DNA of 64,000 nt, taken from NCBI GenBank assembly GCA_965113315.1, contig OZ220364.1. One strand, 5' to 3'. Position numbers and translations under genes: made by a program. The DNA comes from Podarcis vaucheri (Eukaryota). Below are positions 1-64,000 of the stretch, piece by piece; within the stretch, counting starts at the first letter, position 1; each line of letters opens with the position of its first letter. The notes beneath the pieces were generated by a model. The model had not been told where the DNA came from. It saw nothing but the letters and a program-made list of their open reading frames with translations, and did not search any database.

Positions 1-396
1 TTAGAGAACCAGCCCCCCCCCCCAAATGTAAACACATGCCCATAGATTCATCAAGTTTCCTTGGGATGGATTCAGATTTCATGTGAGCAGAATTTTGCTA
101 ATGGGATAGTCTCCATGGTGGAAAAGGGAGTGATTTTTTTGCAGATTCCTCCTTTCTCCAACAGCTGCTCTGGATGTTTGGGACCTCTCTGTAGAATGTA
201 GTGTGGGGTGCATGAAAAGTTAACTGGAAATCTCAACCCCTTTCCTCAGCAGAAACCTACTCAGTTCTCCTAGATGGAAGAAGCCTTTTCATTTGCAGAA
301 GTGAGACTCAGGATTCAATCCATGATATTGATCTCTAACTATAGATTCATTTATGCTAACTATATACTCTGTAGAACAGATGCAGGTGATGTGCTA

Positions 397-657
<261 letters not shown>

Positions 658-745
658 CTATTATTCCCTCTTGGCTGGAAAAGCTGACAAGACTGCCGAT
701 TCCAGAGTTTTCTGCTCGCCTGCACTGCATCCCACCCTCCTATAC

Positions 746-999
746 CATGGGGCAGCCAACTTTTTCAGCAGGGGGCTGGTCCACTGTCCCTCAAACCTTG
801 TGGGGGGGGCGGAATATATTTTGAAAAAAAGAAATGAACGAATTCCTATGCCCCACAAATAACCCAGAGATGCATTTTAAATAAAAGCACATATTATACA
901 CATGTAAAAACACGCTGATTCCCGGACTGTCCGCGGGCCAGATTTAGAAGGCGATTGGGTCGGATCTGGCCCCCCAGGGCCTTAGGTTGCCTAGCTATG
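746..999. mobile_element. Non-autonomous hAT (Charlie-like) MITE
   Basis: Degenerate TIRs, GGCC/GGGCCG subterminal motifs, imperfect 8-bp TSD TCCTATAC/TCCTACAT. Confidence 0.6.
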
Positions 1000-2696
1000 T
1001 CCTACATTTTTCACACCAACAATGCTAATTTTAAAGTAGTCATGGACAACTCTGATGCTGAGGCGTGCATTAGCAACCACTCCTGATTCATACTGTGACA
1101 ATTTCTAAACTGTAATTTCTAACTGTGAAGATAGTTCAGTAATTTGAGTACAGTTTTTGGGATGCTGCAGGCTGTATTTGGAGCCCAAAAGAACTTTAAA
1201 ACCCCCGGGCCTTAAGCTTGAGACTCCAATTGTAAATATATAAAATGGATGTGTACCTCCCCACACCCATCTAACACTGGTAACTTATTCTCTTACTCCA
1301 CATCTATCAAGAGCCAACTACACTGCATTTCCCCCACCCAAGATTAAGAGTGGTCTCCCCTTTAAGTTGCTATGGTTTCAGTTACAGCTTCACAACATCT
1401 AACATTTTTATTAAGAATCTCATTTCTTTCTTTTTTCTTAAATGTTAATACAACTGTTCAGTGTCCAATACTTTTGTATAATAAAGAAGAATTAATCTAA
1501 TTGTATTTTTGATTACATAAAACACATTATTAAGTAAAAAATACTTATTTTCTTATAAACTGCAGTAATCCTTAACAAGTAAACTCGTTTCTATATCTCA
1601 TTGTATTGCATTGCCTGTGTCTTCACAGTTTCATAAGATTCTTTTTAGAAGAACAAAACAATTAGCCTGGCAAGCCTCAGGAGTGGAATGGAAGAGTGGA
1701 AGGTAACCCTGCAGAACATGAATCAGAAACTATTTTCCATGGAAGGGTTACAGTGAAGACATTTTCTGAAATCCTAGCAGTTTCTAATAGCCATCCCAAG
1801 AGTGCCATGACGCAGCTCTCTCTGCAGCCCAGTCGACCAACAGGAAATAATATACACATAGCTACCAAACTGTCTAATATGAGAGATTCAGACAGCAAGC
1901 TTAAAGCAAGAGGAAAGTGATCCGTTCCTGTGGTCTTGGATCTTTCTGCCTCTGAAAATCCTAAACAATTTAGGGGCAAACTGAACTTTCCTTTCTTATG
2001 ATCACATAATTAGAGATTAATACTGGATTTACACACAACTGAAGTATGATTTCTGAAAAATCTTTGCACTGCAGAATTACAAAAACAAGACTCAAGCAAA
2101 AACCTAGATGCAGAGATGGAGCAGCTTGGGAAGCATCCAGTCATGGCAATACTGAGCCAGATCCTTCTGAGTCACCTGGTGACTGTCATATGGATTCATA
2201 GGCACTGAAGTCAAAGAACCATTGTGCACATTTACTACTGCCCTATCCACAAGTAGTGTAATCCTAATCATGCCTACTCAGAATTAAGTTCTATTGAATT
2301 CAACAGGGCTTACACACAGATACAGGGGGATAGGATTGCAGCAAAGGCAAAATCTGATGTAGTCATACTGGTATCAGACCTACACGACATTGCTGAACTA
2401 CACAGGATAATTTAGAAATATCCAGTAAGATACACTGAGAAGGAAAAAATAAATTTCAAGTGCCAGGTTCTCATAGCTCATGGTTATGATTTTATGGTGA
2501 TTTGTAACAGTAAATACAAATGCAGCGCTTAGCCCATTGACAAATGGAGTCAGTTGAACACTAGATACACTCCAAACCCAGAATGCAGGGTCAAGTGTAA
2601 AAATCAATTGGAAAAACCCACTGATACATATGTACAGTGCCAGTAATATAAAAGTAAGGACATTTTGAAGCCATGAAGCCCCTGTCTTTCAGATTT

Positions 2697-3390
2697 TTGT
2701 GTGTGAAAAACTAAGATGTTATCACCACGTTGGGCACTGCTTTCTTTTTGGGTGAAGACAAAATAGATGTTGAACAGTTCTGCTTTCTCTCTGTCATCCA
2801 ATAGCATTTCTCTGTATTATCCACGCAGAGGACCTACTACTTCCTTGTTCTTTCTATTGCTTCAAACATAGCCATAAAACCCCTTATTATTTTTAACCTC
2901 TCTTGTAATTCTGTGTTTGTTTCTGAGCTTTAGCCTGTCTGACCTTCTCTCTGCAAGCACTGGCTACTTATTTATACTCTTCCTTTACAATCTGCCCCTT
3001 CTTCCACTTCTTAAACAAGTCCCCTTTAAATCTCAGCTCATCTGAAAGTTCCTTATGCCCCCCCCCACTGGTTTCTTTAGGCACCTCCTACTATACTTGT
3101 TTGTTGGAATTGTTTGTGGTTGTGCCTTCAAACATCTGTTTAAAGAAACTCCATCTATCATGACCCATTCTTTGAGTATTTCTGACCATGGGATCTCAGT
3201 CAGTATAGTTCATTATGCTTTTAGAATTCAAAATTTTTAAAGTCCAGAGTGCATGTCCAACTATACTCAGCTTTCCCTTTCCTCTGTATAATGAATCCCA
3301 AAAGGAAATGATCACTTCCTCCCAAGGTTCCACTACTTCCACTTTACTGACCAGTTCTTCTCTGTTGGTGAGAATGAAGTCCAAGATAGG
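2697..3390 (-). mobile_element. Degraded CR1 LINE ORF2 fragment
   Basis: Remnants ILDFILTNREELV and DREKAELFN typical of the CR1 endonuclease-RT linker; frameshifted. Confidence 0.75.
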
Positions 3391-3649
3391 CAATCCACTT
3401 ATTGCTTTTCCCCTTTCTAGAAAAATGAAGTGACTATTATATCTCTTTTATGAATGTTTGTTAATCTGCTCTATGAAGGCACCATCCAAAGCCATTACTT
3501 AGCCTGAAATTGTTTTTAGTTTTTATGCTCCTTCTAGAAATATGCAGCCAGTCTTAAGCAGTAGGAGGTAAATTATGACTGAATTCTGCTGCTGAATTCT
3601 GCTGATACAGAGATTGCTAAGAAACTCAAGACAGGAATCTTTTCGGAAA

Positions 3650-3757
3650 AGGAAATCTATGATTCTATTATGCTTTAATTGAGATTCCTGCACTGAAAGA
3701 GGTTTGACTGGATGGCCCTCGGGGTCCACACCTTTCAAATCTACAATTCTATGATTT
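3650..3757 (+). mobile_element. CR1 3' terminus
   Basis: TTCCTGCA...TTGACTGGATGGCCCT...ATTCTATGATT tail motif. Confidence 0.7.
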
Positions 3758-3812
3758 TCTCTTTCTTTCTTTCTTTCTTTCTTTCTTTCATTCATTCATT
3801 CATTTATTTATT
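3758..3812. repeat. Compound microsatellite (TTTC)n(TTCA)n(TTTA)n
   Basis: Direct reading. Confidence 0.9.
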
Positions 3813-3814
3813 TT

Positions 3815-4042
3815 AAATTTATGATTCTATTTACACCCCACCTTTCCTCCAAGCACCTCAAGGTGGTGTATGTTTTTCCCTCTTCTCCATTTTATGCTCC
3901 CAACAATCCTGTGACGTGGTTAGGCTGAGAGAGGGACTGGCCCAATGTCACATAGGGAGCTTCATGGCTAAGGCAGAATTTGAACCCTGGTCCTCCATGT
4001 CCTGGTTTTATATTCTGGCCTGACCACGACACCACTGGCTCT
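3815..4042 (-). mobile_element. Old tRNA-derived MIR/Squam3-like SINE; related copies near 17740-17875, 17945-18070, 27510-27665
   Basis: CORE-like AACAATCCTGTGA, GAGCTTCATGGCT and B-box complement ATTTGAACCC. Confidence 0.6.
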
Positions 4043-7000
4043 TTGTATTTTATCCTTTATTCCATTTATAGCCTTCAAGCAAAATACACCAATATTGAAA
4101 AATAACAACTTCTCTACTGTCTGGAAGATCTGTAGTTCCCAAAAACTTTCATTTTTGTTTCATTAACTTCAGAAAATGGAAAATTTGTTTGAATTGAAAC
4201 ACACTTGAACTTTCACATGGTTGTTCCTTGATTGATAAATGTTTGAAAATGCATGATTTCATTTGTACATGTCACCATGTTGCAGGAGCAAGCAACACAC
4301 TTGGCAGACTCTCAGACTGCATTCCTGGAACAAATACCTGGAGACATTCTGTGTTCTGCAGCATTTGAAAGTACTTTGGCAATATTAAGTCCCAAGAATG
4401 TTGCTTGTTCAGCAACCTGGTCAGAGACAAAAGCAATGCTATAATCAATTACATTCGTAACTTTGAACCTTGTATTCAAGAATTTTTCAAGTTTTTAAAA
4501 TGTTGCTTTTAAGTATGTTGCTTCATTCCAATATTAGAGGCCTGTTTCCATTTAGGAACAAACGAAGGTCATGGATACATACATTTCCCATGGCTTGTCT
4601 TTTTTGGAACAAGCACACTTGAATACAAAAATAGCCATGAGGTCACCACTGTTCTTTACTGCTGTTTCTCCTTAAGTGCTCCAAGATCTGCTACTTCTAA
4701 GCTACCTATAACACAATATAACATTCTGGAGAAAAGACTTCTGAATTTCTGTGTGGAAGGGTAATGGGTTTTATTTAACCCTAAGATGATGATTACTCAG
4801 CAAATTTCAGTGAAACTAAAAGGGCTGTGTCACTATCACAAAAACTGGGGGGGTTTGAATGATTTTATCTATTTGCTAGTTGACTTAAGAAGAAAAAAAG
4901 GCCTGCCTCCAAATTAAACTTTGTGACCCATCAATAATCCCTTGCCAAAACTATTTTCAGACAATGAAAAATCAGTACCCTAAGTTGCTTAGGGAGTTCA
5001 GCATGAGAACACACAACTGATATACTGTATTCTTGTTCTTGTTTAGAGAATATTCCATCTAGGCCTAGGAGACATCACTGAACCATCTAGAGTGCCACTT
5101 CTTGGCCTGCAAATTGTCTATTTTTATGCAATGATACAAACCAATGCAAGCATTATGAATGTAGCACTGAATACAGCAATTTATAGTTCCTTGAAAAATG
5201 AAAGAGAAAATATGTATACTTTCATGTAACATTTGATAGCAGAGAAGAAAGACCTGGGCAGTACAGACTGAAAGGGAAGCTATAAGTCTGAAGCTCAATG
5301 CCCAAAGCTCAATGCTTTTAAGCCTTAATAGTCTGCAAAAGAACAGTCAGCTTGTCCCACATCACCATTTTCAGCTTGCTAGAACATTTTATCAGAAAAT
5401 TGAAGTACAATTTCACACTATTGTGTTTAAGCAACTGAGGATTTTTTTAAAAGATTCTTTTTTAACACAGATTTCTTTGGGTCAAAGTCTTAAGTTTGCA
5501 TAAAAATGAATACATAATGGATTTTTTGTGGAGGGAATATATAACTTAAGTATGTGCAGGAATAAAGCCTAATTGTCTCCATATTGAGATTCTTATCCAT
5601 CTCATTAACAAGTGTCACATTAGGCATATAAACAGCCACTTGCTTGGTTGATGTGGAAAGTTAAGCATTGTCTCCAGGTGGCCATGTAATTTTTGTAAAT
5701 TTGTTTTAAACCACAAGTGACTAACACAAGTATATGAAGGCAGGGTGACCTAGTAACTTGTAGATTTTCAAGGCTGTGTTGTATTAAAACATCACAAACC
5801 AAGGCAATTTTCAGGTTCTTAGTTGACAGTATCCAAGATGGATAATTTTTTTTGCTGCCTGCCATAATTCCACATACATCAATAATGAATTGTCATGAAT
5901 TAAGCTTCTTTGAGCTTTTTGAATTTTTCAGGTGCAAACGATTTTACACAAATATTTACATGCAAAATTGAAGCAGCAGAGGCATAACTTGCAGACAGCT
6001 AAAAAACAGAAGTGTGTGTTAGGCTTAAGAAAAATGCAGAAATAAATTAGAAGACTAGATTATGAAATATGCAATGGAAGATGTTTCTCTGAGAATTTGT
6101 GATACTTGTGCTAGAAATATACAACCTGTCCTATACACAGGCAACACAAGGAAACTACCTCAGTCATTAATTTCATACAATGAGCTCTTCCCCTCCTTCC
6201 TTCAGATCTATCTGCTTTTTAACCACTAAAAGAGTAGGCTTTAAGATGTTTTGCAGCCTGTTGCAAACAAAGGGACAATTAAGTTTTAAAAATCTAAAAG
6301 CAATATATTTACACTCTGCTAGATTTGCAGAATACTTTTTCTGGTATCCATCAGGTGATAGGAAGAACTAGGGAAAAAGTTATGAGAGAGTTAAAAAACT
6401 GCTTCCTGTTGTTAAATTAAGTGCATGAGGTAAGCTGTTGCCAGCTGCCAAATGCTACGTTAGCTTTCTAAATTAAAGACTTAAGACAGAACAAAACTTG
6501 CTTTCAGTGTGTTATTTTGGTGACTTATGTCAGCTTTTCAATTACAATGAACACAGTGACTTAGGTTTTATAAATCATTCCTTCTTTTCAAGTCCCACAC
6601 CAAAATATAGAGATCTGACATTAATGACATTTACCTACTGCAAGTTAACATTGTGCCTATACTGGCATTAAGTATCAGAATAATTTTTAACTGGTTTCTG
6701 CAGTCCTAACTGAACCACTGTTTTCCTCACTTGTGGAAGTTAAGCAAATATGTATTAATAACTTTATGGGCTAGATCCTTATTTCCCATGAGTGAAATTA
6801 CACTCATGCGCTAATGGATTAAAGGAGATTCCTCCTCTTCCTCTCTGCAGCCCCATAAAAATCTGCTCTAGAGGGATGGGGAACTCCCCATCCAGTGTTT
6901 GGTGCTTTTTAAATATGGCACCAAATGCAAGCCCTGCTGGGAGTGGTTTTACTCAGGAGTTTTTGGGTGGAGCTGATCACTGCTGAAAGCAGGGCTTACA

Positions 7001-8200
7001 TACAGCAGGAATCTTTGCAGCTGCAGCTTGAATTCAAGTTTGGGCTGCAACAAAAAAGGGAAGAATTGGGGTACTTAAGTGCAACCCTGATTCTTTCTTT
7101 GAAGTTATAGGATATATAGTGTCAGGTTGTTAACAGGTGGGCAAGTCTTGCCCACCTCTCAAAAGTGGCCTACAGTCGGTGGGCCAGAACAGGATCCTGC
7201 TTACTGCTCTGATCCAGTTTGCCAGTTTGCTCCAACAGGAATTTGTGCTGGATTGGAGTCCCCTCTACAAACCAAAGGAGCCCCTCAGTTGTAGAACATG
7301 CCTGGATCCAACCCTATAAAATTAGGAATATCTTCAAAAACTTGACATATTGCTCACTTAATGATAGTTCATAATATCAGTATTTCAACCTTGAAAATAT
7401 ATATATTATTTTTACTGAAAATGGAAAATAATTCACATTTAAAACTGCACAGTTATTAAAGTTAATGATTCCACTTGAGTTAAGCATCTTAATCTGGTAG
7501 GCTAGTGCAATAAGCAGGGTGTAACCTTTCCATGTCTGTATATGACCAGAGAAGATGAAAGGTCAACTGAAACATCACCCTTGCTGGAATGCCTCTGCGG
7601 CAGTACAGCCAACCAAATGTTTTCTGACAGTAAGGCAAAGGACAATTCAGAAAGAATTACTCTTGAACCATGAGCCAAATTGCAGGACAGCAGCAGAAAC
7701 ATCCTGAAGTGGGTTGCAGCTACCAAGAAGCTGTAGTTTACTCCCAATTAAGTGTAAAAGATAAACGCATAAGGTTTCTAATTCATGTAGAGGAACAAAA
7801 CAAAAAACAAAAAACCCCAAAGTTGACAAACCTTAGAAAAATGGTTGTGACTATGAGTCATTCCTTGGTGTTGACATTTAAGGAAGGAAGTACATGTCTC
7901 TCCCTTCTAGCTTCCTGCAGGTCTTCAGTTTAGCCTGAATCAAAAGTTCCTGGATAATAGATTCTGTATATTTGGGGGCAGGGAAGGGGGAAGAATCAAG
8001 ATCCAGGAAATAAAGACACAGACACAAATACAATCCCCACTGAAGGGCATCATATTTCTGGATAGTTCCTGTACCAAGATTATAAAATTATATTCTACCT
8101 CATAGTGTAGTTCCATAACACTATGTAAAACATAGAAGACTAATAGGAAAAAGAATGAACAGAAGGTATATTTAAACTTCTTTTGAAAAAGGAAAGTACC

Positions 8201-8288
8201 AGCTGCTGCTGCTGCTGCTGCTACTACTACTACTACTAATTTATTATTTGTACCCCATCCATCTGGCCGGGCTTCCCTAGCCACTCTA
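8201..8288 (-). repeat. (GCT)n(ACT)n microsatellite at an L2-like 3' tail; similar tail at about 19975-20045
   Basis: Triplet runs followed by TTTATTATTTGTACCCC...GCCACTCT. Confidence 0.6.
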
Positions 8289-9952
8289 TGAACAGTATGT
8301 AGTCAGAACATTTAGCAGGGAAAGCCTTTAAGATAGCAGGGGCTACCCTGTGGCCCACCTGCGCCCTCTAGATGCTACTTGACTACAATTCCCATCATGG
8401 CTGATAAATGACTATGCTTGTGGGATTGATGGTTGAGCAATATCTGGAGGGCCACAGGCAAGCCACCTGTAGCTTTAATGGAAGGCTAAGTTTCTCTTTT
8501 CTTTAGGCTGTTTTAATTAGGTGGTGTACACTCTGCACTCAAAAGTAATTTTGAGTCTCAAATACATTTCTGGATTGAATCAGAACCAGAATGAACAACT
8601 TCAGCCACAACTACTAAAAGTCTGACCCGTTTGCAAATTTAGACTGTTTACCCTTATGTATCTTAGTAAGGAATTGGTTACAACTTCTGAAATCTTAGAA
8701 CAAAGAAAAATCCATTCCAAACACACTGACTTGGGCTCACCTCCAAATATACATAGAACTGAGTCTGTCTCGGCAAAAATGGCTATATAGAAGTAATGAA
8801 CTCCTGCTTCCAGAATGTTACTGGCAGACAAAGAGCAGTTTGTGTTGTCACAAAATGCAAGTTGTTTGCCAAGAAAACCCATACTAGTGTGATTCAAGCT
8901 AACCAAATACATTTTAAGTATATTTGCTAATTTTGCACATTTTACTCTAAACCAAAAATTAGATATTTAATTGCTTTGGCAAGTAAAAATGCTGCAGTGG
9001 TAGGAGAGTTATAAGCATCAAGGCTGTGGGGAAATCCCCCCCAAATTGACCAAAGAACCTTCCTTGAGTGTAGTTCCAGCTTATGGCAGTTGCTTCTGCT
9101 TGATTTTGGGGGGTCCCCCTCAGTGCCACAGCCCACCCCATTCAGCAGGGCCCTGCTACTCAGTGGAACATTTTCAGGAGTCTGGACACGTCAGCTTCTG
9201 CTAGTCCCATTACACACACTTTAGTCTGGATTGTAACCTATATTTCTCTTAAGGATGAACTCAAATAAAATTAGGCAACTAACAAAACCAACGAACCAAC
9301 CGGATTATAATCAGGGGTAGTGAGACAGGCTGATCTCAAGCAATGCTGCAAATGGAACCTGAACCTAATGGTAGTCATTGGCCTTCTTCAAGTATAACGC
9401 TAAAACATGGCTGATCATTATGAAAACAAGTTGGAACAAATCTCAAACTCTGGCTCCCCTTCCTCCCTGGCACAGTCATAAGGAACTCAGATGCTTTTGC
9501 TTCAGCCTGTTACATCATCCAAACCTGAACTGTGGGTAATTTTAACTATGGTTTGCTGAAACAAGTCCGCTTTATAAACTGAGGTTTGAAGTTAGCTTGT
9601 TTAAACAAACCGTAGTTAAGATTTGTCTGGGTCTGGATGACAGAACAAGCAGACAATAGAACAAGCTGAAGTTAACTTAAAATCTAAGCAGAAGCTTCTT
9701 GCAGAAATGCTGGAGGAGATGGGAGTGCACAAGCCAAAGTTTTAGGGTTACATTCAAATGCAGCTACTGAGTGACTATGGATTTTAATATTATGCAAGTG
9801 TCTCCCCCCACCTCCATCTCAAGCTTAGAAGCTGTACATATATTTGAAATGAAAAGTTCTGGGATGTCTTTGCCTGAAGCTATTCTAATTCCAAGTTTAG
9901 GAATTTGAAGCTCCAATCTGATTTACAATGCATGATGGGTATGACTGAGCTT

Positions 9953-10302
9953 AAGGTAAAGGTAAAGGGACCCCTGACCATTAGGTCCAGCCGTGGCCGA
10001 CTCTGGGGTTGTGGTGCTCATCTCGCTTTATTGGCTGAGGGAGCCGGCGTACAGCTTCCGGTCATGTGGCCAGCATGACTAAGCCGCTTCTGGCGAACCA
10101 GAGCAGTGCATGGAAATGCCGTTTGCCTTCCCGCCTGAGCGATACCTATTTATCTACTTGCACTTTGACGTGCTTTTGAACTGCTAGGTTGGCAGGAGCA
10201 GGGACCGAGCAATGGGAGCTCACCCCATCGCGGGGATTCGAACCGCCAACCTTCTGATCAGCAAGTCCTAGGTTCTGTGGTTTAACCCACAGCGCCACCC
10301 GC
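9953..10302 (-). mobile_element. Sauria SINE (POM/lacertid type)
   Basis: tRNA head with B box (GGTTCGAATCC on minus), body shared with three other copies, (ACCTTT)n tail, possible GCTTAA TSD. Confidence 0.92.
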
Positions 10303-12351
10303 TTAAAGCTTAAAGCAGCATCTAAATGATCCTACTATTAAAATTACTCTGTATACACAAATTGAATTTTAATCATCAGCTGTTTCCTAATTGGATGGGT
10401 CAGCAATGTGAATAAAATCCTGCAAGCACTCCAGCCAAGCACTTTCATGCCAACTGGAGTCAGGGTCCAGCTGGTAAGCAACACAAGCTTCTTGCTCCAA
10501 GGATACCAGTTTTCATTTACTTATGTAAAATCAAATCCCAATCAAGCTTCCAGAAAATGTACCGAAGTATGGGTTTTCTGCTACATTAAGAGTATTGGTG
10601 GAATTGTATATCTTAGAAATTGTTTAATAAACGTAAGGTATCAATCAGTTAAACAGAGACGAAAAATTAAAGCACTTCAACTTGTTTGCAAGATATGAAA
10701 GTATATGAAAGAACTAGCATTTTTGGAGACAGATGTTTTGAAAGAACTTCCAATGCTTGAGAGATATGCAATGCTATTATTAACCACTGAAGACCACTTA
10801 TGGTTGAAATGCATTCAGCAGCTGAGGGGGGTGGGGTGGGTTTCAATCTTCATTGGGCCCAACATATTCTGGTAATTTAAATTATGCTGAAGTGATTTAA
10901 GTAGTCATATATACAAGTAAAGGAACTTAAAGAGTTTTTATAATTGTTTTTAAGGATAATAAAGTTGCAGAAAAAAATACTAATAGTAGTCTTTCAATTA
11001 TCTGGTATTTAAGTGAACTTATTCGCCACCCTTCTGTTGGTGCTCTGGTACTTATCAACGTATTAGCCAACCTTAATTTTTTATCACAGTCAATTCCTCC
11101 CAAGTCTTCTGTTTTAGGAAAGAGACGGGAGTATTATACCATTCTGGGCTTCTGGAAAAGATAGAAGTGATGCAAGTCTCTTGTCACTTTTGCTTTTTCC
11201 ACAGCTCAGTACAAAAAACATCCATATCCCAACTCAGAAGAGAAAAAGGCAGGTCAAGCTGAGAAGAGTCCCTGATCCTTGGGCAAGCAGATTTGTGAAA
11301 ACTTGGATAAGACTGTATTTTGAAAAGGTAGTTCTAGTCATTTTTCTTTGTTCCTTTTCAGCTTTTATAGGGTTCAGTGCAAATTTATTTCATCACACCT
11401 ACAGAATTATGAAAGGTAGAAATATTAATGAAAACACTGAGTTAAGGGGAAGTATATCTGTGATAAAAATGTATGTATTACCAAGGATGTATTTCCTATT
11501 TGAATCGATACCTGTGGTCAAGGGGGCAGGACACTTTAAACAATGGCAAAAATATATTTCCAAATTTGTCTGGCGGGGGGGAAACCCAGAATAAAACATA
11601 AATTGTTAACAGATGCTAAAGAAAGGGGCAGATTCTCCCTGCCAGATCTGAAATTGTACTATGAGGTGTCCTGCCTTTGCTGGTTATGGGAATGGAATAC
11701 AGACCTACTAGATTTGGACCTACAGATTTGGGTGGCATGCTTATTTACGGTATGGAAACACAAAGGTACATAAGAGATTCCTGAACCACACTGTAGGGAA
11801 ATCAATTTATGAAGTATGGGGAAAGTATAAAAACTTGTTGGAAACTAAAACACCATGGTGGCTCTCCCCATTAGAAGTGATATCTATTACATATGTACTA
11901 TAAATATGAAAGATGGTTGGGCAAATTATAAAGAATTGTTAATGGAGGTGGAAAACCAATTAAAACTAAAAGAGTCCAATGAAGTAAGGTATACGTTATC
12001 AGACTGGTTATAACACCATCAACTGAATGATATATTCAGGATAGATAAAAGTGTGCGTTTTGGAAAAGAACTCTCAAAGTTTGAAAAAAGATTTATTAGA
12101 CAATAACGAAAAACTGTTATCAAAAATGTATAAATCACTGTTGTAATGGGAGACAAAAGAGGAGGAAGTTAAAATGGTTAAGATACAATGAGCAAAGGAT
12201 GTGGGGTATAATATACCATTAAATCAATGGGAGAAGTTATGGAAAGAGGATTTAAAATCTACAGCTTGCTTTTTGCTGAAAGAAAATTATATGAAGATGA
12301 TGTACTGAATGTATTTGAGTCCAACAAAATCAGCAAAAATGTATAATAGTA

Positions 12352-12854
12352 CAGTGTTTCCCAAACGTTTTTGGGCAACGGCACACCTGTTTACCGGAAA
12401 AAAATCTCGCGGCACACCACCATTAAAGCCCCGCCCCGTGACATCAGCGCGCAGCGTCACGCCGGGAGGGACGCACAAAAGTGAACGTTTTTTCCCTTCC
12501 CCTTGCCGGGGTGGGAGGAGGCAGCAGAGCGAGGGACTGAGGGACGGCGGCAGCTGAGGCGGCGGCGGCTGTTGTGGTGGTGGCGGCGATAGCGGGCGGA
12601 GGAGGAGCCGTCGCCGGGAGTTGCTGCTGCTGCTGTTGCTGCTGCTGCCCGGACATGCCGGCCTCCTCCTCCTCCGCTGTCGCGCGCGCTGCCCCGCCGC
12701 TCGGCACCACCACCGCGGAGCCGCCCCCGGCTCGACGCGGATCCTCGCCGCCGCCGCCTCTCGCCGCCCGACTCGCCCGCCTCCCTCCCACGGCACACCA
12801 GCCGGTGTCTCACGGCACACTAGTGTGCCGCGGAACACCGGTTGGGAAACACTG
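12352..12854. mobile_element. Young non-autonomous hAT element with GC-rich internal cargo
   Basis: TIR CAGTGTTTCCCAA / TTGGGAAACACTG; perfect 8-bp TSD TAATAGTA (12344-12351, 12855-12862). Confidence 0.93.
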
Positions 12855-13237
12855 TAATAGTACATCAAATGTATGTTGGAAGTGTAAGGAAAAGGAAGGT
12901 ACTTTTTACTATATGTGGTGGTCCTGCAGAAAAGTAAAAGACTTCTGGGAAATGATATATAATCAACTGAAAAGAGGTTTAAAATAACTTTTGTCAAAAA
13001 ACCAGGAGCCTTTTTACTTGGATTAACAGGGGATGGAATACCAAGGGACTTAAAAAGACTATGTACACAACAACGGCCGCAAGAATATTACTTTCCTAGA
13101 AATGGAAAGAGAAGGTACCAACAAAAGAAGAATGGATAATTAAGATGATGGATTATGCCAAAATGGCAAAGATGACCATGAAGACCAGAGATCAAGATGA
13201 GAAAAAGTTTCAGCAAGAACACAAGATATTTATAGAC

Positions 13238-13476
13238 CGGGGATGTCCAATCAGTAGATCACGACCTACCAGTAGATCCCCGACTGATCCAGGTAGATCA
13301 CGGGATCCTTATTGTGTACAAAAAGTTATGGGGGGGAGCTAAAAAGCTCTGTGCAATCCTGCTCCTGCAAAAAGTTCAACAACTCTGGGCACTTCACTTC
13401 CACCCATGCACACTCCTCCTCCTTCCAATGATAATGGGTAGATCACTGCCAGTTTTTTGGGAGTTGGACATGCCTG
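13238..13476. mobile_element. hAT MITE nested in L1
   Basis: TIR CGGGGATGTCCAA / TTGGACATGCCTG; TSD TTATAGAC/CTATAGAC; internal GTAGATC repeats. Confidence 0.8.
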
Positions 13477-14254
13477 CTATAGACTATTTAAAAGACCACG
13501 GTAAATATAGTAAAATGTTTGCAGGTTTGATATAACATTTATGTAATTATACAATTGGGAATTAAGATAAACAAGAGGGAAAACAAAGTTTGGAGAAATA
13601 AAATGAGATGCAAGAAATTATGGGGGAGGAAATTGGAATTCAGGACAGGGGTGGGGGAAAATCTATACTATATTCTTGGAAAATCATTGAATATATGACT
13701 AATTGTGATAATAAAATCTGAAAAATCAAATATTTTTTTAAAAAAGAAAACACCGAGTCACACTTCATTATTAAACCAATTAGACTGAAACAAAAACAAA
13801 GGAAGTCATCTTACAGACTTAAAGTGCTAGAAATGTACTGCCAGCGTCATATCCAAATACTAAGCTTTAGAGAATTAGACGGAATCTCAAGATACCAGAT
13901 TGGCAATTTTTAATGTTGGAAAGGTGAAGTTTTTAAAGCAACCAATTATGAAGAGTTTAATCATAAAGGCTACAGGAAAGAACTGTAAACATCTCAACAC
14001 CTACAGATCAAAAGCTTAGCATTTCTTGAGGTGAAAGTAATATTAATTTGTGGCCAAAATTCACAGGAGTATTAACACTACTTGAGGAACAAGTTTGTAT
14101 CAACGCTTTACGATGCAGGGCTGGAAAACAAATGCCTTGATGCCCAACTTGCCTGAGTGCAAGTGGACTCAATTCAAGTGGACTACACTAGCACCACACT
14201 ATGCCTGCAGAATGCCGAACAGTCCTTGCACCAAGCTAAGAATCTTTAATCCAT

Positions 14255-14865
14255 GGAGGATCTCTGCAAACTGGGTGAAGGGGCATTAAAATGGCAAATA
14301 CTATTCAATGTTAGCAAGTCTAAAGTGACCTAGATTAGGGTAAAAACCCTTAACTTGACATATATGCTAATGTGGTCTCAACAGATGGTGAGTGACCAGG
14401 AAAGAGATGTTGAGGTCATAGTGGATTTGGTGCATCAACAGTGAAAAAAGTGAATTCCAAGTTAGGGATAATTAGGAAAGGGACTGAAAATAAAAATGCC
14501 AATATTATAATGCCATTCTACAAATTAATGGTGCGGCCACACTTGGAGTACAGTGGTACCTCAGGTTACAGACGCTTCAGGTTACAGACTCTGCTAACCC
14601 AGAAATAGTATCTCGGGTTAAGAACTTTGCTTCAGGATGAGAACAAAAATTACGCAGCAGCGGCATGGCGGCCCCATTAACTAAAGTGGTATCTCAGGTT
14701 AAGAACAGTTTCAGGTTAAGAACGGACCTCCACAACGAATTAAGTTCTTAACCCACGGTACCACTGTACAGTTCTGGTAAATGCACCTCAGAAAGGATAC
14801 TGTAGAGTGGGGAAAAGTGCAGAACAGGGTAATCAAAGTCATCAAGGCAGAGGAGCAACTCTCAA
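14255..14865 (+). mobile_element. CR1 ORF2 3' fragment interrupted by a Tc1/mariner MITE
   Basis: Encodes degenerate KKVNSKLGIIRKG, VRPHLEY and QFW CR1 motifs. Confidence 0.8.
14551..14766. mobile_element. Tc1/mariner (Tigger/pogo-like) MITE, family A
   Basis: TIR CAGTGGTACCTC.GGTTA, TA TSD; seven similar copies in the window. Confidence 0.92.
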
Positions 14866-16656
14866 GTTGTTGAGCTTTTTTTTTCAATTTCACCCCGAAG
14901 TTGCTGAGCTTTTTTTTAGGATTTTACCCCAGGACATGTACTGCCACGGGGGCCAGATTAAATTGACTGGGTTAGGCCCCCGAAACGGACTTTGGACATG
15001 CCTGCTCTAAACAGTTTTGGGACCACACTATTCCGGGGACCACCTACATCTGATTGATCCTGTCTGGGCATTATGATCTGCCTCAGAGGCTCTCTTGTAA
15101 GGTCAATTGGTCAGTAGGAACTTTTCAATGCTGGCTCTCAAATTGTGAAACTTTCTAGAGTTGTTCCCAACACTACAAACTTTTCAGAGTACTTTAAAAA
15201 CCTAGTTTAAGGTGGATAGTTCTTGTTTAATATCTGATGAATATTTTGTATTGAGAAGCTAGATTTAAAAAGCTAAGTGCATTAATTGCTATACATTGAA
15301 ATATATATTTTCTTCTATACTTGTGCAGTACACACAATGCTGGCAAAAGCAGTTGAAAACAGCATAATTAGATAAATTAGATAACTAATTGCACCATGTG
15401 TGAATAAGTCAGAAATTAAGTCAGATATTAACCTTCTGAGAAAATCCATTTGGTGATTCCAAGGGAACACACTTCCCTTATGATTGTTCCATTTGATTCT
15501 ATCTCAAAACATCTCGAGTCCAAAATTGCAAAGAAAGAACTAAGAGATAGTTCAGAGAACAAAAGGGAGCTCTCATTCACTGAACTGATAGAGCCTGCCT
15601 CCTCTGCAGAAGTTAAGAGGAGTCTTGAGAGGATGATGGTCCCCAAGCATAACCTTCAATGTCCACATGCCTCTTTCTGGTTGTGTAGAAAATATCACCT
15701 GCAGAAGTGTGATATGTGAATTCAATATGCAATAAGTTGCAAAAAAAGGAAAAAAGAGTACTTTCACCTCAAGTGATCTTTAGAGACTTGTCTCAACTAT
15801 GAACTGTTTTCTCCTTACACCTTTAACTGTGCAATTAACAGTAGATGCATTATTTCTAATTGTGGGTATTCAACTTTCTTCATTCAGTTCCGCAAAATGA
15901 AATAATTGCTCTGTTGGAAGGCATTGAGAATGGACTTTTAAATATGACCAAATCAAATTTTCTACAACAGTAATCAGTGACAGAACTCATTTCATGAGAA
16001 GCATTACAAACATCAAACACATCTGAAGGTGCAATTTGTACTGATTTAGTGAAATTCTAAAGGGTACTAGGGCAGTACCAGCGACCAGCTGAGAAAAAAT
16101 CATATTCAAGGCCAGTTTACCAATGTGAAAGTTTTTTTCCCCATTCCAAAATATATGCAATTTAGATACTCTAAATCCTTCTAATTGACAATTAAAAAGC
16201 AACTGGGTGAGGGATAAAATGTATGCACCCTCCCTGCAAAAAAGTACTGGAGCACAAGAGGCTCAAGATAATAAAGACAGGCTTGTAGATCATATGGACA
16301 GACCTTGAAACATTTAAACAAGGCAATAATATACATGAAGTATGTGTGGAAATGTTTTACTCAAAGCCATAGATTAGTTTACTGGCTACTTTTCAGGAAA
16401 ATAAGGAGCGTGCAAATAGCAAGCTTGCAATATTCAATTGAAGGAAGTATGGATGAAAGTAGAGTTTGTGACAGCAATAAAGTAGGCTGGTTCATTGGGC
16501 AGAGAAGACAGTGCTTGAGAAGAACTGCTGGGAAAAGGGCACAAATCCTTATTGATCACTGTTACAATTGCAAGTGTTTAAGCAGATTCATTAAATCAAA
16601 ACAAGCATAATACACTATGCATGTAAAGACTTGAATGGTAATTTCATGTAGTATTC

Positions 16657-16784
16657 CAGGTGTGGGAAACCTCTGGCTCTCCAGAAGTTGCTGAACTACA
16701 ACCCCAGCAAGCATGGCCAATGGTCGGGAAGGATGAGAGATGGAGTCCAGCAGCATCTGGACAGCCAAAGGTTCCCTACACCTA
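16657..16784. mobile_element. Short palindromic hAT MITE (related: 20651-20787, 43964-44102, about 8337-8470)
   Basis: Near-palindromic; TSD TAGTATTC/TAGTATGC. Confidence 0.75.
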
Positions 16785-19020
16785 TAGTATGCTATTGGAA
16801 AGGGAAGAAAAAAACACATTTTCAGTTACTGTACTTTCATTGTTTATCATAACACTTTAAGCCAGACAGAAATTCCTAATTATATAGTGGCAACCAAGCC
16901 CAACATACTCTAGCAATTTGTAGGTAATTTGAGTACAACTTCTCAATCTTTCCTACCCTTTGAAACATTTCAAACACAGAATATTGCATAAACGTTTCCT
17001 CTTCCTAGCTATGCTTACACAGCCCTCCCACTGCAGTGTTAAACCTACAGCATTACCATAGCAACCCCACCAATCACAACAGTTACTTTAGAGTCCTTAA
17101 ATATTATTTGACAGGTGGCTATCAGGAAAAGATATTAACCTACAGAACGTGGAATGGGCTATATAAGAATATGAATGCTGATCACTAATTGTCTGCTACT
17201 TCTAGAGTAAATGTTGTTACAGGAAGCATTACAGGCCACTGCTACTAATTTGGTTATTTATTCACACTTAGTGGGTTGGGTCTTTGGCTGCATTACCAAA
17301 CAGATCTATTCTTCCAGACTAAAATGTAACACAGGTTAGATACAGAAAAGGTTTCAAAACCTGCTGTATATTCTACAAGTGTTGATTCATATTGTTAATG
17401 ACACCAGAGAGCTAGAACAGCACAACATTGAGTATTTAGGGGGTTGTTGTTGTTGTTTACTACATTGAGCTGGATTGAATTAACCTGGTAGCCTAAGACC
17501 TCCTCGTGTAATGGAGCCCTTCACCTTCTCCCACAATCTGCTCTGAATACCTAGAACCTCTAGAACAGCACACGGGGAGGAGAGATGTTCTACCTGCCAA
17601 GCAGTGCTTGCACTGACAGAATGATCGTATTACCGTAGTGGGACATTGAATTCCACCCATTATTATTATTTTTGTTGCAAAGATAAATTGCTCCCTATAA
17701 TTCTAACCAAAAAAGGGTCAACATTATAATTTTATTACATTTTTACACCACCCCTTTTCCAAGAGAAGGGCCTCTCCTTTCAGTCTCACACCCACCCTGT
17801 GAGGTAGGCTTAAGTTGAGAGATAATGACTAATGCAATGAGCTTCATGAAAGGGTATAGACATTTGAACCCGTTCAGCATTGGATTATTTAAAAACATTC
17901 TGCTAAAAAAATTTGAGAAGACCTGCCAATTTAGCCATCAACACGCTTAGATGGCCTTGGGGAAGTCACTGTCCTCTTGGCTTGAACTCCATCTGCAGTA
18001 TGAGAAACTGATACTTGTCTGCCCTACAGGGCTATCACAAGGATTACTGAAACGTATGTGCCTTGAAGCATCAACGTATATATTATGGATAGACCCAACA
18101 TGCTGAAAATACACATTAAGAATAGATCCCAAATAATTAGCAAAAGTTATTTCAAAATAAATTGAAAAGGAAATTTGGGTCTGATTAGTGACTCTTGAGG
18201 GTGACTGTACATTTGAGGAAAAAACCTGTTTGGCTTCAGCTGCAATTCGCATCAGGTCACATCAACCCCTTGCATTGTTTGTCTTATGAGGTAATCAGCT
18301 AAGTTAATGTAAAGAAGCCTCTACAAACAAACAAAACCAAGCACAAAACTGAAGTTGATGATGTGACAGAATGCTACCGGGATGAAAATCTAAATCAGCA
18401 GCAAATCTGGAAGTTAACTGCATGCTTCTAGTACATTATTCAGCAAAACACAACGTTATTCAGTCACACAGCGTGTCTTCTCCATTTGGGCCTCCTATTA
18501 TGATCTGAGAACACCCACACACTTCTGGAGAAGAAACCCATACAAAGATTCAGCGCCCGGGCTACACCACTACACAGCCCAGAGGCTCTGCGAAATCTAA
18601 AACCCAGCACTGCACATTCGGGCACTTTTCATGGTATTTTCAAGAGTTATTTTTGCTTTTAAAAAAAAGAACGCCAAGGCCGCCGAGGAGGGAAAAGAGC
18701 AGCTCGACAAACAAGAGAGGAAACACCACCCTTCCTCCACCCCAAACAATCGACAGAAACTTATGTTTTAAAGCTAAAGGAGGGCCGCCGTGGGGAGACC
18801 CCGCCTGGCATCCCCGCTGGGCTCACCTGGAGACCCGCCACCCGCTTGGAACAGGCAGTTCCCGAACTCCACCCAAAGGGGGAAGGCGGCGGCTGAGCCA
18901 CCTCTTCTCGCACCAGGAAAATAAAAGGCTCGGGCGGCCCCGTCACCCACAGGCAGAGGGAGGCTCCACTCCCCCCACCCCCACCCCGCCTTAGCTTGTG
19001 GCCCCTCGCCCGCCCACGTA

Positions 19021-19044
19021 GTGTGTGTGTGTGTGTGTGTGTGT
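19021..19044. repeat. (GT)12 microsatellite in RHOA intron 1
   Basis: Direct reading. Confidence 0.9.
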
Positions 19045-19241
19045 GGGCACTTCCTACTCTAACCGCCTCACCAGGAAGAGCGGAGGAAATTCCCGCTCCC
19101 TCAGTGGCCACTGGCTGTCGGGTGGGGCAGGCCGCACAGGGAGCGGCCACGCAGGGCCAGGAGCCTCTCCGCTCCCGCGTTCCTCGCCTACCGCCGCCCT
19201 CGCCCCCTTCGCTGACCCCGCGGCCTCTCCGACTGCTCTAC

Positions 19242-19390
19242 CTGAGAGGGCTCCTCCGCTGCGTCTCCCCGGCGCTGCTTCCTTTCTCCTTCTACGGGCC
19301 CAAACTCCGGCAGCGGCTGAGGAGGAACGGAAACCAGCGGGGCGGGTCGAGCCGAGAGGAAAGCGCGTTCACGCTCTCATACAAAAAAAC
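19242..19390 (-). other. RHOA: Probable non-coding exon 1 (5' UTR) of RHOA; TSS approximate
   Basis: Lies in the main unique-sequence CpG island upstream of the RHOA coding exon; donor CTCAG|GTAGAG at 19241; implies an intron at 576-19241, matching the known RHOA layout of a non-coding exon 1 plus long intron 1. Confidence 0.65.
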
Positions 19391-20650
19391 GCGACGTGCG
19401 CGTTCCCGCCCCTTCGCGTCTCGGCGGCCAATCGGCGTCCGCGGCGCGGGGGCTGCTGGGAGGAGGCGCTATAAAAGGACGCAATCTATTTGTGAACAGG
19501 CTCTTAACTTTCCCGACGGCGTCGAAGGAGGAAGCCTGGAGGGGCGGGGGGGGGGCGGTGAGGGAGCCGGGACTGGGTGTGCGCATGTTTACGTGCAGCG
19601 GAGGTAAAGCAGGAGTCAAGGCCGCGCCTCCTCCTACCTTCACCTGCGTCCGCACGGGCTGAGTTGTTTGGGCTGGGCTAGGCGAGCAGGAAGGAGTTCA
19701 GGAAAAACAGGGCCGGGCGTGTGACGGGCACCTGCCGTGGCGCGCCTATCGGGAAAGAGAGCAATCGCCGGATGAGCCCCTTCCTTTGAGAATCTGTGCT
19801 TTGCTTTTTCTGAGTCTACTGTTGCCCCACAACGGGGGTGGGTGGGGGGAAAGAAACAAGTTGCCCCACGGCGAGAGGGAAGAGAGCTCTTCAAAGGTCG
19901 GGCGTTCCTCTTCGTTTGCCTTTTGTTCTTGTTTGGTCTTAAATCACTACAGAAACCTGGAACCCCTTCTGCCAATGATGATGATGATATTAATAATAAT
20001 AATTTATTATTTATACCCCAGTCACTCTGGGCGGCTTCCAACAGAATATTAATAGTAATAATAAAAAGTGATAAAACATTGAACACTTAAAAACTTCACT
20101 AAAAGATAACTGCGGAATGGATGCCTGCCACAAGGGATGTTGGCTTTGTTGTCTTCGTCCATCTTTGAAACCCTGCAAAAAGCTTAGTCCTGGGCCCCTG
20201 TCTCTGCCTGGCAACATGTTCTGTCCCCTCCCACGGAATATAAAGCGAGTTCACCATAGTTATTTACTGTCAGCCATAGGAAACTGTCTTAGAGAAATTC
20301 AGACCATTGCCTGTACCAGGAGTCAGGATGAGCAACTTAGGCCCCGGGCCAAGTGGGCTCTTCCCTGGACTACATCTCTCGAGAACCCCACTTGGCACTC
20401 TCCTTGAATGCCTTTTCCTTGACTGGAATGTGTCCCTGAACTTTGATAATGTCTCCAGCTTGCCTTGATGAAAGAGAGGTGTGTGTGCATGTGTAAAGTG
20501 TCTTACTTTACAAAGGTAAAATTCACGTATGTGTCTCTGTCCACTTTTGCATGTTTACCCCCCAGAAAGTTGAATGAGAGGAATGCAGTCCTTGGCCTCA
20601 AAATAGTTCCCCAATCCTTACCTTCACCTGCTGCTAGCAGCTCCTTTGGG

Positions 20651-20787
20651 CAGGCATCCCCAAACTCGGCCCTCCAGCTGTTTTGGGACTACAATTCCCA
20701 TCCCCCCTGACCACTGGTCCTGTTAGCTAGGGATGATGGGGAGTTGTAGTCTCAAAACAGCTGGAGGGCTGAGTTTGGGGATGCCTG
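20651..20787. mobile_element. Short palindromic hAT MITE, young
   Basis: Long TIR CAGGCATCCCCAAACTC..CCCTCCAGCTGTTTTG; TSD CCTTTGGG/CCTTAGGG. Confidence 0.88.
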
Positions 20788-21835
20788 CCTTAGGGTTTGG
20801 GGCAGGGATTATCCAGACCTACCTGGGGATGGTGGGGACTGAATCCAGAACCTTCTGCATGAAAAGCAGGTCCTACACCACTGAAATATCAACCGTTTTA
20901 ACATTTTTTTCAACAGCCACCCCATTGAAACACCTTTTCTATAATTTGAGAGAGACTATTATATGCTATTACACAAGCAAGGTGTCTCTGCAATGCTTGC
21001 TCGAAATAATGATTATAGTTATCAGGTGGGAGTTTATAATAAAAGCAGCACTGGCTTTTTACAGCCTTTGATGATCTTCTTTGAAAAGAAACACAGCAGG
21101 AATCAAGTTTTGTACACCAAACAATAAATGTTAATATCAACTTTGGCCTGCAGCTATAATGTATATTCCATTTATTATAAAATGTTCTCTGTGCATGTTT
21201 GTTTATGTTCTTCAGCTCTACTGCGCACACAGCATTGAAGATCAGGCTGGTTAGAATTTGTGTATAATATGAAAGTGATAGGAAATGAGGGAATGCGTTA
21301 ACAAAAAATGAATTAATGTTTGGCCCTTATGTCTTTTAATTTTATTAGTCATTTGTATATATGCTTTAGCTGGGGAAACCAGCAAAACTATGAGTGAATT
21401 TTAGTAAGCTAATTATTTGCAGTTAATTTCAAGCAGAATCTGTTTTCTGACAGAAAATAGAAAAATAAGCCCCAAATCTTGTAACTTACCCTGCCCTTCT
21501 ATTTGCAAACATTGCCTGTGGAATGTGTCCCTAAACACCCATAATGGTTCTCGCATGACTGGATGGATGATAGGGTATGTGTGAGTGTATGTTTACCCTT
21601 TCTACCTTATTGTATGAAGGGTAAAATATCTTATTGGTTACTCTGCCCACTTTTGTCTCTGCCCCTTCTGGCACATTGTCAAGAGTGACAATGGTTCCTG
21701 AACTCTGCTGAAAACGATTGCCAGGATATATTTTACTTAAGAGAGTAAAAGTGAAATTGCTGCAACTTGCTCAGGGGAACAATTTGGTATTCCTGTCTTG
21801 GATACAGAACAACAATTCTAAAAGCAATAAAAATA

Positions 21836-22069
21836 CAGTGGTACGTCTGGTTACGAACTTAATTCATTCCAGGGGTCCATTCTTAAGTTGAAACCGTTCT
21901 TATCCTGAGGTGTGCTTTCGCCAATGGCACCTCCCACTGTGCACGTGCCTCCCGCTCACATCCCGGGGCAAAGTTCGCAACCGGGAGCTACTACTGTACT
22001 TCCGGGTTAGCAGAGCTCGTAACCCGAAGTGTGCGCAACCAGAAGCGTTCTTATCCAGAGGTACCCCTG
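21836..22069. mobile_element. Tc1/mariner MITE, divergent relative of family A
   Basis: CAGTGGTACGTCTGGTTA ... GAGGTACCCCTG, TA flanks. Confidence 0.8.
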
Positions 22070-22172
22070 TAGTGACAGAAAGTGTAAAATGGTTCATTAG
22101 GGGGTTCATTATGAAAATAACTACTGATAGGGGAGGGAGTATATTACAAGATGTCCTGCTTCCAACTCTATA

Positions 22173-22367
22173 CAGTGGTACCTCAGGTTACAGATGCTTC
22201 AGGTTACAGACTCCGATAACCCAGAAATAGTACCTCAGGATGAGAGCAGAAATTGTGTGGCAGTGGCAGGGGGAGCCCCATTAGCTAAAGTGGTACCTCA
22301 GGTTAAGAACAGTTTCAGGTTAACAGACCTCCAGGACGAATTAAGTTCTTAACCCGAGGTACCACTG
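22173..22367. mobile_element. Tc1/mariner MITE family A
   Basis: TIRs and TA TSD. Confidence 0.92.
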
Positions 22368-22857
22368 TACACCTCCAGTGAAATTGGCAGCACTGGTTGA
22401 GGAGTAGACTTGCTACATTAAATGGAAAACTACAGTGGGGGTGATGGTTTGATTAATTCAGACAAAGAGCTTGAAATTCATTGTAAGACACTCTCACAGT
22501 AGTTTGATCAGTTTAAATTTATTGATCTAACTCTGTTCCTTGTGGGGGAAAGGTCTGTTAAACTGCTCTGGAAACTAGACCTATGAGGGGAACAGGCACT
22601 TCCTAACTCGGCACCCTTAACTAACTACAGTTCTCAAGATTTTTTTGTGGTATGCTACTGCTTTAAGTGTATAGTGCAAATGGGGCTTTAGTTCCCATAG
22701 ATGCTCTTCTTAAATGTATTACAGAACTGGCCCCATGGAGACGTTTCTTATTGTTTCATTTGGCTGTATACCATATACAGAAACTACTTCCTAGAAAAAC
22801 CACTGGATGGCACCAGCACCTCATCATTTAAAAGGCCATGGACCATGCAGTACCAAG

Positions 22858-23487
22858 AATAATAGAATCATAGAGTTGGAATAGACCACAAGGGCCATCG
22901 AGTCCAACCCCCTGCCAAGCAGGAAACACCATCAGAGCACTCCTGACGTATGGTTGTCAAGCCTCTGCTTAAAGACCTCCAAAGTAGGAGACTCCACCAC
23001 ACTCCTTGGCAGCAAATTCCACTGTCAAACAGCTCTTACTGTCAGGAAGTTCTTCCTAATGTTTAGGTGGAATCTTCTTTCTTGTATTTTGGATCCATTG
23101 CTCCGTGTCCGCTTCTCTGGAGCAGCAGAAAACAACCTTTCTCCCTCCTCTATATGACATCATTTTATATATTTGAACATGGCTATCATATCACCCCTTA
23201 ACCTCCTCTTCTCCAGGCTAAACATGCCCAGCTCCCTTAGCCGTTCCTCATAAGGCATTGTTTCCAGGCCTTTGACCATTTTGGTTGCCCTCCTCTGGAC
23301 ACGTTCCAGTTTGTCAGTGTCCTTGAACTGTGGTGCCCAGAACTGGACACAGTACTCCAGGTGTGGTCTGACCAGAGCAGAATACAGTGGCACTATTACT
23401 TCCCTTGATCTAGATGCTATACTCCTATTGATGCAGCCCAGAATTGCATTGGCTTTTTTAGCTGCTGCGTCACACTGTTGGCTCATG
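22858..23487 (-). mobile_element. Young 5'-truncated CR1 LINE
   Basis: [49 protein letters not shown]...RRLRGDMI; CR1 3' UTR with ATTCTA(TG) tail. Confidence 0.95.
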
Positions 23488-23739
23488 TACCTCCCCCACC
23501 CCACGCTGCAATGCACCTTTTGAGCTTACTAATGTTTCATGGTTCTCCCCAGTGGATGATTAAAAGAAAGCTAATTGGTTCATAATTCAACATATTCTCA
23601 TGACTGTTCCCCAGAGCCTTACAGTAAACTTCTCCCTATGGTGAAGACTCTGCTCAAGTCAAACATGGACATATAAATTAGCAGGATATCAGCGAATGCT
23701 ACTGCATTTCTATATCAGAGGTCCAAAATTATATGCAAA

Positions 23740-24166
23740 CAGGGCTGTCTTTAGCAGATGCGGCGCCAGGGTGCAAATATCTGCCCAGCACCCCCAAATT
23801 ACCATGGATAGTGGGGTGGTGGGGTGGCTGTAGCTGTGCACTGCCAGCCATCGGGGGGAGGGGGACACAACTACCCCCCATGCCACTGCAGGAGAGCAAT
23901 GATCACAGGCTCAGGAGTGAAGTTGCGCCCTTCCAAGCCTCTGCAGGAGAGCACAGCTTCCCTCCCAAGCCTTGGGAGGAGAGTGTTCCCCGCAGAGGTT
24001 TGGGAGGGAAGCTGCATGCCTGTCAGCCTTATTGTTGGCAGGGCACAGCTGACGGGTGTGCAGAGAAAGGGGAGGCCGCTGGCAAAGCCTCGCAGCTCCC
24101 CACTTGCTGGGGTGCCCCTGAGAGGCTGGCGCGACACACCACTAAGCCCTATGGGAAAGACGGCTG
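23740..24166. mobile_element. Non-autonomous hAT-like element
   Basis: CAGGGCTGTCTTT / AAAGACGGCTG termini; perfect 8-bp TSD TATGCAAA. Confidence 0.8.
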
Positions 24167-24539
24167 TATGCAAACGAGTCAAATGAAATTTTGATGTGGA
24201 CTTATGGTTTGCCGCTGCAAGGGGAGAAGGAAGCTGGCACCGCTATCACAATGACCCGGCTGCTGCTTTTTTGGAGTAGTTCAGAGGCAATAAGCAGCCT
24301 GAAGGAGGTCCTGGGGATGACCGGGACATTGAGGGGTCCTGTGGCAACCAAAGCGAGCTCCCAACAGGCACATTCATATCTATTTGGTATATTGACTGGA
24401 GAACAAAAAGTGAGTCTTCTCCAGAAATGCTTGCTGCCCTGCATGGGAACAAGTTGTTTGAAGAAAGCAAGGTAACAATAAAAGTCTGCCATCAAAAATA
24501 AAGGAAGGGGGTAGGGTGGTCAAGTTGAAAAGCTTAAGT

Positions 24540-25255
24540 GACGGATGACTTAAAATTCAGCTGGTATGCATGTCTTTAGTATGGGAAAGCAAAAATTTAT
24601 AAGAGTTCTATGAACCACGTTCTTGGGAAGAATTTGTATAGAGTCCGGGAAAAATATAAAAATCTTCTAGAAAGAAAAACATTTTTATGGTTATCCCTCG
24701 TTGGAGCAATTGCAATTAAGAGGACAGATAATGGGTGCCTTACAGGGGGCAAACTCAGACTGAAATGTATAATTCCTGTCTAAAATGTATAATTTTTTAT
24801 TAGAATGGGAGACAAAAGATGAGCTAATTATAGCACCAATTACACACTGGGCAATAGATACAGGACACAGTATAGATTGCAACCTCTGGGAGAAACATCG
24901 GAAAAGTGATTTGAAATTTACTGTGTTATTTTCTGAAAGAGAACTATTTGAAAATGATTCATAGATGTTATTTAACTCCGAGTGGGTTAGCTAAGATTCA
25001 TAAAGCAGAACAAGATGTGTTGGAAATGTAAAGAAATGGGAGGAACCTTCTTTTTATAGGTGGTGGACATGTCAAAAGGTAAAATAATATTGGGAAATTA
25101 TTTACGATGAGTTGAAAAAAAATGCTTAAATTTACCTTCCCCCAAAAGCCAGAGTCCTTTTTGTTGGGAATAACCCAGACAGAAATCCCCAGGTGCCAGA
25201 AAAGTTTATGTATGCAACAACAGCAGCCCATGTTGTTACCCAAAAATGGAAATTA
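24540..25255 (+). mobile_element. Degraded L1-clade ORF2 C-terminal fragment
   Basis: Similar to 12100-13100, including the CWKCKE.G.F..WW region and KPESFLLG. Confidence 0.75.
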
Positions 25256-26743
25256 TCGGATCTGCCCTTTTCAAGCAGAAGTACCTGTTTTCAGATCACT
25301 GCCCTATGACATTTTGTAAAGTGTGGTCACACAAATAGAATTTACCTAGATGATGTAATTGACCATATAGTTAAATACAGAATAATGTAGTGTTATAAGT
25401 AATCTGGTCCAGAATTTGTTGTTTTAGAAAAGTTTTATGTATTTAACAGCAGTGGCCCGTCTTCTGTTAGCCCCAAAAGGGAAAGTGAGCGAGGTTCTTG
25501 TAAAGAATCAGGGTTTGTCTTCCTGTTCTTGAACTTCTTGGGAGACATCTGGGTTGACTTATCTTAGAAACTGGATGCTGAAATTGATGGAGCCTTGGCC
25601 TGTTCCAACAGGTCTTATCCATTCTTGGCCAGGGTGGAGAAGAGGGGGACAACGCAACTGAGCAGGCCCCAATGTTGTCTCTGCCTGCCTTCCTCACTTT
25701 CCTTCTTCACAGGGCAGATGGGCTGGCGAAGGTGCACATATTTTTCTAGATGTGGGTTAGCTTAGCATATGGCCTCCAGCTGTTGCTAGACTCCAACCCA
25801 TCAGCATGGGCACCGGTCAGGTTCCTCACGCTGCTCTGATGCATTAGGTCACCCGAAAACTATGAACTTGTCCCTCTGACTTTCTGATAATACCTCTTTC
25901 AGCCAGGCCAGAAATGTAGTTCCAAGAGGCAGGAGACAGGTGTCCTTGCTCCCTCATAGGATATATGAAGCACAAACAGAAATTCTATTGCTGAAGCCTG
26001 TTATGTTGAATACTTGGCAGTACCAAGTTCAGGATAGTGTGACATAAAGCAATGCTTCAGCCTGCCCTTTTACAACCCTCTATATTAACTTTTAACTACG
26101 TAAGAGTAAGGTGATGTATATCCTGTGCCATTTATCCAGTTTTAGTCAGAGAATTGATCAGATTCACCTCCTTGACCTCTAAAGCCTTAAAGATTCAGTA
26201 AATAAATACCACAGGCAAATGCTTGAGTAAACAATGTTAATGCTCCCTCCTCCCAAACTATGATTTCTCAGAGCTCCGTAAAAATTGGTTATTGCCAAAT
26301 TTAAGCTTCGAGGCCAAATGGGAGTTGACAGTTTCCCCTTAGGAGAGATGAGTCAATACTGAGAAAAGCATGCAAGTCTGGAAAAAAGATAGTAAGAACT
26401 TACTGGAAGTGAAAAGTGGGCCTGCTCTTGTCTTAGTAATTTAATTGCAGTAGAAAATGCCTCTGGTAGTTGACTTAAGAAACAGCATCATCTCTCTGAA
26501 TATCCCATTTCACTCAAGATTGTTTTATTTCAGTTCACCTTTGTGCTACAATAGCTCCTTACTGCCCAGTAGCTGAAGAAAAATTTGAAGTGTCCAGAAT
26601 AGAAGCAATGTGCACATGGATTCTGTCAAAAAACTATTGTTTTAAGCCTGACTGAGACCTCATTGAGGTAGATGTACATTATCAACAAGGCAGAGATAAG
26701 GCCTCTCATAAAAGCAACCTTTTTATAGCACCCATGACCTGTA

Positions 26744-26970
26744 CAGTGGTACCTCAGGTTAAGTACTTAATTCGTTCCGGAGGTCTGTTCTTAACCTGAA
26801 ACTGTTCTTAACCTGAAGCACCACTTTAGCTAATGGGGCCTCCTGCTGCCGCCGCGCTGCTGGAGAACGATTTCTGTTCTCATCTGTTCTGTTCTGTTCT
26901 GAACCTGAGGTACTATTTCTGGGTTAGTGGAGTCTGTAACCTGAAGCATATGTAACCTGAGATACCACTG
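26744..26970. mobile_element. Tc1/mariner MITE family A (opposite orientation)
   Basis: TIRs and TA TSD. Confidence 0.92.
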
Positions 26971-28284
26971 TATTAGTAAGAGGAAGTGGCTACAAATTTC
27001 CTTAAACAGTTCTGAACTGTTATTGTACAAAGCAAACAGAACTAGAACATGAATGTTTCAGGAAGCTTTTGGAGGTGTGGAAATGATAAATATTGACTCT
27101 TACTTTATAATCCACAATGTAATCAGATTATTCTCATGCATCAGTCATCATCCCTCACTTTCTGGTGCATTTCCCTGTCACTTTCCTTACTGGAAAACCC
27201 CTGATTTTTTTAAAAAAGTTTGCTGTTATATAATTGAATCGCTCCAACAAAATATTGACAGCCTGGAGGGAAACTTAGAATTTGTGGGTCGGGTATGGAA
27301 ACTCAGAATTCTTAAGATCAGACCAACAATGTCTGAAGCCACAGATTTCTGCTTTGCTGATCACCCTTCCCCTTTAGGGAAAATACACGGGATCAGCTAA
27401 AATTTAAGACATTCTTCAAGATACTCACACTATCCTTGAGGGCTATTTATCAATTGTCTTTCTGCTTCATGGTACATAGATATTTCCACTGCTTACTTAA
27501 AACTGGGAAGTAGCAGCTTAAAATCCCTGTTCAGCCATGAAGATCACTTGATGCCCTTGAGCCAATCACTGTAACTCAACCCAACATACATCAGGTTGGG
27601 ATGTTGAGAGTGACACAGCACCATTTCTATGTATGCTGCCCTGAACTCCTTTAAGGGAGGGCAGGATGACATACACAGTATCAATGATAACAAACAGTAA
27701 TTCACTTGTGGGCCTGTGGTAAGTAGGAATTGCTTCCAAGGGACATAGGAAAAAAGGAGTATTGTGACACTTTAAAAATAAAGCATTATCATAGCTTAAG
27801 GTTTAGTTGGACTACAGCCCACTTCATCAGATACATGGCTATCCTGAGTTGGAGGTGGGAAACTAAGCAGTGATGTCAGCAGGAAGAGAATGCAGATAAT
27901 TCCAGTATGGGTATCAGTAATAATGGCTATATTCTACCTCCAGGATCAACAAGGAGCATCAGTATAAGTCACTGAGGAACAACAGCTGGAAAGGTTGCTT
28001 GCCCTCATGTCCTGTTTGAAGGATTTACGTGGGCATCTATCTGGTTGGCTACTTGCAAGCAGAACACTAGACTAGATAGGCTTTTGGTCTGATTCAGCAA
28101 GGGTGTCCTTATGTTATACCCAAACATTCTGGTTTTATCATATCTAGAATCCTCGTCTGGAGGGGCTGTGACCCTTCCTTCCAGATGTACATTTAGCAAT
28201 TTGTGCCATTATAGCCTCTTAGTGCAGCAACAGTGATCATTCTTAATACTGTGTAACATTTTAACGGATGGGGCACATACAACA

Positions 28285-28290
28285 TTTATT
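28285..28290 (-). terminator. Candidate distal poly(A) signal of TRAIP
   Basis: AATAAA in U-rich context followed by TGTTGTATGTG, at the end of an apparently repeat-free 1.5-kb UTR-like stretch. Confidence 0.45.
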
Positions 28291-29398
28291 CAAAATAAAT
28301 ACAATTATGAATTTTAAGTACAAGTTCATTCATTGATTGATTTATGTCTTGGGTAAGCTTGCAACTTAACTTTGGAGTTAAGGTGGAGATATTCAGCAAA
28401 AGCTTTTCAAACAGGTTTCCCTGCAACTCAAAACATCAAGGTAACTCCAACTCAGAAGGTCCCTTTTGCCTGAATCTCTTTAAGGAAACAAGTGGACATT
28501 TGCTTCAAATAAGCAATATTTTTAATCCCCATTTTATGGATTGAATCCTTAAAGCTTTGGGGGCAAACCCACTTTAAGCCTAAACAGTAACTACAAACGA
28601 TAGTTGAATTTTGCTATTCCATCAGGAAATCAGAAGTCTAACTCTGGAAGAACAATATCCATATGCTCTATAAAACCCTCCTTGAAGGCAGCAAACAAAA
28701 ATTCAGACAAATAGCACCAACAGTTTTTTGGGGGGCGGCAGAAATGTCTAGGACAAAAATCAAAGTAAAATACAGATCTAAATATTGCAAGTTCCCTCCA
28801 AAAATATTCATCTCTCAAACACAGCACACTGTTAACTCAAGGAGAAAAAGGTGACAACTGAATGCCAGATATGTGAGACAACATTTGCTTTGGTGAAGCT
28901 GCAGAATGCTTGAAATTAGTTTGAACACTTTAGGCATGTTAAGAGATTGAGGAACTGGGTGTTCAAGTAAGAAACATGAATATGCAGGCTTAGGGACAGG
29001 CTATCAATTTTGCATGATTACATAAAAACAACAGAATCTGTTCACCTTCAGAAGCAGGACATTCCTTGAGACAAAAAACATGTAAACAGTTCCCAAAAAG
29101 TATCATCCTAAAAAAGGGGGGGGGAAATACCCCAAATCAGTGAGAAGAATGGAGAAATTCAGCGTTAACTGAGCATTAAGTGCTGCCACCAAAGATGAGG
29201 ATCAAGAGCCAACAGATCTAGCAGACATATCTGGCAAAGACATGACCTTGCTCCCTGATGTTAGAAGATCAATTACATAAATTCTTTTCTTGTGTATTCC
29301 ATCCAATCACCCAAGACACCAATGCAACTTGACAGTTGCAAATAATAATTCTCTTCTTACATGAAGGTTTCCATGTCACAATGCTAACATAGCAGCAT

Positions 29399-29404
29399 TT
29401 TATT
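29399..29404 (-). terminator. Candidate proximal poly(A) signal of TRAIP
   Basis: AATAAA on the minus strand about 375 nt after the stop codon. Confidence 0.45.
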
Positions 29405-29778
29405 GAGGAGACGCTTCTCAAGCCATATTCTCTTCAGATGTAGTATTCCCTACTGTCAAAGTTACAGGAGCCAAGGCTTCCTTGGCTTACCAGGATTAAA
29501 ATACAGTACTCCAAGACAGCAGCGAGGCATTCTGGAACAGAAACTACTCAGTCCTTTTCTCCCCTAAAGTCTGGTAGCACAGCAAAGCCATTCCTCCATG
29601 TTCAATCTGCGGGGGTGGGGGGGTGGGAGAATCAGATGAACACAAAGCCAGGGGGAGTGCAGCTGCTGTGCCACTGTGGAGTTGTCCTGGCTCACTTAGG
29701 TCACCATGCTGTTCTGTCTGCTGTAGAAGATAATTCCTGGCCTCTGATTATCTATGTGTAAGCTAGAGAGATCCATAG

Positions 29779-29898
29779 TTACTTAAGGAAGTTGTCTAGT
29801 TTAGTCTGACTGATGCCAGAAGTGGCTGCTGTTGGTTGCTTAGAAACACTTCTTTTCTTGCACCTCAAAGCTAGGGGGCGAATCTCTGTTGATATACT
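29779..29898 (-). CDS. TRAIP: TRAIP coding exon 15 (last), PCNA-interacting PIP box and stop
   Basis: SISTEIRPLALRCKKRSVSKQPTAATSGISQTKLDNFLK-TAA; QxxLxxFL PIP box as in human QAKLDTFL. Confidence 0.94.
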   Translation of the reverse strand, partial: SISTEIRPLALRCKKRSVSKQPTAATSGISQTKLDNFLK

Positions 29899-31001
29899 CT
29901 GAAATGAGACACGTCAAGGAAAATAGTGGCCAAATATTTAAAAGAAAGGTTTTACATTCCCATACATATCTGACATGTATAAATCATATCTGGGGGCTAA
30001 ATTATTTTCTCTCCCCCTGAGTCCCTCCTTCAGGGTCATTTTCCCCCCAACCTCCCAAGTAAGAGAAGAGAGGTCAGGTTTTAGCTGATCATGGAGTCAA
30101 ACATTTTTTATTCCCATCACCCAGTCAAAGGCTGACCAAGAGATGGTAGCAGACAGATACCTCTCCTAATAGTGTTTTACTGCTACATAAGCTTCAAAAC
30201 AATAACCATCACAGCTCATTATAAAGAAACAGGCTCTTGATGACAAATATTGGATTACTGACCTCTTAACTCTGCACAAGGGGAGGTAAAGGAACATTAA
30301 CCTGAATGTGAACACAGATATGCTAGAAACACCAATGATATCTAGAAACACTCATGGTATCCTCTGAAAAATGTAGCATTTGCTGCAAATGTGTCTTGAA
30401 ATACTCTACCAGCTGCAAAAACTGGAACCCCCCCAACTTATATAGGTTTTCCAGTTTTCAGGGAACGAAAGTGTATATATATACCTAATTTAAACACTGC
30501 ATTTCTTTGATCTCTACAGCAGATGTAAACTCAGCCTGATAGATTCACAAGTGGGATTTGAACAAGATCCTGATCCAGGTTTCCTAGGGCCACTTTTTCC
30601 CCAGTACCGTCATACTTTGGAAGTTGAATGGAATCTGTTCCGGAAGTCCATTTAACTGCCAAAGCATTTGACTTCCAAAGCACGGCTTCTAATTGGCTGC
30701 AGGAACTAGGCTGTTTGAAAACCAAGGTACAACTGTAAATATAGAACACTGTAGCCAAGAACTCATACAATGTATATTCTGATTGATTCTAGAGAGATAT
30801 ATTCCCCAAATATATTCCATTATTTCGGCTTCTCCTCACTTTGAATTTAAGCCAGAACGTCACTGTTCCAACTGGAACATTGCTTGATGGCTTAGTAAAT
30901 GCCACTGCTTCTTCTTAGTCTTTTGTGTCATTGATCATCATAGATTCAGTGCCGCTGGATATCAGCATAGCTTCTGCAGGACAGATCTTAGGAAAGGATA
31001 C
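29899..31001 (-). other. TRAIP: U12-type (minor spliceosome) GT-AG intron, last intron of TRAIP
   Basis: 5' splice site GTATCCTTT; branch sequence TTTCCTTGAC at 29922-29913 about 15 nt from the AG; no long polypyrimidine tract. Confidence 0.92.
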
Positions 31002-31052
31002 AGGCTGAATGAATTTGGTTCTGCCTCCTAAGCCATCATACCCAGTTCTCAC
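31002..31052 (-). CDS. TRAIP: TRAIP coding exon 14
   Basis: VRTGYDGLGGRTKFIQP (conserved GxDGLGGR motif); 51 nt; followed by U12-type donor GTATCCTTT. Confidence 0.96.
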
Positions 31053-31388
31053 CTACAAGGAAGAGAATCCAGTAGTTAAAAATGCAAAAGCATATGACTC
31101 CCATGGAGGAAGTTGTTATGAAATAGAAAAAGGATTGTAGTGGGTAAAAGGGCACATAACACACTAGAGGATTTGTGATCAGAGTATGCTAAGTATGTGC
31201 TGCCTGATCGGGTGTCTAAGCAGGTCCACTAGCAATAAAAAGAACAGAGCATATTGAATTTGTAAGATTTGTAGATGAGGACATGAGAAGGCATGTCCAG
31301 GAACAGGGTTCAGCTGGCTGCTGGTTGGCAGTTTAAGCAGGAACACTCCACACTGCAAAACTCTGATGCACATCCCACTTGTACTCAC

Positions 31389-31547
31389 CATTCCTGCGTT
31401 CCTCTGTGGTACAAGCATGTTGCTTGCAGGTGGCCTCTTGGACATAACAGAGTTTCTAATGAAAGCAGGCAGAAGATCTTCCAGATGCTCATCATCTGTG
31501 TCAGCTGAGCAGCTCTGAACCATATTTGAAGAAGTAGGAGAGTTAAA
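31389..31547 (-). CDS. TRAIP: TRAIP coding exon 13 (acceptor either 31547 or 31514, both in frame)
   Basis: FNSPTSSNMVQ/SCSADTDDEHLEDLLPAFIRNSVMSKRPPASNMLVPQRNAGM; conserved QSC and PxFIRN motifs; donor ATG|GTGAGT at 31388. Confidence 0.82.
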
Positions 31548-31967
31548 CTAAAATACTCATATTTGCAACCAAACACAAGCAGCACTACTAGAATCCATGT
31601 AATCCATCTACAGTATTGTGCGAAAGGAAATGGTCGTTTCTGCAAAAGCAGATTTTTTAAACATTCTTAGAGAGGAATGGAAGTTTGAAAGTCACTGGGC
31701 TCTGGTGCCAGCTGATAGATCAACAGATGACAACAGTACGGACCCCCTGCCCCAGATAATTCAGAATACATAGCAGTGGGAAGCTGACTCTCGCACACCT
31801 CTCAGGGCTAACTGTAATATTTACTATTTTATATAACACAGAAAAATGTATTACTTTAAAATCCATGCAGAATTTGGCTGTCTGGAGAAAAGATGGCTTT
31901 CAAAATAGCTCTAAAGATAGTGGATTGAAGAGGTTATAGTTGCTACTCAGGTTATCCGTTACAATAC

Positions 31968-32013
31968 CTCCACTGTTTCTTTCAGAACTCTTGATAAACT
32001 TGTCACAGGTGCA
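31968..32013 (-). CDS. TRAIP: TRAIP coding exon 12
   Basis: (F)APVTSLSRVLKETVE; 46 nt; ttttccAG / GTATTG; phase links exon 11 to 13; sequence poorly conserved. Confidence 0.75.
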
Positions 32014-32417
32014 CTGGAAAAAACAAACAAACCCACACACAATTTAGATTACACATCACAAAGTAGTAAATTGCTCAATATATCCCTTTAGAGTTGGAGG
32101 CACCAGTTTGAATTCAAACATGAATTTTCACAATGTGGCCCAGATCATAAGCCAACACCTAAAACAGGCTTTGCCAACCTGGTACCCTATGGACTATGAC
32201 TCCCAGCAGCTGTCAGCAGTGGACATACTACAAAAGTATAGGCTTCTTATGTCTCAATTAAAATAATAAAATGCAACTATAATGTTGTCTTCTCCTCCCT
32301 TCTCTCTGTTCTGACCACTAAGATAAAAGCCTCTGGTTTGATCAACAGGCAAATGTGGCAGATTTTTCATTACTTTTGCCTCGCTGCCATTGTTATCATT
32401 TCGCCGAAGCCCTAACC

Positions 32418-32757
32418 CAGCGATGGGGAACCTTTTTCAGCCAGACGGCCATATGCTTTCTAAGGGCCACCATGCCAGTAGTGGGTGGGGCCAGAGGCAA
32501 AAGTGGGCAAAGTAACAAATGTAATTATTAACCTTTGTACACTACACTAGTTTGTGTATATCCTTCTTTTATCTTTCATCCAGACAAAAGCAAGAGGCAT
32601 TATCAGAGTTCAAGGGCACATTCCAGCCAGGCAGAATCGCACAAGGAGGATGTGAAGCAGGTCTGGTGAGGGTGTGTGGCTGAGGAGAGTCCCGAGGGCC
32701 AGACAGAGAGGCTTGGAGAGCCACATTTGGCCCCTGCACCTGAGGTTCCCACCCCTA
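32418..32757. mobile_element. Older hAT (Charlie-like) MITE; similar remnant at about 42646-43040
   Basis: CAGCGATGGGGAACCT / AGGTTCCCACCCCT termini, GGCCA subterminal motifs. Confidence 0.65.
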
Positions 32758-33100
32758 GCCTACCCCAAAGTCTTTATACAAGTAGGAAAGCCATTCTTCA
32801 TTATCTCTAGGATTCAACGGGAGCCGAGATAAAGCACTTGTTAGAAGTAACAAATGAAGGGTGCCTATTTAAGAAATCGACAAAGTAAAGTTTCCTCTTC
32901 CTGAAACGGTTCTGTCTGTCTTAGATTGCAAGCATGCAGGTTAGGAATTACCCTGTTAGAGACTTTTTAATGAGATATTTGAGATAGATAATGGACAATA
33001 AGATAGGCAACTTTGGGGGCAAAGTCTCACTTTACTCTCACAACAGGTAAGATATGTTGTGACAGTCTTCTGCAGTGAACAAAAGCTTTAAAATGAGATA

Positions 33101-33407
33101 CAGTGGTGCCTCGCAAGACGAAAAGAATCCATTCCGTGATTCTCTTCGTCTAGCAGTTTTTTCGTCTTACGAAGCAAGCCCATTGACGGATTAGAGGATT
33201 AGCACTATTAGCGGCTTATCAGCTTATCGGATCAGCTGATAAGCAGCTTAGCGGCTTAGAAAAAAGGGGGGGGAGGAAAAACCCCCCGCAGGAACTCGCA
33301 AGCAAGCCCATAGGAGATTCGTTTTGCGAAGCACCTCCAAAACGGAAAACTCTTTCGTCTAGCGAGTTTTCCGTCTTGCGAGGCATTCGTCTTGCGGGGC
33401 ACCACTG
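33101..33407. mobile_element. Tc1/mariner MITE family B
   Basis: TIR CAGTGGTGCCTCGCAAGACG / CGTCTTGCGGGGCACCACTG; TA TSD. Confidence 0.9.
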
Positions 33408-33630
33408 TATTTCCATCAAAAGCAATGAGAACAAAATGTGGTCTTTGTTGTACAATTTGTTATTTCTTCAGCTTGTAAACCACCTTCTGTATAGTAATAT
33501 AGAAAGGCAGTACAAATTAAAAGTATTAAGATGGCTGGAAAATTGCTTACAGTGCATGCAGAAGTGAGAATACCAGACAGATCAAGAGCACAACATACAC
33601 CCAGTAAAAAGGGAAGCAACTGTGACTCAC

Positions 33631-33816
33631 AACTTTTTATCCAGTTTAAGTTTTTTTGCAGGAGCAGAGATGCTCTTGTGAGGTGGATGCTTTGGTGTCT
33701 GTACATCAAAGGTATCATTCTTTGGTGTCTGTACATCAAAAGTATCATTCAGGTCAATCTCATCACTGTGAGCTGGTCGATGGAGCTTTGGGGTTAACAA
33801 TTCTAGAGGAGCAGGG
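33631..33816 (-). CDS. TRAIP: TRAIP coding exon 11 (contains 30-bp tandem duplication)
   Basis: (S)PAPLELLTPKLHRPAHSDEIDLNDTFDVQTPKNDTFDVQTPKHPPHKSISAPAKKLKLDKK; 186 nt; AG/GTGAGT. Confidence 0.93.
33691..33750. repeat. 30-bp x2 coding tandem duplication in TRAIP exon 11
   Basis: TTTGGTGTCTGTACATCAAA(G/A)GTATCATTC twice, one mismatch. Confidence 0.97.
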
Positions 33817-34140
33817 CTGTAAGGCAAAATTGTACAAATATCACAACACAACATTACACTGTCAGACAGGTAACCGTCTCAGTTTCCAGCCCACACCACA
33901 TGCTGTACCATCTAAATACTAGCTTCCTATTAGTACTCATTCCTGATGGTGGAAGGCAATGACTATATAATACGGATACAGTAGAACTAAATTCAGAGAG
34001 AGAACTTTCTTCTGCTTTCTAGCAACATGTGCAAAGTGTTCAAAATTACCAAAATGACTGCCAGGTTGCCTGGGGTCTTCACATCCCATTCATGCTAGTG
34101 TACTGTAAAACTGGCCTTAAACAAGAAGCCCTACATTTAT

Positions 34141-34927
34141 TGTCAGGGCTGCCTCAGGTCTCAGCTCACAAAAGACCAACGCCAAGCTCTTCTTATATAC
34201 AAGGATGTTTATTGCAGTTCATTATTGGTTCCACAACCGAGGCGTGCAGCCCCGCGTCTCTTTCCCCTAGACATTAGAAGTCCCCTCTGAATCGGTCCCT
34301 CCCATACACCAGTTTAATAAGCTAACGCTGCTCCACCTTTTTCTCTCTTTCCTTTTCCGCAGGATCTTTCTGCCCGTCGGGGTTCCTCCCCTCCTGCTTT
34401 CTCCTGAAGCGGAGTCTCCAGACTGCTCCTGCCCCCTCCTGCGGGCTTTGGGTCCTCGCCCCTCCTCCTCCGGGCTCCCTGTTCTCCCGCGCGCCTCCTC
34501 ATTTGAACTTGGCGCGCGCGCCCAACTTCTGACCTTCCTTTTGACAGTTATGCTACTCTCCTCACTGCCTTCCTCCCCTTCCGGGAGAACGGCTTGCTCT
34601 GATCCCTCCCCTTTCTCTGTCGCCGGAGCTGCTCCCTCTGACACACTGGAACCTCCCCCTCCCTCGCTGCGCTCTGGTGGGGAGGCTGGCCCTGATTCCC
34701 AGCTGCCGCTTTGGGGTCCCCTGCTGGCCCCCCGCTCCTGACACTTTCCACCCGGGGCTCCCCTTGCCCTTACCACAGGCGCCCCTTTCTGGGAATCCTC
34801 TGATTCGCTGGAGAGACTCATGGAATCCCCTGCGTCATTCCTATCCTCTTCCTCGCTCTCCTGGGATTCCTCTCCATCGCTCTCCATTTCCTGCCTTCCC
34901 TGTGCATCTGTCCCTGTACCCCTGACA
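34141..34927 (-). mobile_element. Solo LTR (787 bp, probably Gypsy-like) in TRAIP intron 10
   Basis: TGTCAGGG...CCCTGACA inverted termini (TG..CA); perfect 5-bp TSD TTTAT; AATAAA on minus at 34213-34208; long open frame 34926-34267. Confidence 0.85.
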
Positions 34928-34962
34928 TTTATATAGGAAGGTTAGGTTACTGTTTGATATAA

Positions 34963-35755
34963 TCATCTTCTTTCTTCTTTGGTGATCACTCGTAGCCAAG
35001 TAAGATTGTCTTCCATAAACACGGTTTTAACAGTGAGTCCGTAAATGACTGTGGAGGCCAGTTCTGGATCCACACGTCCTTCCACAGTGGGGACATTGGT
35101 TTCCGGGCAGGAGTTGATCACGGTGTGGATTTGCCAAGCATGCCTTCCTCTTAGCATGTTTCTCCCTTGTGTCCTGAGTTCAAGTGTCTTCAAAACCCAT
35201 AACACCTTTGGTAAAGGCTGTTCTCCAACTGGAGTGCTCGCAGGCCAGTTTTTCCCAGTTGTCAGTGTTTATACTACATTTTTAAAGATTTGCCTTGAGA
35301 CAGTCTTTAAACCTCTATCGTTGACCACCAGCATTACGCTTTCCTTTTTAAGTTTGGAATAGAGTAGTTGCTTTGGAAGACGATCATCAGGCATCCGCAC
35401 AACATGACCAGTCCAACGAAGTTGATGTTGAAGAATCATTGCTTCAACAATGGTGATCTTTGCTTTTTCCAATACACTGATATTAGTTCACCTGTCTTCC
35501 CAAGTGATGTGTAAAAATTTTCGGAGACACCGTTGATGGAATCTTTCGAGGAGTTGGAGATGTCATTTATAAGTGGTCCATGTTTCACAAGCATATAGTA
35601 AGGTTGGTAGTACAATAGCTTTGTAAACAAGCATTTTGGTTTCCCTGCAAATGTCCTGGTCCTCAAACACTCTGCACACTTCAATCAGGAGAAAGCTGCA
35701 CTCGCAGAGCTCAGGCGATGCTGGATTTTGGCATCAGTGTTGGCCCTTGTGAAAA
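34963..35755 (-). mobile_element. RTE-clade LINE 3' fragment
   Basis: QLRWTGHVVRMPDDRLPKQLLY motif, C-terminal CPHCGRTCGSRTGLHSHLRTH zinc finger, GAA-repeat tail. Confidence 0.88.
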
Positions 35756-36072
35756 GTTTGAAATAATAGTGGCAGAAGAAACACTTGCACTAGTGTTATA
35801 CTGAGCTGGTATGGATGGTGATGTAGCAAATGACGAAATACTGAAGTCTAATGAAAAGGGTCAGGTAGCAGGTGGTGGGAAAGACCCTAGAGAACCACTC
35901 CCAGTCACAGTAGGCAGTACTGGGCTAGTTGGACAAATAGCCTGACTATATGTAAGGCATCTTATGATGTGCTTTTGGACAGCTCAGGAAGGTGTGAAAT
36001 GCTTATATTGGACAAAATCTTTGGTACAGTAACTCTGCTACATCAATATCCACTGAATTTTTCTAAACCAAC

Positions 36073-36161
36073 CTTTCAGAGACAAGCCGGCCAAGTGCTT
36101 CATTGCTTAATGATGACACTTTAATGGTATCTTGCATCACTCTTATCTTCTTTTTCAAACT
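36073..36161 (-). CDS. TRAIP: TRAIP coding exon 10
   Basis: SLKKKIRVMQDTIKVSSLSNEALGRLVSE+AG; 89 nt; AG/GTTGGT. Confidence 0.92.
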
Positions 36162-36376
36162 CTGTGGAAAGAAAGAGCAGCAATTAATACATGTCAGAAA
36201 TCCTACCAAAAGCCAATATTTCTACATCCCCTCTTGCAAAGATACAGGCATCTTGAAGTTGAGGGTGCCTCCCAGCCATTTTTAATCAGGGTGGAATTTA
36301 GAACAGTATTTGGACTATACACTACGAAGGCTGTAGGGCCACATTAATTATCAGCAAGTTAAAAGAATGTTCTCAC

Positions 36377-36466
36377 CATTATCTCATTATCTGCATTTCT
36401 CAGATCAGTCTGGGTGCTCTTCACCTCTTCTGTCGTTTTCTCCAACTCTAGAACTGTCTTCTGTAG
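36377..36466 (-). CDS. TRAIP: TRAIP coding exon 9 (leucine zipper region)
   Basis: LQKTVLELEKTTEEVKSTQTDLRNADNEIM; 90 nt; AG/GTGAGA. Confidence 0.92.
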
Positions 36467-36731
36467 CTATAGATTTAAAAAAGTATGTTGGAAGTCTAGT
36501 ACATGATGGGATACAGCAGTACACCAAGCTTCTAAGTGCTCAAAAAACCTACAGTAGTTTATGTTTTACAAATGCACGTTCTTAGACTTCAGGATAAAAT
36601 AATTTAGTGTATTGTAAATAAAGATGTCCTAAATGGAAACAGATTCTTATTCTTTCAAGGCTCCTGCAGAGGGAGCTCCAATGTGGCTCATCTCTTCAGG
36701 TGTCAATGAGAAGCTGCTGAGGGCAGCGGTA

Positions 36732-36957
36732 CAGTGGTACCTCGGGTTACATACGCTTCAGGTTACGGACTCTGCTAACCCAGAAATAGTGCCTCGGGTT
36801 AAGAACTTTGCTTCAGGATGAGAACAGAAATCGTGCTCCGGTGGCGCGGCAGCAGCAGGAGGCCCCATTAGCTAAAGTGGTACCTCAGGTTAAGGACAGT
36901 TTCAGGTTAAGAACGGACCTCCGGAACGAATTAAATACTTAACCCGAGGTACCACTG
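36732..36957. mobile_element. Tc1/mariner MITE family A
   Basis: TIRs and TA TSD; CpGs intact. Confidence 0.93.
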
Positions 36958-37501
36958 TACTAGTTTGCTCAAAGTAATTCAGTGTGCTTGTAAGTAGGCA
37001 TTTATAATAAAGGTACAATAAACTCTTGCCATTCCCAGTATATTCTCAAGAGAGAAACCCTCTCCCACCCTTCCTCCCTACACCTGTGTTTACAGTACAA
37101 ACTAAGACCCTTCCTGATATTAATCCAGAGGGATTTTCAAGAGACAGTTGTGCATTTTGACTTTAAAACTATAAACTGTCCTCGTGCAGTTATATATGTA
37201 TAACACAATGCTTTATTAGAAGTTTTTTTCAATTCTTGTTATGCAGAAACAGAAAGAATACTGAGGCAGACTAATAAATGTTATGCAGACATACTGAGGA
37301 ATCTTAGGGAACCTACAGCTGAACTTCTCAGCTTAAGATAGCTGCCAACATGGTCAATGTAAGTGCTTGGACAAGAATTGTGTTAAACAAATACATACCT
37401 AATTAAAATGTATTTTGCTTTATTTCGGTAGTGGTACTGATGAAGAGCTGCACATAAATACCTCTGCAACGTGTCTGCAGGAGCATCAACACATCTTTTA
37501 C

Positions 37502-37589
37502 CTTGTGATTAGCAGAAAACAACTCCTTTCTCAGCTTCTCTTTTGTATCGTTTGATGCTTTCTGAGACTCCTTCAGATTTTCATACTCC
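37502..37589 (-). CDS. TRAIP: TRAIP coding exon 8
   Basis: EYENLKESQKASNDTKEKLRKELFSANHK; 88 nt; AG/GTAAAA. Confidence 0.94.
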
Positions 37590-38570
37590 CTGGAGAGGGC
37601 CCAAATTAGTCCATCTGTTGAACATGCTTTCAAGCAAACGGCTCATAGATAAAGCCAGTAACCAAATTTAGACTGAAGATTTTCATTTCACAGCTTAAGT
37701 GCCTGCAGAAGTTTCTGTTATATATACAAGAACTTCCAGGGAGAAGACAGCACTGAACAAGCCAACACTGACTTGAACAGTGTTAAAACACCGATACACT
37801 ACAGCGTAGGCGAGAAAACATGCTTTCAGGGGAACAGCACTACTTGGTTTGGGCCGGGACAAGCAGCAGAATGGCAGAAGAGAATATTCCATGTCAAAAT
37901 GCATAGGATGTTTAAACAATCTTCAGTCGTGTACGGTATTTTACATTCTCATTAATGAAATGAGATGCAGCAATTCAATTTTTATTTTTAAGTTCAAGGT
38001 TCTAAAAGCAATTTAATACTATTATAAAACAGTGCTGAAGTTACTGATTACAATGCAGGTACACTTCACGCTGGTAGCTCATTATTAAAAGTTGTGATTA
38101 CCCATTTGCTATCTGACATTGCCTGCACAAGCTGTGAATTATAAACGGTATAAATAAAAAGGCCTCTAGTGCACACAGTAGGGACTGGCGACTACAGCAT
38201 ACTTAATGTCACAGCAGTGCAAAGCACTCTGCTCAGCACCAGGGAGATATTCAGGGGCCATGCTGCCTTACTCAGAATCATGACAATAATTCATCCCCTC
38301 CGTTCTCATCAAACAATCACCTCCTGAGCACTCTGGCAAAGCTCTGAAGGTGGTTTCCATAGCAATGGATGTGTCACTAATGCAACAATAGCATACTTGC
38401 AGTGTTGAAATCTTCCATCTATGCCACCTCAATTATATTCACCAAGGCTTAGCATTGCAACTAGCGTTCTGCCAGAGCACCTATTGTGATTAACTTTTCC
38501 ACCGATTCCTTTAGGGGGTACCACACAAACCCAATCCAAGTCAATAAGCTACTGCATTTAATACACCTAC

Positions 38571-38684
38571 TTTTTCAGTGAGATACAATAGACGGCAAGC
38601 TGTTCCACTGCGGCCTGACCTGTTCCCATTTCACGGATCATCTTTTCTACCTCGGGACGTTGACTTTGCAGCAGTGTCTCAATC
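38571..38684 (-). CDS. TRAIP: TRAIP coding exon 7
   Basis: IETLLQSQRPEVEKMIREMGTGQAAVEQLAVYCISLK; 114 nt; AG/GTAGGT. Confidence 0.95.
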
Positions 38685-38969
38685 CTGGTACGAAGGAAGG
38701 TAGATTACAGGTGGGTTGTTGCTTTTTGTTCAGTGGCAGGTTGTCCATGTTATAAAAACACAGAAACAGTTAATCCTGGAAGAGACACATCCTGCATTTC
38801 ACACTAGCAATGATTTCCCCCCAACATAGCTGGATTCATATGAACACTAGTGTGCTTCAGTTGAATGGGAATTATACTGATGCATTCCCCCCCCCCCAAT
38901 GATCTTACTGTATTTTATGTAAACCACTTGGTGATTTCACATATTAGATGGTATGTAAATATTATAAAT

Positions 38970-39323
38970 GGGACGCGGGTGGCGCTGTAGGTTAAACCAC
39001 AGAGCCTGGGACTTGCTGATCAGAAGGTCAGTGGTTTGAATCCCCACAACAGGGTGAGCTCCCGTTGCTCGGTCCCTGCTCCTGCCAACCTAGCAGTTCG
39101 AAAGCACATCAAAGTGCAAGTAGATAAATAGGTACCGCTCCGGCGGGAAGGTAAACAGCGTTTCCGTGTGCTGCTCTGGTTTGCCAGAAGCGGCTTAGTC
39201 ATGCTGGCCACATGACTCAGAAGCTGTACGCCGCCTCCCTTGGCCAGTAAAGCGATATGAGCGCCGCAACCCCGGAGTCGGTCACGACTGGACCTAATGG
39301 TCAGAGGTCCCTTTACTTTACCT
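38970..39323 (+). mobile_element. Full-length Sauria SINE
   Basis: GGGACGCGGGTGGCGCTG head, ACCTTT-type tail, perfect 14-bp TSD TAAATATTATAAAT. Confidence 0.95.
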
Positions 39324-39468
39324 TAAATATTATAAATAACAAGTTACCAGTATTAAATTTCCTCTAGCAAACAAACTCAGAAACATGGCCATTTGTAAGA
39401 AAGTTGAGCATCAATTATTATCAGACAAGCACATGATAAAGGGGCAAGGCTCATGTTGGAAACACTTA

Positions 39469-40155
39469 CCGTATTTACTCGAATGTAATGGGCCATTGAA
39501 TTTAATTTTTGTGATGTAATTTGGCAAAGAAAGGTGCACATTACATTCCTTCTTCCATCTGATCCCTCTTCCCTTCTCTCTGATTAGCTGGTGCAAGGCA
39601 GAGCGGAACCTTTGACCCTCAAGGGTGTCCGGAATGGAAAGGAGAGGCGGATACAGGTGGAAGGAAGGAAGGAAAAAGAGGAAGGACGGAACACAGAAGG
39701 AGAGTAGCCGTGATCTGGGCTGGAGAGCGAGAAAAAGTAAGAGGGAGAGATGAAGGAGTTGAGAAGGAGGAGCAGAGCAGAGCAGTAAGGACTGCCACTG
39801 GGTTCAGGGAGCAGAAGACCAGGAAACAGGGTGGCCAAGGCTCTACACACACGCAGGCTGCCAGCTCCTCCTTACTGCTGCTGCTTACTTCACTCCCCCC
39901 CCTCCTGCCACCTTAAGCCAAAAAGGAAGGGAGAGTATCCCCTGACAAATCACTGCAAATCTTTTGCCCTCCCCAGAAAGATTAAATTCGAGAGGAAGGC
40001 TGGGTCACGGGAGACCTAAGACACTGCATGCTAGTGTGCCCTGAAATCCTAAGAACTGTATTTTCTCGAATGTAATGTGCACTCGAATCTAATGCACACC
40101 CTAATTTTTGCAACATATTTGGCAAAACAGGTGTGCATTACAGGAGTAAATACAA
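39469..40155. mobile_element. Tc2/pogo-like non-autonomous element with about 480-bp unrelated internal segment
   Basis: TA-CCGTATTTACTCGA start and GAGTAAATAC..TA end; ends match the 180-bp element at 62924-63103. Confidence 0.7.
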
Positions 40156-40308
40156 TAAGTGTTTCTACTGCAAAGTTACAGACTCAGAGTTGGAAGAGGC
40201 CTCAAAGGTCATCTGGTCCAATGTTGTCTTCTAGAAATGTGAGGTTGCTGAGCAGTCTGCTAACAGAACCAGAAGATGTATGTATAGAGCCAAAGCTTGT
40301 TTTCTCAC

Positions 40309-40403
40309 CCCTCCAATGTTTTCAGTCTGTTTCTCAGCCTTCGGGCCTCCTCTTTTGCACTCTTCGCATCATCTTGCTGTTGCTCCAGATACTTCATTTG
40401 TTT
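40309..40403 (-). CDS. TRAIP: TRAIP coding exon 6 (coiled coil)
   Basis: KQMKYLEQQQDDAKSAKEEARRLRNRLKTLE+2 nt; 95 nt; AG/GTGAGA. Confidence 0.95.
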
Positions 40404-43400
40404 CTGAGAAAAAAAAGCACTATTTTTGTTTAAGAGGAATCCCCATGGAAGCAAAATTTGGACTTAACATCAAGCCATTTCCAAAGCTCTTGCTACTTCA
40501 ATAGCCCACAGTCTACATTTCAGGTGTCTGGCATATCCATGGATCATAACTTATCTAATAATAATATTTACAGATTGAGGTCATTGCTTACAAATGAGAG
40601 AAGTACTTAATTCCAGGAAAAAAATATTCCCCCTTAAATACTTCTTGTTTCCACTCTTGCAATGAATTTTTTTTTTTAAGTGCCACATGAATGCTTCATG
40701 GCAACTTGTTCATGATCTGTAGAAAACTGTATCATGCATGCGGTCTAATTTAAGTGCAACATGGTAGGAACAAACTTGTACAATATCATGATTTCTCTTT
40801 TGTGAGCAGGAAAATATCTCACAAATTCCTTCCTTTCATTTTACTCTGCTCTCATGAGACCACCACCAAAAGTCTACCCCACTTTAACCATCATCATATT
40901 GTAACAGCTTCTATACTTATATTAAAATGAACAGCTTCCTTGAATATAGAGTGACCTGTGCAGGATCAATGCAGTGTGCGTTTAGGGAGCTTCCTCAGCA
41001 GATTTAAAGAAAATAAACCTCCTTCAATACACTTGTGATTTCTAGGCTTTGATTGGGTTGGTCAGCTTAGCACAAACTTCAAAGGATCCTTACTACTTTC
41101 CCTCTGAACTGAAAGCTAGGGAAGAAGCAATGCTGTTTGATCCTACTTCAGAGAAAAGAATGGCCAAAGACTAGAATATCTATACAAGATGATATTAAGC
41201 TTTACTCCATACAGAAGGTGAAATATTCTAGATGTATTTGCCAACTTACTACTTCCCTACCTCATGTACTTACAGAAATGAATGCCTAAAATGCTGGCTG
41301 GCTGATGAGAGCTCACTCAGTCTTTGTTAATCCCCAGTTTTTACAACTCTTCCCAACGCTTCCATTTTAACTTTTTAACTCCTCAGCAGCATCTAGCTGG
41401 TAATGCTAATGCATTTAATGGCCAGAACAGGAAGGGCACAGCGGATTTAGCTTCTGCTGTTGCTAGAGAGGCTTTCTCCAGCACAGCCAAGAAGGAAAAG
41501 CAAAGCTCACCCATTTGGCACTTGCCGCACATTGATAGCATGCTTGGAGACAGCTTCGGTTGGAATTCTGTTTTTCAGAATTGGGAAGAAATTCTAAGCT
41601 CTAGACAGAAAATGCATACAAAGTTTGAAAGCTGTCTCCAAATCTGGGGTGGGGTGCAGTTGCCTCAGATTACATAATTAATAGGCTTAGAGCAGCTGCA
41701 GGGTCTGCATGATTAGAAAAAGCACCGAATAAAGTACACTTCACTGAAACATCAACTGTCCTGGGAGAAGTCAGAATATGGAAGAGCAATGAAAAGATAG
41801 CATGAATGATTTGTGTATCTCAGCTTCCTTCTGATCATGTCACATTAAAAGTGCAGCCTAAAATGCGACATCTGTTGAGCACCAAGAGAAACAACCCTTT
41901 TCTGCTTGCCAACTCATGAAACTGCATTCATATCAACAGAGATCTAAAAGGCAGAAACAAGTCGTTATAACCCATCTAACTCACATCATTTCCAGAAACG
42001 CATCTTGACATGGAAGTTCTCACTTAAAATGTCTTCCACTATCACACAGCCAAACTGTGTTTTCAGCTTAGCCTCTTTTCTCAAGGCATAATATTTGAGA
42101 AAATATTATCTGAAGGCATAATATTTGACCCATGGACCTATGGTATCATAGGACATCATATCAGGAATTATGGTAAAAATCAATTTACTTGGGCATTATT
42201 TTTGGATGGGATGGAAGAGGATGTGGCTAGTAGTCTAAAACCAAATCAACAAACATTTGTCTTCAGCAGATGCCAAGGTCGTATTCCTTAAAAAAAAAAT
42301 ATGATTTTTTTTGGGCATAAAATACCATTAAAATCAGCCTAGTCTGCAGAACAAGAATAAAAAACCAAGATATAGAAAAGAAGAGAAAAGAGAGGGAATA
42401 ACTATAAGGTTCTTTATTCCATCTATATCCTATCATTTATCCACACACACAGAGGTGGACCCTCCCAGATCCCACTTGGTTGTATTCCTAAGCAATGCGG
42501 GAGGAGATATTCATTCTCAAAACAGACCAGACTCACTACAGCTACTTTTACATGCTAGTGCAGAACACTGGTGACGTACATACTTTCTTCCCATTTCAAC
42601 CCCTTGATAAGCACGAATGTCACTTTTTTATAGGGACAGTTTAGCACAGGGTAGAGAAATGCATTTGGCCGGAAGGCCAGTTTCTGATCCCCTACCGCCT
42701 CTAGGCCCGTTTGACGTCAGGCTATGAAACTCTTTGATGCCCTGACAATGGGCTCTTTGCAAGAGGCTTGTAAGGAGTACAGTGCTGTGCTTTGAAGTCC
42801 CAATGATCTGTTGACTGTTGGCACTTCAGAAGCACTGCATGTGGGGCTTCTGATTTATAGTGCTTCTGAAGCACTATAAATCCCGATTGTTGGGACTTGT
42901 GCCCAGAGTTTCTAAAGCATTTCAGAAGTCCTTATGGCCCAGCTGTCTAGTTACTTGATCACATCTAACATCATACATGACATCAGTTGATTGGGCCAAG
43001 CCAGCCTCACCTGCCAAGCATCCTGTTTTCCCAAACCTGAGCGAACACCAAACCAGCAAAATCAAGAAAGTGTTACATCCTGCATTTGGGCTTTTTAAAG
43101 ATAAAAGCAAAGGGAAGCAAATGTCAAAACCTTAGATTTGGAATCATCCGGTATTCCATGATGGAAGTCTCACCTGCCTGGTTTATACTTGCTTCATCTT
43201 TTGTCTCCCCTGCTAAGTCTAAAAGGACTTTTTACCTTAGGATGCTGGATGTTGTACATTAAAACTTTCAAGTCATACCATGAGATGTATTTAAGATACA
43301 GTACAATCACATCCTATGTGGCGGCTCATTTCCAAGGGTTCAATGTATACATGGAAGCACGTATACTCAAACTGCCTCCATGCAAGCCAGTGCACTGAGC

Positions 43401-43702
43401 ACACATTGGGCCCCCCAACCAAGGCAGAGAGCTTAAAAACTCTTTCTGCACTGGGAAAACCTGGCATAAAAGGAGGTTGTAAGCGCTTCACCTTACTTGG
43501 ATTTAAGTCTCACAGTTCCAATCAGCTCACCTTCAACTGTGTATGGTTGAAATCAGGAAGATTAAATGATTTTACAGTACGATGGCATCTTATACGCAAA
43601 CACACAGTCTCACACTACTTCTTCTTTTTACCTTCAGATATATGGTAACCAGAAGAGAATCTTATCATATTACAGCACAGACCCAGACCATTTTGAACAT
43701 AC

Positions 43703-43830
43703 CTTGAGAGTAGCACACAACATTGTCATCTGAGTCACAGATTTCTGGAGTGATTCAATGGTGGCATTACGCAAATCCAGGGTCTCCCTTAGTGAATTCA
43801 CAATATTTTGGATATCCCGTTTCTCCTTCT
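43703..43830 (-). CDS. TRAIP: TRAIP coding exon 5 (coiled coil)
   Basis: EKEKRDIQNIVNSLRETLDLRNATIESLQKSVTQMTMLCATLK; 128 nt; AG/GTATGT. Confidence 0.95.
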
Positions 43831-43963
43831 CTGAAACAAAAACACACACACACATAATTACAGTGCTTTAAACAAATCTCCCCAAGTTCTTTAGGTCTTT
43901 GGACTTGGGGCAGGAACGTGACGAACGACAAGCAAAGCAAGGGGAACTTTCAAAGGCATAAAA

Positions 43964-44102
43964 CAGGGCTGGCTAAACTGTGGCCCTCCAGTTGCTGTTA
44001 GGGCTCCAACTATTATCAGCTCCAGCCACTGTGGCCAATGATCATGAATGACAGGAGCTGTAGTCCAGCAACTTCTGGAGGGATCCAATTTAGCCACCCT
44101 TG
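43964..44102. mobile_element. Short palindromic hAT MITE
   Basis: CAGGGCTGGCTAAA / TTTAGCCACCCTTG termini; CCCTCCAG / CTGGAGGG arms. Confidence 0.7.
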
Positions 44103-45626
44103 GTCTAGAAATTGCTTGGAACTATTGGATGGCCATTACTGAATCTGTTCTGCGAGAACCATGTGCCACTTCAAATAATCCTTGTTACAAGCTCCACTAA
44201 GCTTCAAGGTTTCTTTAGAACAAGAGTAAAAGCGTGCTCTCTTCAGAACCTGTTCAGTTGGCAATGCCAATATGGTAGCCATCAGCTCCCACCCTCCCAA
44301 GCATCAAAACAAGCTCCGGTACAATTAAGTACTGTGCAGGGAGTCAGCATTATTCATAAACATAACATTTACAAAACCATGAAATTTTGATGTCTGACTT
44401 TAAAAGACTCTGTATTCTGTTTTTGGTGTGAACCCTTGTGTGCTGGGTACATGCTTAGGCAAGATTTCAGCTGTTCCTGTGAATAGTGAGACAACGATGA
44501 CACACAGAACAATTATGTTACTGTATTGTTACATTCCTATTCTAACTTATTTACTTTCACCACACTTTGCGCCCTGAGCAAGAAATTTAAATGTAACGTA
44601 CTTCGTTTAATTCCTGGAACAAAACACATTGTCCCAGTTTGTGCATCTGCAAAAGTTACAGGACCATCAAGACTTCATAAAAGACACATTTATATTAGAG
44701 ATATGGCAGGCCTGCAAAACTGATTAGGCAGATAATCACCTTTAATTCCCCTCCAAAGAGCACCTAAAGTGTGTCAAAGCTTCAATGTGTTTCTTAACCA
44801 AGCAAGGTACAGTGCTACAAGCCACCCTCAGGTTCAATATAGCAGTTGCTCCTGTCTCAGTATGCAAGCTATGAGGGAAGTTGTTCATCTCAGGGAGAGA
44901 TGTAGCTTATTTTTGGCTCCTTAATTTGTAATTGTCGAGGAAGGCAAACAGTCCAATGGGAAAAGACAGCTCATTAGAAACAGAAGAACCCTCCCTTGGT
45001 TGCTCATTTAAAATCTCTTCATTTTACTGCATTCTCATGTTTTGGAATTTCTGTCATTCATTTTGAGTGACATTTTCCCTTCACTGCCTATGACTCACAG
45101 CTGCCTACAGACAATGCTTTAAAAGCCATCAACAAAGTCTCCAAGGCTTTCACTTAACTGTCTCCATAAAGCATTTCTAAAATTAAAGTTACAATGCTCT
45201 TTAAAGCAATGGGGAAATGGAATCACATGAGCAACCAGACACATGGACCATCATTCAGATAGCTGGCAAAATCCTCTCCCCTCCTCCGTTTCCTACTTCT
45301 ATTTGGTTTCTCAATTATATGCAACACCTCTGCAATTTTTCACTACAAAACCACTGACATTAGGCAGGTACAAGTTTCGTAACAAGGAGGCATTTACCTT
45401 AAGTTTATCTGAATAGTCTCACTTAAGTTTTTCACCAAGCTCAGCTGTGTCATGCCAAATCCCTGTGGCTGAGCAGAGTCTTTAAACTCTGGTCAACAAG
45501 TGACCCAAAGCATTTCATGTATATATGTGTTTGGAGTGGAGTGAGTGGGAAGTATCTTAACTCTTCAGTTTTAAACACAGCTTTAAGTCATCATGCAAGG
45601 CTTGTTAATACTTAAAAAATAAAATA

Positions 45627-45990
45627 AAAGGGTAAAGGACCCCTGACAGTTAAGTCCAGTCGCGGACGACGCTGGGGTTGCAGCGCTCATCTCGCTTTTC
45701 TGGCTGAGGGAGCTGATGTTTGTCTGCAAACAGTTTTTCCGGGTCATGTGGCCATCATGACGAAGCCGTTACTGGCGAAACCAGAGCAGTGCATAGAAAC
45801 ACCGTTTACCTTCCCGCGGGAGCGGTACCTATTTATCTACTTGCACTTTGACGTGCTTTTGAACTGCTAGGTTGGCAGGAGCTGGGACAGAGCAATGGGA
45901 GCTCACCCCGTCGCGCGGATTCGAACCGCCGACCTTCTGACCGGCAAGCCCTAGGCTCTGTGGTTTAGACCACAGCGCCAACCGTATCTC
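45627..45990 (-). mobile_element. Sauria SINE
   Basis: Same body as the 9953 and 38970 copies, reverse orientation. Confidence 0.92.
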
Positions 45991-46079
45991 AGTAGTCTTC
46001 AGTAAAGTTAATACTTTACTGGGACACATAAATACTTTACTAAAGGGCAAACCTCTTCCTCTTCTATTTTTCAACTCAC

Positions 46080-46119
46080 CTTTCATGGCTAACTGGGCTT
46101 TCATCCTATCCAGTTCATT
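46080..46119 (-). CDS. TRAIP: TRAIP coding exon 4
   Basis: NELDRMKAQLAMK+1 nt; 40 nt; AG/GTGAGT. Confidence 0.93.
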
Positions 46120-47221
46120 CTGAAATATAACACATAAAAAAACAAATTAGGTGGCAGCACAACATACAAGCCCATATCAGAGCTTTAAAAGGTGTGTCAG
46201 AGTGATTTTAGGATATCTACCCAAACACTATTCACACTCACACGGACCAAGTTATGCAGAAAATAGTCACAACTGTCGAAGCTTTATTAATAACCTATAT
46301 CCTAGGATTATTTTAGAAGTGGGCAGAGGGCTGGAGCTCAGAACTGAAAAAAACATCAAGAGCGATTGTCTCACCACTTGCCGCCCTATTTCTCACACTG
46401 TCATTTTGCTTTTGTCAAACAGCTTTAGAAATCTCAAATGGGAAAAACAACAACGAAGAAGTATTTCAACACTATTTTAACTTAACAAGCCAGCCAAGCA
46501 CAGATCCTGCCAGAAAGAATTTGAGCCCCAAATATTTTTAACTAATATTTGTAATCAATGGATAATTAGCTGGAGTGCAATAGTGTTACAAAACTAGTGT
46601 TTGGAGAGAGTCCAACAAGCAATTTATGAATGCATCTCGATAGAGGCACAATGAGTCAAACCAAACGCTTGTTTAATGCTCATTCAAATGAGCTTGGAAA
46701 TTGACAGCGACACAGAACAGCAGCTGGATGAAAGGGCAGCAATGAACTGGCTGGCACCAAGTAGGTTGAGGAGGTGCCAAATGAACACCCAAAGGAGCTA
46801 TGCAACAGCTGGCAGTATTTAATACTGAAAAAATAAAATACATGGCATGTAGCCAGAATTTACAGTACTTAATGATGCCAACATGTGTTGGGAAGTTTTC
46901 CTTTTGCACATGAGTCTGGCAAACTGCTCTGAGCTGAAAACATTCCTTCCTAGAATGTTCAGTTCACATTGAGTTCATGGAACATTGTACCCTGACCTGT
47001 TCTTAATGCATGGTAGACCACATCTACGGAATGCGATGGTTATGTTCTTTTAAGTCTTACTATATCAATCACTAGTTATAATGATTAATGATATAGTATA
47101 ATGATTGCTATATCAATCATTAGTAATTGTTTAAGGAGGTTTTCACGCCTGTCCAATTCTGTGTTCCCTTCCCCAACCTTTAATCTATTGATGATTAATG
47201 CCTATATGCAACCCTATATGC

Positions 47222-47563
47222 CAGTGTTTTTCAACCTTTTTTGGGCAAAGGCACACTTGTTTCATGAAAAAAATCACGAGGCACACCACCACTGTGTGCG
47301 GAGAGGGAGATGTCAGAGCCCTGCTGCTCTCTATGGGGAATCGGATGAGAGCGGACTGCCTGTCCGCTCTCATCCAATCTGATCCCCACCCAGGATGGAT
47401 GGAAAATAGGGTGGACACAGTCCAGCGCCCGTCTAGTGGGCAAAAATTTGACTTTTTTTTTTTTAAAAAAAAAGCTTTCGAATTTTTCAATTTTTCCCAC
47501 GGCACACCAGGCAACATCTCGCGGCACAATAGTGTGCCGCGGAACAGTGGTTGAAAAACACTG
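47222..47563. mobile_element. Non-autonomous hAT element, sister of 12352-12854
   Basis: TIR CAGTGTTTTTCAACC / GGTTGAAAAACACTG; 8-bp TSD CTATATGC; shared GGCACAC subterminal blocks. Confidence 0.92.
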
Positions 47564-48423
47564 CTATATGCAACCCTTGCATTGTATTTGTGTTAACCAA
47601 TCAGCAACAAGCACATATGTGGTAATGCTGTAATATTCAATAAAAGGGACTCCCCGACACATGCTCGGGGGATGCCTCCCATATTACACTTGCCATTCGT
47701 CTGTCGTTTATTTCAACCCAACAAACATGGATCTACTTCATGCTCATATTTCTACTTTAAAAAGAAAAAGGAAAAGCTGATTTATCAGGTGGGGGTGGGG
47801 GTGGAATCTGATGAGAGTCTGCAAACCCTAGAAAGCATAAAGGCTGAATTAGGCCTGCAGGACATAGCAGACAATAAGCTGGGCATTGAGTAAAATGTAG
47901 TATGACAGCACCCTCACCCCCCACCAAACACAGCATGTTGCTGAAACTATTCATGCAAAGACATCATGTCTATATTAATTTAAGAAAATAATTAATTAAA
48001 TAAGGTCACCAAACTAACAGCATGTCATTCATGGTGCACTGCAGTATATTGTATGGATTATTAGAATCTCATGGCAAATATGTTGTTGAAATAAAATGGT
48101 TAGGAAACTAAATAAATAAATCAGAAGGCATTGAAACACAAGCTGACAACATAATACGGAGTGAAATATGATTGTACACACACAGCTTGTATGGGCAGGG
48201 TAGAAGCCAAAGTATCCCTCTTCCCTTATTTGACAGCAATACCAGCAATATGTACACTAAGGCTTCCTTTCTCTTCCATTGAAGTAAAGAAGAGATGTGT
48301 TTTATAGGAATCTCAATGATGCAGCTCAGTAGACTGCCTGGAGGTTGATAAGGGAAGCTTAGGGCAGAGATGAAGAGGGCTTATGCCTGCCCTCCATTTG
48401 TATGGAGCTATATTAAAATGGGA

Positions 48424-48697
48424 GGGACGCAGGTGGTGCCGTGTGTTAAACCACAGAGCTAGGGCTTTCCGATCAGAAGGTCGGCGGTTCGAATCCCCGT
48501 GACGGGGTGAGCTCCTGTTGCTCGGTTCCTGCTCCTGCCAACCTAGCAGTTCGAAAGCACGAAGTGCAAGGCTTAGTCATGCTGGCCACATGACCCGGAA
48601 GCTGTACAGCGGCTCCCTCGGCCAATAAAGCGAGATGAGCACCGCAACCCCAGAGTTGGCCACGACTGGACCTAATAGTCAGGGGTCCCTTTCCCTT
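48424..48697 (+). mobile_element. Sauria SINE with about 70-bp internal deletion
   Basis: Head and tail intact; 15-bp TSD TATAT(T/C)AAAATGGGA; junction GTGCAAG|GCTTAGTC. Confidence 0.92.
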
Positions 48698-50953
48698 TAT
48701 ATCAAAATGGGACGAGAGGAAGGGCTGATCCTAGAATAAAACACGTAGGAGAAAGTGTTGGCAAGTTTGATGTGACAGAAGAAAGGGAATGAGGTCTCTA
48801 CCAAGTCAACTGGGATCCAGAAAGTGCAACAAAAGAGGCAGCCCAGGGTTCATTTCACGTTTGGGAAGCATATCAGGGAAAGGAAATCAGCTATGTGGAA
48901 TTATGAGGAAACCTGGTGCGAATGCTAAGTTTGGAAGAAAGGAAGCAGTGAAAGTAGAAGGAGCCTTTATGGTGGTACCCCAGCCCATAACTAATTTAGA
49001 ATGTGGATCATTTTTATTTAAGGGAAACTGGACAACGCATGGGCTATTTGTACATATATTAATGGTTAAAAAATTTATGCCAGTGACAAGTTGGGGGGGC
49101 AATGAGAGACTTGGGGCACCTTAAAGGGTCGCAAATAAGTGGACTTTAGCCCACAAAAAACTTATACCATACTAAATTTGTCAGTCTAAGGTGTCACAAT
49201 AGACCAATTGCTGCAACAGACCAACACATCTACCCCTCTAAATATTGGAGCAAGATAGTTGACCCCCCTCAATTCCATGGACTTGTAGCATCCACAATAC
49301 AAAACTAACATTAGTGCTATATATGCTAATAACTATTAGCAGCTGCCAACTTATAGCCAAGAATGTTCTTGTTATAACAGGAAGCAAACCAAGAGATGGT
49401 GTTTCTCTTTATTGCTATGCCATCCTACTCTGGAAAAAAATGTGGTTTTCAGTATTTTGCAGCTCAAGAGTAACACCTGGCAAACCACTGCTGCTTCATT
49501 CAAGTGAACTAATGCTTTCTATGGCTCTCTAGGTGTGCTAGCATAAGTATTCACTTTGCCGATTGGCTGAACTGTTACTTAAGGTACTCAAGATATGTTG
49601 TTGCTATGACAGGAACACATTTAATTCTCAGTCATCCTTATCTGTAATAACTTTCCTTTGTTGAATAGTGCACCTACTGAATAATATGCTTAAAGAAATC
49701 CTAGTAAATATAAAGAGAGCTTTTATGTGCATCAAGTTATTTTTGAATCTATGCAACTACCTTGTTTATTGACCACATTTATCAGGTTGCTTTTAGTCTC
49801 TTTTCTGTGAATATGACAGCTTTATTTCTGATGGAACTGTTACCTATATCAGGGAATTAGGCACACAGACACAAAACTTGTCGTCATGGAAATTCTAATT
49901 ATGACAACCATAGCACATGCTAACTTTAAACACAAGAGGGTAGAAGAGTCCTATTATATCAAGGTCAATGGAGACTTTTTAAATGACTAAGATACAGAGG
50001 AAATAGCATTTTGCCAAGGATAAATTATTGTTGAGAGTACACAGCGCTTTAGCACCATGATTTTGCATTCAGGATTTCTCATTGCCAGCACAGTAGTGAT
50101 CTCAAACACGTTAAGGCTGCAATCCCACAGACATTCACCTTAGAGTAGGTTCCATTGGTTCTAACCTAATTGGGTTTATTTCAAAGTAAACACATACAGG
50201 ATTGCACTATAATTGATGTACCTTCCCAGATGAAGCTTGTCTTAAATATTTATTCGTAACACAGTATGTATCATAAGATTATAGCCTATGTTTTTCCAAG
50301 TCTTGTAACATTATTATATATCCTACACCCATACACACTGTGCAATCTAATTTTTGTATTATTTTTTAAATGTCTCTTTCTCTTATTGTGGATCAAAAGA
50401 TCTCACAGAGCAAGCTAACTGATAACACTGAGGAACAGTAAAAATGTAACTATGTGCCTAGTTGTTAGATGAAGACTATAAACAGACCGTATTCTTTTAA
50501 CAGCTTCCACCCAATGAGCATTGCAAAGACTGCAAACTATCCTCTCTTCGCTTGTTCCTACAGGCAACTAGAACAACATTCCATTCAGCCTCCAGACTTT
50601 AACATAGCTGTGTTACTCCTGATCTGCACAATATCCGAGGATAATAGGAAGAGGCTAACAAAAACAAACATAATTAAGAAGGCCATGCTCTTTGAAAGGA
50701 GTCTGAATGGCAGAAAATTGGAAGAAATTGATAGAATTCCTTTCATGTCAACTTGCTCTTAAAATGAAAGCATTTTTAAACCCGAAGATCTGAGGTCATG
50801 TAGAGTCTAACTGAGGTGGGCCTCCAGAAGCAGAAACAAGTGCAGAAGCAGATTCACCTTTGATCCTATGCCTAGCCAATGACAGGAAATATTTACAGGG
50901 AAGATTTTTTTTTTAAACATAGATGATGGGAGCAAGCTGTTGCACATACATAC

Positions 50954-51037
50954 CTGTAGACTTTCTGCATCCAGTCCTGTCTGTTCCTCCAGGGCAACAT
51001 CAAAGAACAGTTTGTTGATTATGTGTCTTTTGCCAAC
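50954..51037 (-). CDS. TRAIP: TRAIP coding exon 3
   Basis: VGKRHIINKLFFDVALEEQTGLDAESLQ; 84 nt; AG/GTATGT. Confidence 0.95.
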
Positions 51038-52772
51038 CTACACGTAACATGTGAAAGAATAAGGACGTGACTGTGAAAAAGGAGGTGCCTGTTGCAATAA
51101 GATGGGAAATGATGTTTCAAGATAATATAAATATTGAGATTTCAGAAGACACATCTAATCTAATACACCCACACACCCCTTGACCTTGAATCAGGATGAT
51201 TGCTTGTGTTTACTAGAAACCATATTCTATAGCACAGGGCTTGGAGGAAAGACAGTTCTGTTGGGCATCAGGCACAGCAAGGGATATTAATGTGACCTGT
51301 CTAGCATATTGCAATGTAGCATATGATGCACTTCACATCGCTACTGCCGCTATGAAATTCTTTGGCTCAGAATTCCAGTAACAGACTTTCCAAGTGTGGA
51401 GCCATTATTCCAGCACAAAATTTTGGAGTTTTGACAAAACAATTCAAGCACCTTGGAACCAAGTGCAATTTGTTCTCTGGCAGCTTTAGCTCAGCAGCTG
51501 AGGCTAAGCTCACACTGTGCCAAATCCAAGTACGTGCTGCTTGCTTTATGAGGAAAAAAATATTACCGAAATTGAATTTCATAGCTCTCTCCACCTCCCC
51601 CATGCAGCTACCGCTTTGTGTTTTAAGTATTATATACAGTCATGACACCAGCTAATTGCATAGTTACAGCTACATAAGATGTTATTTCACGATAGCTCCA
51701 TGGTAACCCAAAGATGCGAGAGGCGGCGAAGAACAGAGGGAATCAACAAGTCAGAAGTGCAACAAGGGCTAAGACCTGGCAAGGACTGAAAAAGACAAAT
51801 AAGAAGGCAACATGCAGCTTGGCACCTGCACACTGGTGTTCCTTTGAAGCTAATAAATAACATTGTAACAGCCAAATACCAAAGGTCTCGACTCTAATTA
51901 TTGCCGTATTAACAGGGTACACCACACTTATGGCCACCATCCCAAAAGCTCATTTACATATAACAGCTCATGTATACGCGGCAGGACTTTTGATTTTTCC
52001 TTGTATCTGCAGCATCCCCATTCCTATTTCCATTATCCACAAAGGGATGTTCAAGAAACAGAAGTCAAAAACTAACTGCAGCTACTTGTACAGCTAGCTA
52101 GCTAGTGGCTTAGATTTAGTAATTTCAAAGAGAAGGGGCTCTGAAGAAGAATCTGAAGAAAGCTACTCATACTCAAGACTATCTGCAATGGAAGACCTTC
52201 CTCTATCATGGGCTCATTGAGGTCCAGCTGCTTAGTCACACTCCCAGAGGACATAAATGGAAGCTGCTGCTTAGTAGGCAAAAACCAAAGAGCAACACCA
52301 AGGATCAGAGCAGGAAATGCCACCCGAATAACCCTGGCACCATGGAGACACCTTGTTATTTCTAATCCTGATACCAGACCTGAATGTGATTTTTATTGCG
52401 AGAATATTTTCTAAGCTGCTTTGAGAGTGTCTCAATGCTATAAAGTCAGATTAAAATATTCTAAAACAGATAAATAAATCTCACTGAAATTAACTGAAAA
52501 TCAATCAATCAACCAATCACAGCTAACTTGTCCTATTGATTTTAGTGGGCCCCAAACATAATCAACTTTCTCCAGATTTGGACCTCTGTGCTGAGGCCAT
52601 CAAAATCCTCTGCCAATAAAAGATGAATTCTAAATCAGTTGAATGCTGAACTTACAGTACTTAAAGTGAAAGCAATGAACCTTCTAACTGAAGAGATATG
52701 ATCTAGCATACACTTCCCAGTACATGCTAAGCTTTGGTAAAAGCAAAGCAATGGTAAGATTCAATCCAATAG

Positions 52773-52797
52773 CAGAGAGAGAGAGAGAGAGAGAGAG
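52773..52797. repeat. (AG)n microsatellite
   Basis: Direct reading. Confidence 0.9.
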
Positions 52798-53065
52798 CGC
52801 GCACAGGAGTGCCCCCCCCCCATAAAACCTTTATAGTAATTCCATGACCTTATGCTTCAAGGAAGTAAGGTTGATGGGCCCCTTCTCCAAAGTTACCTTC
52901 TCTCATTTGGGTAGTCTTTCGTTCTCTTCTGACCACACCCCTCCACCCAGTCTGGGCAGGTCGTTACTGAAACAGAACTCCTCAGCCTTGGAAGGCAAAG
53001 TACTCATATGGTAAAGACGATGAAATATGACAGATTATTTCAGTGAGCATAGGCTGAAGACTCAC

Positions 53066-53123
53066 CTGGATTCTGCATTGTGGACAAGTCCGACTAGGTG
53101 CTGTGTCAAACCACTGAATGAGG
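53066..53123 (-). CDS. TRAIP: TRAIP coding exon 2 (RING C-half)
   Basis: (C)LIQWFDTAPSRTCPQCRIQ; 58 nt; AG/GTGAGT; phase consistent. Confidence 0.96.
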
Positions 53124-53188
53124 CTAGAGGGGAAGAGATGACAAAGTGATTGTTGACAAATGGTGCTTCTTAACATGAACCACACAGG

Positions 53189-54185
53189 TAGTGATGTTAA
53201 ATTCTCGAGAATAATCTTTTGGAGAATATTCTCGAGAATATTCTCAATTAATGAGAATATTAGAGAATTCTCATTTAAAATAGGAGAATATTCATTTTAA
53301 TGCATTGAAAATGATATAATTAGTTAACATACATGTTTATTCATGGGTAAATTTGTTCAGATGGCAACCAGAAACTGTACAGATACTTTTATTCAATGGG
53401 GCAATGCAGTGAATTCACATTCTTTGATTTTTTGCACCAAACTTGAAATTGAAAATTGGCATGTTAAGGTTTGATACAAGTAAATTCAGTAATAGGCTAT
53501 CTTGTGCTTCTAATAGCTCTAACACTTAATAACTGTGTTGGTGACTAAAACATAGCTTGATAAACAAATCTATATGCATGCATATAAAAAGAAGCCATTA
53601 ACATTAAATGTATTATCATTATATGATAACATATTTCAGTATGTCAGTCTCAGGTAAATGACACCTTGTACCATTGAATGGCACTGCAAAAACCAGTTTT
53701 TTGGGCATTAAATAAAAACATACAAATGTCAACTGTTTAAATCAAGGCCACCTCACATGCTGTTACACATAATTGTATAGGCCTAGATACTTTAAGTTTA
53801 TAAAGCATTAAAGCTACTTTCTGTAAAAAATAATAATCACACTGTATGGCCAAGGGTATAGAATTGCTAAAAATAAGGTCACACCCAAATAGAAAAAAGG
53901 CTATTACATATACAGTAGTTGAAATACAAATGAATTCAAATGTTCATCAAATTAAATGGATAGCATTTTGTTTTAAAAATGTTTTCTGTAGCTCACATTT
54001 CAGAACTGTCAATGGTGAATGACACAACTGGTTCAGAAAAATCATTATTCATTACTTACACTGGCACTATCATAGCTTGACTTATTATTTACTATGTTTT
54101 TTAAATGTGGGTTGTAAAATTGGTTCTTACATTAGAATTTACAGTTTGTAGAGAATATTATCTGGAGAATATGCTCACCTCACTA
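53189..54185. mobile_element. AT-rich non-autonomous hAT element (about 1 kb)
   Basis: TAGTGATGT / ACCTCACTA termini; TSD CACACAGG/CACGCAGG; subterminal GAGAATATTCTC repeats at both ends. Confidence 0.75.
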
Positions 54186-54612
54186 CACGCAGGCATTATC
54201 AGTTACAAACAAAACTCATCTAGTCTTGAGACAGACAGTTTTAGAATTAATTCTGCCACAGGGCCAACACCCTGGAATACACAGGGCTGCAATCCTGTGC
54301 ACACTTACTACCCTGAGATTTATTTCCATGCAAGTTTCACACATTTCAACTCCCATTTAAAATAAAGCAGTTTTGCTGAAATTTCAGTTTGCAACATCAC
54401 AGTGCTTGAACATCTTAAGCATTATTGCCGCTGCCATTGGGACAGTATTTAGCTTGGTAGACAATGAGTGGTACAAGGCATGCAGGCTCGCTTGTGATAT
54501 GATTATAAAGTGATACAAATCGTGATAAAGGAATAGGATATGGATATGTCTTAGGAATATATAGTGTTTGTCTTGAAACACTCATTTGGACATATCTTCA
54601 ATATAGGAAATA

Positions 54613-54824
54613 CAGTGGTACCTCGGGTTAAGAACTTAATTTATTCTGGAGGTCCGTTCTTAAACTGAAACTGTTCTTAACCTGAGGTACTACTTTAGCT
54701 AACGGGGCCTCCTGTTGCTGCGCGATTTCTGTTCTAATCATGAAGCAAAGTTCTTAACCCGATGTTCTATTTCTGGGTTAGCGGAGTCTGTAACCTGAAG
54801 CATCTGTAACCCGAGGCACCACTG
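54613..54824. mobile_element. Tc1/mariner MITE family A
   Basis: TIRs and TA TSD. Confidence 0.92.
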
Positions 54825-55635
54825 TAGCACAAAATATGCACACAGTGCATTAGGCTAGAAATGGCTCAGTACCACTGTGAACCTGGTCCTTCAGTCCTCA
54901 AATATTTTGACAGGCATCCGTGACACAGAAGGAAAAGCAGGACACAACAAACTCAGGAAATGAGTTACAGACCTATTTTATCAGGCAGAGAAAAATTATT
55001 GTCCTACTCCTAACCAGCACACTGTTTCTATAACTGCAGTTTCTTGATGATCAACATATCCATCCCCCCTCCTAAACCATAAAGACACCAGCCAACAACA
55101 AAAAAACTTGCCTTAATGCTTCTTTCTATTGTACCTACAACTATAATATCAGCCTGCCTGGGCCCTTAGATATGGAGGAACAGGCCCTTTTCATTGTCTC
55201 ACCATCCTGCGGTGGCATGAGATATGGCACCCTTTGTGGAGGTGCCCCTATTATAGAATAGCCTACTCCTCTGAAGTATGGCAGGCACCAATATTGCTGA
55301 CAATTGGGAGCCAGCTAGAAACTTCTATTTGCCCAGATGTTTGCTCATTGTTATAACACATTGTGTTTTCATGTTGGATTATTCAAATTCTGTATATTTT
55401 ACTTACACTTACTCTTATTTTTGCTCCCTTTGTAACCTGCCTTGGAATCATTTGAACAAGGGCAGGTTAAAAATGCTCTTAATGAACAAATAGTAAAAAA
55501 TAAGATGTTTCCAAGTATTATTTCACAAATAAGATGTAATGAAAAGTTGATGTGTAAAAAAAAAAAAAGAGAGTTGCTTAGGTTCTTAAATAACTTTCCT
55601 CCACCAATTTTGCCATTTGTTTATACAGTACTCAC

Positions 55636-55733
55636 CATAAATGGTGGAAAGTATGTCCACAGTGAATAGCTGCCACATCCCTCTCATTATCAAAGAAATC
55701 TGAGCAGATGGTACAATGGGCACGGATAGGCAT
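55636..55733 (-). CDS. TRAIP: TRAIP E3 ubiquitin ligase, coding exon 1 (RING N-half)
   Basis: MPIRAHCTICSDFFDNERDVAAIHCGHTFHHL(C); 98 nt; donor GTGAGT at 55635; preceded by acceptor tcttgcAG at 55744-55743. Confidence 0.96.
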
Positions 55734-56217
55734 CCTTTACAACTGCAAGATCAAGGAAAAGATGCAAAAACTCAGATGTGGAACAGCCTCTCTGCAAAAA
55801 GAAACACCAAACTTAAAAGAGGTTCTGCCCAATAAGAAAACAGTCACAAGGGCATATCCTGAATGCTGGTTCCCTTTCCCCACCCGTACACTGAAGAACT
55901 GAATTTGCACTTGATGATCTCTCTGTGCCCTGCACTACATTCCAGGTTACTGAAAACTTAGACAAAAATAACAGCAGCAAAATCCAGAGGGGAAAGCATT
56001 CCTTCCTGCATTTCTGGTTTTGCTCTATAGTCCCAAACAGCCAGCGAAAACACCTTACACTCCCCTCCGAAGCTCTTTCATTGTCACAGCCAGTTACTTA
56101 ACTGGGCAACACCAGCTGTAATATGGGATGTTCAGTACGTCAACTACCACTAGCCAGCAAGATATAGGTCAGATATTCATTACAAACAAAGTATTAGCAA
56201 AACATTAGGACAAAGTA

Positions 56218-56433
56218 CAGTGGTACCTCGGGTTAAGAACTTAATTCGTTCTGCAGGTCCGTTCTTAACCTGAAACTGTTCTTAACCTGAGGTACCACTT
56301 TAGCTAATGGGGCTGCCGCTCCACTGCCACGTAATTTCTGTTCTCATCCTGAATCAAAGTTCTTAACCCGAGGTACTATTTCTGGGTTAGTGGAGTCTGT
56401 AACCTGAAGCGTATGTAACCTGAGGTACCACTG
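56218..56433. mobile_element. Tc1/mariner MITE family A
   Basis: TIRs and TA TSD. Confidence 0.92.
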
Positions 56434-56568
56434 TACTGCCTCTTATCAAAAGGAGGATTCAACAAGCACAGACCGCTTTCAGAATTTGATGAAAGCTGCA
56501 AACTCTTCCTCAGATTCCCCTTCCCTGTAGACCCTTTTCAAAACAGCAGGAAGGAAATGAAGAGGGTA

Positions 56569-56613
<45 letters not shown>
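56569..56613. repeat. (AAT)n microsatellite, about 15 units
   Basis: Direct reading. Confidence 0.92.
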
Positions 56614-56859
56614 TCCTCCCCCCCCCCCAACTCCACAAACCTGCTGAAGCCCACAGGTTAAGAAGCTCTCCTTTAAATCTCTACCTTGGGCTAGTCAGTG
56701 TCTCCAAGAATAACTAGCCTCACGAGCCTTAAGTGGTGGGGACAGAAGCTTTGGTTGCGGGGACTGAACAGAAGAAGAATAAAAATGTACAATTAGGCAG
56801 CTTCCCAAACTCACAAAGCCTCTGCCTATAAAAAGCTGGCAGAGAAAGAGGAAGCCCAG

Positions 56860-57330
56860 GGGCCAGTCCTCTCGCTCAGCTCCAGGGAGATGGAGCGAGA
56901 CTTCTCTCGAGGTGACCCGCGAAGCTTCCCCGCCCGTCTCGAGCTCTTGTCCTTCAGCTTCCTTCCCCCGCCCTGAACCCGGGAAGCTTCCCTGGAAGGA
57001 GCGCTCTCTCCCTGCAGCCGCCGCTATCAGACCCAACAATGAACCTGTCGGTTTCCAGTTCAAGCCTCACTTGGTTGCCGGATTCAAATTTGGTTCCTAT
57101 CTCAGTGATTTCCGGAACTGAACGGAAATGACGTTCTTAATTAAGGCGCGGGAGAAAAAAAGGAAAAAGCCCCCCCCCTGTTTTTTTTAACGCTTCCGAC
57201 ACTGCGGCTGCCCCTTTTGAGGGGCGGGGCTAATAAGTGCTCGCGCCCCTCCCGGAGCGCGTGGCTAAAGGGGAAATGGGTGCTGCAAAAGGCAAAGCCG
57301 TCCTGCATCGGGGCGGCGCTCTTAGAATTA
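56860..57330. promoter_or_regulatory. CpG-rich TRAIP promoter
   Basis: CpG cluster with GGGGCGGGGC (about 57221-57230), ETS cores (CCGGAA, CTTCCG), CGGAAATGACGT ETS/CRE-like site, E2F-like TTCTCCCGCGCC (minus, about 57145-57157) and CHR-like TTTGAA (minus, 57083-57088). Confidence 0.75.
57071..57140 (-). other. TRAIP: Probable non-coding exon 1 of TRAIP; 5' end approximate
   Basis: The ATG exon has a good acceptor 9 nt before the ATG; the CpG island lies 1.3 kb upstream; donor CCAA|GTGAGG at 57070. Confidence 0.55.
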
Positions 57331-57396
57331 GAAAGAGATAGGGCATCTGTAATCGGACTTTTTATTACATTTAGTTCTAGAAAAAGCTGCCTTGAA

Positions 57397-57497
57397 CATG
57401 GACGTAGCCAGGATTTATGTTGGGGGGTGGGAAGAGCCTCAATTGAGTATTTTTATTGAGTTATTTGCCCCCTGCCCCCCCCCTGGCTACGCCTATG
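57397..57497. mobile_element. Small MITE (PIF/Harbinger-like termini)
   Basis: CATGGACGTAGCCAGG / CCTGGCTACGCCTATG inverted ends. Confidence 0.6.
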
Positions 57498-57539
57498 GTC
57501 TTGAGTCCCGTCAGGGCGAAAGGCGGGGTATTAAAAATA

Positions 57540-57790
57540 TACGTAATAATCTAAATTGACAGAGGCAATTAGAGATCAATCCAAACATAAATTTCAAGAA
57601 GAATGGGGAAAATATAGTATCTGAAAAAACTGCATTCAGATTAATACCTGGACTTGTCTTGACTAATTTCCGCAAAACAAATTATGGTGTAAGAATGTAA
57701 GATAAAGAGCAAAATAGAGAAGAGGAATTGAGAAAGAAACAGTTTACTAAGTATACAACCGGACCTGTCCTGTGTTGAGGATGAAGGAAG
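57540..57790 (+). mobile_element. L1-clade 3' end remnant
   Basis: AGAGATCAA...AAATTTCAAGAAGAATGG similar to the L1 end at about 13180-13230. Confidence 0.5.
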
Positions 57791-57914
57791 TCAAATAGAA
57801 ATGAATAAGAATTAGGGATGTACAGTATCTGTAACATCTGCTTTGCATTTGTAGTTGTAGTATCTTGTTGTGTTTGTTTTGTGAGTGTTGTCTGTGTTGG
57901 TGTCGGTATAATAG

Positions 57915-57977
57915 ATATATATATATATATATGAACAAAGACAACAGGCATATCTATCTATCTATCTATCTATCTAT
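57915..57977. repeat. (AT)n and (TATC)n microsatellites
   Basis: Direct reading. Confidence 0.85.
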
Positions 57978-59746
57978 TAATATGAACTTTTTGTACAAGG
58001 ATTTTGTACAATGATTGGGGAAATGTTACAGAAGTCATAAGATTTGATGACATGATGCCCATTATACACACGAGGTTGCTTCTGGCTACAGGCTTTTTAT
58101 TTCCTTACCTGCCAGGGAATTCAGACGCTCCTCCTGCCACACCAAGCTTCTTCAGAGCGAGTGGCCGGACATCAATAATCCTGGATGGGTGGAGTCACGG
58201 ACCATTACGGCTGCTATATTCAATATGGGATGAAGCTTATATGCAGTTTTGCCTAAAGGATGCAATTCTTATATGGAAGTGATAATCGAAAATGGGCTGA
58301 ACAGGGGATGAGCTGGAAAACCTGCAATGTTTGCCATTTCTACAGAGCTATTAAAAAGTGTAGGAATAATGTCCTGTCTTGAATCCAGTGTCTACTGTTG
58401 CTTGAGGGGACTATTATTTTTTAAAGTTACAACTCTCAGAATTAATAAAATAGGATGTATTGCAAATTAAGTGTGCACAGAATTGGACCCTTGCATCCTA
58501 ACCATGGTTATTTGGAAATAGTTCATGGGTTGCGTCTAATGTTAGAGCAGACTCCTTGAAATTAACAGATTTGACAGTTTAAGTGCATTAATTCCAGTGG
58601 TTCTTATTCAAAGTAGAATTGGATACAAATCCATGGTGGTATTTGTTTCTATTTTGGTAAGTATGCTTAGGATTGCATCTGTGCAATTCTAAGCATGCTT
58701 GGTTAGAAGTACCACTAAATACAGTGAGTGGAATTCAATGCTAGGTAGGGTATCTGTGTATAGAACACGGTTTACCTGCAATGAGACTTCCCCAAATCTG
58801 TCTTGGAGGTGTTGGGGAGGAGGGGAAAGGCCTGTTGTACAAGGTGACCTCGTTCAATGCATATGGCAATTTAGTTGAATCCAGTGTAATGAGATTACAA
58901 CAAAACAATATAAAATATATGTTATTGAGGAAATGCAGTTATTTATCATCCTTCTTTCGTCGTCTTCTTTAACCCCACATGAAGACATTTCCACACCCAA
59001 CCTCCCAGATTTGCCTAAGCCAGTTTTCGGCACATTTCCCTTCAGATTTGAGAATAGCTCTGGGGGCTTTTAACTGAGTGTATTTTGGTGCTTTCTTTTT
59101 CGCTGCAATTTCCCCAGTGGAGCAGCACCTCAAGTTGTAAATGAATCCAGGGACTGCTGGCGCTGTTGCTTATTTTCAAAGCATGGAAACAGTAAGTTCA
59201 CATCCCATCTGTGTCATATCTAATAACAACAATGTACAAATCTTAGGGAAATCTACAGTTTGACATAGCAGGGTTTCTCACAGAAGAACTCATTGTACAA
59301 TTTCTATAATAAGACTCCCTTGTTGGGCTTTGCTAAACAGAAATAATATGGTATCTAGAAACAAAGGCAAAACAATTTGGTGGGTTGAAGCTGGTGAAGA
59401 CATTTCTGTGGGAATTAAAAATTCAACACCATTTGTGCTTCGTTAAATGCAACTGCAGGCTGTCACACATTGCATAAAGGTCTTAAACTTGTCATTTTGG
59501 TTGTGAAACCTGGAAAAGAAAACTTTTCTGGTGATATTTGACACTGCGAATGGATTATTTCCAGCCTGTTTTGTGCAGAACAAAGAGATTAACTTAGCTT
59601 TGTAGAGATATATAAAATATTTACTAGCTTACACAACTGTATGCAGCTAGATGACATGACGGGTCTGGCAACACTTGCATAATTGGTTGGGATAGATGTG
59701 ACATGTATTGCTCAGAGGGCTTTTGAGCCTCCTGTTATATAGAATA

Positions 59747-59949
59747 CAGTGGTACCTTGGGTTAAGTACTTAATTCGTTCCGGAGGTCCATTCTTAACCA
59801 GAAACTGTTCTTAACCTGAAGCACCTCTTGCTGCTGCCGCGCCGCCGGAGCCCGATTTCTGTTCCTGAAGCAAAGTTCTTAACCTGATGCACTATTTCTG
59901 GGTTAGCGGAGTGTGTAACCTGAAGCATATGTAACCCGAGGTACCACTG
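59747..59949. mobile_element. Tc1/mariner MITE family A (internal deletion)
   Basis: TIRs and TA TSD. Confidence 0.9.
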
Positions 59950-60189
59950 TAGTTTTAAATGCACCTGTACCACCTTTTGAAAATCAGTTAAGGACCAGGT
60001 ATGAAGGTAGATTTACAGTTGCGTTTATACCGTCTTCTATTTCCTGCGTCACCTGAGAACAGATGTATTCTGCCTTGAAATATATAACCTTCTAGCCCTC
60101 CATTCCCCCCATACAGTTGTACATATTTGGGAATAACCTTTTCATATTTTAAGCTTGCCTACTTGCATTGAAACATCTCTTTTGTCACC

Positions 60190-60660
60190 ATTGAGAACGT
60201 CAAAAAGCCTTGCTGAATCAGATGAGGCCCATTAGTCCAGTATTATGTTTCGTCCAATGGCCCAAGAGATGCTTCCAAGAATTCCACAGGCATGGCAGAA
60301 ACTAAAGATAGCAGCCCTTCTTTGGTGTTTGTCCCTCTGTTACTGATCGTCAGAGGCATGTTGCTTCTGTGATTCCAAAAGGTACAATGGCTAATAGTTG
60401 TTGGTAGATTTATCGTTCATGAATTGGCTAAATCCCCTTTGAAAGCTGCCTAAGACAGTGACCATCCAATTATTGTGCCAGCAAATTCCATAAATTAATT
60501 GCATGCTTGTGAAATATTTTTTATTTTGTGTGTTATGAGTCTAATTGCATGACTCCATGTTCTAGTGTTATGAGTGAAAGAAAAATCTTCCTTTTCCCCC
60601 AAGCAATGTATTTTATGACTCTGTTATGCCTACCTTTCATCATATTTTCTAAGCTCATGG
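60190..60660 (-). mobile_element. Old CR1-like 3' fragment; related 3' piece on plus at about 27975-28115
   Basis: GCCTTGCTGAATCAGA..GGCCC..TAGTCCAG motif typical of reptile CR1 3' ends. Confidence 0.5.
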
Positions 60661-62923
60661 TGGCATTGCAGTTGAGTAGTCACAGGGCTGCATGGACGAG
60701 CATTTGGGGAACTTAACTGGGGTAATGTTTTCTGCATTTGCTGGCGTGGTGCTATTTAAAACAAAGCATAACTTTTTATGTGCATTAACTGAAGTTGGGT
60801 ATGATTCCCAAGTGATCATTAAAGTGCTTCAAAATGCTTGTGTGTTTTTGACCTCAGCTTTACCATGATAGCTTGTTCCACTTTCCTGTCATATCTAATC
60901 TGGAAAACCATTTTCTCCTGCAAATTGTAACAGAATTCCCTAGCAGAGGTTCTGGTAAGGATACATTTCTGGGGAGGGTATGTGGTAGGACATGAAATTG
61001 CATCTCCTTGTTCCTCTTGCAGTGCCATGAGCTAGTATACAAATATGGAGGCAAGAAAGCTGTTGTAAATTGTTAAGCACAAAAAGACAAGATTCTGGTT
61101 GCTGCTATTAGTTGACTGGTTGGGCTTCCTGATCTAGTAACTACTGGCGGAAGGCCATAGGTTCCCCAAACATGCCATAAATGAGATAAGTAATCAGTGA
61201 ACATGTGTGTAGTCTTTAGGTGGCCATGTTGTGCATCTTGAGGACATCAGTAAGTTAGGTTTCTTGCTTGAAGAATGCAAGATTGTGCAACAGGACCTCT
61301 TCCCCAGGCTGAAACAGGAATTTTATGTAGGGCCTTGACGGTGGGGCGTGGAAGGTGGAAAAGAAAACAAGACATGTCTACTCTAACATATTATACTGGC
61401 CTCATATTAGGCTTAATTGACAGGGTTTCCTCCCAGTTACAAAGCGGAGGGCTTAAATTGGTTTTAAAGCAGGTATAAAATCATGGCATAGTTGTGTCTC
61501 CCTTCCTATCTCAGGCCACTTTCCAAATTATATCTATATTGTATAAAAATGGACCAGCATTATTCACAGCCCTGGCATTAGTTGGAAAAAGACAGCCCCT
61601 AGCAGGATTGTGTGTACAGTGAAGACACAGAGACAGACAATGCACTAGCAGGTGCTCTCTCAGTTTACCCTTAGAAGGGACTTTATTTTTTTTTCCAGTG
61701 GTACAGTGCGGCAATTACACAGGAATTTCTGGGTGGTTGTAGTTTAAATAAAACAATTTCATAGACTAAACTCAAACTTACAAACATGCAGCTGCTTGTG
61801 AGGGAGGAGAAAGGCTAAGAAATGCTGGAGTCCGTAACTGAGGCAGGCAGGTGGCTGAGAAGGCCTTGAAGTCTACTACGTAGGCTGTTCACAACAAGAG
61901 CCAGGCTTCTCTGTTCTTTATGTGGGACTGAACCTGGGATAGCAAGACCCAGTTATGGGAAATGAGGGTGCTTGTGGTTCATGTGGAGGGTTTGACAGGG
62001 GCTCTGCCTTCAACAGGTGTGCGACAGACAAGGAACTCTTCTGTCAGCTTCAAGATGCAGTGATGGATAAAGCATAGCCGTATGATTTCAGCATACTATG
62101 CTGTTGGTAAAAGGCAATGGACCTCCTTCAGGAAAGAAAGTGGCAACTTGATTCAAACTTCATGTTGAACACGGCTGAGGTGGGTCTTTCTCTCCCCAAG
62201 TGTGTAGTATATGTGGGATTTTACAATAATTAACAGCTGTGCATGAATCTCAAGCTTCTGTGCTAATTGACATATAACCCAGGTGCTCCTATTTGAGTTG
62301 TTGTGCTTAACTTGTGTCAAGTTAATCATTCACAACATTTCTATGCCGTTCCATAAAATAAAGTTATCTGAGCTGCTTACGAGAAGCCAAGGTCCTTTCA
62401 CACCAAAAGAAACAGCTCCTTCCTAACCTCAGTCTGTCCCAAAGCCATAACTTCTGTTTAAAATAGTTCAATGGGATTTACTTTCAGGTAAGTGAGTATA
62501 TGATTGACACTTGACCTGGGAGTAGGTTCCACTGAACTCAGAGAAGGCCTGTACTGCCAATCTAATGCTTAAATGGGCAAAAAATATCTATGAACTTGTA
62601 GCAATTTTAGTACTTGCCTGATCTAGAGCATTCTTGTTTATACTAGTCTATATTATATATAAAAAAAATACTGAATAGATGAAGTATATTGCACATTTTT
62701 GAGTTAGCAAAAACAGGTAAATGCATTCAATTCTAACTATGCAGGCGCTTGCCTTGACAGTAATTCAGAAAAGGGGGTTGCCATGGCGCTGCCCATGAGC
62801 TCAGTGGCATCCCTGTGGCCTTTCCCTGACATCCATGAAGCCTCTGAGCCCCTCTCCTCACTATTTCCTTTGTCATGAGGTGGTAATAGCTATTAAGGGT
62901 ACCTTTTTCTCCCTTGAAAAGTA

Positions 62924-63103
62924 CCGTATTTACTCGAGTCTAATGTGCCATCAAATCTAATGTGCACCCCAATTTTCAGAACCTTGAAACCAAAGAAAGT
63001 ATTTGCCGGCAAATTTAAACGTGCCATCGAATCTGATGCACACCTTAATTTTCGCAACGTAATTTGGCCAAATAAGGTGAGCATTAGATTTGAGTAAATA
63101 CGG
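62924..63103. mobile_element. Tc2/pogo-like MITE (180 bp)
   Basis: TIR CCGTATTTACTC / GAGTAAATACGG; TA TSD; internal ATCTAATGYGCAC repeats. Confidence 0.85.
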
Positions 63104-64000
63104 TACATAAAGTTGAAGGAAGGAGTTGGAAGGGTAACACTGTTTTCCACTTTTCAGTTCTATGTTCTTTTCAGAATTAATTCTTCTTGATCTGATTTTT
63201 ATCCAGATCCCTTGGAAAAGCTAAGTGCCTCCTTTCTCTCTTTCTGTCTCTTTGAGGAGGGGGAGAGAAGCGATTAGAGAGTTTGGTGCTCACAGTGTTT
63301 GCTTAAAGATCCAGATGTGCTTATGGGCAAAAGTTGTTGACCTCCAATCTAGAATCTTGAGTGAAAAGGGCACAATTTGTATTGGGGTGGTGGTGGGGAA
63401 TCACTCATCACATGGAGGGGAAAAATCCATGTTGGAAAATAAGAAAAACTTTAGCCTTAAAGAAGGATTTTTGTATTTCACCAGCAGAAATAAGCATCTG
63501 ACTACACCATTTAATCTTCAAAACTGTTGCACACAGGACATATTAGGAGCAGGCCTGCCTTAGGTGCCATTTTCAGTTGTGATTAGAGAACCAGAGTGGC
63601 CCAGGAGAAGCAGGCCCGCCAATACAACAGAACTACTTTATTTAAAGACAAAGGAGCTGGTGCGAACCTCTGCAACAGCACAGCTGCTCTTCTAACAATC
63701 TAGTCACAACATGCCATTTTAGAATGAACACTGGACGCCTCAGGAGCCTGGTGTTTTCGTGCTCTGAAGAGGTGACTGCATTATAGGTCTGCCTTATAGT
63801 GCTGTACATAGGTTGCACATACAGTAGTAGCTTCAAGGCGAGACATGAATGTGCTGACAGAACAGTCCAGAAAGTACATACTTCAAATCATAGACTGCCT
63901 TCTGTTTATCATGCGCACGTGACAATCACAAACCATACTAGGGGTGTTGTATTAATCTCACACATACCTTGTTTATTTTATGCGCTGCACACATACTAAA

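What the first reader, a model, noticed from the sequence alone, without database searches (positions are those of the whole stretch)
33691..33750. In-frame duplication doubles TRAIP's conserved NxTFDxxTP phospho-motif
Seen: a 30-bp tandem duplication in exon 11 gives DLNDTFDVQTPK-NDTFDVQTPK-H (T325 and T335 in my numbering). The copies differ by one synonymous change (ACT/ACC), which argues against an assembly artefact. Known (recalled): human TRAIP has a single DLNATFDVDTP motif (T324), a conserved island in a disordered region; TP is a minimal CDK site and N-x-T-F fits the Plk1 consensus. I recall this threonine being reported as the mitotic CDK1 site used to engage TTF2 for replisome disassembly, but cannot verify that here. 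Inference: this lineage may carry two docking sites, changing avidity or threshold of mitotic TRAIP activation.
Basis: partly seen in the sequence, partly recalled or inferred. Interest (0 to 1): 0.7.

Follow-up and report, generated by a model that had tools for sequence, protein, structure and literature searches.

The report
Half-duplicated mitotic switch in lizard TRAIP
Wall lizards and the common lizard carry a real, inherited 10-amino-acid duplication of the site by which the replication enzyme TRAIP recruits its mitotic partner TTF2 in frogs and mammals, but the extra copy lacks the conserved front end of that site and is likely a tolerated spare rather than a second full docking site.

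Summary
The duplication is real: 30 nt, in frame, in TRAIP exon 11 of a Podarcis-type lizard, giving T325-P and T335-P with one synonymous difference. It is neither an artefact nor a rare allele. Runs of four further organism labels and three spliced RNA-like contigs carry both copies, as do named proteins of three Podarcis species and Zootoca. Lacerta agilis has one copy, probably by loss. T325 is the published CDK1 site bound by the TTF2 zinc fingers. But the predicted footprint (315-328) is longer than the repeat. Copy 2 has Thr-Pro-Lys where homologues have Ile/Val-x-Leu (Leu in 141 of 143), lies 40 rather than the conserved 30 residues from the priming site S295, and overlaps copy 1's footprint. 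Most likely (0.6) copy 1 remains the docking site and copy 2 is a tolerated, truncated spare. A weaker alternative site is possible (0.22); two TTF2 bound at once is unlikely (0.05). Selection on copy 2 could not be tested for lack of power, and no binding was tested. I found no report of it in the papers searched. It is a modest natural variant, useful for defining the minimal TTF2 motif.

The parts
29779..55733 (-). TRAIP coding region, 15 exons, 470 aa; 5-7 residues differ from three named Podarcis proteins, 13 from Zootoca
33631..33816 (-). TRAIP exon 11 (186 nt), spliced to exons 10 and 12 with both repeat copies
33750..33758 (-). I315-D316-L317: conserved front end of the motif, present once, in front of copy 1 only
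   Evidence: predicted footprint 315-328
33720..33749 (-). Copy 1, N318-K327; T325 codon 33728-33726; 30 residues after S295; full upstream context; likely the working TTF2 site
33690..33719 (-). Copy 2, N328-K337; T335 codon 33698-33696; preceded by T-P-K instead of I-D-L; keeps the ancestral downstream context (K-H-P-P-H-K)
36073..36161 (-). TRAIP exon 10; its last two bases and the first base of exon 11 encode S295, the priming CDK site

Best explanation
A 30-nt in-frame tandem duplication in TRAIP exon 11, shared by Podarcis and Zootoca, left one complete TTF2-docking motif (copy 1, T325) and one truncated copy (T335) that is likely a tolerated spare with little or no TTF2 binding of its own. 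Shown here: the duplication, its splicing, its spread, what was and was not copied. Taken from frog and mouse work: Cyclin B-CDK1 phosphorylates S295, which primes T325; the TTF2 zinc fingers bind pT325 and bridge TRAIP to POLE2 for mitotic CMG unloading. Inferred: the lizard uses copy 1 in this way; copy 2 may be phosphorylated (it is a T-P site) but docks weakly or not at all and cannot be occupied together with copy 1; the insertion arose by slippage or end-joining repair before or during the Lacertini radiation (crown 37.6 Ma, published range 15-47 Ma), was tolerated because it lies in the disordered tail downstream of the intact site, and was probably lost again in the Lacerta agilis line.
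For: (1) The predicted TTF2 footprint is TRAIP 315-328 (AlphaFold 3 model; ITC used peptide 313-329), 14 residues against a 10-residue repeat. (2) Among 143 distinct homologue segments (207 of 213 candidate proteins had the anchor), position -8 is Leu in 141 and never Lys, -10 is Ile/Val/Met in 142 and never Thr; copy 2 has Lys and Thr. Profile score over the footprint: copy 1 40.4 bits, copy 2 10.7; only a lamprey segment scores lower (4.0), the next lowest is 24.4, median 51.1. (3) S295-to-T spacing is exactly 30 in 117 of 121 representatives; copy 1 keeps 30, copy 2 lies at 40. [quoted passage not shown] (5) Lacertid TTF2 has one zinc-finger pair with K16, R20 and the likely POLE2-binding stretch unchanged between species with and without the duplication. 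(6) TRAIP is already a dimer, and losing the TTF2 link entirely has modest effects in human cells, so selection on a marginal gain would be weak. (7) Insertions are typically copies of adjacent sequence and are enriched in disordered regions (review passages); a gecko carries an independent 6-aa duplication of the same motif that adds no second T-P.
Against: Copy 2 keeps the whole core F-D-V-Q-T-P-K-H in all 15 duplication-bearing records and scores as well as copy 1 over -7..+3 (34.3 vs 31.5 bits). The one change in Zootoca copy 2 (D329A) moves it to the commonest homologue residue. The footprint is a prediction; no paper section I read tests I315 or L317. A lamprey TRAIP lacks the I-x-L front end, so it may not be strictly needed. 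Neutrality is not shown: 1 change in 10 residues between Podarcis and Zootoca against 36 of 386 in the TTF2 linker has no power either way. The clade of duplication bearers is not rejected (p-AU 0.069), so L. agilis may never have had the copy.
Confidence: 0.6

Rival explanations
1. Copy 2 is a working alternative site: TTF2 binds either pT325 or pT335 (one at a time), F321-D322-V323 standing in for I315-D316-L317 with a four-residue loop, which raises effective affinity or gives a back-up.
For: Core intact in three named Podarcis species and Zootoca; core profile score equal to copy 1; F-D-V resembles the hydrophobic-D-hydrophobic pattern of I-D-L (seen in the sequence); Zootoca D329A matches the consensus.
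Against: Lys at -8 and Thr at -10 occur in 0 of 143 homologue segments; spacing from S295 is 40; one copy in L. agilis; TTF2 shows no matching change.
Confidence: 0.22
2. Copy 2 is not a docking site but an extra CDK site that tunes cooperative phosphorylation of T325, standing in for the third CDK site (mouse S348) that this lineage lacks.
For: In mouse, loss of S295 plus S348 cuts T325 phosphorylation about five-fold; the Podarcis tail has no S/T-P at the S348-equivalent position (a marmot has S-P 23 residues after the threonine).
Against: Five of the six non-lacertid squamate proteins printed also lack that site (only Tiliqua has T-P there), and so does L. agilis, all with a single motif. 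The 10-residue spacing is below the 12-residue minimum for Cks1 priming given in a review of yeast work.
Confidence: 0.1
3. One reading: two TTF2 molecules dock on one TRAIP tail at once and raise avidity or shift the threshold of mitotic activation.
For: Two T-P cores are present and spliced.
Against: Predicted footprints 315-328 and 325-338 overlap by four residues, including pT325 itself; copy 2 is truncated; the dimer already offers two sites.
Confidence: 0.05
4. Assembly artefact or rare allele.
For: The copies are 29/30 identical. Contigs show presence, not absence, so single-copy alleles in a population are not excluded.
Against: Present in runs of organisms A, C, G, H and I (7 of the 8 runs laid; the eighth, X23, gave no cover of the exon) and in named proteins of four species.
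Confidence: 0.01

Closest known systems
Vertebrate TRAIP pT325 (human pT324) motif bound by the TTF2 tandem zinc fingers (10.1101/2024.11.30.626186; 10.1101/2024.12.01.626218; PMC12242765)
   Same: Same gene and position; copy 1 has the full conserved pattern and the 30-residue spacing from S295; TTF2 K16 and R20 are present in the own genome.
   Different: The core 10 residues are doubled. No other fetched TRAIP has two such cores. Copy 2 lacks the I-x-L front end. The third CDK site (S348/S352) is absent.
Multisite CDK substrates primed through Cks1, such as yeast Sic1 (review passage, PMC4124799)
   Same: Several S/T-P sites in a disordered tail (S295, T303, T325, T335).
   Different: T325-T335 spacing is 10, under the 12-residue minimum cited; no test of priming in lizard TRAIP.
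Short tandem-duplication insertions in disordered protein regions (review passages, PMC11385596); Euleptes europaea TRAIP
   Same: In-frame copy of adjacent sequence in a disordered tail; Euleptes has an independent 6-aa copy starting at the same motif.
   Different: Here the copy includes an experimentally essential phospho-threonine and has persisted across at least two genera.

Membership tests
TRAIP E3 ligase | N-terminal RING, coiled coil, disordered tail; orthology to named TRAIP | tested here: met
   15 exons match P. muralis TRAIP; 5-7 differences from named Podarcis TRAIP; RING matches in PDB. Coiled coil and disorder are taken, not computed.
TTF2-docking pT325 motif, copy 1 | T-P at the conserved position with F/Y(-4), V(-2), L(-8), I/V(-10), 30 residues after S295 | tested here: met
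   (40.4 bits, inside the homologue range)
TTF2-docking pT325 motif, copy 2 | Core F-x-V-x-T-P | tested here: met
TTF2-docking pT325 motif, copy 2 | Upstream L(-8) and I/V(-10) inside the predicted footprint | tested here: not met
   Lys and Thr; seen in 0 of 143 homologue segments
TTF2-docking pT325 motif, copy 2 | 30-residue spacing from the priming site S295 | tested here: not met
   40 residues; 30 in 117 of 121 representatives
TTF2-docking pT325 motif, either copy | Phosphorylated by Cyclin B-CDK1 and bound by TTF2 in a phospho-dependent way | not testable with these tools
   Needs biochemistry; shown for frog, mouse and human single-copy sites
TTF2-docking pT325 motif, copy 2 | Purifying selection on the copy | tested here: inconclusive
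   1 of 10 changed vs 0.93 expected at the TTF2-linker rate
TTF2 partner | Tandem zinc fingers with K16 and R20, adjacent conserved motif | tested here: met
   Five N-terminal exons in the own genome match P. muralis TTF2; that RNPFKV is the POLE2 motif is inferred from its position
Plk1 site (D/E/N-x-S/T-hydrophobic; consensus recalled, from no call) | Conserved acceptor and evidence of Plk1 phosphorylation | tested here: inconclusive
   -7 is D/N/E in 141 of 143, -5 is S/T in 129 of 143; no Plk1 role for this site in passages of three papers

The most novel reading that the evidence does not exclude
Lacertid lizards evolved a two-threonine TRAIP switch: pT335 is a second, alternative TTF2 docking site (F321-D-V323 replacing I-D-L, or pT325 adding charge in front of it), kept for 15-38 million years, which lowers the CDK1 threshold for mitotic replisome unloading; Lacerta agilis reverted, giving a natural gain-and-loss experiment on a newly described phospho-reader.
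Probability: 0.2. Interest if true: 0.55.

Novelty: new variant of a known kind. Interest (0 to 1): 0.3.

Why it matters
The TTF2 zinc fingers were only recently described as a phospho-binding module, and in the sections I read the bound motif is defined by a predicted model and one peptide. The lizard protein puts a complete and a front-truncated copy side by side, so it is a ready test of whether I315/L317 are needed. If copy 2 binds, it is a natural case of a cell-cycle switch retuned by motif duplication. If not, it is an ordinary tolerated insertion, already present without comment in public protein records.

Tried and rejected
RNA raw-read run X23 gave no cover of the exon (about 12 in 100 of the run read): no evidence either way; no holder was on record as RNA. 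PDB search: only RING-domain relatives, no TRAIP tail structure among 35 matches. Selection test on copy 2: no power. TRAIP and TTF2 trees do not resolve Podarcis, Zootoca and Lacerta. The first conservation counts used filters that required a hydrophobic residue at -8 and were partly circular; redid them by alignment without that filter and is the count relied on. The 50%-identity library search gave 147 new proteins: 5 with one full motif, 2 with an unrelated C-terminal match, 140 with none by my pattern, none with two. Paper searches for a report of this duplication found none: TRAIP+lizard+duplication 0 papers, TRAIP+Podarcis 0, TRAIP/T325/ortholog/reptile 4 listed, none on it by title and abstract start; searches also showed none by listing. 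Most subscription journals are not searched. Earlier scan notes: nothing. No other lacertid genome is held, so no Timon, Darevskia, Takydromus, Eremiadini or Gallotiinae sequence was examined by name.

Full report
OBSERVATION. The window holds a period-30 tandem repeat of two copies at 33690-33750. On the minus strand both copies read NDTFDVQTPK and differ by one synonymous base, ACT vs ACC. They lie in a 186-nt exon (33816-33631), the 11th of 15 coding exons of TRAIP; the threonines are T325 and T335. The exon is identical in protein to Podarcis muralis TRAIP. The whole protein differs from P. raffonei and P. lilfordi by 5 residues, from P. muralis by 7, from Zootoca vivipara by 13 and from Lacerta agilis by 37 including an 11-residue gap, so the window is from a Podarcis-type lacertid. 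The stretch has one match in the own genome.

IS IT REAL? Of 24 runs listed I laid 8. Contigs of X1, X3, X9 (organisms A, C, G) and X10 (organism H) span both copies with no gap or other letter listed there; X1 is identical over 701 bases and may be the source. Three RNA-like contigs of organism I from three studies cover the entire exon with 0, 1 and 1 other letters and no gaps, joined to exon 10 in 3 of 3 and to exon 12 in 2 of 3 at canonical ends; the one other letter (33747) is synonymous in N318. The raw RNA run X23 did not cover the exon. Contigs cannot exclude rare single-copy alleles.

DISTRIBUTION AND AGE. Of 142 proteins fetched first, 15 records carry two cores: P. muralis, P. raffonei, P. 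lilfordi and Zootoca (copy 2 NATFDVQTPK); 122 carry one, including L. agilis and the amphisbaenian Rhineura; 5 did not match the pattern. Of 61 further cluster members none has two (56 one, 3 no match, 2 short fragments), nor does any of 147 distant representatives. A phylogenomic study places Podarcis as sister to all other Lacertini, crown age 37.6 Ma, earlier estimates 15-47 Ma, with very short basal branches (PMC6733905, passages). On that tree the duplication predates the Lacertini crown and L. agilis lost it; incomplete lineage sorting is the alternative. My TRAIP tree joins Zootoca with L. agilis weakly (72/43; shared L35 and V406) and does not reject a clade of duplication bearers (p-AU 0.069).

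WHAT THE SITE DOES ELSEWHERE. In frog extracts Cyclin B-CDK1 phosphorylates S295 and T325, S295 primes T325, and both are needed for mitotic CMG unloading (10.1101/2024.11.30.626186, section 5). TTF2 K16 and R20 are predicted to hold the phosphate, and K16A or T325A removes the CDK-enhanced pull-down; human T324 behaves alike. In mouse, T325 is essential; AlphaFold 3 predicts that the zinc fingers bind residues 315-328, and ITC shows phospho-dependent binding of peptide 313-329 (10.1101/2024.12.01.626218, section 7). TRAIP is a dimer. Breaking the TTF2 link in HCT116 cells had modest effects. A third paper did not detect pT325 by mass spectrometry but regards it as likely (PMC12242765). Plk1 is not tied to this site in the passages searched.

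ANATOMY OF THE TWO COPIES. The repeat is 10 residues, the predicted footprint 14. Copy 1 reads I-D-L-N-D-T-F-D-V-Q-T-P-K-N over 315-328; copy 2 reads T-P-K-N-D-T-F-D-V-Q-T-P-K-H over 325-338. In an alignment of 143 distinct homologue segments (mostly birds and reptiles, with amphibians, mammals, fish and a lamprey; 207 of 213 candidate proteins had the anchor, duplication bearers left out), -8 is Leu in 141 and -10 is Ile/Val/Met in 142; Lys and Thr never occur there. Copy 1 scores 40.4 bits, copy 2 10.7; only the lamprey is lower (4.0), the next is 24.4. The scores of homologues are self-scored and the sample is bird-heavy. Over the core alone the copies score alike (31.5 and 34.3). The distance from S295 is exactly 30 in 117 of 121 representatives; copy 1 keeps it, copy 2 is at 40. 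The two footprints overlap at 325-328, so simultaneous binding is unlikely (inference). The 10-residue spacing is below the 12-residue Cks1 minimum cited in a review of yeast work (PMC4124799, passages). The partner shows no matching change: TTF2 in the own genome has one zinc-finger pair with K16 and R20, and Podarcis, Zootoca and L. agilis TTF2 are nearly identical there.

SELECTION. Between Podarcis and Zootoca copy 1 has 0 of 10 changes and copy 2 has 1 of 10; the TTF2 linker has 36 of 386, which predicts 0.93 per 10 residues. This cannot tell constraint from drift. The Zootoca change goes to the consensus residue. It may be a reversion, or the ancestral state with later homogenisation in Podarcis; both take the same number of steps (inference).

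MECHANISM. Most likely (0.6) copy 1 is the working CDK1-TTF2 switch and copy 2 a tolerated, front-truncated spare. Insertions are typically copies of adjacent sequence and favour disordered regions (PMC11385596, passages), and this one leaves the conserved site and its spacing untouched. The gecko Euleptes has an independent 6-residue duplication at the same motif without a second T-P. Rivals: an alternative, mutually exclusive site (0.22); an extra CDK site that tunes T325 (0.10); two TTF2 at once (0.05); artefact (0.01).

NOVELTY. The pathway and site are known and the duplicated sequence stands in public protein records. My searches found no paper on the duplication. What I saw of the papers: abstract plus sections 5, 7, 9, 10, 12 and passages of 10.1101/2024.11.30.626186; abstract plus sections 4, 7 and passages of 10.1101/2024.12.01.626218; abstract, section 32 and passages of PMC12242765; passages only of PMC6733905, PMC4124799 and PMC11385596. 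Figures and the preprints' supplements (alignments, AlphaFold tables, the measured dissociation constant) were not seen and bear on which residues contact TTF2. The Plk1 consensus is recalled.

VERDICT. Observation confirmed, interpretation partly supported; new variant of a known kind; interest 0.3.

Noticed in passing
P0066, P0161 (Gopherus flavomarginatus); P0073, P0151 (Gopherus evgoodei): Both gopher tortoise species have Ile in place of the T325 threonine (E-I-P) and Met at -10; other turtles fetched keep T-P. The site essential for TTF2 docking in frog and mouse appears lost in this genus; possibly more interesting than the duplication.
   Followed up: partly
P0002 (Euleptes europaea), residues 316-327: Independent 6-aa tandem duplication of the upstream half of the same motif; S295-to-T spacing becomes 36. 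In the window a TTGA word recurs 18 nt apart across this stretch, a possible slippage point.
   Followed up: partly
P0141 (Peucedramus taeniatus): 4-aa deletion inside the motif, spacing 26; single record, may be an error.
   Followed up: no
P0010 (Lacerta agilis), residues 290-345: Cluster of substitutions around the missing copy and the longest lacertid branch, 0.042 vs 0.011 for Zootoca.
   Followed up: partly
window 33631-33816 and exon 12 (32013-31968): The third conserved CDK site (mouse S348, Xenopus S352) reads A-P here and is missing in most squamates printed; lacertids have an extra T/S303-P.
   Followed up: partly
P0373 (Petromyzon marinus): Lamprey TRAIP keeps the T-P but not the I-x-L front end.
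   Followed up: no
window 33437-33525, 33068-33411 and 34090-35841: High-copy interspersed repeats in the introns flanking exon 11 (very high contig depth).
   Followed up: no
window 12444-12819 and 18509-19662: GC-rich stretches with short triplet-like repeats and several overlapping ORFs, resembling first exons or CpG islands of neighbouring genes; not identified.
   Followed up: no
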